From assembly GCA_965238005.1 (NCBI GenBank), contig OZ250165.1:3552001-3616000 (forward strand): a stretch of 64,000 nucleotides of DNA, written 5' to 3'. The stretch is from Longimicrobiales bacterium (lineage in GTDB: Bacteria; Gemmatimonadota; Gemmatimonadetes; Longimicrobiales; Gaopeijiaceae). A program made the position numbers and the translations under genes. A model generated the notes under the pieces. It was not told the DNA's origin. It did no database searches and worked only from the letters and a program-made list of their open reading frames with translations. Shown here piece after piece: positions 1 through 64,000 of the stretch (its first letter is position 1; each line of letters opens with the position of its first letter).

Positions 1-1040
1 AGGCACGTGAAGTCGGGGAGCTCGCTCAGGGACAGGTTCACCTTGCCCGAAGACCCCCGGATCTTGAAGCGCCGGATGGCGTCGACGAAATCGTCGGGAA
101 GATCCTTGGGCCCGACCATCTGGAGGAAGGTCCGTTTGGGATCCAGGGCCGAGACCACAACGGGCGCTCGGATCTCGTCCCCGTTGTCGAGGGCCACACC
201 CACCGCCTCGCCGTTCTTGACGATGACCTGCGCGACGCCGGCCTCGGTGTGGATATCGGCGCCGAAGCGCCTCGCGGCCCCCGCGATCGACTCGCTTACG
301 CCGCCGGTCCCGCCCCGGGCGAACCCCCAGGCGCGCATGGCACCGTCGATCTCCCCCAAATAGTGGTGCAACAGCACGTACGCTGTGCCGGGGGATCGGG
401 GGCCGAGGAACGTGCCGATGATCCCGCTGGCTGACATGGTGGCCTTCAAGGGCTCCGTCTCGAACCACTCGTCGAGGTAGTCGGCGGAGCTCATGGTCAT
501 GAGCTTGAAGAGGGCGTGGAACTGCTCCTCCCCCAATCCACGAAGATGCTTGGCCAGCCGGGCGAACCCGAGGAGGTCCTTGGGACTCAAGGACGTCGGG
601 TCGGGCGGTACCATTGCCAGGATCGGTTTCACCGCCACCGCCAGCTGGTACATGAGCTTGCCGAAGTCGTCGTACGCGTCGGCGTCCCGGGGCGAGTGCC
701 GGTAGAGCTCTCGGCGCGTTTGATCGTGGTCCGCCCAGCGCACCAGATGGTCGCCATCCGGAAGCGGCGTGAACGTGCTCTCGAGCGGGAGGATCTCCAG
801 GCCGTGGCGCGGCAGGTCCAGATCCCGGATGATCTCCGGGCGGAGCAGGCTCACCACATAGGAGCACACGGAGTACTTGAAGCCCGGGTAGATCTCCTCC
901 GTAACGGCAGCGCCCCCGAGCACGTGCCGCTTCTCCAGCACCACGACGCGCTTGCCGGCCCGGGCCAGGTATGCGGCATTGACGAGGCCATTGTGGCCCC
1001 CGCCGATGACGATGGCGTCGTAGCGGTGGTCGGCCGTCAC
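1..1040 (-). CDS. NAD(P)/FAD-dependent oxidoreductase, phytoene desaturase-like (COG1233-type); runs off the left edge
   Basis: Not in the ORF track. Minus strand from GTG at 1040 reads MTADHRYDAIVIGGGHNGLVNAAYLARAGKRVVVLEKRHVLGGAAVTEEIYPGFKYSVCSYVVSLLRPEII, with a GxGxxG dinucleotide-binding motif. The start overlaps the upstream stop (GTGA). Confidence 0.85.
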   Translation of the reverse strand, partial: MTADHRYDAIVIGGGHNGLVNAAYLARAGKRVVVLEKRHVLGGAAVTEEIYPGFKYSVCSYVVSLLRPEIIRDLDLPRHGLEILPLESTFTPLPDGDHLVRWADHDQTRRELYRHSPRDADAYDDFGKLMYQLAVAVKPILAMVPPDPTSLSPKDLLGFARLAKHLRGLGEEQFHALFKLMTMSSADYLDEWFETEPLKATMSASGIIGTFLGPRSPGTAYVLLHHYLGEIDGAMRAWGFARGGTGGVSESIAGAARRFGADIHTEAGVAQVIVKNGEAVGVALDNGDEIRAPVVVSALDPKRTFLQMVGPKDLPDDFVDAIRRFKIRGSSGKVNLSLSELPDFTC

Positions 1041-2230
1041 TTCGTAGCCCTCTTTCTCTCGGGGTTGAAGAAGGGCGTCTCGACGACTTGGGCCTTGGCG
1101 TTCCGTCGCTGGTGCTCCACGGTGACCTCCATGTGGACGGCGGTCCCGGGCCGAGAGTGGCTGGCGTGGAGGTGGGCCAGGGCGATGTACTTCTTGAGGA
1201 TGGGCGACCAGCACCCGCTGGTGGCGTATCCGACCTGCTTGCCCTGGCTGTACACCGGCAGGCTGGTCCGCCAGGCCACGGACGGCAGCTGAGGGGGCAC
1301 CCCGACCTTGGCGTAGACCTCCTCCAGTGATTCCCAGCCCACCTCGAGACCCCGGAGCTCCCATTCCGGCCCGCGGCGCTTTTCGTCGACTAGTGCGCTC
1401 CGCCCCACGAAGGTCTCCTTGTCCAGCTTCACCGTCCAACCGAGACCGATCTCATAGGGCGAGGACTTCCGGTCTTCGATAATGGCCCGGTGCGCCGGCA
1501 CGTAGTCCACGTCGATGAGGACGAGCCCGGCCTCGATCCGAGCCACGTCCAAGGCCAGGATCCCGGCCGGCGTGAGCCCGTAGGGCCCTCCTGCGTCCAT
1601 CAGGGCATCCCAGAGGCGGGGGGCGTCGGGAGGGTCCATCCAGATCTCGTATCCCAGATCCCCGGTGTAGCCCGTCCGAGTGACGGTGACAGGGACATCC
1701 CTTACCCGTGCCGTGGTGAGCCGGAAGAACCCCAGCCCGTCCACGGCCCCATCGGAGACGCTTCCGAGAATGGCGCGGGCGTTGGGCCCCTGGAGGGAAA
1801 GGGCCGCGAGCGAATCGGAGACGTCCGTGATCTCCACGTCCAGACCCAGGGCGTTGTCCAGGAGCCAGCGCAGATTCGGCTCCGCGGCCGTGAGCCGGAA
1901 GGTGTCGTCTTCCAGGCGGGACAGCGTGCCGTCGTCCATGACCTTCCCAGCCTCGTCACACCAGGGCGTGTAAAGGACCTGACCGGGTGCGCACCTGGAC
2001 ACGTCGCGCGTCACCACCCGGTCGAGGACGCGCGCGGCATCGCGGCCCCGAATCTCGTACTTGAAGAGGGGCGACACGTCGAACAGGGCAGCCGAGCTCC
2101 GGATGGCGTAGTACTCGCGATCGTGTGTGAGCTCGTACGATCCGGCGGTTATGTATCCGGCCCACCGGCGCCAGTTCTGGGCCTGGCAGAGGGGAGCCGT
2201 TCTCGAATGGAAGGGGGTGGTCCTCAGCAT
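1037..2230 (-). CDS. Aminomethyltransferase (GcvT/folate-binding) family protein
   Basis: MLRTTPFH start; motifs LFDVSPLFK, GKVMDDGTL, LSLQGP, TRTGYTGDLGYEI, LDVARIEAG and C-terminal TPFFNP. Start placed at ATG 2230 rather than 2305. Confidence 0.9.
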   Translation of the reverse strand: MLRTTPFHSRTAPLCQAQNWRRWAGYITAGSYELTHDREYYAIRSSAALFDVSPLFKYEIRGRDAARVLDRVVTRDVSRCAPGQVLYTPWCDEAGKVMDDGTLSRLEDDTFRLTAAEPNLRWLLDNALGLDVEITDVSDSLAALSLQGPNARAILGSVSDGAVDGLGFFRLTTARVRDVPVTVTRTGYTGDLGYEIWMDPPDAPRLWDALMDAGGPYGLTPAGILALDVARIEAGLVLIDVDYVPAHRAIIEDRKSSPYEIGLGWTVKLDKETFVGRSALVDEKRRGPEWELRGLEVGWESLEEVYAKVGVPPQLPSVAWRTSLPVYSQGKQVGYATSGCWSPILKKYIALAHLHASHSRPGTAVHMEVTVEHQRRNAKAQVVETPFFNPERKRATK

Positions 2231-2613
2231 GCCGATCCAAGGTGTGGGCGTCGGGGCGTGGCGGGATCTTACCGGAGGACCGACAGGGGGGCAATCGGAA
2301 CTCAAACACCCCAGGCTCGCCCCGGTGATGACCCGAGCCTGCGGAGGATGCTAGACGCGCGCCTCCACCCGATCGAGACACCGATTGGTGGCGGTAAGGA
2401 CCTCCGCCACCGCCCTCACATCGTCCCGCAGGGACTCGAGGCCCACCTCGACGGCGGTGACACCCGCGACTCCAACGCGTCGAAGCGCCGGTCGATGGCG
2501 GGCCATGTGGTGTTTGCGACGGCAACACTTCACCAGAGATCGAGGAGCCCTCGCGGGGGCGGCGCCGGGAGCCCATCTTCCCGGACCGGAACCGCACCAA
2601 CAGGGAGGTCCCC

Positions 2614-3451
2614 ATGCTTATCCAGGATGACGCATTCGGCGGGGTTGCCTCGGGAATCGGACTTCCCGTACTGGACGGCTCCCTTCGACGCTCCGACCCA
2701 TGACCAGATCGTGACCCGGATCAGCAGTCAGGAGACGCTGTACCCTGCCTGGAAGTACTACCAGTACTCCAATCTGGGCCTGACGCTGGTAGGCGAGATC
2801 GTGGGCGAGCTCTCGGGTCAGCCCTACGACGAGTACGTCCGGGAGAACATCCTGGACCCCTTGGGCATGACCTCCACCACCCCCGAGATCGGCGAGGTCC
2901 AGGGCACGGAGAAGCTGGCCACGGGCTACAGCGCACCCCGCCGGCATGGGAACCGGGAGAGGCTGGAGCCGTTCGAGGGCCGCGGGATTGCCCCGGCCAT
3001 GGGCTTCGCCTCCACGGTGGAGGATCTGGCCAAGTTCGCGTCGTGGCAGTTCCGGCTACTCGAGACGGGCCGGCATGAGATCCTGGAAGCCAACACGCTT
3101 CGGGAGATGCAGCGGGTTCACTACGTGGATCCCGGCTGGGAGACGAGCCGTGGCCTGGGCTTCAGCGTGTCGCGTCGAGACGAAAAGACGTTCGTGGGAC
3201 ACGGCGGGAGCTGCCCGGGGCACCGGTCCAACTTGCAGATGCAGATGGACGAGAAGATCGCCACCATCGCCATGTCCAATGCCATGATCAACACGGGGAT
3301 CTTCACGCGGCGCGCCTACGAGATCATGGCTCCGGCGATCGAGGCCGCCAGGGAGAGCCCAACTTCTCGGACAGGATCCGGTAGGGGATCTGGCGTCCAT
3401 GTTCGACGACACATCGCTCACCCCATTCCAGCCATGGAGCACACTCGATGA
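2614..3451 (+). pseudogene. Serine hydrolase (beta-lactamase class C-like), 5'-deleted remnant
   Basis: MTHSAGLPRE, YQYSNLG (YxN) and VGHGGSCPG are present, but the SxxK region is missing. GGAGG plus ATG at 2614 is out of frame with the body, which starts near 2627. Confidence 0.75.
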
Positions 3452-3460
3452 GAACGCCGC
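3391..3460 (+). repeat. Diverged direct repeat, copy 1 (copy 2 at 4691-4761)
   Basis: TGGCGTCCATGTTCGACGACACATCGCTCACCCCATTCCAGCCATGGAGCACACTCGATGAGAACGCCGC aligns with 4691-4761, with scattered mismatches. Confidence 0.85.
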
Positions 3461-3472
3461 TGACAGACGGCA

Positions 3473-3501
3473 TTGACCGCTAGGTTCTCCAGTGGTATTA
3501 C
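3473..3501 (+). promoter_or_regulatory. Putative sigma70 promoter of the CHRD gene
   Basis: TTGACC, 17 bp spacer, then TATTAC preceded by TGn; AGGAGG RBS follows downstream. Confidence 0.4.
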
Positions 3502-3543
3502 CAACAGCGGCGAGGTCTTTCGTCCTTCACAGGAGGAGGCTTT

Positions 3544-4094
3544 ATGAAACACACAGTCTAGTAGGATGCGTTATGGTGCTCACTACCTTGGGCTTGATCG
3601 CCGCCTGCTCGGGCGATGACGGACCCGTAGGACCAGCGGGAACAGCGGGAGCAGCAGGATCGGCGGGACCAGCGGGACCGGCGGGACCGGCGGCAATCGA
3701 GAACTTCACCTCGGCACTGGCTGGTACGAATGAGGTGCCCGCCAACGCGAGTACCGCAGCCGGCACCGCCACCATCTCCGTCGTCGGGCCAATCCTCGTG
3801 TATAGAATCGATGTCACGGACATCACAGACGTGACGGGCGCCCATATTCACGGCCCGGCCGCCGCGGGGACCAATACGGGTATCTTTGTGAACCTCTGTG
3901 GTAGGGGCAGCGCTCCAGCGTGCGCAACCGGCACGGTTAACGGAGTCCTCGTGAGTGGCACGGCGACGCCGGAGTCGAACATTTCGGTCGATTCCATGCT
4001 GGTTTTGTTCCGGAACGAGAACTCCTACGTCAACGTGCACACGACCGCAATCCCCGGAGGTGAACTCCGAGGGCAGATCACGACGATGCAGTAG
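3544..4094 (+). CDS. CHRD-domain lipoprotein with short collagen-like linker (start ambiguous, possible 5' frameshift)
   Basis: Lipobox LIAAC; GPAGTAGAAGSAGPAGPAGPA; CHRD motifs LAGTNEVP, AHIHGPA, YVNVHTTAIPGGELRGQI. ATG 3544 follows AGGAGG but is out of frame; an in-frame ATG lies at 3573. Confidence 0.85.
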
Positions 4095-4199
4095 ACTCCC
4101 CGGGCTGGACCTCTGCACGTCGATGAATGAGCGGCGAGCGAGGTATCGGCGGCATGGTCGAACAGCAACTCTCGGGGTCGGGGTCGATGGCGGCGGAGT

Positions 4200-4614
4200 A
4201 AGGAGAACGTCATCTTCCTCGGCCCTCCCAGCGTCGGGAGGACCATTTAGCCATCAGTCTGGCTATCGCCGCCGCGCAGAGTGGCCGCCGCGTCTACTAC
4301 GGTGGCCCTGGCCGACCTCATCACCTCGCTGGAAGAAGCCAAGGCCGTGGGCCGGCTAGGACACCGCCTCAAGACCCTGACCTACCCCTCGCTCCTGGTC
4401 GTCGACGAGATCGGCTACCTACCGGTCAGTCAGACCGGTGCCATGCTCTTCTTCCAGCTGATCACCGGCGCTACGAGCACGCATCCACCGGGCCCACGTC
4501 CAACAAGGGCTTCAAGGAGTGGGGAGAAAACGACGAACTAGAGGCTCGTCACCTCCCCCCGAAGTGTGATATTTTCAACCGCCACATCTGTGACATTTTC
4601 AACCGGCGTTGACA
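4200..4614 (+). mobile_element. istB: IS21-family remnant: frameshifted istB helper ATPase plus right end
   Basis: Fragments ENVIFLGPPSVGRT, LADLITSLEEA, LLVVDEIGYLP, FFQLI and TSNKGFKEWGE in shifting frames. The end carries two TGTGAyATTTTCAACCG repeats (4565-4581, 4589-4605) and terminates in TTGACA. Confidence 0.85.
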
Positions 4615-4690
4615 TCATGCCCCGAGGGGGAGCGGGCAACGGGTCTCGGACACCCCATTCCCTATCAGTCCCGAAGCCCGATTCGCATCT

Positions 4691-4761
4691 TGGCGTCCAT
4701 GCGCGACGAGCACATCGTTCACCCCATTCCGGCGTTGGAGCACGCTCGATGAGAACGCCGC
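4691..4761 (+). repeat. Diverged direct repeat, copy 2; includes the RBS and start of the downstream gene
   Basis: Aligns with 3391-3460 and contains GGAG plus ATG 4749. Confidence 0.85.
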
Positions 4762-7391
4762 ACAGAGCCCCGTTCGCTCCGCTCCTCTGCGCAGGGCTCC
4801 TGGCCTGCGCAGAGGATGCCACTCCGCCTGACGCTGGGGGGCGCTCCGGCGTGTTGGACACCCCGCCGCCCGCACGGGTCGCGGGCTACGAGTGGGCGCG
4901 CCACGGCGGCAACTACATGTACAACTACTACCTCCCCCCCGCCCCTAGCTCCACACCTTGGGCTCCCGCCTGGTCCCCCGACGGTGAGGCCATCGCGGTG
5001 GGCATGAGCGGATCCATCTGGGCGGTGGACATCGAGTCTGGCGTGGACACCGAGCCGGGCGTAGCCACCGAGCTCACGCGAGGCCCCGGGTACCACTCCT
5101 CGCCGGCGTGGTCACCCGACGGACGGTGGATCGTCTACACGGCAGACAACGGCGCGTCGGCCGGTGACGGCGCCCACACGATCCAATTGGAGGTCCTGGA
5201 CCTGGAATCGGGCGAGACCCATGCCCTCACCGACGATGAGTTCGTCTACGCAGACCCGGTATTCTCGCCGGACGGGACTCGGCTGGCCTACGTCTCCACC
5301 CAGCCGAACGGGTACTTCAACGTCTACGTACGCACCGTCGAAGACGGGCACTGGAGTGGGGAGGCGGCGGCGGTCACGTCGGACAACGACTTCGGGCGCC
5401 CCCGCCTCTACTTCGGCTCCCTTGACATGCACCTCTCGCCGACGTGGATGCCGAACGGTGAGGAGCTCCTCCTGGTCTCCAATCGGGACGTGGCACTGGG
5501 GTCGGGCAACGTGATCCGGGTACCGGCCGAGGCGGGCGGCATCGAGCGCGGCCGCACCGTCCTCGCCGAGCAGACCCTCTACCGGGCTCGGCCCGACGTG
5601 TCGCTGGACGGCAAGCGGTTCGTGTACTCGTCGACGTCCGGCTCCGCGGACCAGTACAACAACCTCTACGTGCAGCCTACCGTGGGCGGCGAGCCGTACA
5701 AGCTCACTTTCTTCGAGCACGACGCCTTCCATCCCCGCTGGTCCCCGAACGGCGAGTGGATCGCCTTCATATCCAACGAGGACGGCCTCCCCCAGCTCGA
5801 GCTCCTGGAGACGTACGGTGGGACTCGCCGCTTCCTCGACATCACCGAGCGGCGCTGGAAGGAGCCCATGGGCACGCTCCAGGTGACGGTCCGAGCCGAG
5901 GGTGTCTCTGGGCCCACCGCGGCGCGCGTGACCCTGACAGCGGCCGACGGGAAGGTCTGGGCGCCCCATGACGCCTACGCGCGCATCGGCGGGCTGGGCG
6001 GCTTCCCCGCCTTCCACACCACGGGGAGCTTCTCCCTGGAACTCCCTCCGGGCCCGGCGGACCTCACGGTCATGAAAGGCTTCGAGCTCTACCCGGAACG
6101 GCGGAGGGTCGAGATCCAAGCCGGTGAGGTGACCGAGGTGGACGTCACCCTCCGGCGTCTGGCCGACCTCTCGGCGGAGGGCTGGCACAACGGATCCACC
6201 CACGTCCACATGAACTACGCCGGGAATCTCCACAACACGCTGGAGAACATGATGATGATGTCCGACGCCGAGGATCAGGACGTCGTCAACCAGCAGATCG
6301 CCAACAAGGACAATCGGATTCTCGATCACCAGTTCTTCGTCCCCGGGGGCGGGGCCCACCCGCTCTCCACCCCGGAGCGCGTCCTGGTGGTGGGACAGGA
6401 GTATCGGCCGCCCTTCTACGGCCACGTCTTCATGCTGGGCCTGGAGAATCACCTCATCTCGCCCTTTACGACGGGCTACGAGGGTACGGCCATCGAGAGC
6501 CTCTACCCCTCGAATACGGACATGCTCAGGAAGGCCAAGCTCCAGGGTGCCACCACGGGATACGTGCATGCATTCTCGGGAGATGGAGACCCCTTGGAGG
6601 GCGATCTGGGCGGGGGCAAGGGTTTCATCGTGGACGCTGTCCTGGAGGCCCTGGACGCCCTGGAGTGGTCCACCGCGAGCCGAGCCGGCTTCTATCCCCT
6701 GTACGCGGTCTGGAACAACGACCTCAGGATCACGGCAGTGGGGGGCGAGGACGCCATCAGCAACCTCCACTGGACGCCTCTAGTGGGTGCCATGCGGACC
6801 TACGTTCGCACACCGGACGGCGGGCGGACCATGGAAGGCTGGTTCCAGGGGCTCCGGGACGGCCGTGCCTTCGTCACCAACGGGCCACTCGTCGAGCTCA
6901 TCGTGAACGACAGCATTCCCGGCTCCGAGATCGAGCTGCCCGCCGGAGCCACGAGCGTCGCGGTCTGGGCCCGGGTCCGCTCCATCACACCCCTCACGCG
7001 GGTATGGCTCGTCCACAACGGTCGGGATGTTCAGGAGATCACGCTGTCCGAGGATCGTACGCGCGCCGAGTTCCAGGGTGAGGTGGCGATCCGCGGCAGC
7101 GGTTGGATCCACCTGAGAGCGGAGGGAGTACCTGAGGAGCGCTACCCCCTGGACGCCCGCTTCGCCCAGGCGTTCACCAACCCGGCGTGGTTCACGGTGG
7201 ACGGGGCACCCATCCGGGATCCAGCGTCGGCAGAGTACGGGATCCGGTGGATCGAGAAGCTCACGGCCATGGCGGAAGCGTCGCCCGGCTGGCGCTCCGA
7301 GCACGAGTGGCGTGAGGTCCTGTACCAGTTCCAGCAGGCGGATGGGGTATACGAGCGGCTGAAGGCCGAGGCGGGAGGATTGAACCCGTGA
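4749..7391 (+). CDS. Lipoprotein with TolB-like PD40 propeller and CehA/McbA-type (PHP-like) metallohydrolase domain
   Basis: Lipobox LLAC; repeated PAWSPDG/PVFSPDG/PRWSPNG; GSTHVHMNY, GQEYRPPFYGH, GYVH, GGED, FVTNGP. Confidence 0.85.
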   Translation: MRTPHRAPFAPLLCAGLLACAEDATPPDAGGRSGVLDTPPPARVAGYEWARHGGNYMYNYYLPPAPSSTPWAPAWSPDGEAIAVGMSGSIWAVDIESGVDTEPGVATELTRGPGYHSSPAWSPDGRWIVYTADNGASAGDGAHTIQLEVLDLESGETHALTDDEFVYADPVFSPDGTRLAYVSTQPNGYFNVYVRTVEDGHWSGEAAAVTSDNDFGRPRLYFGSLDMHLSPTWMPNGEELLLVSNRDVALGSGNVIRVPAEAGGIERGRTVLAEQTLYRARPDVSLDGKRFVYSSTSGSADQYNNLYVQPTVGGEPYKLTFFEHDAFHPRWSPNGEWIAFISNEDGLPQLELLETYGGTRRFLDITERRWKEPMGTLQVTVRAEGVSGPTAARVTLTAADGKVWAPHDAYARIGGLGGFPAFHTTGSFSLELPPGPADLTVMKGFELYPERRRVEIQAGEVTEVDVTLRRLADLSAEGWHNGSTHVHMNYAGNLHNTLENMMMMSDAEDQDVVNQQIANKDNRILDHQFFVPGGGAHPLSTPERVLVVGQEYRPPFYGHVFMLGLENHLISPFTTGYEGTAIESLYPSNTDMLRKAKLQGATTGYVHAFSGDGDPLEGDLGGGKGFIVDAVLEALDALEWSTASRAGFYPLYAVWNNDLRITAVGGEDAISNLHWTPLVGAMRTYVRTPDGGRTMEGWFQGLRDGRAFVTNGPLVELIVNDSIPGSEIELPAGATSVAVWARVRSITPLTRVWLVHNGRDVQEITLSEDRTRAEFQGEVAIRGSGWIHLRAEGVPEERYPLDARFAQAFTNPAWFTVDGAPIRDPASAEYGIRWIEKLTAMAEASPGWRSEHEWREVLYQFQQADGVYERLKAEAGGLNP

Positions 7392-8401
7392 GGGTGACCC
7401 GACGGTGCGCTCTTCCTCGCAGCGGTCTCGGTCCATACCCGGGCCGCGGAGTGGCTTTGATCCTGGGGGCGCTCGGCCTGGCCGGGTTAGGAGAAGGGAG
7501 CTGGGTCGCGGGCCTGGGAGGGCAAAGCCGGCTCGCGCCCCTCCCGGGCCGGACCCTGGCAGCGGCTCTCGCTGGACAGACCCCGGCAATGGAGCCGTCC
7601 TCCCAAGAGGCGAGTGCTCTGGCCCGATACTCGCTCGACGAAGATCATCGCGTGCAGTGGAGGCTCCCCAATCGGCTGCGGGAGATCTCGGGCCTCGCAG
7701 TAGCTTCGACGGATCGAGTGTTCACCCACGACGACGAAAGGGCGGTCATCTACGAGATCGACGTCCGGGAGCAGCGTATCGCAAAGAGGTTTGCCCTGGG
7801 TGACCCACCGGTCCGGGACGACTTCGAGGGCTTGTTCGTCCTCGAGGACCGGTTCTTCCTCGTGACGAGCGACGGTGTGCTCTTCGAGAGCCTCGAGGGC
7901 GACGACGGCGAGCGACTCGACTACAACATGTATGTGACCGGGGCCGGTCGCCTCTGCGAGGTGGAGGGTCTCGCCGCCAATCTCCCCCGTACTCACCTTC
8001 TCCTGGCCTGCAAGACTCCCAGAACCCGTGAGCTGCGACCGTGGGTTACCCTGCTGCCCTGGTCCATCGAAGAGCGCCGGCTGGAGCCGGACCGGATGAT
8101 CCGGTTCCCCCTGAACGCGTTCATCGGAGAGGTGAAGGGCGACGAGTTCAGTCCCTCCGGCCTGTCTCAGGTTCCGGGGGACGATCACTTCTTCCTGGTC
8201 GCCGCTGCGCAGAACGCGATTGCGGAAATCTCACTGGACAGCCGCTTCTGGGGGATCGCGTCACTCGACAGAGGGCGGCACCAACAAACGGAGGGGATCG
8301 CTTTCCTCTCGGACGGTACCATGATCCTGGCCGACGAGGGGAGCGGGCGCCGTGGCCGGCTGACCTTCTACCGCATCGATGCCGGCACTCCCGGGAACTG
8401 A
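7388..8401 (+). CDS. Exported beta-propeller protein, SdiA-regulated/YjiK-like
   Basis: LREISGLA, THDDE, DFEGL, EVEGL, FSPSGL, QTEGIAF..DEG motifs. GTGA overlap with the upstream gene. Confidence 0.65.
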   Translation: MRVTRRCALPRSGLGPYPGRGVALILGALGLAGLGEGSWVAGLGGQSRLAPLPGRTLAAALAGQTPAMEPSSQEASALARYSLDEDHRVQWRLPNRLREISGLAVASTDRVFTHDDERAVIYEIDVREQRIAKRFALGDPPVRDDFEGLFVLEDRFFLVTSDGVLFESLEGDDGERLDYNMYVTGAGRLCEVEGLAANLPRTHLLLACKTPRTRELRPWVTLLPWSIEERRLEPDRMIRFPLNAFIGEVKGDEFSPSGLSQVPGDDHFFLVAAAQNAIAEISLDSRFWGIASLDRGRHQQTEGIAFLSDGTMILADEGSGRRGRLTFYRIDAGTPGN

Positions 8402-8474
8402 CGGTCCGCGGGCCGCTGCCTCCCTCGGCATGTTAGATTCCCCCTTCCAGAATCCACGCATCGAGAGGACATGC

Positions 8475-8975
8475 ATGGCCAAGAAGAGCTCCTTCGACGT
8501 ATCCACGGGCGTCGATCTCCAGGAGGTGGACAACGCGGCGAACCAGGCGCGTAAGGAGATCGCTACCCGCTACGACTTCAAGGGCACCGACTGCACGATC
8601 GACTTCGACCGGGCTGCGGGCGAGGTCAAGCTCGAGGCCGACGACGGGTACCGGCTCACGGCAGTTCTGCAGATCCTCCGGGAGAAGCTCGCCCGCAGGA
8701 ACGTCCCGTTGAAGAACCTCGATCAGGGCAAAGCCGAGATCGGTTCCCTCGGTCGGGCGCGCCAGACCATCGGGCTCAAGCAGGGCATCGACCAGGAGAC
8801 CGGCAAGAAGATGGTGAAGGCAATCAAGGACCACGGCTTCAAGAAGGTCCAGGTCCAGGTTCAGGGGGATGAGCTACGGGTCACGAGCCCCTCGAAGGAC
8901 GAGCTCCAGTCCGTCATGGCCTTCCTCAAAGGCCAGGACTGGGGGGTGGAGCTCAAGTTCGGGAACTATCGGTAG
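8475..8975 (+). CDS. yajQ: YajQ family nucleotide/c-di-GMP-binding protein
   Basis: SSFDV..VDLQEVDNAANQARKEIATRYDFKG, QVQGDELRVT, C-terminal FGNYR. Confidence 0.95.
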   Translation: MAKKSSFDVSTGVDLQEVDNAANQARKEIATRYDFKGTDCTIDFDRAAGEVKLEADDGYRLTAVLQILREKLARRNVPLKNLDQGKAEIGSLGRARQTIGLKQGIDQETGKKMVKAIKDHGFKKVQVQVQGDELRVTSPSKDELQSVMAFLKGQDWGVELKFGNYR

Positions 8976-8976
8976 G

Positions 8977-10491
8977 ATGCAGAAGGTCGGCCTGATCCTT
9001 GGTCCGGCTCTGTTCCTCGTCACGACCCTGTTCGATCTCGACCCGGGGAATCCGGCGGTCACGCGCATGGCTGGCGTGGCCCTCCTCATGGCCACCTGGT
9101 GGATCACGGAGGCGATCCCGCTCTTCGCGACCGCGCTTCTTCCCCTGGTGCTTTTTCCCCTCCTGGGGATCGAACGGGGAGGTGTGACCGCGCCCATCTA
9201 CTTCAACAGCATCATCGTGTTGTTCTTGGGCGGTTTCATGATCGCCTTGACCATGGAGAAGTGGAATCTGCACCGCCGGATCGCCCTCAAGATCATCCGG
9301 ACGATCGGGGGAGGCCCGGCCCGGATCGTACTGGGCTTCATGGTGGCGGCGGCGTTCCTGTCGATGTGGATCTCCAATACCGCCACGGCGATCATGATGG
9401 TGCCCATCGGGCTCGCCATCATCCTGGAGCTGGAAGAGGACTTCGGGGCCGAGGACACGCACGCCTTCTCGGTGGGGGTCATGCTCGGCATTGGGTACGC
9501 GTGCTCAGTCGGCGGCATCGCGACCCTTGTGGGGACGCCGCCCAACCTGTCCTTCGCGCGGATCTACCAGATCACCTTCCCCGACGCGCCGGCCATCTCG
9601 TTCGGCCGGTGGATCCTTCTGGGCTTCCCTATCTCGGTGACGATGCTGGCGATCGCCTGGCTCCTCATCACGAAGGTCTTCTTCCGGGTGCCCGAACACG
9701 TCACGGTGGATCGGGTGGTGGTGGACAATCAGGCTGCAGCGCTGGGACCCGTGACCTACGAGGAGAAGGCGGTTCTCGTGGTGTTCGCGCTCACTGCGTT
9801 CCTCTGGGTGTTCAGGCTTCCCATCCAGCTCGGGTTCATCACGATACCGGGATGGTCCCAGCTACTTCCCTTCCCGAGTCTCATCGACGACGGGACTGTA
9901 GCCATCACCATGGCGACCGTCCTGTTTCTGATCCCGAGCCGGACTCCTAGCGCCGCCTACCCGACCCTCGCTGGCAAGGACCTCATCCCCCGGCTGCCCT
10001 GGAACGTCGTGCTCCTCTTGGGGGGAGGCTTCGCCCTGGCCTACGGGTTTCAGGCCACGGGCCTCTCGACGCTCATCGGGAGCCAGTTTGCCGGGCTCGC
10101 CGGGGTGTCACCGTTCGTTCTGATTGTCGTCGTCTGCTTGACCCTGACGTTCTTGACGGAGCTGACCTCCAATACGGCCACCACCGAGATGATCCTCCCC
10201 ATCCTGGCCTCGGTAGCCGTCGCCACGAACGTCCACCCTTTGATGCTGATGATCCCTGCCACCCTGTCGGCGTCCTGCGCGTTCATGATGCCCGTGGCGA
10301 CTCCGCCCAACGCCATCATCTTCGGGAGTAATCGGGTACGGATCCCCGAGATGGCGCGCATCGGACTGGTGCTGAACCTCATCGGCGTCCTGGTGATCTC
10401 ACTGGTGTTCCTCCTCCTGGGGACCGCGGTCTTCGGGATCGACTTCGGGGTCATGCCCGAGTGGGCCACGTTCGAGGGGACGGGGCAGTAG
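8977..10491 (+). CDS. SLC13/DASS sodium:dicarboxylate (or sulfate) symporter
   Basis: WWITEAIPL, LSMWISNTAT, GTPPN, TELTSNTAT, AFMMPVATPPNAI. Confidence 0.93.
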   Translation: MQKVGLILGPALFLVTTLFDLDPGNPAVTRMAGVALLMATWWITEAIPLFATALLPLVLFPLLGIERGGVTAPIYFNSIIVLFLGGFMIALTMEKWNLHRRIALKIIRTIGGGPARIVLGFMVAAAFLSMWISNTATAIMMVPIGLAIILELEEDFGAEDTHAFSVGVMLGIGYACSVGGIATLVGTPPNLSFARIYQITFPDAPAISFGRWILLGFPISVTMLAIAWLLITKVFFRVPEHVTVDRVVVDNQAAALGPVTYEEKAVLVVFALTAFLWVFRLPIQLGFITIPGWSQLLPFPSLIDDGTVAITMATVLFLIPSRTPSAAYPTLAGKDLIPRLPWNVVLLLGGGFALAYGFQATGLSTLIGSQFAGLAGVSPFVLIVVVCLTLTFLTELTSNTATTEMILPILASVAVATNVHPLMLMIPATLSASCAFMMPVATPPNAIIFGSNRVRIPEMARIGLVLNLIGVLVISLVFLLLGTAVFGIDFGVMPEWATFEGTGQ

Positions 10492-10713
10492 GAAGTCCTG
10501 GGGCTCCACCGCCCGAACCCACTCCGGTGCTGCACGGGCTGAAGTGGGATGCGTCCCACCGATACCACACCCACCATCATCCCGAGTGCCAGCGGCATGC
10601 GCTTCATAATATCCTCCAAGGCAGCGTGACCGTCTGCCTGAAGGGTGCGCCTCAGGGCGTACGGCCCTGATCGGGAAAGTTACGTAACGGAGCGTGGGGA
10701 GTACGTAACAGGG

Positions 10714-12996
10714 CTACCGTGGCCAGCCCGGCACCATCACGGGTGCCGTCACCGGCCCCCCCGCCGCCACCCCCACCTGGCCCGACGCGTTGAGCCCCCA
10801 GCAATAGATCTCGCCGAGACCGTTGAGGCCGCAGGTGTGATCTCCGATGCCGGGCAGGAGAAGCGAGATGCCGAACTGGGTGGGAAGCAGGAACGGGATG
10901 GACTGGTTGACCATGGAGCCGATCCCCAGCTCGCCGGAGGCGTTAAGGCCCCAGCAGTATGTAAGCCCTCCTACGACGCCACATGTGTGCCCGCCCCCAG
11001 CGGTGATGCTCGTGAAGGTGTGGCCGCCCAGGACGAGCGTCGGCGTCGGATTGGCTTGAGGCACTGCGCCCCCCGCCCCGAGGGATCCGCTGACGTCCTC
11101 GCCCCAGCAGTAGCCCGCGCCGGCCTGGGTGACTCCGCAGCTGTAGCCGGCCCCTGCGGAAACGTGGGAGAAAAGGAGCCCACCCGCGACCGCAACAGGC
11201 ACCGTGCGGGTGACCTGAGTTCCGATTCCGAGCTGTCCCTGGTCGTTGAGGCCCCAGCAGTACGCGATTCCGGCGAGGGTCACAGCACACGTGTGGTCCC
11301 TGCCAGCGCTGACCTCCTGGAACGGCAGACCCACCACCGTCGAAGGCGTCACGGCGTCGGTCGAGGTGGCGTTGCCCAGCTGGCCACTGCTCCCCTCACC
11401 CCAGCAATATGCTGCACCGGTTCCGTCCAGCGCACACGTATGAGACGCTCCGGTACTGATCTGGACGAAGTGGAGGTTGCCGCTCACCTTCGTCGGCGTT
11501 GATCGGCTGACGTTGGTACCGTCGCCGAGCTGACCACTGCTGTTAAGGCCCCAACAGTAGGCTTCCCCATTGATGGTGACACCACAAGCGTGCCCGCCAC
11601 CGGCAGAGACCCGGAGAAGGGTGACCCCGCCAAGGAGCACCGGCGTCGGGCCGGGGGGGACCAGTGCGTTGAGGCTGTTCCCCCAGCAATACCAGAACCC
11701 GTCGGAGGTGGCACGGGCACAGTTGTAGTCATCGCCCACCGTGAGCGCCGCGCCCAGGCCGACCTGAATGAACGCTTCGGCCGTGAAGGTCACGCTCGCC
11801 ACCCCCGTCGTCGATACGGTAACGGTCGTCGTGCCGGCCGCGGCGGGCAGGGTGAGAACGACGCTGGCCAGCCCTTGACTGTCCGTCCCAACCGATATCG
11901 GGCTGACGGAGCCGGAGCTCGCCGCGAACGTCACCAGGACAGCCGGCACCGGGTTGCCTGAAGCATCCTCGACTTTAGCGACGAACGGCACCGGCAGAGC
12001 CGAAGCGGCGACCCCCACCTGTCCATCGCCCGATACCTTCTGGAGGACCGCCGGAGCGCCAGCGAGTGACGTGGCGGTAAACGTCTCGCTCAGCCCCAGA
12101 TCTGGGACCGAGGCCGTGACCGTGACCGGCCCTACGGTGGCTGGAAACGTGAGGGCCGTACTCGCGAGCCCATCTTCGTCGGTGACGGAGGCCGCCGGGC
12201 TCACGGATCCGACGCTCGTGGAGAACTCCACGGTCACACCCAGGGACGGATTCTCCAACGCGTCCACCAGCTTGACGACGAGCGGGAGCGCCAGAGTGGT
12301 GAGAACGACCCCGGCTTGCCCATCACCCGCGATCTTAATGATGCTGACCGCCGGCCCGGCAACCCCCGTCGCGGAGAACTCCACCGAGAACTGCGCAAAG
12401 GCCACCCTCATGCGTTGGGACCCCAAGAGAACGCCAAGAGTCCATTGCGCGCTGGCACGCCCGTCCTGCCCGGTCGAGGAGCCACCTTCGACCGAGCCTC
12501 CTCCCCCCGTAACGGAGAACTGAATCATCCGGTTCCGCACCGGGCCGCCCATGGCGTCCGTCAGTAAGACCTCGGGCCGCACCGGAAGCGCTTGACCCAC
12601 GACACCGGTCTGGCTGTCGCCCCCCACCTTCTCGAGGGCAGCGGGTTGCTGCTGCACCTGGAGTAGGGCGGCTCCACTCGCCGAGCCGGCCGTCGCTGTG
12701 ATCACACTGGTCCCCTCGCCTCGGGCCGTGATGAGGCCGGAGCTGCTCACCTCGGCCACGGGGAGGTTACTCGAGGACCAGGTGACGGACTGTCCGGCGA
12801 GTACGTTCCCGTTCTGGTCGCGCACCTCTGCGAGGGCTTGGGTCGTCTCGCCCACTGAGGCGAGGATGACCTTGGACAAGATGACAATCAGAGACGTGGG
12901 AACCAGGGGATCCACTCCCCCACCTCCGCCGTCTCCCTTGCAGCCCGTCATCAGCAGGAGAAGCCCTATTGCGACGGCCTTGTTGGTACGTGTCAT
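10714..12996 (-). CDS. Lipoprotein with Ig-like (Big-type) domains and C-terminal RCC1 repeats
   Basis: Lipobox MTGC; VTWSSSN..VAEVSSSGLITA; three GD.Q.G Ig-like repeats; several HxC..AYCWG.N..GQLG repeats. Confidence 0.88.
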   Translation of the reverse strand: MTRTNKAVAIGLLLLMTGCKGDGGGGGVDPLVPTSLIVILSKVILASVGETTQALAEVRDQNGNVLAGQSVTWSSSNLPVAEVSSSGLITARGEGTSVITATAGSASGAALLQVQQQPAALEKVGGDSQTGVVGQALPVRPEVLLTDAMGGPVRNRMIQFSVTGGGGSVEGGSSTGQDGRASAQWTLGVLLGSQRMRVAFAQFSVEFSATGVAGPAVSIIKIAGDGQAGVVLTTLALPLVVKLVDALENPSLGVTVEFSTSVGSVSPAASVTDEDGLASTALTFPATVGPVTVTASVPDLGLSETFTATSLAGAPAVLQKVSGDGQVGVAASALPVPFVAKVEDASGNPVPAVLVTFAASSGSVSPISVGTDSQGLASVVLTLPAAAGTTTVTVSTTGVASVTFTAEAFIQVGLGAALTVGDDYNCARATSDGFWYCWGNSLNALVPPGPTPVLLGGVTLLRVSAGGGHACGVTINGEAYCWGLNSSGQLGDGTNVSRSTPTKVSGNLHFVQISTGASHTCALDGTGAAYCWGEGSSGQLGNATSTDAVTPSTVVGLPFQEVSAGRDHTCAVTLAGIAYCWGLNDQGQLGIGTQVTRTVPVAVAGGLLFSHVSAGAGYSCGVTQAGAGYCWGEDVSGSLGAGGAVPQANPTPTLVLGGHTFTSITAGGGHTCGVVGGLTYCWGLNASGELGIGSMVNQSIPFLLPTQFGISLLLPGIGDHTCGLNGLGEIYCWGLNASGQVGVAAGGPVTAPVMVPGWPR

Positions 12997-13121
12997 CCGC
13001 TGACCTCGTTGCAGGATCGTGCGGCGAGCCCAGGCCAAGCTACCTTCGTTCTAGTGGCGGTCGAAAGCGTTTCGTCGCATGTCCACCCGTATCGACATCA
13101 AGTCGAGGGGGCAAATCATCC

Positions 13122-13850
13122 ATGAGACGTGTCATCCGCCTCTCCATACTGGCGGTCGGGATCGCTGGAGTGGGACTCTACATCCTGACCCGCGACGGCT
13201 GTGGCCGGAGCGGCGCCACGGCCTGTCCGGACGCCCATCTGATGAACGGTCTCGGGACGGTGGTGGCCCGGAGCGACGCGTGCGCCGGTGCGGGCTATCT
13301 CTGCGTCGGTGACGAGAGGGCCGAATTCCAGGTCATGCGCTGGGCTCTGTCCAAGGGACACCTGAGGGTGCGCGTGCCCTTACCCGACATCCCGTCCAAG
13401 GCCGACGCCCGCCGCCTCCGTGCTGCCGCCGTGGTGGGGATCCGCATGTGGGATGGTCATCCCTTCCCCCTCTCGATCGACACCAGTCCCATCCCTTGGA
13501 GGCTATGGGACATCGAGCTCTTCTGGGTTCGTCTACCGGAGTTCAGAGGCGGCTCCGTCGGTCTCGCCCGGGCCGAGTGGCGCGTGAGGAACGGTAAACC
13601 ACAGTTCTCCGTCGAGAACATCTCGGCGGTCACGCAGGACTACCGGAATCCGGGGCAGCACGCCCCTTCGGAGGTCGTCGCGGCCGTGGCGGCTCACGAG
13701 ATGGGACACGCACTGGGCATCCTTCACCACAGCGACCGCGCCTCGGACATCCTCTATCCCTCGGACGAAGGGTCCCAGCGGGTCTCAGCCAGGGACATCG
13801 ATACCGTGGAGGCGCTCTACCGGCTGCCGAACGGAGCCCTGGTCCGGTGA
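13122..13850 (+). CDS. Matrixin-like (metzincin) zinc metalloprotease with N-terminal membrane anchor
   Basis: HEMGHALGILHHS (HExxHxxGxxH-like), then DILYP and SARDIDTVEALY. Confidence 0.85.
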   Translation: MRRVIRLSILAVGIAGVGLYILTRDGCGRSGATACPDAHLMNGLGTVVARSDACAGAGYLCVGDERAEFQVMRWALSKGHLRVRVPLPDIPSKADARRLRAAAVVGIRMWDGHPFPLSIDTSPIPWRLWDIELFWVRLPEFRGGSVGLARAEWRVRNGKPQFSVENISAVTQDYRNPGQHAPSEVVAAVAAHEMGHALGILHHSDRASDILYPSDEGSQRVSARDIDTVEALYRLPNGALVR

Positions 13851-13998
13851 CGGGCGTCACCATACGAGTTGCTCTTCAGAGAGCATACGTATCTTTATAT
13901 CGTGAGTATACGTACGAGGCCGTGCAGGGGGCGTTAACAGCAGACCCCCCAGCGCCCTCTGAGCGGCGGGGGGGGCCGTCTCGGTCGGCCCGACGGGA

Positions 13999-15255
13999 TC
14001 AGCGATGCAAGCGCAACTCCCGGAAGTCGTCCCACTCCACGCGATGTGTGCTTCCATCCTCAGAGCGGATGGTGATGCCCCGGTTCCCCGGATTCACGTC
14101 GTTGGTGCCGGACAGTTGGAAGGTGCGACCGTCCACAAGCTCCACAGCGGCGCTGTAGCCCCGCTTCGCGATGGAAGCGATCTGGCTGAACTCGACGGTG
14201 AAATCGATGCCTTTGTAGTCGCCGTCCAACATCTCCCAGGTGTATTCCTCATCGTTGTCCCACCGGATGTCACCCATAAGCTCCTCACCCGACTCGGTGA
14301 CCACGGTGCCACGGATGGGGCGGCCACCGTCGAACTCCTCGTACGTGGTCTGGACCGGAGCCTTGCGGAAGTGCACCTCGGAGAAGTCCTTCCAGCCGAC
14401 CTTGACCTGACCCAGCGTCGGGTCGGAAACTGAGATTCCGCGGTTCGTCCGTCCGACGTCGTTTGTCCCCCTGAGGACCATCTCCTCGCCACTCTCCACG
14501 ACCACACGGGCCGCTCGGGAGCTCTCGCGCCGGATGGAGATGACGTCGCTGAAGGCGATCTCCCGGTCGACCCCGTCTTGATCCTCACCGTCGAGGATGT
14601 CGGTGGTGAAGATCTCGTCCACGTCCCAGGTCACGTAGCCGGTGAACTCGAGTCCGGCCCGTGTGACCAGGGTCCCGTAGAGCCGCTCGCCCCACGGGAT
14701 GATCCCGTCGGGGGCGGCCATGAACTCCACGGCCTCTAAGTCGCGCCACTTCAGCTCGGCAACGCCCTGCCGCGGATCGTCAACGACGAGGGCACGCAGT
14801 CCCCGGCCCAGATCCGTGCGTCGGCCTCCAAGCTCCTGCTGCTGCCCCGACTTGAGCGTGAACAGGGCCTCGTGCGAGTTCAGAACGTCGATGCGCCGGA
14901 CGTGACCGAAGCGGATTCCCGAAAGCGTAGAGCGACGGCCCTTCCAGTCGACGTCCAGCAGATCGGCCCAACTCCCCTCGTTCCGATCCCAGCGGATGTA
15001 GCCCTCGAATTCGTCCCCCGACCTGGTGACGACGTTTCCGTAGAGACGGCCGTCGAGGGCCGGTCCCTCCGACCGCTCGACCAGCGGGGCCGGAGCCACC
15101 GTGGGCACGTCGACCGGAAGGGTGACGGTGTAGGTCCGGTGCTGGTGGGGCGCAGCATTGTCCAAGAGAGCCATGGTGCAGGCAAGGCTGAGAACTCCTG
15201 CGCCGGCGACGACCGACAGATTCTTGGCGTCTTCTTTGCGCGTCGGCTCTTTCAT
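13999..15255 (-). CDS. Hypothetical anchored/exported protein with three internal repeats
   Basis: N-terminal hydrophobic segment; three units G(N/T)xVTxxGxExxGxIxWDxxE..LD. Confidence 0.8.
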   Translation of the reverse strand: MKEPTRKEDAKNLSVVAGAGVLSLACTMALLDNAAPHQHRTYTVTLPVDVPTVAPAPLVERSEGPALDGRLYGNVVTRSGDEFEGYIRWDRNEGSWADLLDVDWKGRRSTLSGIRFGHVRRIDVLNSHEALFTLKSGQQQELGGRRTDLGRGLRALVVDDPRQGVAELKWRDLEAVEFMAAPDGIIPWGERLYGTLVTRAGLEFTGYVTWDVDEIFTTDILDGEDQDGVDREIAFSDVISIRRESSRAARVVVESGEEMVLRGTNDVGRTNRGISVSDPTLGQVKVGWKDFSEVHFRKAPVQTTYEEFDGGRPIRGTVVTESGEELMGDIRWDNDEEYTWEMLDGDYKGIDFTVEFSQIASIAKRGYSAAVELVDGRTFQLSGTNDVNPGNRGITIRSEDGSTHRVEWDDFRELRLHR

Positions 15256-15514
15256 CTTGTCCCCCCATCCAGGACCTCGAGACTCTACTGCAGATCAATA
15301 TCGTACTGGCCCACGGCGAGCGAGTTCCCCGACCGTCTTGCCCCGACCCCACCCAGGCGGCACCGGCTCACGGTCGCCCTTCGCCAGTCCGGGAGTCGGG
15401 AGATTCCCTACACCGGTTTCGGGACATCCCCTGCATCATAGAAGCAGAGTGGAAGCCGTCGTAAGAGACAAGCCTGTGTTCGCGGACCCCCGAAGCCGGG
15501 AGGCGAGCCTCGAC

Positions 15515-15688
15515 ATGACTCCCATGGCCACAACGATCTTCTGTCCCGAGTGGAAGACCAGCGCGGAGGTGATTCTCGGGCTGACACGCACGGAAAGGGG
15601 CAATCGACTCGAGGCCCTCTCCTGTGACATGCTGCCGGACGGAGAGACCTGCGACGGCCTCTGCATGCGACCCGTGGTGGAAGCCTAG
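15515..15688 (+). CDS. Small Cys-containing protein (57 aa), possibly metal-binding
   Basis: GGAGG upstream; MTPMATTIFCPEW...SCDMLPDGETCDGLCMRPVVEA with four Cys. Confidence 0.5.
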   Translation: MTPMATTIFCPEWKTSAEVILGLTRTERGNRLEALSCDMLPDGETCDGLCMRPVVEA

Positions 15689-15708
15689 CCGCCTTTGGAC
15701 CCGTCGGG

Positions 15709-16197
15709 TCAGGCGGGCGGCACGTCTCCAGGCTCCGGCATATTCGCCAGGTGCAGGTATCCGACCAGGAGGATCGCGGCAAAGAGGTTCACCGCCACCA
15801 CCGTACCCGGTCCCACGGACTCCAGCGCAACGACCGAGCTTGACACGGCAACGGTTCCGTAGAACGCTGCGGTGCATAAGGCCGCCACGGCGAGAAGTCG
15901 CTTGAGGCCGGCCAGGTGCTTCCAGTCGAAGAGAAGGCTCGCCAGGACCCCCACCAGGGCGAAGGCCAGGAAGTGCAGGACGGTGAAGGTCGCGATCCGG
16001 TAAGCCGTCGACAGGCCGGCGACGAGACCCGACATGCTGGTGAGATCCAGCTCGAAGCCGGCGGGGCCCAAGACGGCTCCCGGCGTCGCCAGGGGCTGGA
16101 ACCGTATCAGATCGAGAACGAAGAAGGAGAGGGCTATCCCTCCGGCGGCGATGGCCCCGGCCTGGGCCCCCCTGACTGCACGGTCGTATTTGCCCAT
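15709..16197 (-). CDS. Hypothetical membrane protein (about 4 TM)
   Basis: Hydrophobic helices; GGAG RBS before ATG 16197. Confidence 0.7.
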   Translation of the reverse strand: MGKYDRAVRGAQAGAIAAGGIALSFFVLDLIRFQPLATPGAVLGPAGFELDLTSMSGLVAGLSTAYRIATFTVLHFLAFALVGVLASLLFDWKHLAGLKRLLAVAALCTAAFYGTVAVSSSVVALESVGPGTVVAVNLFAAILLVGYLHLANMPEPGDVPPA

Positions 16198-16352
16198 GGT
16201 TCGGCTCCCTGGAGCGTGTCGATCACCCCTGCCCCACCGATCCGTTACCCAACGTGGGCCTATCTGCTCTCCATCGCAACCACGGACCTCGTATCACGTC
16301 GTGGAGAAGCATCACCGTGGTCCGCACGCCGTCGTGAGAGCTGTCAGGCAGT

Positions 16353-16655
16353 CTAGAACACGACGACTTGGTGATGCTCCACGTGCGGGGGTCGGTCGAT
16401 GAGGTAGCGATCGTCCTCGGGGTAGTAGACCGCCACTTCGGGCTCGTCCCCGGCAAACCGGCGGATGGCCTCCAGGTCGTCCCAAAGGGATATGACGGTC
16501 ACCTCCACGCCCCCGTCCACCGGGCGTTGCAGGACCATGGATCCGAGATTCCCGGCGGTGCTACGCTGCGTCGCGACTCCGGTTGCCCTTACATACTCCG
16601 CTTACGTGTCGGAGTCCGAAGCGCGGGTCGTTCCCCGCCAAACACGAGCGATCAT
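16353..16655 (-). pseudogene. Antibiotic-biosynthesis-monooxygenase (ABM)-like protein with in-frame stop
   Basis: AAGGAGG plus ATG 16655: MIARVWRGTTRASDSDT*AEYVRATG...ISLWDDLEAIRRFAGDEPEVAVYYPEDDRYL. TAA at 16602-16604. Confidence 0.8.
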
Positions 16656-16698
16656 TCCACCCTCCTTGTCATTCACGCCGAGGGGATCCAACTAGACG

Positions 16699-17910
16699 TT
16701 AGACCCACCCACCGGTCACCTCGAGCAGCCGGTCGATCTCTTCATCGGTGTTGAAGAGCGCGATCCCCGCTCGAAGTTGGGCGCCCTCCTCCCTCACGCT
16801 CACCGTGATCGCGGCCTCCCGTAGCGTTCGGCGGACCATATCAAGGTCGCGTCCATGCTCGAAAGTGACGATGGCCGACCGGTTGCCGGACGGCGTCAAG
16901 ACGTCGTGGCCCTGGGCCCGGAGTCCCTCGTTCAGACGGTTGGCCAGCGCCACGGTGTGCCGCTCGATGTTGTGGACGCCCACCCGGAGCAGGTAGTCAA
17001 GGGCAGCGCTCAATTGGAAGACGGCCCCGAAGGACATGGTGGCGTACCCGTATTTCTTCGCGTCTTGGTGGAGCCGGTAGCGGTGTTCCCCGAGATCCTC
17101 GGCGGTCTGGAGCGAGCCGAAGCGATCGACCGTCACCACGTCCAGGAGCTCTTCCCGAACGTAGAAGGGTGCCACACCGAAGCCCCCGAGTAGCCACTTG
17201 TAGGTGCCCGTAGCGAAGAAGTCGATGCCGGTGTCCCTCACGTCCAGATCCAGCATGCCGACCCCCTGGATGGCGTCCGCGTAGAGATACGCGCCCTGGT
17301 CGTGGGCGATCCGGGCGAGGGCGGTGAGGTCGTGGCGGTATCCGTTTTGGTGAGAGATCCACGAGACCGATACGAGCTTCGTGCGTCCGTCCACCTGCTC
17401 CGCGAACGCCTCCGGTGGAGCGGCCCCACCACGATTCCGCACCGTCCGGACCTCGATTCCCTGGGTTTCCTGGAGGTGCTGGTACAGGATGTACGTCGTG
17501 TCGTAGTGGAGATCGTCGATGACGACATTGTCGCCGGGGCGCAGGTCGAGGGCGCGGGTCACGATGTTCTCTCCATCGCTGGTCGCGAACAGGACGCCGA
17601 TCTCCGGCTCCGTGGCGCCGACGAGCTCGGCGAACTTCCGCCGCATGGCGTTGGTCTCCAGGAGCATGCCCCCGAGGCTCACCGGATCGCGGGCCTTCCG
17701 ATCCGCGAAGGCCTGGGCGGCTTCCACCGCCTGGCGCGGAGATGGCGTGATGTAGGCCGAGTTCAGGTAGATCCCCTCCTCCACGACGGGGAAGTCCTCC
17801 CGCACGCCCAAGGGGTCCTGCTGTAGAGCTGCGACGGTGCCGGGCTTGAGCCCGCTGACCGCGGCGGCGGCGGAAACGCTACCGATGAAGTCGCGACGCG
17901 TGAGATCCAC
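16699..17910 (-). CDS. Tat-exported class V aminotransferase / PLP enzyme
   Basis: GTG start MDLTRRDFIG (twin arginine); IYLNSA, YADAIQGVG, TGTYKWLLG (PLP lysine). Confidence 0.88.
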   Translation of the reverse strand: MDLTRRDFIGSVSAAAAVSGLKPGTVAALQQDPLGVREDFPVVEEGIYLNSAYITPSPRQAVEAAQAFADRKARDPVSLGGMLLETNAMRRKFAELVGATEPEIGVLFATSDGENIVTRALDLRPGDNVVIDDLHYDTTYILYQHLQETQGIEVRTVRNRGGAAPPEAFAEQVDGRTKLVSVSWISHQNGYRHDLTALARIAHDQGAYLYADAIQGVGMLDLDVRDTGIDFFATGTYKWLLGGFGVAPFYVREELLDVVTVDRFGSLQTAEDLGEHRYRLHQDAKKYGYATMSFGAVFQLSAALDYLLRVGVHNIERHTVALANRLNEGLRAQGHDVLTPSGNRSAIVTFEHGRDLDMVRRTLREAAITVSVREEGAQLRAGIALFNTDEEIDRLLEVTGGWV

Positions 17911-18001
17911 TTTGCTCCCTCCAGGATGTGGCCGAATACGGTGATCATAGTGCGGCGCGGCCCGGGGGCAACGTGAGCGGGACGCGTTCACCCGCCGAAG
18001 A

Positions 18002-18210
18002 TCAGAGGACCCTGAGCCGCCTCGAGTACTTCACGATGAACGAGCGCGTCATGGGTCCGGTGAGACTCGCCAGCCCATGAGACTCCTGGGTCTCGTTGTA
18101 GACGACGTACAGGCCCGTGCCCGCCGTATCCAACACGCCGAAGCGGGCGTTGACCAACCAGACGTCGGCCTGATCCGAGTATTGGAGCAGGGTCTGGAGG
18201 AAGATCCGTA
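18002..18210 (-). pseudogene. C-terminal remnant of an outer-membrane protein (DUF5916-like)
   Basis: IFLQTLLQYSDQADVWLVNARFG..AGTGLYVVYNE..RSFIVKYSR resembles terminal beta-strands; the upstream body is absent. Confidence 0.55.
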
Positions 18211-18291
18211 TTGCCGGGCAGGGGCGAACCCGGAGCTGGACGGCGGCCCGGCGCCCGGGCCGCGGCCCACAGTCCATCAGGAGAGGATGGA

Positions 18292-20274
18292 TCAAGGCAA
18301 GCTCAGGGCATCGAGTCCGATCTCGTCGAAGATCTCCTGGAAACGGGGGTCCTCGCGGGCCTTACCCCACCCCCGCACAGACCTCTTCATAAAGAGCATG
18401 GATGGGTCTTTTTGATCCAGGGCATCTCGGAGGTGCCGGAACGTCTCGTCGAGCTCTCCGAGGCCGCCGTGCACCAAGGCCATCTCGAAGCTCTTTGGAG
18501 CGCCGTGCCCTTTCTGGTCCCACTGCCGAAGCGTCTCGAGACACTCCCGCGCTTCGTCCACCCGGCCGGCCAAGCCGCACGCGAACCCGAGGGCTCCGAT
18601 GCTCTTGTCACGCGCCGGGTCCATGGCACGCAAGGATTTGAACCTCTCGACGGCACCCTCGACGTCGCCTTTGTGGAACTGCAACCACCCCCTACCCTCG
18701 AGCCCCGCTTCGAAGCCGGGGTCGATCTCGAGCGTCTGCTCAAACTGTGCCTCTGCATCCTCGTAGCGGCCGGCCGCCGTATAGGCGTTGGCGAGGGCGT
18801 TGTTGTACGGCAGGGAAAGGGGGTCGAGCTCCACCGCCTCCTCCAGCTCCCCGATGGCCTCGTCGAGCCTGCCCAGTATCCGGAGCACGAGAGCGTGCTC
18901 GTGGTAGACCTGGGCGAAGCCGGTGTTGGCGGCCGCAGCCTTGTCGAAGACGGCCGCCGCACCCTTGAAGTCCCAGTCGATGAAGAGCAGGATGTCGGCC
19001 ATGGCCAGGTTGCCCTCGATCCCGTCCGGATCGAGCTCGAGCGACCTCTCCGCTGCTTCACGAGCCAGAACGATGCCGGCCTTCCGTTTCCAGCGCCCGA
19101 CCGCCACCAGGAACGTGTAGGCGTAGGCGAGTCCCCCGTAGGCCGCCGGGAACTCCGGATCGAGCCGGATGGCTTGCTCGAAGTACTCGACGGCCCGCCG
19201 CGCTCCCTGCGGTGTCCACTGGCCCAGGAAGAAGCGTCCGCGCAGGTAGAGGCTGTATGCCTGGGGATCCTTGGTGCGGAATGGCGCCAGAGCTTCCGCA
19301 TCGACGTCTCCGGGCAGTGACGCACGGAGCTTCTCCGTGATCTTCAGGGCGATCTCGTCCTGGGTCTCGAAGATGTCCTCGAGGACCCGGTCGTAGACGT
19401 CGGAGAAGACGTGGTATCCACTCTGCGTGTCCACGAGCTGGGCCGTGATCCGCACCCGGTCCCCGGACTTCCGCACGCTTCCCTCGAGGACGTGCACAAC
19501 GTTCAGCTTGGACCCCACCTTCCGGACGTCGACCTCCTTGCCCTTGAACGCGAAAGAGGACGTCCGAGCCGTGACCCGCAGTCCGGAAACGCGAGTCAGC
19601 GCGTTGATGATCTCCTCGGTGATACCGTCGCTGAAGAACTCGTTGTCCGGGTCGGTGCTCATGTTGACGAACGGCAGCACTGCGATGCTCTTCTGCTCGG
19701 GAGGCGCCCCGGCCGCCTTGGCGCTCTCGCCGGTGGGGAGGGGGCTCTGCTCGAGGACGGGCACTGGCCGGTCCTCGTCGGCCACGACGAAAATCTCCAC
19801 GGGCCTGGTCACGTTCTTCAGCTCGAAACGTCCGAGGGAGCGGACGAACATGCCTGGCTGATTCTTGAGGTCGTCGTAGACCCGTTCGGAGACGAGCACC
19901 TCACCGGGCGGACAGAGACCCTGGATGCGAGAGGCGACGTTGACACCGTCTCCGTAGACGCCCTGAGCCTCACGCACGATGTCACCAGTGTGGATGCCGA
20001 TCCGGAGTGGGACTCCCGGCTCGTCCGCCAGATTCCGCTGAATCTCGAGTGCGCAGGCCACGGCCTCGATGGCGCTGCCGAAGATGCTCAGGCTGCCGTC
20101 GCCATAGTGCTCGAGCAGATCGCCCCCGCGCCGCGGTACGGCCTCCTCCAACACCCTGCGATGCCGATCACGGTAAGAGCGCGCGGTCTCCTCGTCCCGC
20201 TGCATGAGGGCCGTGTAGCCCGCCACGTCGGTGAAGATGATGGCGGCTAGATGTCGTGTCTGCGTTCCGGTCAT
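18292..20274 (-). CDS. Class III adenylate/guanylate cyclase with TolB-like and TPR domains
   Basis: FTDVAGYT, GDG, RIGIHTGD, GDGVNVASRIQ; KSIAVLPFVNMS..FSDGITEE; TPR repeats. Confidence 0.92.
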   Translation of the reverse strand: MTGTQTRHLAAIIFTDVAGYTALMQRDEETARSYRDRHRRVLEEAVPRRGGDLLEHYGDGSLSIFGSAIEAVACALEIQRNLADEPGVPLRIGIHTGDIVREAQGVYGDGVNVASRIQGLCPPGEVLVSERVYDDLKNQPGMFVRSLGRFELKNVTRPVEIFVVADEDRPVPVLEQSPLPTGESAKAAGAPPEQKSIAVLPFVNMSTDPDNEFFSDGITEEIINALTRVSGLRVTARTSSFAFKGKEVDVRKVGSKLNVVHVLEGSVRKSGDRVRITAQLVDTQSGYHVFSDVYDRVLEDIFETQDEIALKITEKLRASLPGDVDAEALAPFRTKDPQAYSLYLRGRFFLGQWTPQGARRAVEYFEQAIRLDPEFPAAYGGLAYAYTFLVAVGRWKRKAGIVLAREAAERSLELDPDGIEGNLAMADILLFIDWDFKGAAAVFDKAAAANTGFAQVYHEHALVLRILGRLDEAIGELEEAVELDPLSLPYNNALANAYTAAGRYEDAEAQFEQTLEIDPGFEAGLEGRGWLQFHKGDVEGAVERFKSLRAMDPARDKSIGALGFACGLAGRVDEARECLETLRQWDQKGHGAPKSFEMALVHGGLGELDETFRHLRDALDQKDPSMLFMKRSVRGWGKAREDPRFQEIFDEIGLDALSLP

Positions 20275-20512
20275 CGCTTGTGTCAGCCTCACCTCGCGTC
20301 TGATCCCGCCTCAATCCTCGTCGGCGCGTGAAGTGTACTGTGGTCGGGGGTAGACCGGCCAGCAAGGAGGAATTGCTTGTAGGCAACGCGACTCGCTCCA
20401 ATCTTTAAACTAAGGGTGCGGAGGTCCGCGGTGCGGTATTCGCGATCCGTGTTGGGAGATAATCGAGGACCCACTCGACTGGCACGGCACCTGGACAGAA
20501 CGGAGCGTGACA

Positions 20513-21544
20513 GTGTGCATCTTCTCGCAACCGGTCGAGCTGGTCTCCGATACCCACATCTTCGCCCGGGTCGCAAACGGGACGCAGTTCCTCGCCTACG
20601 AGATGAAGCTCTCCACACCCATGGAGAACGCCATGATCCTCCCCGTGCCCATAGCCCACGGGGCGGAGGAGGACGCCCTCGAGTTCATCAGCCTGGAGAA
20701 CTATCCCGACTTCTTCGATGACCTCCACGCCTTGTTCCCGGCCGAGAAGCTCGTCTCCGCCAGCCTGGACCTCGCCCTAGCCGCCTCGGCGACGTTGGCC
20801 GTCCACCGTGTCGGCTCGTTCGAGGCATCGTTCGTCCCCAGCATCTCGGACTTCAGCCGTCTCGACCCGCGCTTCAATCTCAGCCCCGAGGCCTGGGAGG
20901 CCCTGCCTCAGGTCCACGACTATGGATTCGCCGTGTTCCAGCTCGTGGCCGGTGAGGCCAGGTACGTCCATCCCATGGCTTTCAGCTTCCCCGCCCGCTC
21001 ACCGGATCGGATCGTGTTCCCGACCATCCATGTGCACGATGGAGAGGTCCACTCACAGGCCGACTTCGACCACAGACTCTTCTGCCAGCACGACGAGTTA
21101 CGGGAGATCCCGAGGGGCCAGGCACTTCCGAGCCTTCAGGGCTGGGGGGAGTCGTACGACCTTCCCGAGTCCTCCGTGGACATCTCCCGGACGGGAGGCC
21201 TCGTCGCCGAGGGCGAACGCTGCTACCGCATGACCATGTGGGGGACCTACGACAACGAGGACGTCACGGTGGACCTCAGCGCCATCCGCGCCGACGTGGC
21301 CAGCTTCTGGGAGAAACGAACGCAGGAGGAGAAGGAGATCGACGAGAGCAACCAGGCGATGACCGGGCTGCTCCAGGCTCTGGCTGCGGACGGGCTCACC
21401 TGTCCCAAGTGCGGACTGCACTCCCAGGGCTACAAGTTCCGCAGTCCAGAGCGTCCCGCAAAGGCCTATCTGATCTGCCAATCCTGCGGCCGGTCGTCGC
21501 TTCCACGCGACTTCGGCGGTTCCGACGCCAGCGGTTCGGCCTGA
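20513..21544 (+). CDS. Hypothetical protein (DUF2330-like N-terminus) with C-terminal zinc ribbon
   Basis: MCIFSQPV..THIFAR, NAMILPVP, HPMAF, PTIHVHDG..FDH; C-terminal CPKC...CQSC. Confidence 0.7.
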   Translation: MCIFSQPVELVSDTHIFARVANGTQFLAYEMKLSTPMENAMILPVPIAHGAEEDALEFISLENYPDFFDDLHALFPAEKLVSASLDLALAASATLAVHRVGSFEASFVPSISDFSRLDPRFNLSPEAWEALPQVHDYGFAVFQLVAGEARYVHPMAFSFPARSPDRIVFPTIHVHDGEVHSQADFDHRLFCQHDELREIPRGQALPSLQGWGESYDLPESSVDISRTGGLVAEGERCYRMTMWGTYDNEDVTVDLSAIRADVASFWEKRTQEEKEIDESNQAMTGLLQALAADGLTCPKCGLHSQGYKFRSPERPAKAYLICQSCGRSSLPRDFGGSDASGSA

Positions 21545-21733
21545 GGTAGGCGGTGGAGGATCGGTGGGTTAGAGAAGCCTCAAGCCCGACAGAAGCCTCA
21601 AGCTCGGAGCAGGAACTACATCACCGTAGCGCCCCAAAATGCGTCGGGCCCCATTTGGGACTTCATGGCCTCGGCGAGCTCCGGCTGACCCCGCCGCCAG
21701 GTGATCCCAGCACGAAGGTTATTCCACCAGCCC

Positions 21734-21762
21734 TTGACTCTTCTCGGTTGATTCGGTTTACT
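21734..21762 (+). promoter_or_regulatory. Putative his operon promoter
   Basis: TTGACT, 17 bp spacer, TTTACT, about 9 nt before the leader ATG. Confidence 0.45.
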
Positions 21763-21771
21763 CAGAGCGTC

Positions 21772-21843
21772 ATGAAAACCTCGACTCGACATCATCGGCA
21801 TCATCATCCGCTCACGGGCGGTTGGCTGGAGATGTGCACCTGA
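21772..21843 (+). CDS. hisL: His operon leader peptide
   Basis: MKTSTRHHRHHHPLTGGWLEMCT*: five CAT His codons directly upstream of a terminator and hisG. Confidence 0.85.
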   Translation: MKTSTRHHRHHHPLTGGWLEMCT

Positions 21844-21876
21844 GTTGAGGATCACCTGACGATCTGAGCGCATCTG

Positions 21877-21906
21877 ACGCCGGCCCTCCGAGGTCGGCGT
21901 TTTTTT
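21877..21906 (+). terminator. Attenuator terminator of the his leader
   Basis: ACGCCGGCC-CTCCGA-GGTCGGCGT stem-loop followed by a T run. Confidence 0.85.
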
Positions 21907-21950
21907 GTTCGCCCACCTCGGAGCTCCGGCACCGTCCAACGGAGCTCCAC

Positions 21951-22832
21951 ATGAGCCAAGACAACAGCGACAACGGCGACAGGCTCCGCCTCGGCCTCCC
22001 CAAGGGTCGCATGCAGGAAGCGGTCATGACGCTGCTGGCTGACGCCGGCATCAGAGTGACACCGAGCGCACGCGGGTACCGGCCCACGGTCTCGCTGCGT
22101 GCGTGCGAGGCAAAGATCCTCAAGCCGCAAAACATCGTCGAGATGATCGAGCTCGGCAGTCGTGACGTCGGATTCGCCGGCGCCGACTGGGTCGAGGAAA
22201 TGCGGGCCGACGTGGTCGAGCTCCTCGACACCGAGCTGGATCCCGTCCAGGTGGTTGCGGCGGCACCGAGGGTGCTCCTCGACTCCAACGAGCTCCCGGC
22301 TCGGCGCCTCGTGATCGCGTCGGAGTACGAACGACTCACCCAAGAATGGATTACGAGCCGCGGTGTCGACGCGGAGTTCGTCCGCTCGTACGGGGCCACC
22401 GAGGTGTTCCCGCCCGAGGACGCCGACGTCATCGTCGACAACACGGCCACCGGAAGTACCTTACGTGCCAACGATCTCGTCGTCGTGGACACCCTGCTCT
22501 CCTCGTCCACCCGCCTCTACGCAAGCCCTACGGCCATGGCCGATCCGGCGAAGAAAGGCCGTATCGAGGATCTCCGGCTGCTCCTGCAGAGCGTCCTCGA
22601 TGCGAGAATGCGAGTCATGATCGAGGTGAACGCCCCGGCGGACCGCCTCGACGCCGTGGTCTCGCTCCTTCCCTGCATGCGGGAAGCCACCGTGGCTCCG
22701 CTCTTCGGTAACAGTGGCTACGCGGTGAAGGCGGCGGTCCCGAAGGACCGGCTGCCCGAGATCATCCCTGCCGTGAAGGCGGCCGGCGGGTCCGACGTGG
22801 TCGTCACCTCGCTGTCCCAGATCGTCCCATGA
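21951..22832 (+). CDS. hisG: ATP phosphoribosyltransferase, long form
   Basis: LGLPKGR, DVGFAGADW, YGATEVFPPEDADVIVDNTATGSTLRAN; C-terminal regulatory domain present. Confidence 0.95.
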   Translation: MSQDNSDNGDRLRLGLPKGRMQEAVMTLLADAGIRVTPSARGYRPTVSLRACEAKILKPQNIVEMIELGSRDVGFAGADWVEEMRADVVELLDTELDPVQVVAAAPRVLLDSNELPARRLVIASEYERLTQEWITSRGVDAEFVRSYGATEVFPPEDADVIVDNTATGSTLRANDLVVVDTLLSSSTRLYASPTAMADPAKKGRIEDLRLLLQSVLDARMRVMIEVNAPADRLDAVVSLLPCMREATVAPLFGNSGYAVKAAVPKDRLPEIIPAVKAAGGSDVVVTSLSQIVP

Positions 22833-24547
22833 GCGGCCGGCCCTCACTTCCGTCGACCTGGATTCCCAAGGATCCGTATCGGGGCCCCGGGCCTCGTGAC
22901 CCCGGCGTTATCAAGCTGGACGGCAACGAAGGAGCTGCGCCGTCTCCGAGCGTCCTGGCAGGGCTGGCCCAGGAGGACGTATCCGTTTTGCGGGATTACC
23001 CCGACCCACGGGGGCTCGAAGCAGATATCGCCGCTTGGCTCGGTGTGGATCCGGGACGTGTGGTGGTCACGGCCGGCGCAGACGACGCTCTCGACCGAGT
23101 CTGCCGCGCGTACCTGAGGCCCGGACGACGCATAGTCCTTCCTGTCCCGGCCTTCGAGATGATGTACCGCTTCGCCCAAGCCGCCGGAGGCGAAACGAAG
23201 ACGGTGCCGTGGGAGGGCGACTTCCCCACGGACGCGGTCATCGCGGCCCTGGACGACGGCGTCTCCGTCGTCGCAGTGATCTCACCCAACAACCCCACGG
23301 GCCGCGTGGCGACGGCAGACGACCTGAAGCGAGTGGCCGACGCCGCCTCCGGGGCCATCGTTCTCTTGGACCACGTCTACGTCGACTACGCCGATGAGGA
23401 TCTCACGGAGTTGGCCACAGGGTTCGGCAACGTGGTTACGGTTCGCACGTTTTCGAAGGCCTGGGGCCTGGCGGGATGCCGGGTGGGGTACGCCATCGCC
23501 TCAGAAGAGGTCGCCAACGTGCTCCGGAACGCGGGCACCCCTTTCCCCGTGGCCGGGCTCTCGATCGCCGCCGTGCGGGCGCAGCTCCAAGGAGGCCGAA
23601 CGCTGCTGGATGAGCACGTGAGTCGGATCCGTGGGGAGCGAGACGCGCTCGTGGACACCCTCGCCCGCCTCGGCGCCTCGCCTGCCCCGTCTCAGGCGAA
23701 CTTCGTCTTCGCCGACTTCGGCGAGCGCTCCGATCTCGTCTACGACGGGCTGGCGTCGCTGGGGATACGCGTCCGGCGCTTTCCGCATCGGCCCGAGATC
23801 AGAACCGGGATACGCATGACGGTACCGCAGGGCGTAGAGGAGATGGAGAGGCTTCGAGCCGGCCTGGACACGGTCCTGGCTCCCGAGGCGTTGCTCTTCG
23901 ACCTGGACGGGGTGCTGGCCGACGTCGAGGACTCGTATCGACGCTGCGTCCTGGAGACGGCCGGAAGCTTCGGGGTCCCGATCACCCGGGCGGACCTGGA
24001 GACGGCCGTGCTGGCGGGCGACGCGAACAACGATTGGGTGCTGACCCAGCGCATTCTGGAGGCTCGGGGCGTCGAGGTTCCCCTGGACGAGGTGACCGAG
24101 CGCTTTCAGGCGATCTACCTGGGCACGCCGCAGAAGCCTGGGCTCCGTGAGTCCGAGCGACTTCTCGTCGGTCGAGACGTGCTGGCGCGGCTGACGGCCC
24201 GCCTACCCCTGGGCATCGTCACCGGCCGCCCGAGGGACGAGGCCGTCTGGTTCCTGGAGAAGACCGGGATATCGGACCTCTTCGGAGCGGTCGCGTGCCT
24301 GGAGGATGCTCCCCTCAAGCCCGATCCTGAACCCGTGCGCGTTGCCCTCGCACGGTTGGGCGTCGAGCGAGCGTGGATGGTGGGTGACACGCCTGATGAC
24401 CTCCGGGCCGCCAAGGCCGCAGGAGTCCTTCCGGTGGGGATCGTGGCTCCCGAGGACGACCCCACCAACGCCGTTTCGGCCCTCCGCGACGCCGGAGCGG
24501 CCACCGTACTGGACGACGTCACCAATCTCGAGGAGCTACTCCCATGA
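22829..24547 (+). CDS. hisC: Histidinol-phosphate aminotransferase fused to a HAD-family phosphatase
   Basis: KLDGNE, SPNNPTG, RTFSKAWGLAGCRVGY; C-terminal FDLDGVL, KPDP, VGDTPDD. Confidence 0.92.
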   Translation: MSGRPSLPSTWIPKDPYRGPGPRDPGVIKLDGNEGAAPSPSVLAGLAQEDVSVLRDYPDPRGLEADIAAWLGVDPGRVVVTAGADDALDRVCRAYLRPGRRIVLPVPAFEMMYRFAQAAGGETKTVPWEGDFPTDAVIAALDDGVSVVAVISPNNPTGRVATADDLKRVADAASGAIVLLDHVYVDYADEDLTELATGFGNVVTVRTFSKAWGLAGCRVGYAIASEEVANVLRNAGTPFPVAGLSIAAVRAQLQGGRTLLDEHVSRIRGERDALVDTLARLGASPAPSQANFVFADFGERSDLVYDGLASLGIRVRRFPHRPEIRTGIRMTVPQGVEEMERLRAGLDTVLAPEALLFDLDGVLADVEDSYRRCVLETAGSFGVPITRADLETAVLAGDANNDWVLTQRILEARGVEVPLDEVTERFQAIYLGTPQKPGLRESERLLVGRDVLARLTARLPLGIVTGRPRDEAVWFLEKTGISDLFGAVACLEDAPLKPDPEPVRVALARLGVERAWMVGDTPDDLRAAKAAGVLPVGIVAPEDDPTNAVSALRDAGAATVLDDVTNLEELLP

Positions 24548-25146
24548 CCCCGCGACAGGCCGTAATCGACCGCCGCACCAAAGAGACCGAGATCAGCGTT
24601 CGGCTGAATCTGGACGGAACCGGAGCCGCCGAGGTCGCCACGGGCATCGGGTTCCTGGATCACCTCCTGGACGCACTGGCGAAGCACGCCCGCTTCGACC
24701 TCGAGCTGAGCTGCAAGGGGGATCTCCTCATCGACGATCACCACACGGCGGAGGACTGTGGACTCACGCTCGGCACGGCGCTGCAGCAGGCTCTCGGCCC
24801 GCGAGTGGGCATCCGTCGCTTCGGCTACGCCTACGCCCCGCTGGACGAGGCCCTGGCACGGGCGGTGGTGGACATCTCGGGACGCCCGTTCGCGGACGTG
24901 AACCTGGGCCTTACCCGGGAGCGGCTGGGTGAGTTCTCGTGCGAGAACATCCCTCATGTCCTCAGCTCCCTTGCGTCCACGGCGGGTCTGACTCTCCACG
25001 TCGACGTGCTCAAGGGCGAGAACGACCACCACCGGGCGGAGGCGGCCTTCAAGGCGGTGGCGTTAGCCCTCCGGGCAGCCGTGGAAGCTTCGGGCTTCGA
25101 CGATGTGCCCTCCACCAAGGGGAGCCTGGGAGGCGTGGAGCCGTGA
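24544..25146 (+). CDS. hisB: Imidazoleglycerol-phosphate dehydratase (monofunctional)
   Basis: [47 protein letters not shown]. Confidence 0.97.
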
Positions 25147-26546
25147 GCCGGGTCGCCATCGTCGACTCCGGGGTCGCCAACCTCGCGTCGGTGAGGAGCG
25201 CCCTCGCCGCCGTGGGGGCGGACGGCGTCGTGACCCGGGAGCCCGACATCGTGCGCGAGGCGAGCCACGTCGTGCTGCCCGGCGTGGGCCGGTTCGAGGC
25301 CGGAATCGAGAGCCTGCGCGCGGACGCGCTGGATCGGGCGCTTCTGGACGTCCAGGAGGCAGGCACCCCCCTCCTCGCCATCTGCCTGGGAATGCAGATG
25401 CTGGGAGAGGGCAGCGACGAGAGCCCCGGCGTAGCCGGCTTGGGCATCTTTCCGGGGCGATTCGTCCGCCTGCCCTCCTCGGTGCGGGTCCCCCATCTGG
25501 GCTGGAACCGCGTCGAGGCGGACCCTTCGTCAATCCTGCCACCCGGCATGGCGGCCTTCGCGAACTCGTACTGCCTCACCGACGCCCCGGAGGGGTGGAG
25601 CGCGGCCTGGACGACGCACGGGGTGCGCTTCGTATCGGCCCTCACCAGAGGCCGGATCCTGGCCTGCCAGTTCCACCCGGAGCTGTCGGGTGACTTCGGC
25701 ATGGGGCTCCTTCTGGCGTGGCTCTCGGGGGAGTCGCCGGGCCGCGAGGTCCAGGAGGCAGCCACCCCAGGTACGGCACGGCCGACTCTCAACCAAGTGG
25801 CACGCCGCATCGTCCCTTGTCTCGACGTGAAGGACGGCCGTGTGGTGAAGGGCGTGCGCTTCCAGAACCTCCGCGACTCCGGGGACCCGGCCGAACAGGC
25901 CGGCCTCTACGAGCAACAGGGAGCCGACGAGATCGTCGTCCTCGACGTGGCGGCCTCACCCGAAGCGCAGGGGACCCAGCTCGACACGGTCCGTTCCGTG
26001 CGAGCGTGCCTCCACATCCCGCTTACCGTCGGCGGAGGGGTTCGCACGGTCGACGACGCGCGCAAGCTCCTGTCGGCCGGTGCCGACAAGGTGAGCGTCA
26101 ACACTGCCGCTGTCCGGGACCCGTCCCTCATCGAGCGGCTGGCCCAGGCGTTCGGGTCGCAATGCATCGTCCTGGCCATCGACGCTCGCCGGGACGGGGA
26201 CAGCTGGGACACGCTCGTGATGGGCGGTCGCGAGCCCACCGGGATGGACGCCATCGAGTGGGCCCGGGAGGGGACCCGCCTCGGCGCAGGCGAGATCCTG
26301 CTGACGAGCTGGGATCGGGACGGGACCAGGAGCGGCTGCGACCTCGAGCTGCTCCGGACCATGCACGATGCCGTGACCGTGCCAGTAATCGCGTCGGGCG
26401 GCATCGGCACGAGGAGCGACGTGGCAGCCGCCTTCCACTCCGGAGCGGACGCCGTCCTCGCGGCGTCCGTCTTCCACGACGGTGACCTCACCGTGGCGAG
26501 TATCAAGGAGTTCCTGAGCAGAGAAGGGGTGGTGGTACGGACATGA
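25143..26546 (+). CDS. hisHF: Fused imidazole-glycerol-phosphate synthase HisH-HisF
   Basis: GTG 25143; LPGVG, ICLGMQ, VPHLGWN, QFHPE, then [38 protein letters not shown] in one frame. Confidence 0.95.
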
Positions 26547-27880
26547 TCATTCCGAGTATCGACCTCATGGACGGACGGGCGGTCCAACTCCGCCGCGGGC
26601 GGGAGCTCGTCTTGGAGGGAGGCGACCCCTTCGAGCGTCTCGAGGAGTTCACGGTCGCCGGTGAGGTGGCTGTCGTGGACCTCGACGCGGCGCTTGGCAA
26701 GGGATCCAACGCCGGCGTGATGCGGGAGATGGTGCGGCGCGCACCCTGCCGGGTCGGTGGCGGCATCCGCGATCTCCAGACGGCCCTCGATTGGCTGGAC
26801 GCCGGAGCCACTCGTGTCGTCATCGGCACGGCGGCGTCCGTGGACTTCTGCTCGCAGCTTCCCCGGGAGCGCGTGGTGGCGGCTGTGGACGCGGAGGAGG
26901 GCACGGTGGTAGTGGAGGGATGGAGGACCGAGACGACGTTCCAGGTCATCGATCGCATGAGGGAGCTCGCCCCGGTCGTGGGCGGGTTTCTCCTCACGCA
27001 GGTGGAGCACGAAGGAGGGATGTCCGGCTTCAGCATGGAGCTCGTGGAGGAAGCAGTGGAGGCAGCGGGAGACGCCCGCGTGACCGCGGCGGGCGGCATC
27101 ACCACCGCGGAAGAGGTGGCAGCTCTCGACCGACTGGGCGTCGAGGCTCAGGTGGGGATGGCGCTGTACTCGGGCCACCTGACCCTCGGCGCCGCCGTGG
27201 CCGCCCCTCTGACCACGGGCATCGAGAGCCGACTCTGGCCCACCGTCGTGTGCGAGGAGTCCGGCGCAGCCCTAGGTCTGGTGTGGAGCACGCGAGAGAG
27301 CCTGGAAGCCGCAGTGTCACGGAGGCGGGGCATCTATTGGTCCCGCTCCCGCGGCGAGCTCTGGATCAAGGGCGAGACGTCAGGGGCCACCCAGGAGCTC
27401 CTTCGGGTGGACCTGGACTGCGACCGGGACGCCCTGCGCTTCACGGTCCGCCAACACGGCTCCGGATTCTGTCACACCGGAGAGTGGGCGTGTTGGCCGA
27501 CGGCGTTCACACTGTCCACCCTCGGAAGGGTGATAGAGGGGCGTCGGGGGGAGATCGGCTTCGGCGAGGGACCACTGGTGACAGGCGGCGGCTCCGTGGG
27601 TGGTGGGGAGTCGTCGGACAGGCGCGGCTCGGGTACGGCGCGCGTGTTGGCCGACCCCGAGCTGCTAAGGGCCAAGCTCCTCGAGGAGGCGGCGGAGCTG
27701 GCCGATGCCACGGACACCTCGAGCGCCACCCATGAGGCCGCCGACCTCATCTACTTCGCTCTCGTCGGTGCGGCCCGCCACGGCGTGGGCATGGAGGACG
27801 TACGCCGTGAGCTTGAGCGCCGGCATCGACGGGTCCGACGCCGTCCCATGGCGGCCAAGCCGGAAGGAGGAACGTCATGA
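26543..27880 (+). CDS. hisAIE: Trifunctional HisA-HisI-HisE fusion
   Basis: IIPSIDL..GGGIR..AAGGI (HisA); [25 protein letters not shown] (HisI); [16 protein letters not shown] (HisE). Confidence 0.92.
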
Positions 27881-29136
27881 CCAAGAGCCTTCTTCCCCGT
27901 CGAGACCCCGAGGAATTCACGGCGGGCACCCCGGGCGCTATCTCCCTTGAGATCCAACGCGAAGCCGAGGTCATCGTAGAGCGGGTCCGAGCCGTCGGTG
28001 AAGCCGCCATCCGGGAGTACGCGACCAGGTTCGACGAGCGCAGCCCCGAGCAGTCCCTGTACATCACCCGTGACGAGCTGGGGCCCCAGCTAGAAGCGAT
28101 GGCGCCATCCGACCGCGAGCGCCTGAAGCGCATCGGAGGGCGCATCCGCGAGTTCGCCACCGCCCAGCGCAAAGCTCTCACCCCCCTCGAGGTGGACATC
28201 TCCGGGGGTACCGTGGGACACCGCATCGATCCGGTGGAGGCAGCGGGATGCTACGCCCCCGGCGGGCGCTATCCCCTTCCCTCCTCGGTGCTCATGACCG
28301 CCGTCACCGCCCGGGCCGCCGGAGTGGAGTCGGTTTGGGTCGCGAGTCCCCGACCCACGCCCATCACCCTCGCGGCCGCCGCCGTAGCCGATGTGGACGG
28401 AGTCCTAGCGGTGGGAGGAGCCCACGCCATCGCGGCTCTGGCCTTCGGGGTCGGGCCGGTGCCTCCAAGCGATGTGGTCGTCGGTCCGGGGAACCTGTAC
28501 GTGAACGCGGCCAAGCAGCTCTTGGCCGGCGCCGTGGCCATCGACATGCTGGCCGGCCCGTCGGAGCTCGTGATCATCGCGGACGGATCGGCAGATCCGG
28601 CCTGGATCGCCGCAGACCTCCTCGCCCAGGCGGAGCACGATCCCGAAGCCGTGCCGATCCTGATCGCGATGGACCCGGCTCTTATTACCGCGGTCGAAGC
28701 GGAGCTGAGCACCCAGCTCGGCGACCTCCCCACCGCCGATACCGCTCGTACCGCGATATCGAAAGGGGGCGTCATCGCCTGTCCCAACGTCGAGGAGGCG
28801 GCCCGGGTGAGCGACGCCATCGCGCCCGAGCACCTGCAGCTGTCCGTGGCCGATGCCCGTGACTTGGTGCCTCGCCTCAACCACTACGGCGCCCTCTTCA
28901 TCGGGGAAAGGAGCGCCGAGGTGTTTGGCGACTACGGAGTCGGTCCAAACCATGTGCTCCCAACGTCGGGGACGGCCCGGGCTCGGGGAGGTCTTTCGGT
29001 CATGGACTTCCTGCGAGTGCGTACCTGGATTCGCCTGGACCAACCCGGTCCATCTCGCGAGTTGGTGGAAGATTCGGCGTGGCTGGCCAGGCAGGAGGGG
29101 CTGGAGGCCCACGCGCGAGCCGCGGAGCTTCGGTAA
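27877..29136 (+). CDS. hisD: Histidinol dehydrogenase
   Basis: GCYAPGG, VVGPGN, IDMLAGPSE, DLLAQAEHD, APEHL, GDYGVGPNHVLPT. Confidence 0.97.
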   Translation: MTKSLLPRRDPEEFTAGTPGAISLEIQREAEVIVERVRAVGEAAIREYATRFDERSPEQSLYITRDELGPQLEAMAPSDRERLKRIGGRIREFATAQRKALTPLEVDISGGTVGHRIDPVEAAGCYAPGGRYPLPSSVLMTAVTARAAGVESVWVASPRPTPITLAAAAVADVDGVLAVGGAHAIAALAFGVGPVPPSDVVVGPGNLYVNAAKQLLAGAVAIDMLAGPSELVIIADGSADPAWIAADLLAQAEHDPEAVPILIAMDPALITAVEAELSTQLGDLPTADTARTAISKGGVIACPNVEEAARVSDAIAPEHLQLSVADARDLVPRLNHYGALFIGERSAEVFGDYGVGPNHVLPTSGTARARGGLSVMDFLRVRTWIRLDQPGPSRELVEDSAWLARQEGLEAHARAAELR

Positions 29137-29182
29137 GGCTCGCCCGGTACGCTATAATTGATGGATCCTCAAAGGAGACTTC

Positions 29183-30241
29183 ATGAAGCGATCGGTGGTG
29201 GCGCTGGGCTCTATCCTCCTCGGCTCCATAGAGCCTCCGTCAGCAGCCCGGGCTCAAGAAGGCCCGTGGGGCCTTACGGCGGTCGAGGGGATCGCGGTCG
29301 GACATCACACCCTGAGCGAGAGGCCCACCGGCTGCACCGTGATCCTGACCGGAGAGGGTGCGGTCGGAGGAGTGGACGTCCGCGGCGGCGCGCCTGGCAC
29401 GGTCGAGACCGATCTCTTGGATCCGGTGAATTCCGTGCAGGAAGTCCACGGCATCATCCTCTCCGGCGGCAGCGCCTTCGGGTTGGCTGCCCGAGACGGA
29501 GTCATGCGCTACCTGGACGAGAAGGGCATCGGATACCGCATGGGGTCCATCGTGGTACCCATTGTGGTCGGTGCTATCCTCTACGATCTCCCTGTGGGGG
29601 ACGACCCCGGTGTTCGTCCGGGCGCCGAATGCGGATACCAAGCGGCCACCCGGGCCACCGCGGACACGCCCGCCGAGGGGAATGTGGGAGCCGGTGCCGG
29701 AGCGACGGTAGGGAAGCTGAGGGGCATGCGGCGTGCCATGAAGGGTGGGATTGGGACCGCGTCGATTACACTGCCCAGTGGCCTCACGATCGGAGCAATC
29801 GTGGCGGTCAACGCGGTGGGCGACGTCATCGACCCGTCGACGGGTGCGGTGATCGCCGGAGTCCGTACAGCCGACGGCCGGGGCCTCGCCGACGCCCGGG
29901 TGCTGATGCGGGAGGGCCGTCCGTCGAACGAGCCCCAGAGCGGGGCCAACACCACCATCGGGGTCGTCGCCACCAACGCCGTGCTCACCCAGGCCCAGGC
30001 AACGAAGGTGGCGCAGATGGCGCAGGACGGCTTCGCCCGGGCGATCTATCCCGCGCACACGACGGGCGACGGGGACACGGTCTTCTCCCTGGCCACCGGC
30101 ACCTTCAACGGCGCGGCGGCCGTCTCCACCGTCGGAGCCCTGGCGGCGGACATGGTCGCCGAAGCCATCTTACGGGCCGTGAGGGCGGCCACCGGCATCG
30201 AGGGGATTCCCTCCGCCTCGGACCTCAACGCCGGCCGGTGA
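29183..30241 (+). CDS. P1/S58 (DmpA-like) aminopeptidase with signal peptide
   Basis: VGH..TGCTV, DVRGGAPGT, LSGGSAFGL, GANTTIG, PAHTTGDGD; TATAAT at 29153 and AAGGAG RBS. Confidence 0.9.
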   Translation: MKRSVVALGSILLGSIEPPSAARAQEGPWGLTAVEGIAVGHHTLSERPTGCTVILTGEGAVGGVDVRGGAPGTVETDLLDPVNSVQEVHGIILSGGSAFGLAARDGVMRYLDEKGIGYRMGSIVVPIVVGAILYDLPVGDDPGVRPGAECGYQAATRATADTPAEGNVGAGAGATVGKLRGMRRAMKGGIGTASITLPSGLTIGAIVAVNAVGDVIDPSTGAVIAGVRTADGRGLADARVLMREGRPSNEPQSGANTTIGVVATNAVLTQAQATKVAQMAQDGFARAIYPAHTTGDGDTVFSLATGTFNGAAAVSTVGALAADMVAEAILRAVRAATGIEGIPSASDLNAGR

Positions 30242-30358
30242 CGTGGGCGCTCCCGCGCCTCCAGGTGATGCACGGTGCGCGCCGCCCTAAGAGTCCAAGC
30301 CGCCCCGTGACGCACACCGGTCGTCTCGCCCCATGACCCCCGAGACCTCGGCCCGCCC

Positions 30359-31747
30359 GTGAACCTCGAGCTGGTAGTCCTAGTGGTCTACTCGGCCATC
30401 CTCATCGGGCTCGGCCTGTGGATTGGCCGGCGGGTGGAGAGCAGCGGGGGCTTTTTCGTGGCGAACCGCAAGCTCGGTGCAACGCTCATCTTCTCCACCG
30501 TGCTCGCGGCCAACATCGGTGCGGGCAGCACCGTGGGGGCCGCTGGGCTCGGCTACCGGGACGGCTTGGCCGGGTGGTGGTGGGTGGGCTCGGCCGCCGT
30601 CGGCACGCTGATCCTGGCCCTTTGGATCGGACCGCGAATCTGGCGGATCGCCGCGGAGCACGGCCTCTACACCATGGGGGACTACCTGGAGCTCCGATAT
30701 GGCCGGTCCGTTCGCGCGGCCATCACCGGCCTCCTGTGGCTCGGCACCCCAGCGCTCCTGGCGGCCCAGCTCATCGCCATGGCCAAGATCCTGGAGTTCG
30801 TGGCGGGGGCGCCCGAGTGGGCCGGCGTCCTCATCGGCGGGGTGGTCATGACGGCCTACTTCACGGCCGGCGGGCTCCTTACGTCCGCGTGGGTCAACAT
30901 GGTCCAGCTCGTGGTCCTGGTGCTCGGCTTCGCGGTAGCCCTGCCGTGGGCCTGGGGAGCGGTGGGCGGTTGGGGGGGCGTGGTGGCCGCCGCGCCCCCA
31001 TCCGGAGATTATTTGGACTTCTGGCAGGGAGGTCGCTCCGGCTGGATCTACCTGGCGCTCCTCGGGCCGAACTTCATGGTCTCGCCGGGACTCGTCCAGA
31101 AGGTATACGGAGCCGTAGACGAACGCGCCATCCGCCTGGGCCTCGGAGCCGCGGCCCTTGCGTTGCTGGTCTTCGCAGTGGTCCCGCCCCTCTTAGGAAT
31201 GATCGCCCGGGTCTACGACCCGGCCCTAGTGGACCGGGAGCATGCCCTGATGCTGGTCCTGACTGCCGGCCTTCCCACGCTTCTCGGGAGCGTGGGCCTG
31301 GCGGCGGTCTTCTCCGCCGAGATCAGCTCGGCCGACGCCATCCTCTTCATGCTGTCCACTTCCCTGTCCAAGGACCTCTACAAGCGCTTCCTCAGGGCCG
31401 ACGCCGATGACGGACAGGTTCTAAACGTCGCCCGTGGTGCGGCTCTCGCTGGAGGGAGCATCGGCATGCTTCTGGCGCTGGTGCTGCCGTCGATCATCGA
31501 CGCCCTCACCATCTTCTACTCCCTGATGGCCGTCTGCCTCTTCATCCCGGTGGTGGCGGGGCTCTACGCGCGCCGGCCCGGAACGCCGGAGGCCCTGGCG
31601 GCCAGCGGGGTGGGCGTTGCAGCCCTGATCACCGTGGAGCTGGCGGACTTCACGGACCCATTCCCGTGGCTGAACTCCACCTTCCTCGGGATCGTGGCGT
31701 CGGCGCTGGCCTTTGGCTTGGTCTTCCTGGTGCGCCGCCCTTCCTAG
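30359..31747 (+). CDS. Sodium:solute symporter (SSS) family
   Basis: FFVANRKL, IGAGSTVG, TMGDYLELRYG, SAEISSADA; about 13 TM. Confidence 0.92.
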   Translation: MNLELVVLVVYSAILIGLGLWIGRRVESSGGFFVANRKLGATLIFSTVLAANIGAGSTVGAAGLGYRDGLAGWWWVGSAAVGTLILALWIGPRIWRIAAEHGLYTMGDYLELRYGRSVRAAITGLLWLGTPALLAAQLIAMAKILEFVAGAPEWAGVLIGGVVMTAYFTAGGLLTSAWVNMVQLVVLVLGFAVALPWAWGAVGGWGGVVAAAPPSGDYLDFWQGGRSGWIYLALLGPNFMVSPGLVQKVYGAVDERAIRLGLGAAALALLVFAVVPPLLGMIARVYDPALVDREHALMLVLTAGLPTLLGSVGLAAVFSAEISSADAILFMLSTSLSKDLYKRFLRADADDGQVLNVARGAALAGGSIGMLLALVLPSIIDALTIFYSLMAVCLFIPVVAGLYARRPGTPEALAASGVGVAALITVELADFTDPFPWLNSTFLGIVASALAFGLVFLVRRPS

Positions 31748-32169
31748 TGCCCGGCGTAGTTGCGGACTACCTCCCCGCCCTTCATGACCAGCCGGATCGA
31801 TCGGAGGGCCACGATGTTCCGGGTCGGGTCCTCCTGCACGGCGATGATGTCGGCCAGCTTACCCGGCGCGATGCTCCCGAGCTCATCAGACACACCCAGC
31901 ATCGTGGCGGGCTCGATGGTGGCGGACCGGAGCGCCTGGAGATGGGTCATCCCGCCCTCGGCGTAGTACTCGGCTCGATGCGGTCCACACCGGCCTGGAC
32001 GGCATCCCGGGTGGCTGACGGTGACCCTGAGTTTGCCGTCACCTTCACACCGTGACGATGGGCGACAGCGGTCACGGCCTCCATCTCGTCCACGGTCATG
32101 AAGACCGCCGAGATGTCCCCTCCGGGCGTCGGGCGATTCCTCCGGAGATGGCCAGCTTGATCCAGCTAG

Positions 32170-33770
32170 GAGTCTGCGCCGCAGAAGCACAGCTGACTGA
32201 GCCGAATGGTCATCGAGCCGTCCGCGGCGAGGCGGATCCGGGTGATTGGGAGGTTGAGGACTTGTGTCTGCGACGGATCGGGAGAGCGGAATGGATGCGT
32301 TGGGGGGGCAAGAGAGCTACGAGAGCCCTCGCGCCGGCAGATGCGGGTGAACCCTCGTGCAGTCATGCCGCCTGAAGGGTGTGCAGCCGCTTCACATTGA
32401 GTGCCAGGCACACGAGGGTCCACTCGGCCCGGACCTTCTCGAGGCCCCGGAAGCTGAATCGTCGAAAGCCCATCACTTCCTTGATCCAGCCGATGGGCGC
32501 CTCGGCCTGCGACTTTCGCCGTGCGTAGCGTCTGCGGCCATCTTCGCTCGCCAGCTTCTCCGCCATGCGGACTTTCGCCGGATATTCCTCCTTGTCAACC
32601 GTGGGGGCGGCCTTGCCCTCCCGGGCCAGCGCCACATACCCGTCGATGTCTCGCTCTTCCAGTTCCTCGAGATCCCGCTCGTTGCAATAGCCCGTGTCCG
32701 CCAGCACCTGCGCCGGCGTCTCGCCGTACGCTTGCGCCACCGCGTCGACCATGGGCACCAGCTGGCCCTGGTCGCTCGCGTTGTCCGTCACCTCGGCCCC
32801 GACCACCAGCTGGTTCTCCCCCTCCACGACCGTCTGTGCGTTGTAGCACTGCTGGAACCCCTCCGAACTCGTCTTCATGATCCGGCTCTCAGGGTCCGTG
32901 AAGTTGCTCTGCGCCGCCTCGTCCGGCTCTCCGTACTCCCGCTTGTAGGGCCTGCCGCCCTTCGGGTTGCGCGTCTGCCCCGGCTTGCGGCCCCGTGCGT
33001 CGTCCGCCGCTCTCTGCTCGGCTTCCAGGCGCGCCTTCGCCTCCCGGATCGCCGCCAGCCGGTCCTCGCGCCGCTTGAGCTCCTCCGGCACCTCGTCTCC
33101 GCATGCTTCCTCGCCGTAGCGCTCGTCTTCCGCTTCGTCCACCGCCTCGGCCCTCTCCAACAGCCCCCGGATCTCCGCCTCCAGCCGAGGCTCCCCGGTC
33201 ACCATCCGGCCGTAGCTCATCGCCTTGCGCTTGTTCGCGTTCGCCCGAACCTTCGTCCCGTCCACCGACACCCTGCCAAGCCCCGCCAGCCCCAAGGCCC
33301 GCGCGAGCATCACCACCTCCACAAACACCGCCCGGAAATCCCCGAGATGGCGCTTGCGGAACTCGCACAGCGTCCGGTGCTTCGGGAAGTTCTCCGCCGC
33401 CAGCATCCGAAACGCGACATCCTCCTCCAGCTTCCTCGCCATCTTCCGCGACGAGAAGGTGCCCGTCGCATACGCGTAGATCAGCACCTTGACCATCATC
33501 CGAGGGTCGTACGGCGAGTTGCGCCGCCCGTCCCCCCGGTACCGCCCGTAGAACGCGCTCAGCTCCACCGCGTCCACCAGGTCGCTCACATGGTGCGCCA
33601 AATGACCCTCCGACACCCACTCCCGAAGATCCGGAGGCAGCAACAACATCTGCTCCGGATCGTACGGTCGAAATGTCGTTCCCATTCACCCCCCTCGGTG
33701 ATCCGCAAGCCTTCCCAATGCCTTCGCTACCACCAAAGATAGCCGCCGCAGGGTTCTGCGGCGCAGACTC
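32170..33770 (-). mobile_element. IS1182-family insertion sequence (1601 bp)
   Basis: Perfect 17-bp inverted repeats GAGTCTGCGCCGCAGAA (32170-32186 and 33754-33770); CTAG on both sides (32166-32169, 33771-33774). Confidence 0.93.
32363..33685 (-). CDS. IS1182-family DDE transposase
   Basis: LLPPDLREW, YDPRMMVKVLIYAY..SSRK, VDGTK, TDPESRIM, YNAQ, LADTGY, E..G.IKE..GFRRF..RG. Confidence 0.95.
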   Translation of the reverse strand: MGTTFRPYDPEQMLLLPPDLREWVSEGHLAHHVSDLVDAVELSAFYGRYRGDGRRNSPYDPRMMVKVLIYAYATGTFSSRKMARKLEEDVAFRMLAAENFPKHRTLCEFRKRHLGDFRAVFVEVVMLARALGLAGLGRVSVDGTKVRANANKRKAMSYGRMVTGEPRLEAEIRGLLERAEAVDEAEDERYGEEACGDEVPEELKRREDRLAAIREAKARLEAEQRAADDARGRKPGQTRNPKGGRPYKREYGEPDEAAQSNFTDPESRIMKTSSEGFQQCYNAQTVVEGENQLVVGAEVTDNASDQGQLVPMVDAVAQAYGETPAQVLADTGYCNERDLEELEERDIDGYVALAREGKAAPTVDKEEYPAKVRMAEKLASEDGRRRYARRKSQAEAPIGWIKEVMGFRRFSFRGLEKVRAEWTLVCLALNVKRLHTLQAA

Positions 33771-34046
33771 CTAGCCCCGGCCCGGATCTCGAGACGCACG
33801 GCCTTTCGGAACTCGGCCGGGCCCCTGGTTGGCCACCTCGCTCACGTCGGATCCGTGTCCCCACGCCCTGAAGCCAGCCAGGGAAGGATTTGGACCGGCC
33901 CCGCTCACAGGTGCCAACGGCAACTGAACGGCCCCCAAGGGCACGCCCGCCAAAAGGGCGAGCCCAACCGCTAGACCCATCACGACGTGTGGCTGTCTTC
34001 GCATCAACCCTCCCCCAATGCACGACTCTGCCGAAGGATCGGAGCC

Positions 34047-35897
34047 TCAGCAGGAAAGGCAGTTGTGGTTGTTCTTCGAGCCCAAGCTCTCCAGTAGCTC
34101 CAGCGCCTCGGGGAACGGCTGCACCCGCTGGACCGGTCCGTTGGCCATGTCGGCGGTGGTCTGGCCTGGCCGGCTCACCACCGTCACATCGGCGCCGTGC
34201 TCCACCAGGTACCGGATCATCTCCACGTCGCCCCTGGCCGCGGCGTGATGGAGGGGTGAATAGCCGTTGTGGTCCCGGGCGTTGACGTCGGCGCCCTGCT
34301 CCTCCACCAGGTAGCTCAGCGCCGGCATCCAACCGTCCGGCACGTGGCGATGCGAGTTGCCCGCGAAGCCTTCACCGTAGCCGACACCCGAGGCCGCATG
34401 GATGGGGTGCACGGCTGGCCCCCCCACCTGGACCGGCGGCAGTCCGGACCGATCCTCGCGCTCGCCACCCCTGCGTCGCCGGTTGGGCACCTTCAGGGTC
34501 GTCATGCTGGGATCGGCGCCGTGGGCCACCAGCTGCTTCATGGCCTCCACGTCCAAGGCGTAGGCGGCTCGCCAGAAGGGTGTCGCTCCCTTCGTGTCCA
34601 CGCCCAGGAGATCGAAGGTGTATGACATGTACCACAGGTGCTTCGTCAACCGGATGTTCGGATCCACCCCAGCCTCGAGGAGCGCCTTCACAACCTCCAG
34701 GTGCGTGTGTTTTTGCTGCCGATACGCCTGCTGTTGCGGATATCGGGCCTTGGGCGCCCATTGCGCGTTCAGCGCGGCGTAGAGGGGCGTCGCCCCGGCG
34801 TCACTCGCCAGTGACGGATCCGCCTCACGCTCGAGCAGGCTCATGGCCAGGTCGAAGTGGCCATTGATCATGGCGATGAGCATGGGACTCGTATGGTCCC
34901 CCAAGCTCACCTGATCGATGTCGGCGCCGGCGTCGAGGAGGGCCAGAGCCGCCTCCACGTGGCCTTCGCGCGCAGCGTAGAGGAGCGCCGAGAGGCCACC
35001 GCGGCCACCCACGAGATCCGCATAGGTGAGGGGTTGGGGCTGGGCCTCCTCCAGATCCACCGTCTCCGCTTCCAGCTCAGCAACCGGAGTGCGTTGCTCC
35101 TGGAGGGCGGCACGAACCGCCGCCTGAACCTGGCTGGGCGTCGGTCCGCCCGTCTGCTGATCCGGCCCCTGGGCGGTCCGGAACGCCTCGAGCACCTGGT
35201 TCCGCCGCTGGCCGGCGGCCTGATCGGCCTGCAGCCTCACCGCCATGTCTTCCACCACCGTGGTGATGGCCACGTCGGCCCCCCGATCCAGGAGCACATG
35301 GATCGCCTCCACCCGGTTGTTCGCGACCGCGAACATGAGGGGAGTCTGTCCCAGGGCGGAATCGAGTGCGTTCACGTCCGCTCCGCCGTTTAGAAGAAGC
35401 AAGACAGCGTCCGCACTCCCCGACGCGGCGGCGAAGTGGAGCGCCGTCGCTCCTCCGGTGGTGGTCGTGGCCCCCGGATTCGCTCCCGCCTTCAGGAACG
35501 TCTCCACCACTGGCGCCATCCCGGCCCGGCTCGCCAGGTGGAGAGGCGTGTAGCGGCCGACCCGCGTCACGGCTTCGAGATCGGCTCCGGCGTAGATCAG
35601 CATCTCCGCCATCTCGGCGCCGCCGCCCTCGGCAGCCCAGTGTAAGGCCGTCATGCCGTCCCCCTGGGCGGCGTTCACATCGGCTCCCTGCTTGAGCAAC
35701 GCGCGCACCGCCCCGACGTCGCCCCGTTCCGCGGCGTCCGCTACCGGGGACTCCACTACCGGGGAGTCCTCCTCCCGGGAGTCGAGGGGGGCAACTCGAG
35801 AGTCGGCTATTACCGGCGGAGAGGCTGGGACTGCCACCAGCATGATCGTCGTCAGGCCGAGGGCCCCAAGTGCGTTTACGCGCAGCGTGTCGCTCAT
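34047..35897 (-). CDS. Exported ankyrin-repeat protein (cassette copy B)
   Basis: Signal peptide; DVNAAQGDGMTALHWAA and further ankyrin repeats; ends NCLSC. Confidence 0.9.
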   Translation of the reverse strand: MSDTLRVNALGALGLTTIMLVAVPASPPVIADSRVAPLDSREEDSPVVESPVADAAERGDVGAVRALLKQGADVNAAQGDGMTALHWAAEGGGAEMAEMLIYAGADLEAVTRVGRYTPLHLASRAGMAPVVETFLKAGANPGATTTTGGATALHFAAASGSADAVLLLLNGGADVNALDSALGQTPLMFAVANNRVEAIHVLLDRGADVAITTVVEDMAVRLQADQAAGQRRNQVLEAFRTAQGPDQQTGGPTPSQVQAAVRAALQEQRTPVAELEAETVDLEEAQPQPLTYADLVGGRGGLSALLYAAREGHVEAALALLDAGADIDQVSLGDHTSPMLIAMINGHFDLAMSLLEREADPSLASDAGATPLYAALNAQWAPKARYPQQQAYRQQKHTHLEVVKALLEAGVDPNIRLTKHLWYMSYTFDLLGVDTKGATPFWRAAYALDVEAMKQLVAHGADPSMTTLKVPNRRRRGGEREDRSGLPPVQVGGPAVHPIHAASGVGYGEGFAGNSHRHVPDGWMPALSYLVEEQGADVNARDHNGYSPLHHAAARGDVEMIRYLVEHGADVTVVSRPGQTTADMANGPVQRVQPFPEALELLESLGSKNNHNCLSC

Positions 35898-37291
35898 CAG
35901 ACCGTCAGTGAGAAGTCGCCGGTGCTGTCGCCGAAGCTCTCCATGTCGTCGAGCCCCAGCTTGTGCAACAAGCTCAGCATCACGTTGGCCATAGGCGTCC
36001 CGGCCTCGGCCTTCAGATGCGTGTTGCCCGCCAGTCGGCCGTTGGCTCCACCCACGACGACGAGCGGGCAGCGCTTGTGGTTGTGGACGTTGGGGTCGCC
36101 CATGGGAGACCCGTAGATGAGCACGGTCTTGTCCAGGAGGGAGGCGTCGCCCTCCATGGTGTCCTGCAGCTTCTGCAGAAAGTACGGAAGCATGCCGACG
36201 TGGTATCGGTTGATGAGGGCGAACTCCTCGATGGCCGCCTCGTTCCCGCCGTGGTGGGAGGCCGGGTGGAAGGGCTTGTCGGATCCACTCTCGGGGTAGA
36301 CGCGAGCCGAGGAGTCCCTACCCATCTTTAGTGAGAAGACGCGGGTCATGTCCGATTGGAAGGCCAGGACTTGGAGGTCGAGCATGAGCTTGACGTGCTC
36401 CTCGAAGGAGTCGGGCACACCGGCTGGCGCCTCGGGAAGCTCCCGCAGCTCGCCGCTGGTGTTGTAGGCCTCGACCATCTCCATCCGCCGCTCGATCTCG
36501 CGGATGTCCTGCAGATACCGGTCCAGCCGCTGGCGGTCGGCCGGTCCCAGCTCCCTCTGCAGCTGTGCGACCCTGCCCGTGATCCAGTCGAGGATACTCC
36601 GGTTGGCCTGCCGCCGGGCCGCCCGCTCCTTGGCGGTGCCCCCGGCCCCGAAGAGCTGCTCGAAGGCGACGCGGGGATCGCGGATCACCGGGAGAGGCTC
36701 CGTGGGCGACGCCCAGCTGATGGAGTCGGTGTACACGCACGTGTAGCCGTACGCGCATCCCCCGGACTGGTTGATGTTCTCGATACAGAGCTGCATCGAC
36801 GGGATGGGCGTGTCCTGGCCGAACCGGTGTGCGTATAGCTGATCCAGCGACGTTCCCACGAAGACGTCCGAGCCTTCCGTCTGCTTGGGATGGGCCTGGG
36901 TGAGGAAGGTCGCGCTGGAGCGGAAGTGGTCGCCTCCGATCTCCGCTGCCTTGGTGGCCTCGGCCCCCCTCACGTCAGTGTTGCTGACGATGGTCAGATG
37001 GTTCCTGAAGCGCTCCAGGGAGCTCAAGCTCGTGGGACTCAGATCGAAGTCCCGACCCACCGCCGCCGGCGACCACAGGTTCTTGGAGGCGCCGTACTCA
37101 CTCGCACCCGCCGCACCATGCACCATTTCGATGGCCACCAAACGTGTGGCGTCGGTCACTGCGGATCCGCCCGCCTGGGCCCAGAGCCTCCCGGCCGGGA
37201 CCATGGCATCGAGGAAGGGCAACGCCACCGTCGCGCCCAAGCCCCTCAGGACCTCGCGCCGCGATATGTGCTTGCCTGTGATGAACTCCAT
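35897..37291 (-). CDS. DUF1552 family protein, Tat signal (copy B)
   Basis: ISRREVLRGLGATVALPFLDAM; CAYGYTCVY..ISW; LAFQSDMTRV; HPASHH; YGSPMGDPNVH. Confidence 0.9.
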   Translation of the reverse strand: MEFITGKHISRREVLRGLGATVALPFLDAMVPAGRLWAQAGGSAVTDATRLVAIEMVHGAAGASEYGASKNLWSPAAVGRDFDLSPTSLSSLERFRNHLTIVSNTDVRGAEATKAAEIGGDHFRSSATFLTQAHPKQTEGSDVFVGTSLDQLYAHRFGQDTPIPSMQLCIENINQSGGCAYGYTCVYTDSISWASPTEPLPVIRDPRVAFEQLFGAGGTAKERAARRQANRSILDWITGRVAQLQRELGPADRQRLDRYLQDIREIERRMEMVEAYNTSGELRELPEAPAGVPDSFEEHVKLMLDLQVLAFQSDMTRVFSLKMGRDSSARVYPESGSDKPFHPASHHGGNEAAIEEFALINRYHVGMLPYFLQKLQDTMEGDASLLDKTVLIYGSPMGDPNVHNHKRCPLVVVGGANGRLAGNTHLKAEAGTPMANVMLSLLHKLGLDDMESFGDSTGDFSLTV

Positions 37292-38081
37292 CTACTGCCT
37301 CCTCGATGCGATGTATTGCGACTCTACGCTCCGCCGGCCTCTCCGCCCGGCTCATCCGGAACGCCGGGCTCTTCACGACTCCCAGAATGAACGACGACAT
37401 GCGGTAGTCGTTCTCCTCGGCGTCCCTGGCGATGGCCCGGACGGTCGGCTTGTCGTAGTACTCGATCCGACGGCCGAGGGCATAGGCCATGAGGTTCTCC
37501 GTGAACGTCCTGACCAGCGGGATGGGACGCCGAAGCAGGGCCTGCCGCAGGTCCCTGGGACTCGTCACGGGGGTGCCGTCGTACAGCTCACCTCGTGTGT
37601 CCAGCGGCATCCCGTTTTCTCTGATGCGCCACTTGCCGGTCACGTCGAAGTTGTCCAGGGCCAGACCGATGGGGTCCATGAACTTGTGGCAGGAGCTGCA
37701 CACCGGATTCGAGCGGTGCATCTCCATCCGCTCCCTCGTGGTGAGCATCCGGCCGCCCTCGGACCCCTTGGTCTGCTCCAGATCGGGCACGCCGGGCGGG
37801 GGCGGGGGGGGCGGGGTGCCCAGGAGGACCTCCATGACCCATTTCCCCCTCAGCACCGGTGAAGTCCGGCCGGCGTGGGAGGTGAGAGTGAGAACGCTCC
37901 CGTGACCCAGCAAGCCCCTCCGCCGATCGTCGGCCAGCTCGACCCTGCGGAAGTGGGTCCCGGTGATGCCGGGAATGCCGTAGTGCCTGGCCAGGCGCTC
38001 GTTCACGTAGGTGTAGTCGGCGCTGAAGAGGTCGAAGATGCTCCGATCTTCTCGGACGAGGCTGTAGAAGAAGAGCTCCGT
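37044..38081. repeat. Near-identical 1.04-kb repeat, copy 1 (copy 2 at 42943-43980)
   Basis: Constant offset of 5899; only two substitutions noticed by eye. Confidence 0.9.
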
Positions 38082-39911
38082 CTCCCGCCGCATTGCGTCC
38101 GCGAGCTGCTGGTGGAAGTCGGGATACATCAGCCGATCCGGATGAACCTTGTCCAGGTCCTCCAGCCGAAGCCACTGTGCGGCGAACCTGGTGCCCAGGG
38201 CCTCAGAACGGGGATCGGCCAGCATACGACGCACCTGCTCTTCGAGGCCTCCCTCATCGGACAGCTCACCGCGACCGGCGGCGTCCACCAGCTCCTCGTC
38301 CGGCGGCGCGCCCCAGAGGAAGAACGACAGGCGCGACGCCAGGTCCACGTCGCCTATGCGGTAACTCTCGCCGAGCTCGAAGTCCTCCGGAGGCTCCTCG
38401 AATCGGAACACGAAGTCGGGACTCGCAAGGATCGCCTGGAGGGCCATCCCGATCCCCACCTCGAAACCGCCGTCCTCCGCGCCGACCTGGTAGAAGGACC
38501 TCAGAGCGGCGAGGTCGCGTTCGGTCAGGGGTCGCCGATACGCCTGGGCTCCCAACCTGGAGATGATCTCCTCCTCGCACGCCGGCTCCTCCTCGGGTGA
38601 AGTCGGGCGACAGGTGAAGATCTTCCTCCTACTGGGCGTCTCCGAGACGCCCGTGGGGTTGTGAGGACCCTTCACCACCAGGTCCTTCAGGTGCGCGAGG
38701 GCGGTGATCCCGTAGCCGCCGACCCCGATCTGCCGATCCGCCAACGACCACTCGTGAGGCGACATGAGGTCGTCGACGGGGCCCTCGGACTGTCGGATGA
38801 AAGCTGCGGAGACCCGCTGCGGTCCGGCCCGCACGAAGATCGGCTCCGTCTCCATGATGACGCCGTTGGGGTCCGACACGCTCATCCAGCGATCGACCTC
38901 GAGCAGCGCCATCCGCTCGCCGTTGATGGACACCTCGACCTGCTCGTCCCTCGCGACCCGGCCGTAGAATCCCCCGGTGGTCGTGTGCTCGTACGCCATC
39001 TTGAAGACGTACTCACCGTCGGCCGGGAAGTTGTGGATCACCGAGATACCGCCCCGCGTCCCGCGGGGGGCGCCCTCCACCCGATCCCACTGGGTGGCAT
39101 AGCCCGGGTTCGTGTAGGTCGTGGAGGTCGGGATGGCGTCGGGGTCGCCGATGGCCAGCCGGGTGATGTCGCTCGCCGCCCGGAGGTAGGCGTCCATCAA
39201 CGTAGCCGACAGCATCTGGACATCGGCGATGTTGTCGAAGTTGGCGCTCTTCGTGTCGAGCGGAAGGTAGTCGCCGGCGTCGATGTCGAGGTCCAGAAGG
39301 TCCTGGATCGAGCGGGCGTACTCGGCCCGGTTGAGCCGCTGGAAGGGCCGGCTGCCCGGATTGGGGTCCCGGGCGGCGGCCTCGTCGATGAGGGTCTCCA
39401 GGGTCTCGACCAGCGCCAGGAGCGTGTCGGGGCTCGGTCGTGGCGCACCGGGGAGCGGCATCATGCCCGCCCGGAGCTTCACGATCATCTTCTCCGCCGT
39501 CTCGGCCATCTCGGGGGCCCGCGCCACATCGAATTCCGACAGCGTGAGGTTTCCCGTGAGCATCACGTCGTTGTGGCAAACGACGCAGTACTGCTTGACG
39601 ACGGCGGTGAGCGAGTCGGCCGGTATGCTGGGTGCGCGACCGTCCCATGAGGCGGACGCGGTCACGCCCTCTGGAAGTTCGGGCCCAGGTCCACGAACCG
39701 ACGGATCGGCGTAGGCCGTCAGATATCGCTGGAGGACCGCGGTCATGGAGGCGGACGACGACGCGTCGCCGCCGTGAACCACAGTGGCCTCCCATGTGGT
39801 CGCCAAAGGCGAAGCCGCCTGCACCGCCTGCGACCACGCGGTCCTCGGGAGAGCCGCTAGGCTCACGAGGATAAGCAGGGTTCGCGCCGCCGACGCGCGG
39901 AGTGTGTTCAT
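37098..39911 (-). CDS. DUF1587/1592/1588/1585-type heme-c protein (copy B); 3' end reads into DUF1552
   Basis: CVVCH and CSSCH heme motifs; RLNRAEY; LASRLSFFLW..PD; TSPVLRGKW; DPIGLALDNFD. Confidence 0.9.
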   Translation of the reverse strand: MNTLRASAARTLLILVSLAALPRTAWSQAVQAASPLATTWEATVVHGGDASSSASMTAVLQRYLTAYADPSVRGPGPELPEGVTASASWDGRAPSIPADSLTAVVKQYCVVCHNDVMLTGNLTLSEFDVARAPEMAETAEKMIVKLRAGMMPLPGAPRPSPDTLLALVETLETLIDEAAARDPNPGSRPFQRLNRAEYARSIQDLLDLDIDAGDYLPLDTKSANFDNIADVQMLSATLMDAYLRAASDITRLAIGDPDAIPTSTTYTNPGYATQWDRVEGAPRGTRGGISVIHNFPADGEYVFKMAYEHTTTGGFYGRVARDEQVEVSINGERMALLEVDRWMSVSDPNGVIMETEPIFVRAGPQRVSAAFIRQSEGPVDDLMSPHEWSLADRQIGVGGYGITALAHLKDLVVKGPHNPTGVSETPSRRKIFTCRPTSPEEEPACEEEIISRLGAQAYRRPLTERDLAALRSFYQVGAEDGGFEVGIGMALQAILASPDFVFRFEEPPEDFELGESYRIGDVDLASRLSFFLWGAPPDEELVDAAGRGELSDEGGLEEQVRRMLADPRSEALGTRFAAQWLRLEDLDKVHPDRLMYPDFHQQLADAMRRETELFFYSLVREDRSIFDLFSADYTYVNERLARHYGIPGITGTHFRRVELADDRRRGLLGHGSVLTLTSHAGRTSPVLRGKWVMEVLLGTPPPPPPPGVPDLEQTKGSEGGRMLTTRERMEMHRSNPVCSSCHKFMDPIGLALDNFDVTGKWRIRENGMPLDTRGELYDGTPVTSPRDLRQALLRRPIPLVRTFTENLMAYALGRRIEYYDKPTVRAIARDAEENDYRMSSFILGVVKSPAFRMSRAERPAERRVAIHRIEEAVDGVHHRQAHIAARGPEGLGRDGGVALPRCHGPGREALGPGGRIRSDRRHTFGGHRNGAWCGGCE

Positions 39912-40014
39912 CGGCCCCTTCGTGAGCGGTGAACCGTCAACATAGGCCGTCTACCATAGGCCCTCTCGGCCGGCGCCCGCGAGCCTCCAACTCTCCCGTC
40001 GGACTTCGAAAGCC

Positions 40015-41796
40015 TCAGCATGATACGCAGTTGTGGTTGTTCTTGGCGCCCAGGCTCTCCAGCAGCTTCACCGTCTCGGGGAACGGCTGGATGCGCTGCA
40101 CCGGACCGTTTGCCATGTCGACGGTCGTCTGCCCCCGACGGCTTACAGCCATGACGTCGGCGCCCTGCTCCACCAGGTAGCGGATCAGCTCGTTGTCACC
40201 CCTGGCGGCGGCGTGATGGACGGCGTTGTAGCCGTTGTGGTCCCTGGCGTTCACGTCGGCCCCGTGCTCCTCCACGAGGTACTTCACCGTGGGCAGCCAG
40301 CCATCCAAGACGTGACGGTGGGAGTTGCCGGCAAACCCCTCGCCATACCCCACGCCCGAGGCCGCATGGATCGGCCACGCTCCCGGCCCACCCATCGGAA
40401 CCGGTGGCAGCCCGGAGAGGTCCTCACCCCCGCTCCGACGACCACGCTCGGGTATCTTCGTGGTCGGGACGTTCGGGTCGGCGCCGTACGCCACCAGCAG
40501 GCGCATCGCCTCGACGTCCAGGGCGAAGGCGGCCCGCCAGAACGGCGTCGCCCCGGCCCGGGTCACCCTCAACAGATCGTTGTTGTAGGTCGTGTACCAT
40601 AGCGGCTTCTCGAGCCGCACCTTGGGGTCCACTCCCGCATCGAGGAGGGCCCTCATCACCTCCAGGTAGGTCGCCTGCTGCTGCATGTAGTCCGTCGTCT
40701 GCGGATGCCGCGACTTGGGCGCCCAGTGCATGTTCAGCACGGCGTAGAGGGGCGTCGCCCCAGCGTCACTGGCCAGGCTGGGGTCCGCGCCCCGCTCCAA
40801 CAGGAGCATCACCAGATCGAAGTGACCGTTGATGGCGGCGATGAGCATGGGGCTCGTGTGGTCCGCCGCGCTCACCCGGTTGATATCCGCACCTGCCTCG
40901 ACCAGAGCCAGCGACGCTTCCTTGTGACCCTCCCGAGCCGCCAGGAGGAGGGCCGTGAGGCCGCCGTGGCTGCCCACCAGACCCGCGTACGAGAGGGGAT
41001 CGATCTCCGTCGTCCCCCGCAGCTCCACCTCCTGGGGCAGTTGGCGTCCGCCAGGCGGCTGTTCGCCCGCCTGGGGCGGGTATCCCGGCGCCGCACCGCG
41101 CTCGGGGTGTGGCCCTTGGTTGTCCCGGCCCCGTGGATCCTGCGCGTCCCTGACTGCCGCCAACCTCCGGTTCCGGCGGCTGCGATCGACCCGATCCTCC
41201 TCTTCACGAACCTTGATGTCCACTACCTTCGCCGCAATGGCCGGGTCCGCACCGCCCTCGATGAGCGCGTGAATCGCGTCCACCCGGTTGGACGCCGCTC
41301 CGAACATGAGAGGTGTCTGGCCCCACTGGGACTCCCTGGCGTTCACTTCCGCGCCGTGCTCCAAGAGGACCGCAACCGCCCCGGCGCTCCCCGCCGCCCC
41401 GGCGAAGTGGAGTGCCGTGGCTTCCCCTGTACTGGTTCGGGCACCGGGATCAGAACCGGCTGAGAGCAGAGCTTCCACCACGGATGGGTGCCCTGCTTTG
41501 CTCGCCAGGTGGAGTGGGGCGTAGTCACCGATCCGCGTCACCGCACCGAGGTTGGCGCCGGCGTAGATCAGCATCTCGGCCAACTCCAGGTGGCCGGTCT
41601 CAGCCGCCCAGTGCAGAGCCGTCATGCCGTCGCCCTGGGCCGCGTTCACGTCGGCACCTCGTCGAAGCAGCGTGCGCACCGCCTCCAGGTCGCCTCTCAT
41701 GGCCGCATCGGCCACGGGGGAGTCGGAGACGCTCATCCAGATCAGTGCTGTCAGGCAGAGCGCGCCCACCACGTTCACTCGGAGCGTATATCTCAT
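40015..41796 (-). CDS. Exported ankyrin-repeat protein (cassette copy A)
   Basis: Paralogue of 34047-35897; ends NCVSC. Confidence 0.9.
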   Translation of the reverse strand: MRYTLRVNVVGALCLTALIWMSVSDSPVADAAMRGDLEAVRTLLRRGADVNAAQGDGMTALHWAAETGHLELAEMLIYAGANLGAVTRIGDYAPLHLASKAGHPSVVEALLSAGSDPGARTSTGEATALHFAGAAGSAGAVAVLLEHGAEVNARESQWGQTPLMFGAASNRVDAIHALIEGGADPAIAAKVVDIKVREEEDRVDRSRRNRRLAAVRDAQDPRGRDNQGPHPERGAAPGYPPQAGEQPPGGRQLPQEVELRGTTEIDPLSYAGLVGSHGGLTALLLAAREGHKEASLALVEAGADINRVSAADHTSPMLIAAINGHFDLVMLLLERGADPSLASDAGATPLYAVLNMHWAPKSRHPQTTDYMQQQATYLEVMRALLDAGVDPKVRLEKPLWYTTYNNDLLRVTRAGATPFWRAAFALDVEAMRLLVAYGADPNVPTTKIPERGRRSGGEDLSGLPPVPMGGPGAWPIHAASGVGYGEGFAGNSHRHVLDGWLPTVKYLVEEHGADVNARDHNGYNAVHHAAARGDNELIRYLVEQGADVMAVSRRGQTTVDMANGPVQRIQPFPETVKLLESLGAKNNHNCVSC

Positions 41797-43190
41797 CAGA
41801 CCGTCAGCGAGAAGTCGCCCGTGCTGTCCCCGAAGCTCTCGATGTCGTCGAGGCCCAGCCTGTGCATCAGCGTAAGCATCACGTTCGCCATGGGCGTCCC
41901 CGGAGCGGCTCTCAGATGCATCTTGCCCTCGAGCCGGCCGTTGGCTCCACCCACCACGAAGAGCGGACAGCGCTTGTGGTTGTGGACGTTGGGGTCGCCC
42001 ATGGGGGACCCGTAGATGACCATGGTCTTGTCGAGCAGAGACTGGTCGCCCTCCATGGTGCTCTGCAGCTTCTCGAGGAAGTACGGGATCAAGCTGACGT
42101 GGTACCGGTTGATGACGGCGAACTCCTCGATGGCGCTCTCGTTCCCGCCGTGGTGGGACGCAGGATGGAAGGGCTTGTCCGTACCGCTCTCCGGGTAGAC
42201 CCGGCTCGAGGCGTCCCGCCCCATCTTGAATGAGAAGACCCGTGTCATGTCCGACTGGAAGGCCAGCACCTGAAGGTCGAACATGAGCTTCACGTGCTCA
42301 TCGAAGGCATCGGGCACGCCGGCCGGCGCCTCAGGCAGCTCGCGGAGCTCACCGCTCAGGTTGTACACTTCGACCCGCTGGATCCGGCGCTCGATCTCGC
42401 GGATGTCCTCCAGGTAACGGTCCATCCGGACACGGTCACCGGCGCTGAGCTCTCTCTTGAGATCCGCCACCTCGTCGGTGATCCAGTCGAGGATGCTCCG
42501 GCTCGTGCGCCTCCGGGCCGCCCGCTCCTCGGCGCTCCCACCGGCCCCGAAGAGCTGGTCGAACGCGACCCGGGGATCCCGGATCATGGGAAGCGGCTCC
42601 GTGGGAGCGGCCCAGCTGATGGTGTCCGTGTAGACGCAGGCGTAGCCGTAGGCGCATCCCCCTGCCTGGTCCACGTTCTCGATGCAGAGCTGCATGGACG
42701 GGATGGGCGTGTCCTGGCCGAACCTCCGGGCGTAGAACTGGTCCAGAGACATGCCCACGGCGACGTCGGAGCTCTCGGTCTGCTTCGGATGGGCCTGGGT
42801 GAGGAAGGTCGCGCTGGAGCGGAAGTGGTCGCCCCCGATCTCCTTCGCCTGAAACGCCTCGGCGTTCCTGACGTCGGTGTCGCTGACGATGGTCAGGTAG
42901 TCGCGGAAGGGCTCCATGGAGCTCAGGCTCGTGGGGCTCAGGTCGAAGTCCCGACCCACCGCCGCCGGCGACCACAGGTTCTTGGAGGCGCCGTACTCAC
43001 TCGCACCCGCCGCACCATGCACCATTTCGATGGCCACCAAACGTGTGGCGTCGGTCACTGCGGATCCGCCCGCCTGGGCCCAGAGCCTCCCGGCCGGGAC
43101 CATGGCATCGAGGAAGGGCAACGCCACCGTCGCGCCCAAGCCCCTCAGGACCTCGCGCCGCGATATGTGCTTGCCTGTGATGAACTCCAT
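41796..43190 (-). CDS. DUF1552 family protein, Tat signal (copy A)
   Basis: Same length (464 aa) and motifs as copy B. Confidence 0.9.
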   Translation of the reverse strand: MEFITGKHISRREVLRGLGATVALPFLDAMVPAGRLWAQAGGSAVTDATRLVAIEMVHGAAGASEYGASKNLWSPAAVGRDFDLSPTSLSSMEPFRDYLTIVSDTDVRNAEAFQAKEIGGDHFRSSATFLTQAHPKQTESSDVAVGMSLDQFYARRFGQDTPIPSMQLCIENVDQAGGCAYGYACVYTDTISWAAPTEPLPMIRDPRVAFDQLFGAGGSAEERAARRRTSRSILDWITDEVADLKRELSAGDRVRMDRYLEDIREIERRIQRVEVYNLSGELRELPEAPAGVPDAFDEHVKLMFDLQVLAFQSDMTRVFSFKMGRDASSRVYPESGTDKPFHPASHHGGNESAIEEFAVINRYHVSLIPYFLEKLQSTMEGDQSLLDKTMVIYGSPMGDPNVHNHKRCPLFVVGGANGRLEGKMHLRAAPGTPMANVMLTLMHRLGLDDIESFGDSTGDFSLTV

Positions 43191-43980
43191 CTACTGCCTC
43201 CTCGATGCGATGTATTGCGACTCTACGCTCCGCCGGCCTCTCCGCCCGGCTCATCCGGAACGCCGGGCTCTTCACGATTCCCAGAATGAACGACGACATG
43301 CGGTAGTCGTTCTCCTCGGCGTCCCTGACGATGGCCCGGACGGTCGGCTTGTCGTAGTACTCGATCCGACGGCCGAGGGCATAGGCCATGAGGTTCTCCG
43401 TGAACGTCCTGACCAGCGGGATGGGACGCCGAAGCAGGGCCTGCCGCAGGTCCCTGGGACTCGTCACGGGGGTGCCGTCGTACAGCTCACCTCGTGTGTC
43501 CAGCGGCATCCCGTTTTCTCTGATGCGCCACTTGCCGGTCACGTCGAAGTTGTCCAGGGCCAGACCGATGGGGTCCATGAACTTGTGGCAGGAGCTGCAC
43601 ACCGGATTCGAGCGGTGCATCTCCATCCGCTCCCTCGTGGTGAGCATCCGGCCGCCCTCGGACCCCTTGGTCTGCTCCAGATCGGGCACGCCGGGCGGGG
43701 GCGGGGGGGGCGGGGTGCCCAGGAGGACCTCCATGACCCATTTCCCCCTCAGCACCGGTGAAGTCCGGCCGGCGTGGGAGGTGAGAGTGAGAACGCTCCC
43801 GTGACCCAGCAAGCCCCTCCGCCGATCGTCGGCCAGCTCGACCCTGCGGAAGTGGGTCCCGGTGATGCCGGGAATGCCGTAGTGCCTGGCCAGGCGCTCG
43901 TTCACGTAGGTGTAGTCGGCGCTGAAGAGGTCGAAGATGCTCCGATCTTCTCGGACGAGGCTGTAGAAGAAGAGCTCCGT
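42943..43980. repeat. Near-identical 1.04-kb repeat, copy 2
   Basis: Matches 37044-38081. Confidence 0.9.
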
Positions 43981-45762
43981 TTCCCGGCGCATGGCCTCTT
44001 TGAGCTGCTGGTCGAAGCCGGGATACAGCCGGACGTCGGGGTGGATCTTCTCGAGGTCCTGGAGGCGGAGCCACTGGCCGGCGAACCGCGTGCCCAACGC
44101 CTCGGAGCGCGGATCGGCGAGCATGCGGCGGACCTGCTCTTCGAGACGTGCGGGATCCGAGAGATCACCCCGAGACGCCACGGCCATGAGCTCCTCGTCG
44201 GGCGGCGTGCCCCAGAGGAAAAACGACACACGTGAGGCGAGATCCTGGTCGTTGATCCAGTAGTCTTCGCCCGGCGCGACCCCAGGTGTGGGCTCCTCGA
44301 AGCGGAAGACGAAGTGGGGGCTGGCGAGGATCGCCTCCAGGCCCGTACGGATTCCGACCTCGAAGCCGCCCGCCGTCGCTCCCATCTCGTAGAACGACAT
44401 CAGGTCGCCCAGATTGTCCGCAGTGAGTGCCCTGCGGTACGCCTGGGTGCCGAGTCTGGTGACGATCTCTTCGGCGCAGCTCTTCTCTTCTCCCGGCGAC
44501 GTCGGACGGCACGTGAAGATCTTCCGCCGGCTCGGCGTCTCCGAGACACCCGTGGGGTTGTGCGGCCCGTTGATGGCCAGATCCCTCAGGTGCGGCAGAC
44601 TCGTGAATCCGTAGGCGTCGGCGATGCTGGTACTCGCCAGTGACCATTCGTGAGGAGAGACCAGGTCCTGGAGCGGCCCCTCCAAGCGTCTGATGAATGC
44701 CGCGGAGACCCTGTGGGGGCCCGCACGCACCGGAATGGGGCCCGTCCGCATGTTTACGCCGTCGGGGTCCGAACGGTGCATCCACCGGTCGATCTCCAGG
44801 AGCGCCACGCGCTCCCCGTCGATGGAGATCTCGAGCTGCTCCGGCACCTCGGCGGTGTGCAGCGCCGCTCTGCCGCTGCCATAGAGAGCGCCGGTGGTCT
44901 CATGGTGGAAGGAGACCCGGAACAGGTACTCGCCGTCCGCCGGGAAGTTGTGCACCACCGAGATTCCGCCGCGGGTCCCATGGGGGGCACTCTCCGCCCG
45001 CTCCGTCTGGGAGTTCCAGCGTGAGACCTTGAAGGTGGCCTCGCTGGCCGACGCGTCCGGATTGCCCACCGCCAGGCGGCTGATCTCGCTGGCCGCGGCC
45101 AGGTAGGCGTTCATGAGAGTGGGAGAGAGCAGCTGCACATCGGCGATGTTGTCGAAGTTCGCGCTCTTCGTGTCCAGCGGCAGGTAGGCTCCCGCCTCCA
45201 CGTCCAGCGTCAGCAGATCCCGGATCGACGCCGAGTACTCCGCACGGTTGAGCCGCTGGAACGTACGGTGGCCCGGATTCGGGGCTTCGGCAGCCGCCTC
45301 GTCGATGAGCGTCTCGAGGGTTTCGACCAGGGCGAGAAGGGTGTCGGGACTCGGACGGGGGGCGCCCGGAATGGGCATCATGCCCGCCCGGAGCTTCACG
45401 ATCATCTTCTCCGCCGTCTCGGCCATCTCGGGGGCCCGCGCCACATCGAATTCCGACAGCGTGAGGTTTCCCGTGAGCATCACGTCGTTGTGGCAAACGA
45501 CGCAGTACTGCTTGACGACGGCGGTGAGCGAGTCGGCGGGAATCGTGGGGGCTGAGCTGGCCGTCAGGACGGGTAGAGGGCCAGGGGCGGGGCCTCGCAA
45601 CGACGGACTCGCATAGGCCGCCAGGTACCCTTGGAGCGCCGCGTCGAGAGCGCCGTCCGAGGAGGAGCCGCCCGGCACGCCCTGCGACCACGCCGCGCAG
45701 GGGTGGGCTAGACCCACCAGCGCGATCAGGATCGGAAATGGCGGCGCTCGGAGTCTCCTCAT
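42997..45762 (-). CDS. DUF1587/1592/1588/1585-type heme-c protein (copy A); 3' end reads into DUF1552
   Basis: CVVCH, CSSCH, RLNRAEY, TSPVLRGKW. Start is ATG 45762 or GTG 45783. Confidence 0.9.
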   Translation of the reverse strand: MRRLRAPPFPILIALVGLAHPCAAWSQGVPGGSSSDGALDAALQGYLAAYASPSLRGPAPGPLPVLTASSAPTIPADSLTAVVKQYCVVCHNDVMLTGNLTLSEFDVARAPEMAETAEKMIVKLRAGMMPIPGAPRPSPDTLLALVETLETLIDEAAAEAPNPGHRTFQRLNRAEYSASIRDLLTLDVEAGAYLPLDTKSANFDNIADVQLLSPTLMNAYLAAASEISRLAVGNPDASASEATFKVSRWNSQTERAESAPHGTRGGISVVHNFPADGEYLFRVSFHHETTGALYGSGRAALHTAEVPEQLEISIDGERVALLEIDRWMHRSDPDGVNMRTGPIPVRAGPHRVSAAFIRRLEGPLQDLVSPHEWSLASTSIADAYGFTSLPHLRDLAINGPHNPTGVSETPSRRKIFTCRPTSPGEEKSCAEEIVTRLGTQAYRRALTADNLGDLMSFYEMGATAGGFEVGIRTGLEAILASPHFVFRFEEPTPGVAPGEDYWINDQDLASRVSFFLWGTPPDEELMAVASRGDLSDPARLEEQVRRMLADPRSEALGTRFAGQWLRLQDLEKIHPDVRLYPGFDQQLKEAMRRETELFFYSLVREDRSIFDLFSADYTYVNERLARHYGIPGITGTHFRRVELADDRRRGLLGHGSVLTLTSHAGRTSPVLRGKWVMEVLLGTPPPPPPPGVPDLEQTKGSEGGRMLTTRERMEMHRSNPVCSSCHKFMDPIGLALDNFDVTGKWRIRENGMPLDTRGELYDGTPVTSPRDLRQALLRRPIPLVRTFTENLMAYALGRRIEYYDKPTVRAIVRDAEENDYRMSSFILGIVKSPAFRMSRAERPAERRVAIHRIEEAVDGVHHRQAHIAARGPEGLGRDGGVALPRCHGPGREALGPGGRIRSDRRHTFGGHRNGAWCGGCE

Positions 45763-45842
45763 TCTCGGCCTCTCGAAAGGCACGGGAGTGTCCCGGTGTC
45801 CCCCGGGCCTTTAGGGCTGTTGTGACTACGCCTACGCGGGCT

Positions 45843-46754
45843 CTATGGCTTCTCGGACTTCGATCCGGACATGGCCACGTGGATGGCCTTCACCGTGGCG
45901 TCCACGCGGAACTGCATCAGCCTGTGGCCTACTTCCAGCGCCTGGTTTATCGGGGCGATGCTCAGGCCGTTTATGGTGGCCTCGCCCGCTTCGACACGCT
46001 GGTGGTACCGGACCGCCTCGGGATCCGTCACCATCATCAGGGACGTAATGAAGAAGTCGTCGTGGTGCCCGTCGTTGACGGTCTGCACGTAACCCAGTTC
46101 GTCCTCCATGTATCTCTCGACGTCGCCGTAGTTGTAGTACTCGGGAATGTAGTAGGCCGTTGCACCGCTTCCGGCCCAGCGCTCGTTCAGCGCGGCGGCG
46201 GCGGCCTCCAACCCACGCTGATTCCCTCCGCTGTCCCCGATGAGGATGACGTCGGTGAAGCCCTGGCTCTTCAGGCTGTTGCCGACGTCCTCGAGAACCA
46301 TCCGGAAGGTCTCCTCCCGCAGGCTCAGGGTTCCCGGATATCGAATGTTCTCCGGGTCGCCTTCGGGGACGAGCTTGAGGACCGGCGTGCAGAGCGCGTT
46401 CCCCAGCTTTCTGGCGATAGCGTTGCACGCACCCTCGAGCACGTAGTTGTGCTTGCCGGTGGCGAGGTAGGGACCGTTCTGCTCGACGCCTCCCGTGGGG
46501 ATGATGGCCGCGGTCTTCCCGCCCGCGATCTCGTCACGGACCTCCAGCCACGTGAGCTCGTCAATCCACACCGAGTTCAGGGCCTCGATGGGGCGAGGCA
46601 TCTGCATCATCTCCTGGGCTTCTCGCTCACGCTCCGCCTGGCGGCGAGCCTGCTCCACGGGACTCATGTTGCTCCGGTTCTGAAGCGCTGCCGAGGGAGC
46701 CGCGAATCCCGTGATCAACGCCATCGTCACAACAGCAATACTTGCTCTGCTCAT
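45843..46754 (-). CDS. Creatininase-family protein with signal peptide
   Basis: ELTWLEV, IIPTGGVEQNGPYL, YPGTLSL, GDSGGN; AGGAGG RBS before ATG 46754. Confidence 0.85.
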   Translation of the reverse strand: MSRASIAVVTMALITGFAAPSAALQNRSNMSPVEQARRQAEREREAQEMMQMPRPIEALNSVWIDELTWLEVRDEIAGGKTAAIIPTGGVEQNGPYLATGKHNYVLEGACNAIARKLGNALCTPVLKLVPEGDPENIRYPGTLSLREETFRMVLEDVGNSLKSQGFTDVILIGDSGGNQRGLEAAAAALNERWAGSGATAYYIPEYYNYGDVERYMEDELGYVQTVNDGHHDDFFITSLMMVTDPEAVRYHQRVEAGEATINGLSIAPINQALEVGHRLMQFRVDATVKAIHVAMSGSKSEKP

Positions 46755-47103
46755 GGTGCCCCCTCCTGGCCTAAAGAACGATCGACAGCACGACACGCCG
46801 AGATTGAGGCCCCTACCCGGGCGAGGCCCTGGAGCGACCCGACGTTCACCGTGAAATTAGCAAACAGACCGCGCTACCGCTAACAGTTTTTGTTCTTTGG
46901 GAGCGGGCGGGTGTGGATCTCGCTGGAGGAAGCAGTTGGCCACACGCCCATTCGATCCGGGCGTCGCGAACCGAAGCGACCGTCGACGACACGCGCTGGC
47001 GCACCAGGGATGGGGCGACCATTATCGGGGGGTGCCGCGAGATCGCCTCTTGATCACAAGGCATTCGCAGCCACATCGAGGACAAGCAGCGGTGGAGGAA
47101 GCA

Positions 47104-47238
47104 ATGAGCTCGCTCGGCAGATTACCCGGATGGATCCTTGCCACCGGCTCCTTGGCCCTCGTGTGGGGGGCAGGGGGCGGATGTGTCGGGGTCGACGCTA
47201 GGGGGCTTCCGAACCCAAGAGAAAGTAGCGAGAGATGA
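47104..47238 (+). CDS. Small ORF (44 aa) with signal-like segment; possibly a collapsed gene
   Basis: GGAGG plus ATG 47104, MSSLGRLPGWILATGSLALVWGAGGGC...; its stop overlaps the next start (ATGA). Confidence 0.4.
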   Translation: MSSLGRLPGWILATGSLALVWGAGGGCVGVDARGLPNPRESSER

Positions 47239-48872
47239 AGCACCTTCTTCTTGGCCTGGCCCTCCTGACGGGTGCGGAAGCCGGGGTCGAATCGACGGAT
47301 ACCTATCCCAAGAATCCCAACATCGACGCCCTCAACTACGCCTTCCGGCTCACCCTGAGTGACTCCACCGACGAGATCGTGGGGGAGGCCACCGTCGACA
47401 TCCGATTCCTGGCGGATGGGATCACCCGGGTGCGCCTGGACCTGATCAATCAGGGAAGCGACGGTCGGGGGATGACCGTGAGCGAGGTCACGTCCGGCGA
47501 CGGTCCGGTGACGTTTACTCACCAGAACGACGAACTGTTCATCACGCTACCTGCGCCCACTCGAGCGAACCAACGAAGCCAGTACACGGTCCGCTACCGG
47601 GGCATCCCGGCCACGGGGTTGATCATCGGGGCCAACAAGCACGGGGACCGGACATTCTTCAGCGACAACTGGCCTAACAAGGCCCGGAACTGGCTGCCGA
47701 CTATCGATCATCCCTACGACAAGGCCACCAGCGAACTCATCGTCACGGCCCCCAACCACTACCAGGTGGTCTCCAACGGGCTCATGATCGAGGAGACCGA
47801 CCTGCCTGGCGACACGCGCCTCACCCACTGGAAGCAGTCGGTGCCCATCGCCACCTGGCTCTACAACCTCGGAGTGGCCCGCTTCGCGGTTGAGCACGTG
47901 GGAGACCACAAGGGGAAGGCCATCCAGACGTGGGTCTACTACCAGGACCGGGATGCTGGCTTCTACGACTTCGCCGTGCCGACCAAGCAGGTCCTCGAGT
48001 TCTACGGCGACTGGGTGGGGCCGTACTCCTACGAGAAGCTTGCCAATATCCAGTCCAACAGCGTGGGTGGGGGCATGGAGGCGGCTTCCTCGATCTTCTA
48101 CGGCGACAACTCCGTCACGGGAGAGCGCACCACCCGCTGGCGCAACGTCATCATCCACGAGATAGCCCACCAGTGGTTCGGCAACGCCGTCACGGAGAAC
48201 GACTGGGACCACGTCTGGCTCAGCGAGGGCTTCGCCACTTACTTCACGCTCCTCTTCCGAGAGCATCAGTACGGCCGTGACGACTTCGTGGAGGGGCTGA
48301 AACAGAGCCGGGACCAAGTGCGGTCCTTTTACGAGGAGAACCCCCACCACAGAATCGTCCACGATAACCTGGACGACATGAGCCGGGTCACCAGCTCCCA
48401 GACGTACCAAAAGGGCGGCTGGACGCTACACATGCTGCGCGGGATCATCGGCGACGATGCCTTCTGGATGGGCATCCAGGACTACTACCGCCGGTACCGG
48501 GACAGGAACGCCTCCACCGACGACTTCCGCCGGGCCATGGAGGAGGCCTCGGGAAGGGACCTCTCGGAGTTCTTCCAACAGTGGCTCTACCAGGGAGGCG
48601 CCCTCGAGTACGAGGGGGGTTGGAGATACGACTCCGGGTCCGGGACCGTCGAGGTGGACCTGATTCAGGTCCAGGACGACGGCTACTCCTTCGAGATGCC
48701 GGTCCAGCTGGGGATCTACTTCGCGGGTGAGACCGAGCCCCACATCGAGGTGCTACAGGTGAGTGACATGACCAACCGGTTCACGATCTCCGTGGACCGG
48801 GAGCCCGAGGCGGTTGTCCTCGACCCGGACACCTGGGTGCTGATGGACGCCGACTTCGCGCGGAGGAACTGA
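47235..48872 (+). CDS. M1 family zinc aminopeptidase, exported
   Basis: GGMEA, HEIAHQWFGN..WLSEGFATY, YQKG. Confidence 0.93.
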   Translation: MKHLLLGLALLTGAEAGVESTDTYPKNPNIDALNYAFRLTLSDSTDEIVGEATVDIRFLADGITRVRLDLINQGSDGRGMTVSEVTSGDGPVTFTHQNDELFITLPAPTRANQRSQYTVRYRGIPATGLIIGANKHGDRTFFSDNWPNKARNWLPTIDHPYDKATSELIVTAPNHYQVVSNGLMIEETDLPGDTRLTHWKQSVPIATWLYNLGVARFAVEHVGDHKGKAIQTWVYYQDRDAGFYDFAVPTKQVLEFYGDWVGPYSYEKLANIQSNSVGGGMEAASSIFYGDNSVTGERTTRWRNVIIHEIAHQWFGNAVTENDWDHVWLSEGFATYFTLLFREHQYGRDDFVEGLKQSRDQVRSFYEENPHHRIVHDNLDDMSRVTSSQTYQKGGWTLHMLRGIIGDDAFWMGIQDYYRRYRDRNASTDDFRRAMEEASGRDLSEFFQQWLYQGGALEYEGGWRYDSGSGTVEVDLIQVQDDGYSFEMPVQLGIYFAGETEPHIEVLQVSDMTNRFTISVDREPEAVVLDPDTWVLMDADFARRN

Positions 48873-48874
48873 CC

Positions 48875-49894
48875 ATGAGGGCAACGTTCTTGTGTTGGCT
48901 CTGGCCGTAGCGGCGGCTTCCCCTCTCCCGGCTCAGCGCGCCTACGAGCCCCCGAACAAGGAGGCCCAGCGCCAGCGTCGGGCGAAGTTCCTGGAGGCCA
49001 TGGACGGCGGGATCGCCATTGTCGTGGCCGCCGAGAAGGACCAGGACTTCATCTACGAGTTCTTCGTGGACCACTCGGACCTCCACGACTTCATCTACCT
49101 GACGAGGCTGGAGGGGATCGACGCCTCGGAGTCGGTCCTGGTACTGGCCCCCGGCGCCGAGACGTACGCCGAGGTCCTCTACACCTCCCGGGAACCCGAG
49201 GAGATTCAGGAGAAGACGGGCATCGAGCACGTCTATCCCTACGAGCTCTTCATGGAGCACCTGTCCGACGCGATTACCGACTACTCCCTCCTCCGGACCC
49301 ACCAGCGGGGGGCAAGGGGCTCGCGACAGATCTGTCACGGTCCCTCGGCGAGGAGAAGAAGGTCCACTTCAATTACCAGCGTTTCCTGAAGCTGGCGGAG
49401 ACCCCCCGGAGCGCCTCGATATCACCAACCGGCTACATCGGGGCCGAGTACGCGCACTACACGGCGGACTTCGGGCGCTCCGTACCGGTGAGGGGCAAGT
49501 ACACTCCCGAGTAGCGGCGCATCGCCGAGATCCCCGCGTCCAGAAGCAGGTCATCGCCGCGGTGAAGCCCGGGAGGACGTTCGGCGAGAGCCAGGCACTC
49601 AAGGGCAGGCTCATGACGGAGGCTGGGCTGGGAGGCGTGACCGGGACATACGGCATCAGCCACTTCGTCGGGATGGAGATCCACGACGTGGGCTTCTACG
49701 ACATCCCCTGGGAGCCGGGCATGTGCTTCGTTATCGAGTGGCGGGTGAGCCAGGACGACTTCTCCATCCGCTTCCAGGACGTGATCCTCGTGACCGAGGA
49801 CGGCCACGAGTGGCTCACCAGGCACTCCCCCATCGAGCCCGACGAGATCGAGGCCCTCATGGCCAAGCGGGGGATCTGGGAGGGGGGGCGCTAG
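48875..49894 (+). pseudogene. Xaa-Pro aminopeptidase (M24B), fragmented
   Basis: N-domain pieces (DFIYLT), GAEYAHYTADFGR..PV.GKYT, SHFVGMEIHDVG..EPGMCFVIE..IRFQDVILVTEDG in different frames, with deletions. Confidence 0.85.
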
Positions 49895-50393
49895 CAAAGA
49901 ACGCGGGCGAAGCCGTTGCCACGCCCGGCCTTGCCATACGTTCGCCTACGGCGGGTACGAGGCGTACGACTGCGCCATGTTCGCGACCAGGAGCGCCACG
50001 GAGGCAAGGACGCCGACCGCCCAGAGCGAGAACCGGCCGAAGCGAGTCAGCCGCCCCCGACGCAACAACTCGAGCTGCTCGGAATGGGCCTTGCCAGACT
50101 GTCCAAGTTCCAGGGCGACTCGGCCGCGCGGACCGCATCGCCGTAGACGGTCCAGGAAGCGAATCTAGATCCGACCAGGGGTTGGCGCCGAGAGGCGTCC
50201 GGCCCCTCGTCGGTGGTGGGGGACCGTGCCGATTTGATGATGGTCCGATGATACGCGCCGATTACCCTCGGGAGCCCTGGAAGAGTTCCGTCGCTCACGC
50301 CCCGACCGAGGTCCGCACCGATCTCACGCGATCGCGAGACGTCAGGCGAGCTCAGGAGCGCTTCCACTCGACTACCAGTCACCAGGAGGTTCT

Positions 50394-50576
50394 ATGCAGA
50401 CCCTATCACGGGGCCGGATGCAGGAGCTGTGCGGCGCCAAGATCCCAGAGGGGAGCGCCTGCGGGTTCATGGTCGGATCCCTCGGAGGCGCCATCATGCT
50501 GGGGTGGGTCGTCCCTGCGGCGTTCATCTTCATGTTCACGCCGCTGGTATGCGTCCTGGATTACGGATGGCGCTGA
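50394..50576 (+). CDS. Putative bacteriocin/RiPP precursor 1 (double-glycine-type leader)
   Basis: AGGAGG RBS; leader MQTLSRGRMQELCGA; hydrophobic core with two Cys and GxxxG motifs. Confidence 0.7.
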   Translation: MQTLSRGRMQELCGAKIPEGSACGFMVGSLGGAIMLGWVVPAAFIFMFTPLVCVLDYGWR

Positions 50577-50623
50577 TCGCCCGTCGCCATTCGACCCACT
50601 CTTCCCCCAAGCAGGAGATCATC

Positions 50624-50800
50624 ATGACAGAGCTCGCGAGCCACCGGATGGCTGACATGAACGGTATGAGCTTCTGGCACGGCTTCCTTTGCGGCGCCGG
50701 CATCATCTCCTCGATCGCCATATCGGCTACCCCGGACCCCATTGTGAGGTGGAGCATCTACAGCGGCACGGTCGGTGCTTGCGGGCTGGCGTTCTTTTGA
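50624..50800 (+). CDS. Putative bacteriocin/RiPP precursor 2
   Basis: AGGAG RBS; leader MTELASHRMADMNGM; core SFWHGFLCGAGIISSIAISATPDPIVRWSIYSGTVGACGLAFF with two Cys. Confidence 0.7.
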   Translation: MTELASHRMADMNGMSFWHGFLCGAGIISSIAISATPDPIVRWSIYSGTVGACGLAFF

Positions 50801-50807
50801 GTTGGTG

Positions 50808-50836
50808 GGGCTGGGCGTGACCGGGGCGCCCAGCCC
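50808..50836 (+). terminator. Strong hairpin after the precursor genes (no U-tract)
   Basis: GGGCTGGGCG-TGACCGGGG-CGCCCAGCCC, a perfect 10-bp stem. Confidence 0.6.
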
Positions 50837-50862
50837 GTCGCTTCACTACATCGGTCGTTTCG

Positions 50863-52488
50863 ATGGGTGACCTCTCCGACGATCTCCTACTGGTCACACG
50901 ACACAAGCTCCAAATCGTCGGTCGCCGCTTCGCAGACAACGTACGCAACACCCTTGAAGGGAAGATGGCTCTGATCGTCATGTTGGCCGCCCCCTTCTTG
51001 ATGAAGAGCATGCTGGGGTCCGCGTCCCTGCGGGCCGCAAACGCCAGCCGCGGGGCGGCCGGCGTCATACTCGCGCTCGCCCACGCCGCGACCGTCGTTG
51101 CGCTGATTCTGGGCGTTGCCGCACGCACCGCTCGCTCACTGATCGTCGAGTATCAAGAGGAGCCGCTGGCTCTTTACCCGGGTGGGAGGCGTGGTCTCGC
51201 TGCCTATGACCTGTGGGGAGAAGTGGCGGCGACCGGCCTCTGGCTCCTCTTCTTCTTCTATCTCTTCTACGGCGCCTTGATTTATGGCCTGGCGACTCAT
51301 CCGCTCCTGGTCCTGCCCATGCATCTCCTTGCGCACTTTCTGGTGCTGGGCGCCCTCGGAGCACTGGCCTACCGCTTGACCCTTCGGATCCTGGAGAGAC
51401 GGCCGGCGATGGGCCGATCTCTCTACATCGGGACCAGTGCCGGCGCTGTGCTCGCGTTCCTCGCCGTAGTCGGGTCGGCGACACTTCTCGAAGATGTCCC
51501 GCCCGGGGTGATGGCCCAGCTGGGGGTGTGGTTCGACGGGGCCGCCGTTTTCTATCCTCCGCTCGCTGCGCTGGTCCAACCGACGAACAATCTCCTTGGC
51601 CCGCTGATGTGGGTAGCCGGCGTCGTGGCTGCTCCCGCTGTCGCGCTGAAGGCGGCCGGCCCACTGATGCGCGAGCCGAGTCCCCTGCTGCTGGGCGAGG
51701 TCGGAGCGCCGCCAGAGCGCCGCTTCACGAGCACCTTTCGGACACAGTGGCACCCCAAGGCCCGTGGTATGGCCGGCATTCGCCTGTTCTTCCTGAAGGA
51801 CATCCTTCTTCCCACGACCCGGAATCCCCGCCGCTTCCTCACCAGACAGTGGACCCTGCTCGCCCTTGCCGTGACGGGACCTGTCGTGATGTGGCAACTC
51901 CGCCGTGAGGGGCGCGTGAGCGAGATCGCGGCGGAGGCCGCCTTGTGGGGAGTGGTGATGGCGCTTCCATCGGTCGCCGCCTACTTGAGCGGGCTCGGCT
52001 CGCTCGGACGGGAGGGGCCGGAATTGGCGCTGATTCGTACATTCCTCCGGCCAGCCACGCTGTGGGGCTACAAGGTGCTTCCGGTCCTAGCTGCCGTGGT
52101 GCCGTACGGACTCGTCTACGGAGCCATCACGGGAGCCACCGCCGCTGGGCTGGCCCTCGAGCCGGGACCGTTGCAGTCAGCGGGCGTGGGTGGACTGACC
52201 GGAGTCGTCGCCGCCGTGAATGCGGTCGCTCTGGGGTTCCTGTCCCCCGACTTTGGACGCCGGAGCGTGCTCGCAACGGGTGCGTCAAGGACCGCACGGC
52301 GACTGTTCGAGATCATGGCCCTCTACGGCATTGGGGTCGGCGTCGTCACGCGTGTCATGACCCGCACGGAAGTGCTGCCCGCCGAGGTGTTCGCCGTGAC
52401 CCTGGTCACCACGGCGGGCTTGGGCGTGACGATGGGGGGGATCATCACCTTCTTGGCCCTTCGTCGACTCCCCTTCCTGGAGACTTGA
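50863..52488 (+). CDS. Multi-TM ABC transporter permease (putative immunity/export)
   Basis: About 12-14 hydrophobic helices in two halves; LGREGPELALIR motif; adjacent to an ABC ATPase. Confidence 0.75.
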   Translation: MGDLSDDLLLVTRHKLQIVGRRFADNVRNTLEGKMALIVMLAAPFLMKSMLGSASLRAANASRGAAGVILALAHAATVVALILGVAARTARSLIVEYQEEPLALYPGGRRGLAAYDLWGEVAATGLWLLFFFYLFYGALIYGLATHPLLVLPMHLLAHFLVLGALGALAYRLTLRILERRPAMGRSLYIGTSAGAVLAFLAVVGSATLLEDVPPGVMAQLGVWFDGAAVFYPPLAALVQPTNNLLGPLMWVAGVVAAPAVALKAAGPLMREPSPLLLGEVGAPPERRFTSTFRTQWHPKARGMAGIRLFFLKDILLPTTRNPRRFLTRQWTLLALAVTGPVVMWQLRREGRVSEIAAEAALWGVVMALPSVAAYLSGLGSLGREGPELALIRTFLRPATLWGYKVLPVLAAVVPYGLVYGAITGATAAGLALEPGPLQSAGVGGLTGVVAAVNAVALGFLSPDFGRRSVLATGASRTARRLFEIMALYGIGVGVVTRVMTRTEVLPAEVFAVTLVTTAGLGVTMGGIITFLALRRLPFLET

Positions 52489-52489
52489 G

Positions 52490-53257
52490 ATGACGGACGC
52501 ACCGTCCATAAGAATCGACCGGCTCACCAAGAGTTTCGGCCCGGTGCTGGCCGTCTCCCAGTTGAGCATGACCGTCGATGCGGGTGAGATCGTCTGCTTC
52601 CTGGGCCCAAACGGCGCAGGCAAGACGACGACCATCGCCACTATCATAGGTCTCAAGAGACCCACAGCCGGTGACGTGTTCATCAACGGCGTGAGCCTGC
52701 GTGCGCCGAACGTCGAATCAGTCCGTAGAAGTATCGGCTATCTGCCGGAGCAACCGGTGTTGTACGACTATCTCACGGGTCGGGAGTTCGTCCAGTTCTT
52801 CGGCCAGCTTTACCGAGCGGACAGGGCATTGGACAGCTGGCTGGACGATCGGCTGGCCGCCCTACAGATGAGTGAGCACGCGGATCGGCTGATCAAGGGC
52901 TACTCGGCGGGAATGAGGAAGAAGATCTCCTTCCTCACGGCCCTGGTACATCAGCCCGACATCCTGATCTTCGATGAGCCCACCGGCGCGCTGGACGCTC
53001 TCAGCGCCCGCATCGTCAAAGATGAAATGGTCGCCGCCCGGGAGAGAGGCTCGCTGGTCTTCTTCACGACTCATGTCATGGAGATCGGGGAGCGCCTCGC
53101 GGACCGAATCGTCATTATCAGTAACGGACAACTCGTAGCAAACGGGACACTCACCGAGCTGCGGATGGCACACGGCCGAGAGACCGGCGAATCACTCGAG
53201 AGTCTCTTCCTCCGCCTGATTCAACTGACGGGGTCCCGAGCAGGCCACAGCGAATGA
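52490..53257 (+). CDS. ABC transporter ATP-binding protein (ABC-2 type)
   Basis: GPNGAGKTT, YSAGMRKK, LIFDEPT, TTH. Confidence 0.95.
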   Translation: MTDAPSIRIDRLTKSFGPVLAVSQLSMTVDAGEIVCFLGPNGAGKTTTIATIIGLKRPTAGDVFINGVSLRAPNVESVRRSIGYLPEQPVLYDYLTGREFVQFFGQLYRADRALDSWLDDRLAALQMSEHADRLIKGYSAGMRKKISFLTALVHQPDILIFDEPTGALDALSARIVKDEMVAARERGSLVFFTTHVMEIGERLADRIVIISNGQLVANGTLTELRMAHGRETGESLESLFLRLIQLTGSRAGHSE

Positions 53258-55405
53258 TGCCATCGGCGCTTTCTCGCCTGGCACGACGGTGCGCCCGCAC
53301 CGTGAACCCCCACCCGGTCGTCCGTCAGTACGATCGGGTTGATTGCGGCCCCGCCTGCCTCCTTTCAGTGCTACGGTTCCACGGCGGCGATACCGGGCTC
53401 CCCCGGGTGCGATCCTTGAGTGGCACCGACGCGAGCGGGACCAGCCTCCTTGGGCTCCATCGCGCCGCCGTCGCCCTCGGATTCGAAGCCCGCGGCGCCA
53501 CCGGCGACTACGACAGCCTGCGCAAGGAACGACTGCCGTGTATCGCCCACGTCGTTGTCGAGGGAGCTCAGCACTACGTCGTCGTCTATGATGCCCGAGA
53601 CCGACGGCTGAAGGTGGGCGACCCGGCTCTCGGACCTCGGTGGCTCACGCGTGAGGATTTCGAAGGTATTTGGAGTCAACGAGCCGTCTTGCTCCTACAC
53701 CCCGGCCGGGATCTCCTCCGAGAGCACCCACCTCACTGGTTCCGATGGGTTCTCGGCCGCATCCGCCACGTTCACGGGTGGCTGGTGCAGTCTGTGTTCC
53801 TCGGCGTGATCTACACGATTCTGGGTCTCGCTACAGCGGTCGTGGTTCAGCGGCTGATCGATGACTTCATCGAGATGCGTGACGTGTCGCGGATTCTGTG
53901 GGCCGGTGGGTTTCTTTTTGCCCTCCATGCATTGAGGGGATTGGCCGGATACCTCCGTCAGCGGTTCTTGGTCGGACTCTCCAAGAGAGCCTCGAACGCC
54001 ATCGCATCGGAGTTCCTGGAACACCTGTTCAAGCTTCCCGCTCGTTACTTTGACACGCGAAAGCGTGGAGACATCATCGCACGTCTGCAGGATGCCTCGC
54101 ATATTCAAACCGCGGTCTTGGAGATTCTGGGTAGCACGACCATCGACGTACTCATCACGGTGCTGTCGATGGCTGCCGTCTTCTACTTCTCGCCACCGCT
54201 GGGTTGGATCGCACTGATCCTCCTGGTACCCTACGCCCTCCTCACAGGCACCGCGGCACGACGGATTCATCGGAAGCATCATGCCGCCCTGCGCCTATGG
54301 GCGGCTTCACGCTTCCTACGTCGACGCCATCGAGGGCATCGACTCGATCCGTGGGCTCGGCGTCGGACCGGCCTTCACTCGGCTGAACCTGGCGCTCTTC
54401 GGCCACTTCCAAACCCGGGTCGAGCGGCTCGGACTCACACGTGCCGCGATCGGATTCCGGGTCGAGGGTGTGAGCAGCGCCCTGCTGGCCACGATCCTGA
54501 CCGTCGGCGCCCTTCTAGTGGTGACAGGAGATCTGCGCCTCGGGGCGATGATGGCCGCCTACTCACTCGTTACCGGCACCTTGCCGAGCCTGCAGCGAGT
54601 CATGGAGGGCCTCTTCGCGTTTCAAAGCGGCGGGGCGGCGGCCCAAAGGCTGCAGGACCTCATGCTCACCGCCCCGGAAGAGAGTAGCGGGGAGCGTCCG
54701 TTCCGGATGGGAGTCGACTAGAGGTTGGACGACGCCCGCTTCGAATGGCCCAACGGAGAGCCGGTTCTGAACGGAGCCAGCCTGACACTCCGGCGCGGAC
54801 GGATCACTGGATTGAGCGGAGCGAACGGATCCGGCAAGACCACGCTCGTTCATCTCCTCACGCGGCGCTATCCGCTGAATGGGGGACGTTTGAGAATCGA
54901 CGGCGTAGTGGCGTCGAGGATCGACCTTCAGGCGTATCGTCGGCAGGTAGCCGTCGTTCCAGAGGCCGTGAAGATCTTTCACGGCACTCTTGGTGACAAC
55001 ATCGCACTCGCACGGGAGGAGCTGTCTCGGGAAGAGCTTACTGACCGCCTTCGTGACCTCGCGGTGGGCTCGTTCATCAGTCGGTTCAGGGGGGGACTTG
55101 CCACCATCCTCGGCGAGGACGGGCGTCGCTTGTCTGCCGGTGAGCAGCAGATGATCGGTCTGATACGCGTGCTGCTATGCCGGCCCTCGGTTCTCATCAT
55201 CGACGAGGGCCTGAACGCCCTGGACCCCCGGCTCTACCGGACAGCCATCAGGGCCCTCGCAGCGCACGCCTCCCGAGGAGCGGTTCTTCTCATCTCTCAT
55301 CACCCGTCCGTGTTGGCCCTCGCCGATGAGCAACTCCGCCTCGAAGGGGGCGTCATCACCTCAGTCATGGGGCACGAACCCGGTCCCGACGCCAAGGCGG
55401 CCTGA
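53254..55405 (+). pseudogene. C39 peptidase-containing ABC transporter (PCAT) with frameshift and nonsense codon
   Basis: QYDRVDCGPACL, HYVVV, GDP (C39); TM domain; GANGSGKT, LSAGEQQ, IIDEG. Frameshift near 54290-54300 and in-frame TAG at 54719-54721. Confidence 0.9.
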
Positions 55406-55482
55406 GTCCGGTGGCCCGATCGTGGGGAGGTGGCTCCGTGCCTATCGACTCCCCCGTCGCGAGCGACCCAGAGTCCCGCGGA

Positions 55483-56112
55483 ATGGCCACTTGGCGCATC
55501 TTCATTCTGATCGCCTGCGTCTGGCTGGCCGTTTCTGCATACACGAATGAGAGGGTGCTCGCGCCGGAGGTGATGGCAGGCGTGGCCAGCCGTACCCCCG
55601 GGGTCGAGATGTCGGTCACGCAGCTCGACCAGCTACGCCGACAAGGACGCTGGGCATACCTGCTGCTTCCCGCGCTCCTGGCGATCCGCGTCGCCGTCGT
55701 GGCCCTGGCACTTCAGTTGTTCTCGATGTTGATGGCGCATCCCCTACCCTACCGCGAGGCATTCCGCGCGGGCCTCTTGGGCTTCGGGGCCGTGATCTAC
55801 GGCACATTCGTTCGGATGCTGAGGCTCGATCTGCTCCCGTCTGGCACCCTCACACGGGAGGAGCTCGCAGTCGTTCCCGATTCGCTGGCGGTCGTGATCT
55901 TGGGAGCGGGAGAGCGTGTCACGGTCCTGTCCGCCGCCTTGGGCCTGGTTAGCCTCCATGACGCCTTCTGGATCGTGGTCGTCTCGGCGTACCTCCATGC
56001 CTTCACCGGCCTGGAGCGCCGTGTGGCCATCGCCATCGCCGTGTCCGGATGGCTGACAGTGGCGCTGGCCCGCCTCGGCGCCCAGGCCTTCATGATCGGA
56101 ATGCTCAACTGA
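55483..56112 (+). CDS. Membrane protein (about 5 TM, Yip1-like topology) at the end of the peptide locus
   Basis: MATWRIFILIAC..RWAYLLLPALLAIRVAVVALAL..PDSL..SLHDAFW. Confidence 0.7.
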   Translation: MATWRIFILIACVWLAVSAYTNERVLAPEVMAGVASRTPGVEMSVTQLDQLRRQGRWAYLLLPALLAIRVAVVALALQLFSMLMAHPLPYREAFRAGLLGFGAVIYGTFVRMLRLDLLPSGTLTREELAVVPDSLAVVILGAGERVTVLSAALGLVSLHDAFWIVVVSAYLHAFTGLERRVAIAIAVSGWLTVALARLGAQAFMIGMLN

Positions 56113-56248
56113 GCGGTGTCGACACCCGTCGCGCCGCCGAGTTGCCGGCCCCCGTAGCCGCGGTCTCCTTGCCCTCACCGCAACCCGCCTCTACCGTGCC
56201 CATCCACCCACGAGGGCCCTCTCACACTCATTGTCAGAGAAACGTGCC

Positions 56249-56704
56249 ATGAGCATCCGAAAAGTCACAGCCTTCGCTCTCCTCACTCTGATCTCCGCCG
56301 CCGCCACCACCGACCTGTCTGCGCAGGATACCCACACCTACTTCGGCGGGAGCTCCCCGGCCGACGACGGACCACCCTTCAGCGGCGCCGTTCAGGTGGG
56401 CAACACGCTCTATCTCTCCGGAGCCATCGGGCTCGACCCGGGCCAGCAGGTACCGGCCACCGCCGAGGCAGAGGCCACGAACGTCCTGAACAACATCCAG
56501 AGATCCCTGGAAGCCGCCGGCATGACCATGAACGACCTGGTTATGGTGCAGGTGTACAGCTCCGACGTCTCCGACTACGGTGCCTTCAACGGCGTCTACC
56601 GCACCTACTTCACCACCGAGTTTCCGGCCCGGGCCTTCATCGGTGCCGGCACGCTGCTCTTCGGCGCTCGGTTCGAGGTGCTGGGGATCGCCGTAAAGCG
56701 GTAG
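56249..56704 (+). CDS. RidA/YjgF family protein with signal peptide
   Basis: PFSGAVQVGNTLYLSG, FNGVYRTYF..FPAR, ARFEV. Confidence 0.9.
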   Translation: MSIRKVTAFALLTLISAAATTDLSAQDTHTYFGGSSPADDGPPFSGAVQVGNTLYLSGAIGLDPGQQVPATAEAEATNVLNNIQRSLEAAGMTMNDLVMVQVYSSDVSDYGAFNGVYRTYFTTEFPARAFIGAGTLLFGARFEVLGIAVKR

Positions 56705-56842
56705 TGGGGCCGACACCTGACGCTCGACATCCCGTGACGCCGAATACACATTAGTTGGCGCAGGGGAGCGGCGTTGGGCCCGTCGGGGCTCACCAAATGG
56801 TCCGGCACATCTCGCACCAGGCCCCTCGCTAGGGGGCACTGG

Positions 56843-58486
56843 ATGCCGAATCTAGAGACAAGGTCGAGCACTCGAATGGGCTCCTGGAGTGGCCCGAGGG
56901 AAGGTCTCCTCACCACTCCCGCGGAACTGGTCCGGGGGCTGGCTCGCGTGAATCTGCCTCTATATGTCGTCGATCACGGCGACACCTTCGCGTTCTCCCA
57001 CGAGGGCACCGTCGAGCTCGGTGGCGATCCCCAGGTGGAAGGCCTCCCTCTCCTGGCCCTGGCCCCCGCATGCAAGCCCCAGCGCCTGGGATCCGCTGGA
57101 TTCGCCCATGACCACGGCGTCCGTTTCTGCTATCTGGCAGGCGCCATGGCGAACGGCATCGGCTCGGTGGAGCTCGTAGAGGCCATGAGCCGAGCGGGCA
57201 TGCTCTCCTTCTTCGGCGCCGCCGGCCTCGGGCCGGATCCTATCGAAGACGCCATTGACCACGTTTCCACCCGCTTGGGCGATCTCCCCTGGGGATTCAA
57301 CCTCATCCACAGCCCGTACGAGCCCAGGCTCGAAGAGGCGGTGGCCGACCTCTACGTGCGCCGCGGCGTGAACCGGGTATCCGCCTCGGCCTATATGGAT
57401 CTCACGCTGCCCCTGGTGCGCTACCGGCTCCACGGGATCCATGCGGACTCGTCGGGCCGCGTGGTGACGCCCCATCGGGTGTTGGCCAAGGTCTCGCGCA
57501 CCGAGGTGGCCCGGAAGTTCTTCGCCCCTGCTCCGGCCAAGATGCTGGCCGAGCTGGCAGCCCGCGGAGACCTCACCGAGGAGCAAGCCCGCATGGCCGA
57601 GACCGTCCCGGTTGCGCAGGACCTGACGGTGGAGGCCGACTCGGGCGGCCACACCGACAACCGGCCCGCCATCACCCTGCTCCCCACCATGCTGGCCCTT
57701 CGAGATCGGCTCCAGGTGGAGCACGACTACGACGCCCCCTTGCGTGTGGGTTCCGCTGGCGGCGTTTCGACGCCACATTCAGTGGCTGCGACGTTCGCCA
57801 TGGGGGCCGATTACGTCCTGACCGGCTCGGTGAACCAGGCGTGTCGCGAGGCCGGAACGTCGGACGCCGTCCGGAAGATGCTGGCCCAGGCGGAGCAGGC
57901 CGACGTGACCATGGCTCCGGCCGCAGACATGTTCGAGATGGGCGTCAGGTTGCAGGTCCTCAAGCGCGGAACGATGTTTCCCATGAGGGCTCACCGCCTG
58001 TATGATCTCTATAGAGCCCACGCGGGCCTCGAAGACATTTCCGAAGACGAACGGCTGAATCTGGAACGGACGATTTTCCGTACGTCGTTGGACGAGATCT
58101 GGGACGAGACGCGACGCTTCTGGGAGGCCCGAGACCCGGCCCAGGTCGAAAAGGCCGAGCGCGATCCGAAGCATCGGATGGCGCTGGTCTTTCGGTGGTA
58201 CATGGGCATGTCGTCCCGCTGGGCGAACCGCGGTGAGCCGGGTCGTGAGATGGACTACCAGGTCTGGTGCGGCCCGGCGATGGGTGCTTTCAACGAGTGG
58301 GTCCGGGGCAGCGTCTTGGAGCCCTGGGAGAGCCGTCGCGTAGTCAGCGTGGCTCACAACATGTTGCATGGTGCTGCGGTCATTACGCGGGCGAACGCTC
58401 TGCGCAGCCAGGGAGTGGAGCTGCCGGCCGAGTGCGTCGACGTCCGCCCCCGCGAACCAGATGAACTCGAGGAACTGCTGTCTTGA
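56843..58486 (+). CDS. pfaD: PfaD-family enoyl reductase of a PUFA synthase/PKS
   Basis: YLAGAMANGI, SASAYM, AKVSRTEVA, EADSGGHTDNRP, MAPAADMFEMG, DYQVWCGPAMGAFN. Confidence 0.95.
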   Translation: MPNLETRSSTRMGSWSGPREGLLTTPAELVRGLARVNLPLYVVDHGDTFAFSHEGTVELGGDPQVEGLPLLALAPACKPQRLGSAGFAHDHGVRFCYLAGAMANGIGSVELVEAMSRAGMLSFFGAAGLGPDPIEDAIDHVSTRLGDLPWGFNLIHSPYEPRLEEAVADLYVRRGVNRVSASAYMDLTLPLVRYRLHGIHADSSGRVVTPHRVLAKVSRTEVARKFFAPAPAKMLAELAARGDLTEEQARMAETVPVAQDLTVEADSGGHTDNRPAITLLPTMLALRDRLQVEHDYDAPLRVGSAGGVSTPHSVAATFAMGADYVLTGSVNQACREAGTSDAVRKMLAQAEQADVTMAPAADMFEMGVRLQVLKRGTMFPMRAHRLYDLYRAHAGLEDISEDERLNLERTIFRTSLDEIWDETRRFWEARDPAQVEKAERDPKHRMALVFRWYMGMSSRWANRGEPGREMDYQVWCGPAMGAFNEWVRGSVLEPWESRRVVSVAHNMLHGAAVITRANALRSQGVELPAECVDVRPREPDELEELLS

Positions 58487-61400
58487 GCGATCGAAATAAA
58501 GATCGGGCCGCCGCCCAGTCACCCATAGCCATCGTCGGCATCGCCTGCGTGTTCCCGAAGGCTGGCGGTTTGCACGACTATTGGGCAAACGTGCGTGACG
58601 GCGTCGACGCCATCACCGAGATCCCTGAATCAGCCTGGAAGACATCGGAGTACTACGACGCCGATCCCAAGGCGCCCGACATGACCTACGGACGCCGCGG
58701 CGGCTTCATCGATCCCATCGACTTCGAGCCGATGGCCTTCGGCATCTCACCTCGGGACTTGGAAGCCACCGACACCACGCAGCTGCTGGGCCTTCATGTG
58801 GCCCGTCAGGCGCTTCAGGACGCCGGGTACGGTCCAGACGGCCGGGAGTTCGATCGGGAGAAGACCAGCGTCATCCTCGGGGTGAGCGGAACGTTGCCCC
58901 TGGTCATCCCCTTGGGCGCGCGCCTCGGGCACCCCATCTGGCGGAAGGCGCTGAAGGACGCCGGAGTTGATCCCGAGACCACGGAAGACGTCATCGAGCG
59001 TATCGGCGAAGGCTACGTCCCGTGGCAGGAGAGCTCTTTCCCCGGGCTCCTGGCCAACGTTGTCGCCGGCCGCATCGCCAATCGCCTCGACCTTCACGGC
59101 ACCAACTGCATCGTGGACGCGGCGTGTGCTTCGTCCCTGAGCGCAGTGCATCTCGCGGCCCTCGAGCTCGAGTCGGGACGGGCCGACATGGTCCTGAGCG
59201 GCGGGCTGGACACGTTCAACGACATCTTCATGTACATGTGCTTCTCCAAGACGCCGGCGCTGTCGGCGACGGGGAACGCACGCCCGTTCGACGACCAGGC
59301 GGACGGCACCATGCTGGGTGAGGGCGTAGGGGTTCTGGTGCTCAAGCGGCTCGGGGATGCCGAGCGGGACGGCGACCGCATCTACGCCGTGATCAAGGGC
59401 ATCGGCTCGTCCTCCGACGGAAAGGGGCAGGCCGTCTACGCCCCCGCCCCCGAAGGCCAAGCCCGGGCGCTCAGGGCCGCCTACGAGAACGCGGGCATCC
59501 TCCCCGACACCGTCGAGCTGGCAGAGGCTCACGGAACGGGCACCCGGGTGGGCGACGCCACCGAGGTTAAGGGCCTCACCACCGTCTATCGGGAGGCGAG
59601 CCCGGAGGGAACGTGGTGCGCTCTGGGTTCGGTGAAGTCCATGATCGGCCACACCAAGGCAGCAGCGGGCGCGGCAGGCCTAATCAAGACGGCCATGGCG
59701 CTCCACCACAAGACGCTCCCCCCGACCATCAAGGTGGAGAGCCCGAACGAGGCGGTGGCCCCCGGCGAGACTCCATTCTATGTGAACACCGAGAAGCGGC
59801 CCTGGCTGCCCAAGAGTGGACATCCGCGCCGCGCCGGTGTGAGCGCCTTCGGGTTCGGGGGCAGCAACTTCCACTGCGTGGTGGAGGAGTACGGGTCGAA
59901 GGCCACCGAAGTCGACTGGGATGGACGCGATCAGCTGATCGCCTTCTCCGCCGACGACCGGGAGGCCCTTGCCGCACAGCTGGAGCAGTTCCAGGCCGAG
60001 GGGGACTGGGCCGACATCCGGGGACGGGTGGCGGAGAGTCGCGCCCGCTTCGACGCATCCAAAGAGGTCCGGCTGCTTCTGGTCGCCGAGCGAGACGGCA
60101 CGCCGGTCTGCGACCTCATCGGGATGGCGCTTTCGCAGCTGAAGGACGAGCGATCGTCCTGGGCGATGCCCCAGGGGATCTATTTCGGATCCGGAGCCGC
60201 CAAGGGCAAGTGGGCGGCTTGCTTCCCGGGCCAGGGAGCCCAGTACGTCGGGATGCTCCGGGAGCTGGCGTGCCGCTTCCCTGCCGCGGCGGACACCTTG
60301 GCCGCCGCCGATGAGGTGACGCCGGGCCTGGCCGACCGGATCTATCCGCATCCGGCGTTCGACTACGCCACCCGCTCGCAACAGGAGGACGAGCTCCGCG
60401 CCACCAACACGGCCCAGCCGGCCATCGGCGCCGTAGGCCTGGGCGCCCTCCGGGTGCTCAAGCAGTTCGGCCTCTCCCCCGACGCCACCTGCGGCCACAG
60501 CTACGGCGAGCTCGTAGCGTTGTGCGCGGCGGGTCGGCTCCGGCCCATGGAGCTGTACCAGCTCTCACGCCGCCGAGGTGAGCTCATGGCGACCGGCGAC
60601 GGAGATCACGGTTCGATGCTGGCCGTGGCCGCCGAGCTGGAGTGGGTGAAGCAGTTCTTGCGCACCCACGATCTCGATCTGGTCGTCGCGAACCACAACG
60701 CCCCCGAACAGGCCGTGCTCTCCGGCGTCACGTACGAGATCGAGCGTGCCCAGGATCTCCTGTCACGAGAAGGCGTGCGAGTGAAGCGCCTCGCGGTGGC
60801 CGCCGCCTTCCACAGCAGCCTGGTGGCCCAGGCGGGAGCGCCCTTCGCTGAGAGCCTTACGAGCATCGAGCTCACGGGGAGCGACGTGACCGTGTACGCC
60901 AACGCCACCGGCGCCGCGTATCCCGAGCGCTCGACGGACGCCCGCGAACTGTTGGCCAGCCAGCTCACCTCACCGGTGGAGTTCGTGGCCTGTGTGAGGT
61001 CCATGTTCGAGGATGGAGTGCGGACCTTCGTGGAGGTGGGCCCCGGGCGTCGGCTCTCGGCCCTCATCGATGAGATCCTGGCCGGCGAGGACATTACCAC
61101 CGTGGCCCTCGACGCGTCCTCGGGCCGGAGAGCCGGGCTAGTCGACCTGGCCCGCACGCTGGCCCAGTTGGCCGCCGACGGCCACGCCGTGGCGTTGGAC
61201 CGTTGGGACGACGGGGCCCTCGATGCATGGAGGCGCAGGATCGCCCGCGGTAAGCCGACCATGACCGTTCCCATTTCCGGTGTGAACTACGTGGAGCCAC
61301 GACCGAAGCGGCCGCCCAAGGCCGCCACCCCTGCCCCAGCAGCGACGACCCCGGCAGCATCGACCTCGACGACCCCGGCAGCGTCGACTCCAGCGGTGAG

Positions 61401-64000
61401 CCTGCCCCACATGACCCGCACCGGCCCGGCGGCCGATGCGCCGACAGTGACGTCGGATCCGCAGCTATTGGCCGAGGCCATGCGGGCGAGCCAGGCGAGC
61501 CTCCAGGCTCTGGTGCGGCTGCAGGAACAGACGGCGGACGTGCACCGCAGTTTCCTCGAGTCCCAGGAGCGGACCATCCAGGCCATCGCCTGGCAGCAGG
61601 GATTGCTGCCCCCGGGGCAGATCGTCGAGGCGCTGGCTGTCGAGCCGACCGCGGCGCCGGCCCCCACACCCGGTGTGGCGGCCGCCCTGCTCTCGGTCGT
61701 GTCGGAGAAGACCGGGTATCCGGAGGAGATGCTCGAGCTGTCCATGGGCCTGGACGCGGACCTGGGCATCGACTCCATCAAGCGGGTAGAGATCCTGGCC
61801 GCTCTGCAAGAGCGGCTCCCGAACGCGCCGGTGGTGACACCGGAGCACCTGGGCGAGATCCAGACGCTCGCTCAGATCGTCGAGTTTCTGGGCGGTTCCG
61901 CCTCCGAGCCAGCCGCGCCCCCGCCGGTGCCCGACGGAGACGCAGCCGGGGAAGTCACCGCTGCCACCGGATCCGTTCCTACGGCCGAGTCGGCCACCTC
62001 CCCCATGGCATCGGCGCCTCAGGAACAGGCCGTCCACACGCCCACCAACGGCGCCGTCGATGCGCCGACCAACGGAAGCGTCGATGCCTCACGGATCTCT
62101 GAGGTCCTGCTGAGCGTCGTGGCGGACAAGACGGGATACCCCGTCGACATGCTCGACGTGTCCATGAACCTGGACGCGGACCTGGGGATCGACTCCATCA
62201 AGCGGGTCGAGATCCTGGCCGCTTTGCAGGAGGCGCTCCCCGAGGCCTCGGTGGTGGCTCCCGATCAGCTCGGCGAGCTCCGCACCCTGAGCCAGATCGT
62301 GGAGGTGCTCTCAAACGATACCGAGCCTGCGCCTGCCCCGGCGCCGGCTGTCCCGGACCAGTCCGCTCCCCCCGCCTCGGCGGGTGTCGAGCGCCTGGTC
62401 CCGACCCTGCACCCCATCGGTTCGACCGGAGAGCCCATCGGGCTCCCCGCCGGATCCAAAATCTGGGTGACCAAGAGCGGTGACGTCCTCTCGGGCCAGA
62501 TCGTCGAGGAGCTAAGCGCCCAGGGCTATTCTGCCGAAGAGGTGGAGCTGGCCGACGAGGTTCACAACCCGCCCGATGAACTGGCGGGCTTGATCGTGGT
62601 GGTGCCTCCCCGGGTCACCGACGAAGACATCCTAGTCGGATTCGGGCGTGTGCGGGCCATGGCCCCGGTCCTCCGTCGCGCGGCGCTGCAAGGCGGAGCC
62701 CTCCTGTGCAGCGTGACGTGTCTGGGTGGCGGCTTCGCCCTCGACGCGCCTCCCCCCGAGGATGTGGATCCGACGGGCGGAGCCTGGGGCGGAATGACCA
62801 AGACGGCCGCCGCCGAGTGGACGGACGTCCACTGCAGGAGCATCGACGTCGATCCGAACCGGATCGACCTCGCGTCAGAAGTGGTGAAGTACGCTCTCTC
62901 GGAGGGGCCGGTGGAGATCGGCCTGGGGAACGAAGGGCCCCAGACGGTGGTTCTCGAAGCACATCCAGTCGAGCCTGCGGCGCATGCGGCCCTGGGATCC
63001 GACGATGTCGTGCTGATCACCGGTGGAGCCCGTGGTGTAACGGCCGAAGTGGCCGTCGCTATGGCCGAAGCGGGACAGCCGCGCCTCATCCTCATGGGCC
63101 GCAGCCCCGAGCCGAGGGGTGAGCCCGACTGGCTCGTCGGCCTCGACGGGGAGGCGGAGATCAAGCGAGCCATCGTGGCCCAGGCGGGCCCAGGCCTCAG
63201 CCCCCAGGCGGCCCAGGCCGAGTTCAACCGCATCCAGGCCAGCCGGGAGATCCTGCGTAACCTTGCCCGCATCTCGGCGGCCGGATCGGAGGTCGTCTAC
63301 TGCTCCGTCGATGTCCGGGAGCCCGACGCCGTGCGAGCGTGTCTCGATCCACTGGTCGAGGAGTTCGGCCCGGTCACAGGACTCGTTCATGGAGCCGGTG
63401 TGCTGGCCGACCGCAACATCGAGGACAAGAGTGACGGGGACTTTGCCTTCGTCTACGACACCAAGGTGGGCGGGCTACGATCCGTGCTTGCCGCCCTGGG
63501 GGACGCGCCCCTGAAGACCATGGTGATGTTCTCCTCGTCGACGGCCCGCTTCGGGCGCCGTGGACAGGTGGACTACGCCGCAGCCAACGAGGTGCTCAAC
63601 AAGGTGGCGCAGGGCGAGGCCGCCCGCAGGGAAGGGTGCCGCGTGGTCTCGGTGAACTGGGGTCCCTGGGATGGCGGCATGGTGACGCCGGCACTGAAGA
63701 GCATGCTCTCGGCCGAGGGTATCGAGGTCATCGGGATGGAGAGCGGCGCGGCCTACGTCCTGGACGAGATCGCCTCCGATGGACCGACGGAGGTGCTCAT
63801 CCTCGGACCCGGTTCGCAGGTCCCCACTGCGGGACAGGGCCCGCCGGACGCGACGAACGGTGCCGGACCGGATGAGCTACCCGTGGTTTTCGAGCGGATC
63901 ATCACCACCGATACACACGAGTTCATGGCGTCCCACGTCCTGGACGGCCGGGCCGTGCTGCCCGCCACGATGACGCTGGAATGGCTCGCCCATGGCGCGC
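58483..64000 (+). CDS. pfaA: PfaA-like iterative type I PKS (KS-AT-ACP-ACP-KR-DH); runs off the right edge
   Basis: Not in the ORF track. TTG 58483 gives MSDRNKDRAAAQSPIAIVGIACVFP; DAACASS, EAHGTGT, IGHTKAAAG (KS); GHSYG, AAFHS (AT); two DLGIDSIKRVEIL (ACP); ITGGARGV, YAAANE (KR); SHVLDGRAVLP (DH). Confidence 0.93.
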   Translation, partial: MSDRNKDRAAAQSPIAIVGIACVFPKAGGLHDYWANVRDGVDAITEIPESAWKTSEYYDADPKAPDMTYGRRGGFIDPIDFEPMAFGISPRDLEATDTTQLLGLHVARQALQDAGYGPDGREFDREKTSVILGVSGTLPLVIPLGARLGHPIWRKALKDAGVDPETTEDVIERIGEGYVPWQESSFPGLLANVVAGRIANRLDLHGTNCIVDAACASSLSAVHLAALELESGRADMVLSGGLDTFNDIFMYMCFSKTPALSATGNARPFDDQADGTMLGEGVGVLVLKRLGDAERDGDRIYAVIKGIGSSSDGKGQAVYAPAPEGQARALRAAYENAGILPDTVELAEAHGTGTRVGDATEVKGLTTVYREASPEGTWCALGSVKSMIGHTKAAAGAAGLIKTAMALHHKTLPPTIKVESPNEAVAPGETPFYVNTEKRPWLPKSGHPRRAGVSAFGFGGSNFHCVVEEYGSKATEVDWDGRDQLIAFSADDREALAAQLEQFQAEGDWADIRGRVAESRARFDASKEVRLLLVAERDGTPVCDLIGMALSQLKDERSSWAMPQGIYFGSGAAKGKWAACFPGQGAQYVGMLRELACRFPAAADTLAAADEVTPGLADRIYPHPAFDYATRSQQEDELRATNTAQPAIGAVGLGALRVLKQFGLSPDATCGHSYGELVALCAAGRLRPMELYQLSRRRGELMATGDGDHGSMLAVAAELEWVKQFLRTHDLDLVVANHNAPEQAVLSGVTYEIERAQDLLSREGVRVKRLAVAAAFHSSLVAQAGAPFAESLTSIELTGSDVTVYANATGAAYPERSTDARELLASQLTSPVEFVACVRSMFEDGVRTFVEVGPGRRLSALIDEILAGEDITTVALDASSGRRAGLVDLARTLAQLAADGHAVALDRWDDGALDAWRRRIARGKPTMTVPISGVNYVEPRPKRPPKAATPAPAATTPAASTSTTPAASTPAVSLPHMTRTGPAADAPTVTSDPQLLAEAMRASQASLQALVRLQEQTADVHRSFLESQERTIQAIAWQQGLLPPGQIVEALAVEPTAAPAPTPGVAAALLSVVSEKTGYPEEMLELSMGLDADLGIDSIKRVEILAALQERLPNAPVVTPEHLGEIQTLAQIVEFLGGSASEPAAPPPVPDGDAAGEVTAATGSVPTAESATSPMASAPQEQAVHTPTNGAVDAPTNGSVDASRISEVLLSVVADKTGYPVDMLDVSMNLDADLGIDSIKRVEILAALQEALPEASVVAPDQLGELRTLSQIVEVLSNDTEPAPAPAPAVPDQSAPPASAGVERLVPTLHPIGSTGEPIGLPAGSKIWVTKSGDVLSGQIVEELSAQGYSAEEVELADEVHNPPDELAGLIVVVPPRVTDEDILVGFGRVRAMAPVLRRAALQGGALLCSVTCLGGGFALDAPPPEDVDPTGGAWGGMTKTAAAEWTDVHCRSIDVDPNRIDLASEVVKYALSEGPVEIGLGNEGPQTVVLEAHPVEPAAHAALGSDDVVLITGGARGVTAEVAVAMAEAGQPRLILMGRSPEPRGEPDWLVGLDGEAEIKRAIVAQAGPGLSPQAAQAEFNRIQASREILRNLARISAAGSEVVYCSVDVREPDAVRACLDPLVEEFGPVTGLVHGAGVLADRNIEDKSDGDFAFVYDTKVGGLRSVLAALGDAPLKTMVMFSSSTARFGRRGQVDYAAANEVLNKVAQGEAARREGCRVVSVNWGPWDGGMVTPALKSMLSAEGIEVIGMESGAAYVLDEIASDGPTEVLILGPGSQVPTAGQGPPDATNGAGPDELPVVFERIITTDTHEFMASHVLDGRAVLPATMTLEWLAHGA

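Follow-up and report, generated by a model that had tools for sequence, protein, structure and literature searches.

Members of the Gemmatimonadota are abundant in soil and, to our knowledge, their peptide chemistry is almost uncharacterised. The window analysed here, a 64,000-nucleotide stretch of contig OZ250165.1 from a Longimicrobiales bacterium of this phylum, contains two small open reading frames followed by transport genes, and a first-pass annotation had taken them for a two-precursor bacteriocin-like locus with its own export and putative immunity genes. The locus thus raises the question of what these small frames encode, to which kind of system they belong and whether that system is complete in this strain. 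The answer that we consider probable is that soil Longimicrobiales carry a conserved six-gene cassette, the two-cysteine hydrophobic peptides of which are cut and exported by a transporter with a C39 peptidase domain (PCAT) and likely form an antibacterial pair of the class II bacteriocin or microcin kind. The strain studied here is itself probably a non-exporting remnant that has kept the putative immunity genes.

Two precursor peptides and their family

The two small frames, pepA and pepB, and the ribosome binding sites described earlier were recovered unchanged (Table 1), with a spacing of 4-6 nt between Shine-Dalgarno sequence and ATG, and such sites precede both peptide frames in all loci examined. 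The 15-residue leaders align as previously reported, with L, M and L at positions -12, -7 and -4 in pepA, and L, M and M in pepB. Both cores are very hydrophobic, have a net charge of 0 in the window and carry, again as reported, two cysteines 30 residues apart, at precursor residues 23 and 53 (core positions 8 and 38) in either peptide; a third cysteine of pepA lies within the leader. The pepA core contains a CGxxxGxxxG motif, and that of pepB a GxxxG motif (G20-G24) together with a central PDP turn. The structure model of pepB consists of a short leader helix, a helix at residues 15-33, a loop at ATPDP and a helix at residues 39-57 (pLDDT 70.7). Compared with L033, the most distant relative with the same genomic context, the peptide genes have a dN/dS of 0.24-0.34 at a dS of about 1. 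Together with the preservation of the frames and their Shine-Dalgarno sites in six further loci, this shows that the pattern exceeds chance. The GC-rich stem-loop that separates the peptide genes from the transporter genes is matched by none of 200 shuffles in folding and has no T-run; nearly the same sequence follows pepB in L033 and in G001 and G002, and it may act as an attenuator or mRNA stabiliser.

Table 1. Features of the cassette, in positions of the window
Feature	Position	Strand	Details
Shine-Dalgarno AGGAGG of pepA	50384..50389	+	read directly; identical in G001 and G002
pepA, A-type precursor, 60 aa	50394..50576	+	15-aa leader ending GA; core of 45 aa
Shine-Dalgarno AGGAG of pepB	50613..50617	+	read from sequence
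pepB, B-type precursor, 58 aa	50624..50800	+	15-aa leader ending GM; core of 43 aa
GC-rich stem-loop between peptide and transporter genes	50804..50842	+	-34.6 kcal/mol, z -3.2
Permease, 541 aa, two six-helix halves	50863..52488	+	predicted fold ABC-2/type V
ABC ATPase, DrrA/ABC-2 group, permease partner	52490..53257	+	Pfam ABC_tran
PCAT pseudogene (C39 peptidase, six-helix ABC membrane domain, ATPase domain)	53254..55405	+	Pfam Peptidase_C39, ABC_membrane, ABC_tran
Multi-pass membrane protein, ~5 TM, ~210-230 aa	55411..56112	+	no curated family

A profile search with the B-type peptide among 1.84e9 protein representatives retrieved 50 clusters at E<=1e-3, 17 of them at E<=1e-10, and 46 B-type sequences were aligned. 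The leader is 15 residues long in 44 of the 46, Gly(-2) is invariant (46/46), and hydrophobic residues recur at position -4 (I, L, M or V in 40), position -7 (M or L in 42) and position -12 (L, M, I or F in all 46); for comparison, the consensus of double-glycine leaders is LSxxELxxIxGG. Every predicted core (46/46) has exactly two cysteines, G20 and G24 are kept in at least 90% of the sequences, and the A-type CGxxxGxxxG was found in the window clade, G252 and G177, GxxxG motifs, which the annotation had noted in both cores, being conserved in A-type and B-type peptides alike. The leader glycine and both cysteines are the most conserved columns of the family, which supports the earlier interpretation.

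The residue before the cut is more variable. Peptidases of the C39 type cleave at GG, GA or GS. The pepA leader, ending GA here and GS in five close relatives, agrees with this rule; the pepB leader ends GM, outside these canonical sites. Among the 46 B-type sequences, Gly occupies position -1 in 26, Glu in 8 and Arg in 5, the other 7 having Met, Ala, Ile, Gln or Ser; altogether, 29 carry Gly, Ala or Ser there, and 17 carry Glu, Arg, Met, Ile or Gln. Canonical leaders ending in GG occur in the distant copies G252 and G177, e.g., MKTLSRSEMEGLPGG in G252.

The peptides fall under no Pfam or NCBIfam model, and those of the window gave no match at all in this search. The weak matches obtained within the family are driven by the leader and all point to double-glycine families (Bacteriocin_IIc, MccV, BlpC and lactococcin G-beta). 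When Bacteriocin_IIc (PF10439) and MccV (PF17508) were tried, pep2 of G252 scored 18.2 bits against a curated gathering cut-off of 27.1, and just 2 of the 46 B-type members reached PF10439 at E<=0.01. In a language-model search, class II bacteriocin clusters were nearest to pepB (0.90-0.91). The proposal of a new peptide family thus stands: it is conserved, has double-glycine-type leaders and is in no Pfam or NCBIfam model. The A cores and the B profile compare weakly (probability 11%), so that a shared origin of the A and B cores is only suggested.

The cassette and the action of its peptides

The cassette comprises an A-type and a B-type peptide gene, the permease, the ATPase, the PCAT and a membrane protein. 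It was found at seven loci, all in Longimicrobiales (G000, G001, G002, L033, G252, G177 and the partial contig L039), in three contexts, the flanking genes differing among the three lineages and only the six cassette genes being conserved across them. The PCAT is present at all seven loci, and the synteny proposed as a check is therefore seen: the peptides are conserved beside homologous PCATs. No enzyme gene is common to the three contexts, in line with the earlier remark that the peptides are accompanied by no modifying enzyme.

In the mechanism that we propose, the peptidase domain would cut the precursors after Gly(-2)-X(-1) and the ABC part of the PCAT would carry the cores, 43-45 residues long, through the inner membrane. 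Outside the cytoplasm, the two cysteines would close a helix-turn-helix hairpin, and the ABC-2-type permease and its ATPase, together with the last membrane protein, would protect the producer. That the peptides act as two components, form a disulfide and are active on membranes is a prediction.

The two peptides might instead act separately, each as a one-peptide bacteriocin or microcin, and have only an operon and an exporter in common, with no obligate two-component toxin. Operons of several bacteriocins served by one exporter are common, and several traits of the cassette are compatible with this arrangement: G177 has three peptide genes, one of them a degenerate extra A-type copy, the gene order is A-B in the window clade and G177 but B-A in G252 and L039, and G002 has lost the start codon of pepB while pepA is intact. 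Nevertheless, at least one A-type and at least one B-type gene stand side by side on one strand at all seven loci (47-83 nt apart in the measured loci, and presumably in one transcript), and both types retain GxxxG-type motifs and the same two-cysteine layout, which makes such independence unlikely in our view.

The genes that follow had been annotated as an ABC permease, an ATPase and a 5-TM protein. The ATPase is confirmed by Pfam and the last protein is indeed a multi-pass protein with about five helices, but searches of Pfam and NCBIfam at thresholds up to E<=10 gave no match for it or for the permease, the Pfam ABC2_membrane model included in the case of the permease. The C-terminal half of the permease model (residues 293-541) resembles NosY (Z 15.0), ABCG2 (Z 14.9) and the peptide exporter PmtCD (Z 12.9), superposing on NosY and ABCG2 with an rmsd of 3.4-3.9 over 216-222 residues, where Z values of 13-15 are only modestly above background for helical bundles; a Foldseek search with the permease returned nothing at E<=1e-3. 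The best NCBIfam match of the ATPase is drrA, at 195.7 bits and below the cut-off of 312. For the last membrane protein, a language-model search points toward Yip1-like proteins. The true start of this protein is possibly an internal ATG about 24 codons in.

A membrane-fusion or outer-membrane gene is absent from all seven loci, no CvaA-type membrane-fusion gene occurs in the cassette or the flanks of the loci read, and none of the nine HlyD_3 matches in this genome is closer to the cassette than about 600 kb, which counts against the proposed mechanism, as the peptides would also have to cross the outer membrane of this diderm. A missing fusion partner would leave the peptides in the producer's own envelope, and would suit peptides that are signals, surfactant-like molecules or envelope components, handled or sensed by the ABC-2 pump and the membrane protein. 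Pheromones such as ComC and BlpC are likewise PCAT cargo, 4 of the 46 B-type members weakly match the BlpC model, the cores are uncharged and very hydrophobic, and the fold of the permease also matches the peptide exporter PmtCD. However, the BlpC matches are leader-driven, no histidine kinase or response regulator adjoins any locus among the neighbouring genes and listed open reading frames, and cores of 43-45 residues with glycine-zipper motifs and two cysteines are far closer to pore-forming bacteriocins than to short pheromones. A role other than that of a toxin hence appears quite improbable, and we retain the bacteriocin- or microcin-like pair as the preferred reading.

A disrupted transporter gene

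The domains of the C39 transporter reported downstream of the peptides are confirmed by Pfam, and its best NCBIfam matches are bacteriocin exporters; what had been overlooked is that the gene is split. Two base pairs are deleted at 54290, and a TTG>TAG change puts an in-frame stop at 54719-54721, which leaves three frames (53254-54687, 54281-54721 and 54725-55405). The disruption lies downstream of the peptidase domain, and the first frame retains the C39 domain and the first four helices. The catalytic Cys, His and Asp motifs of the peptidase domain are intact and align to those of PCAT1. The undisrupted PCAT of G001 matches PCAT1 (4ry2) over its full length at E 2e-82, and the alignment pairs their QYDxxDCG, HYVVVY and GDP motifs. 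Contigs of the public run X1 reproduce both lesions, and three other public runs, X2, X4 and X8, lack them: in X1, about 15 of a depth of 22 are without the GG at 54290 and codon 54719-54721 is TAG (0 of 20.2 reading T), whereas the other three have the GG and read TTG.

That the window PCAT works after all, either because the lesions are assembly errors or because its three pieces form a split transporter, is highly improbable: the first frame is well preserved, the ATPase piece is preceded by a TTG with a nearby GGGAG, and X1 is possibly the sample behind the assembly and hence no independent support for the lesions, but one substitution and one 2-bp loss in a 3-base run are not typical homopolymer errors, both recur in the X1 contigs, the coding blocks nearby, about 18 kb in all, are free of isolated frame-breaking indels when compared with G001, and we know of no ABC half-transporter split within its membrane domain.

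Since the PCAT is a pseudogene, the claim that the locus has its own export fails in this genome, and with a frameshift and a stop in the sole C39 gene found there, the strain probably no longer exports the peptides. At least one transporter gene is broken in five of the six complete loci; the PCAT is affected in G000, G002 and G252, and some genomes have a broken permease too. Some of the single-base lesions in G or C runs (G001, G177 and the frameshift of G252) could be assembly errors. Given the five of six loci with a broken transporter gene, the system may be decaying or dispensable.

Significance and relation to known systems

Because class II bacteriocin and microcin systems are well known in kind, the novelty lies in the peptide family and not in a new principle; a leader peptide with a cleaving exporter is likewise familiar, and the cassette is thus no surprise in kind. 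For the Gemmatimonadota, it adds a defined family of about 50 sequence clusters with an exporter and candidate immunity genes. L033, an intact relative, offers a clean gene set for expression, the variable cleavage-site residue a probe of C39 specificity, and a PCAT without membrane-fusion partner in a double-membrane cell a testable oddity. A bolder reading, tentative and on balance doubtful, would make the cassette a mobile module in Longimicrobiales that encodes an undescribed two-peptide toxin of paralogous, uncharged, disulfide-stapled helical hairpins, with a C39 peptidase that tolerates Glu, Arg or Met at position -1 and a PCAT that works in a diderm without membrane-fusion partner; as transporter genes are repeatedly knocked out, wild populations would mix exporters with immune non-exporters.

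Class IIb peptides are cationic, with one small cognate immunity gene alongside. The cassette cores, by contrast, are uncharged and each have two conserved cysteines, an ABC-2 pump and a multi-pass membrane protein take the place of a small dedicated immunity gene, the peptides belong by sequence to no curated class II family, their paired action is a prediction, and the host is a diderm whereas class IIb producers are Gram-positive. The likeness to class IIb systems such as lactococcin G and plantaricin EF/JK (review PMC2850506) consists in two different small peptides encoded adjacently, 15-residue double-glycine-type leaders, GxxxG in both peptides, a dedicated PCAT and no modifying enzymes.

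With class II microcins (PMC12219008, PMC9746304), the cassette shares a Gram-negative producer and, by prediction, small unmodified peptides, a possible disulfide and PCAT export; the 15-residue leader of the cassette peptides, e.g., that of G252 given above, is very like the MccV leader, MRTLTLNELDSVSGG (quoted in PMC12219008). MccV is exported by CvaAB-TolC, its PCAT being paired with an adjacent CvaA-type membrane-fusion gene (PMC12219008), whereas no such gene lies by the PCAT at the seven loci, and the cassette peptides are much shorter, more hydrophobic, of two paralogue-like types and variable in the residue before the cut. Gemmatimonadota do not appear in the main text of PMC12219008. 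The best solved relative of the transporter is PCAT1 of Clostridium thermocellum with its substrate CtA (PDB 4ry2, 6v9z, 7t54), from which it differs in low identity, in cargo and, in the window, in being a pseudogene.

The putative immunity genes recall LanFEG-type lantibiotic protection and the phenol-soluble-modulin exporter PmtABCD: the ATPase is DrrA-like with further matches to the lantibiotic-protection (galliderm_ABC) and PmtA models, and the predicted fold of the permease matches PmtCD and other ABC-2/type V domains. Unlike in those systems, the permease is a single chain of two six-helix halves that no curated model describes.

Finally, the pneumococcal blp locus, with its frameshifted blpA and its 'producers and cheaters' (PMC3171984), resembles the cassette in that inactivation of the PCAT gene recurs and the peptide and immunity genes are kept. 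The lineage and the peptides differ, and in the cassette some genomes carry a damaged permease gene as well. By analogy, non-exporting strains may retain immunity and behave as cheaters, and the recurrent loss of transporter genes could be a soil counterpart of the blp producer/cheater polymorphism.

A six-gene cassette and its distribution

Two small precursor genes, pepA and pepB, encoding an A-type and a B-type peptide, head a cassette that continues with a permease, an ABC ATPase, a C39 peptidase ABC transporter (PCAT) and a last membrane protein. The window genome is a single contig of 4.84 Mb. Among the cassette products, Pfam recognised only the ATPase and parts of the PCAT, and neither Pfam nor NCBIfam gave any match for the two peptides, the permease or the last membrane protein. 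In NCBIfam, below the curated cut-offs in both cases, the ATPase was nearest to DrrA-type ABC-2 ATPases and the PCAT, queried as the intact copy of the same-genus genome G001, to bacteriocin exporters.

Coordinates of the cassette and of neighbouring features in the window
Feature	Position	Strand	Description
Duplicated three-gene unit	34047-45783	-	tandem copies, ~81-85% DNA identity
Xaa-Pro aminopeptidase, AMP_N piece	48892-49389		split gene (48892-49894)
Xaa-Pro aminopeptidase, M24 C-terminal piece	49562-49894
pepA	50394-50576	+	60 aa; strong Shine-Dalgarno site 4-6 nt upstream
pepB	50624-50800	+	58 aa; strong Shine-Dalgarno site 4-6 nt upstream
GC-rich stem-loop	50804-50842		3' of pepB; -34.6 kcal/mol, z -3.2
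Permease	50863-52488	+	541 aa
ABC ATPase	52490-53257	+
PCAT	53254-55405	+	in three pieces
Last cassette gene	55411-56112	+	multi-pass membrane protein
Synthase cluster	56774-64000		PfaD-like enoyl reductase, then multidomain synthase (KS-AT-ACP-KR), >1839 aa, running off the window

The first-pass annotation had described a two-precursor bacteriocin- or RiPP-like locus, and the small ORFs are indeed conserved beside homologous PCATs. The cassette with both peptide types recurs in G001 and G002 (same genus), in the more distant MAG L033, in G252 (same family, other genus), in G177 (same class) and on L039, a 9.2-kb metagenome contig that breaks off within the PCAT, carries the cassette up to that point and contains two masked bases in its A-type gene. 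At least one A-type and at least one B-type gene are adjacent in every locus. The locus DNA of G001 and G002 is ~96% identical to that of the window, with both ORFs and both ribosome-binding sites kept. L033, whose permease is 61% identical to the window's, has all six genes intact and in the same context (M1 peptidase, M24 aminopeptidase, RidA and PfaD); the six-gene sets of G252 and G177 each lie in a different one. Compared with L033, dN/dS is 0.24-0.34 at dS ~1 for pepA and pepB alike; within the genus it is 0.43-0.93 for the peptide genes versus 0.22 for the ATPase, on small counts.

Across 401 genomes (a 400-genome sample of the phylum Gemmatimonadota plus the window genome, included in both counts), the permease was matched in 3 and the B-type profile in 4, one of them a weak match (G335). 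Scanning metagenome contigs with permease alignment A9 returned one contig, L039, and with alignment A6 591 pattern matches, 0 of which were confirmed. Word-based protein searches with single peptides reached close relatives only (3 clusters for pepA, 4 for pepB). A candidate second pepB-like locus in the window genome (G000:C1:2297687), with counterparts in G001 and G002, was rejected: the weak matches cover pepB residues 10-39, and the ORF encodes an unrelated 96-aa small membrane protein. G177 has a third, degenerate A-type gene upstream of its A/B pair (piece L028, 11903-12061, - strand; 52 aa, second Cys displaced), and the region upstream of that gene is likewise duplicated. A CxxC ORF upstream of the G177 peptides was discarded as a candidate disulfide enzyme, having no Pfam match and not being conserved at the other loci.

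The permease belongs to a family of 32 clusters in a set of 5.8 billion proteins, 0 of them with a Pfam domain or name. Its model (pLDDT 80.8) consists of two six-helix halves, and residues 293-541 match ABC-2/type V membrane domains (NosY, Z 15.0; ABCG2, 14.9; CcmB, 14.0; PmtCD, 12.9); Foldseek of the model against the PDB gave zero matches at E ≤ 1e-3. The last membrane protein is nearest to Yip1-domain clusters in a language-model search (0.93; a lead only). Its annotated GTG start, judged by sequence comparison, may be too far upstream: the stretch 55411-55482 is missing in G002, whose match to L033 starts at residue 22, and homology in G252 begins near an internal Met ~24 codons in.

Behind pepB, a fold as stable as the stem-loop was reached in 0 of 200 shuffles. 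Its 11-12-bp GC stem, GGGCTGGGCG...CGCCCAGCCC, is nearly identical in L033 (7917-7945) despite the divergence of the permeases, and the stem-loop is better conserved between the two than the surrounding coding sequence. It would tune peptide versus transporter expression. A promoter and terminator scan of 49800-56400 gave nothing exceeding the shuffle background, and no promoter-like site upstream of pepA.

Just upstream of the cassette, the Xaa-Pro aminopeptidase gene is split and differs from G001 by several small indels; the L033 orthologue is intact (473 aa). Selection seems to be relaxed over the whole stretch between ~48.9 and 56 kb. Directly downstream lies a polyunsaturated-fatty-acid or polyketide synthase cluster. 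The tandemly duplicated unit comprises an ankyrin-repeat protein, a DUF1552 (HXXSHH) protein and a large PSD/DUF1592-1588-1585 protein.

Leaders and cores of the two peptides

Searching 1.84 billion proteins with a B-type profile of 8 sequences gave 50 cluster representatives at E ≤ 1e-3, 17 of them at E ≤ 1e-10. We aligned 41 of the 50 with 5 locus sequences (n = 46), omitting P0008, P0024, P0027, P0029, P0030, P0032, P0044, P0045 and P0048 on the grounds of long N-terminal extensions or truncated or out-of-frame C-termini. The leader is 15 aa long in 44/46, with Gly at -2 in 46/46, I/L/M/V at -4 in 40/46, M/L at -7 in 42/46 and L/M/I/F at -12 in 46/46, and the predicted core has exactly two Cys in 46/46, counts that are partly circular, since the profile that brought in these rows was itself made from sequences of this sort. 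The leaders of G252 and G177 have the textbook form (MKTLSRSEMEGLPGG, MREMSTHEMRNVAGG, MHTLSSDQMTDIEGG and MQVLTLEQAQQLEGG). Position -1, immediately ahead of the predicted cut, is unusual: of the 46 B-types, 26 have G there, 8 have E and 5 have R, with M and A in 2 each and I, Q and S in 1 each. The window pepA has A at this position, pepB has M, and both L033 peptides have M. Among the omitted matches, P0027, P0030 and P0044 have a 30-45-residue N-terminal extension resembling a Sec signal peptide ahead of the double-glycine leader; their starts may be mis-called, or they may represent a variant with a different export route. Two other omitted matches, P0032 and P0048, have the look of B-type genes with a frameshift.

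Both window cores are uncharged, and in each the two Cys are core residues 8 and 38, numbered from the predicted cut. The spacing of 30 residues is kept in the A-types of G252 and G177 and is 32 in the B-types of both; CGxxxGxxxG is kept in the A-types and G20xxxG24 in the B-types. The AlphaFold model of pepB (pLDDT 70.7) consists of a short leader helix, a helix at 15-33, a loop at ATPDP and a helix at 39-57, a modelled layout compatible with a disulfide-stapled hairpin. The two core types are weakly alike (profile comparison probability 11%), and the G177 A-type peptide is matched by the B-type profile at E 1.9e-4. Bacteriocin_IIc was reached at E ≤ 0.01 by 2/46 B-types, and a few match the BlpC, lichenicidin A2 or lactococcin G-beta models via the leader. 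In a language-model search, which offers a lead only, the clusters nearest to pepB were those of class II bacteriocins (0.90-0.91, with 150-163 features in common).

A broken exporter and lesions at other loci

The own export that the first-pass annotation ascribed to the locus does not hold for this genome. Relative to G001 and G002, the window PCAT lacks two bases at 54290 and has TAG instead of TTG at 54719-54721, which leaves it in three pieces; the whole genome has one C39 match only, and the exporter is defunct. Coding blocks 21731-31756 and 37339-45773 are free of isolated frame-breaking indels versus G001, so general assembly noise does not explain the PCAT lesions. In three public sequencing runs, GG at 54290 and T at 54720 are present at full depth (X2, 4.55/4.55 and 6.5/6.5; X4, 13.3/13.3 at both; X8, 13.8/13.8 and 20.6/20.6). 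In a fourth, X1, GG accounts for 7.1 of 22.1 and T for 0 of 20.2. Of the words sampled from the locus, 94% occur in X1; this run may come from the sample that was assembled, and hence serves as an assembly check, not as independent support for the lesions. Since ~15 of 22 depth in X1 lacks GG, a minor variant retains it and TAG occupies all assembled depth, we infer that the stop probably arose first and the deletion later.

With the intact L033 proteins as queries, at least one lesion was found in 5/6 complete loci, L033 itself having none. The permease has lost 1 bp in G001, 70 bp in G002 and its frame in G177. G002 further has a 2-bp deletion near the end of the PCAT, ATG>ATA and Gly(-2)>Ser in pepB and a deletion at the start of the last gene, and the G252 PCAT has a frameshift and an in-frame TAA before the H-loop. 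Sequencing error could account for the G252 frameshift and for the lesions of one base in G001 and G177, all of which fall within short stretches of G or C; every other lesion is either a substitution or a deletion of more than one base. At the PCAT/last-gene junction (window 55407), G001 (piece L018) has a 164-bp insertion unique to it, which may be a small mobile repeat, and G002 a ~50-60-bp deletion at the same place.

Proposed mechanism and known systems

The mechanism we propose has the gene set, the leader pattern, the peptidase motifs and the lesions as its observed part. In it, the PCAT would cut the precursors after Gly-X and export the cores, the Cys pair would oxidise outside the cytoplasm, and the two hairpins would act in membranes, probably together, while the ABC-2 pump and the last membrane protein would protect the producer. 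That pepA and pepB are genes and that their products are cargo of the PCAT is well supported at the sequence level; the function of the peptides is putative. No membrane-fusion or outer-membrane gene stands beside the PCAT in any locus, and the nearest HlyD_3 match in the window genome is ~600 kb from the cassette. Three unusual traits of the peptide system are worth testing.

The available part of a 2025 survey describes class II microcins as widespread, its main text, to that extent, leaving Gemmatimonadota unmentioned (PMC12219008). In the accessible portion of a survey of marine Gemmatimonadota, 'bacteriocins' are Nif11-type (TIGR03798) or generic microcin annotations only (PMC11316326), and literature joining 'Longimicrobi' and 'bacteriocin' apparently holds nothing on such a family, by titles and the starts of abstracts. 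The peptides are a new sequence family within a well-known kind of system. The window strain is likely an immune non-exporter; as such a putative non-exporter it resembles the pneumococcal blpA-frameshift 'cheaters', as the available part of their description presents them (PMC3171984).
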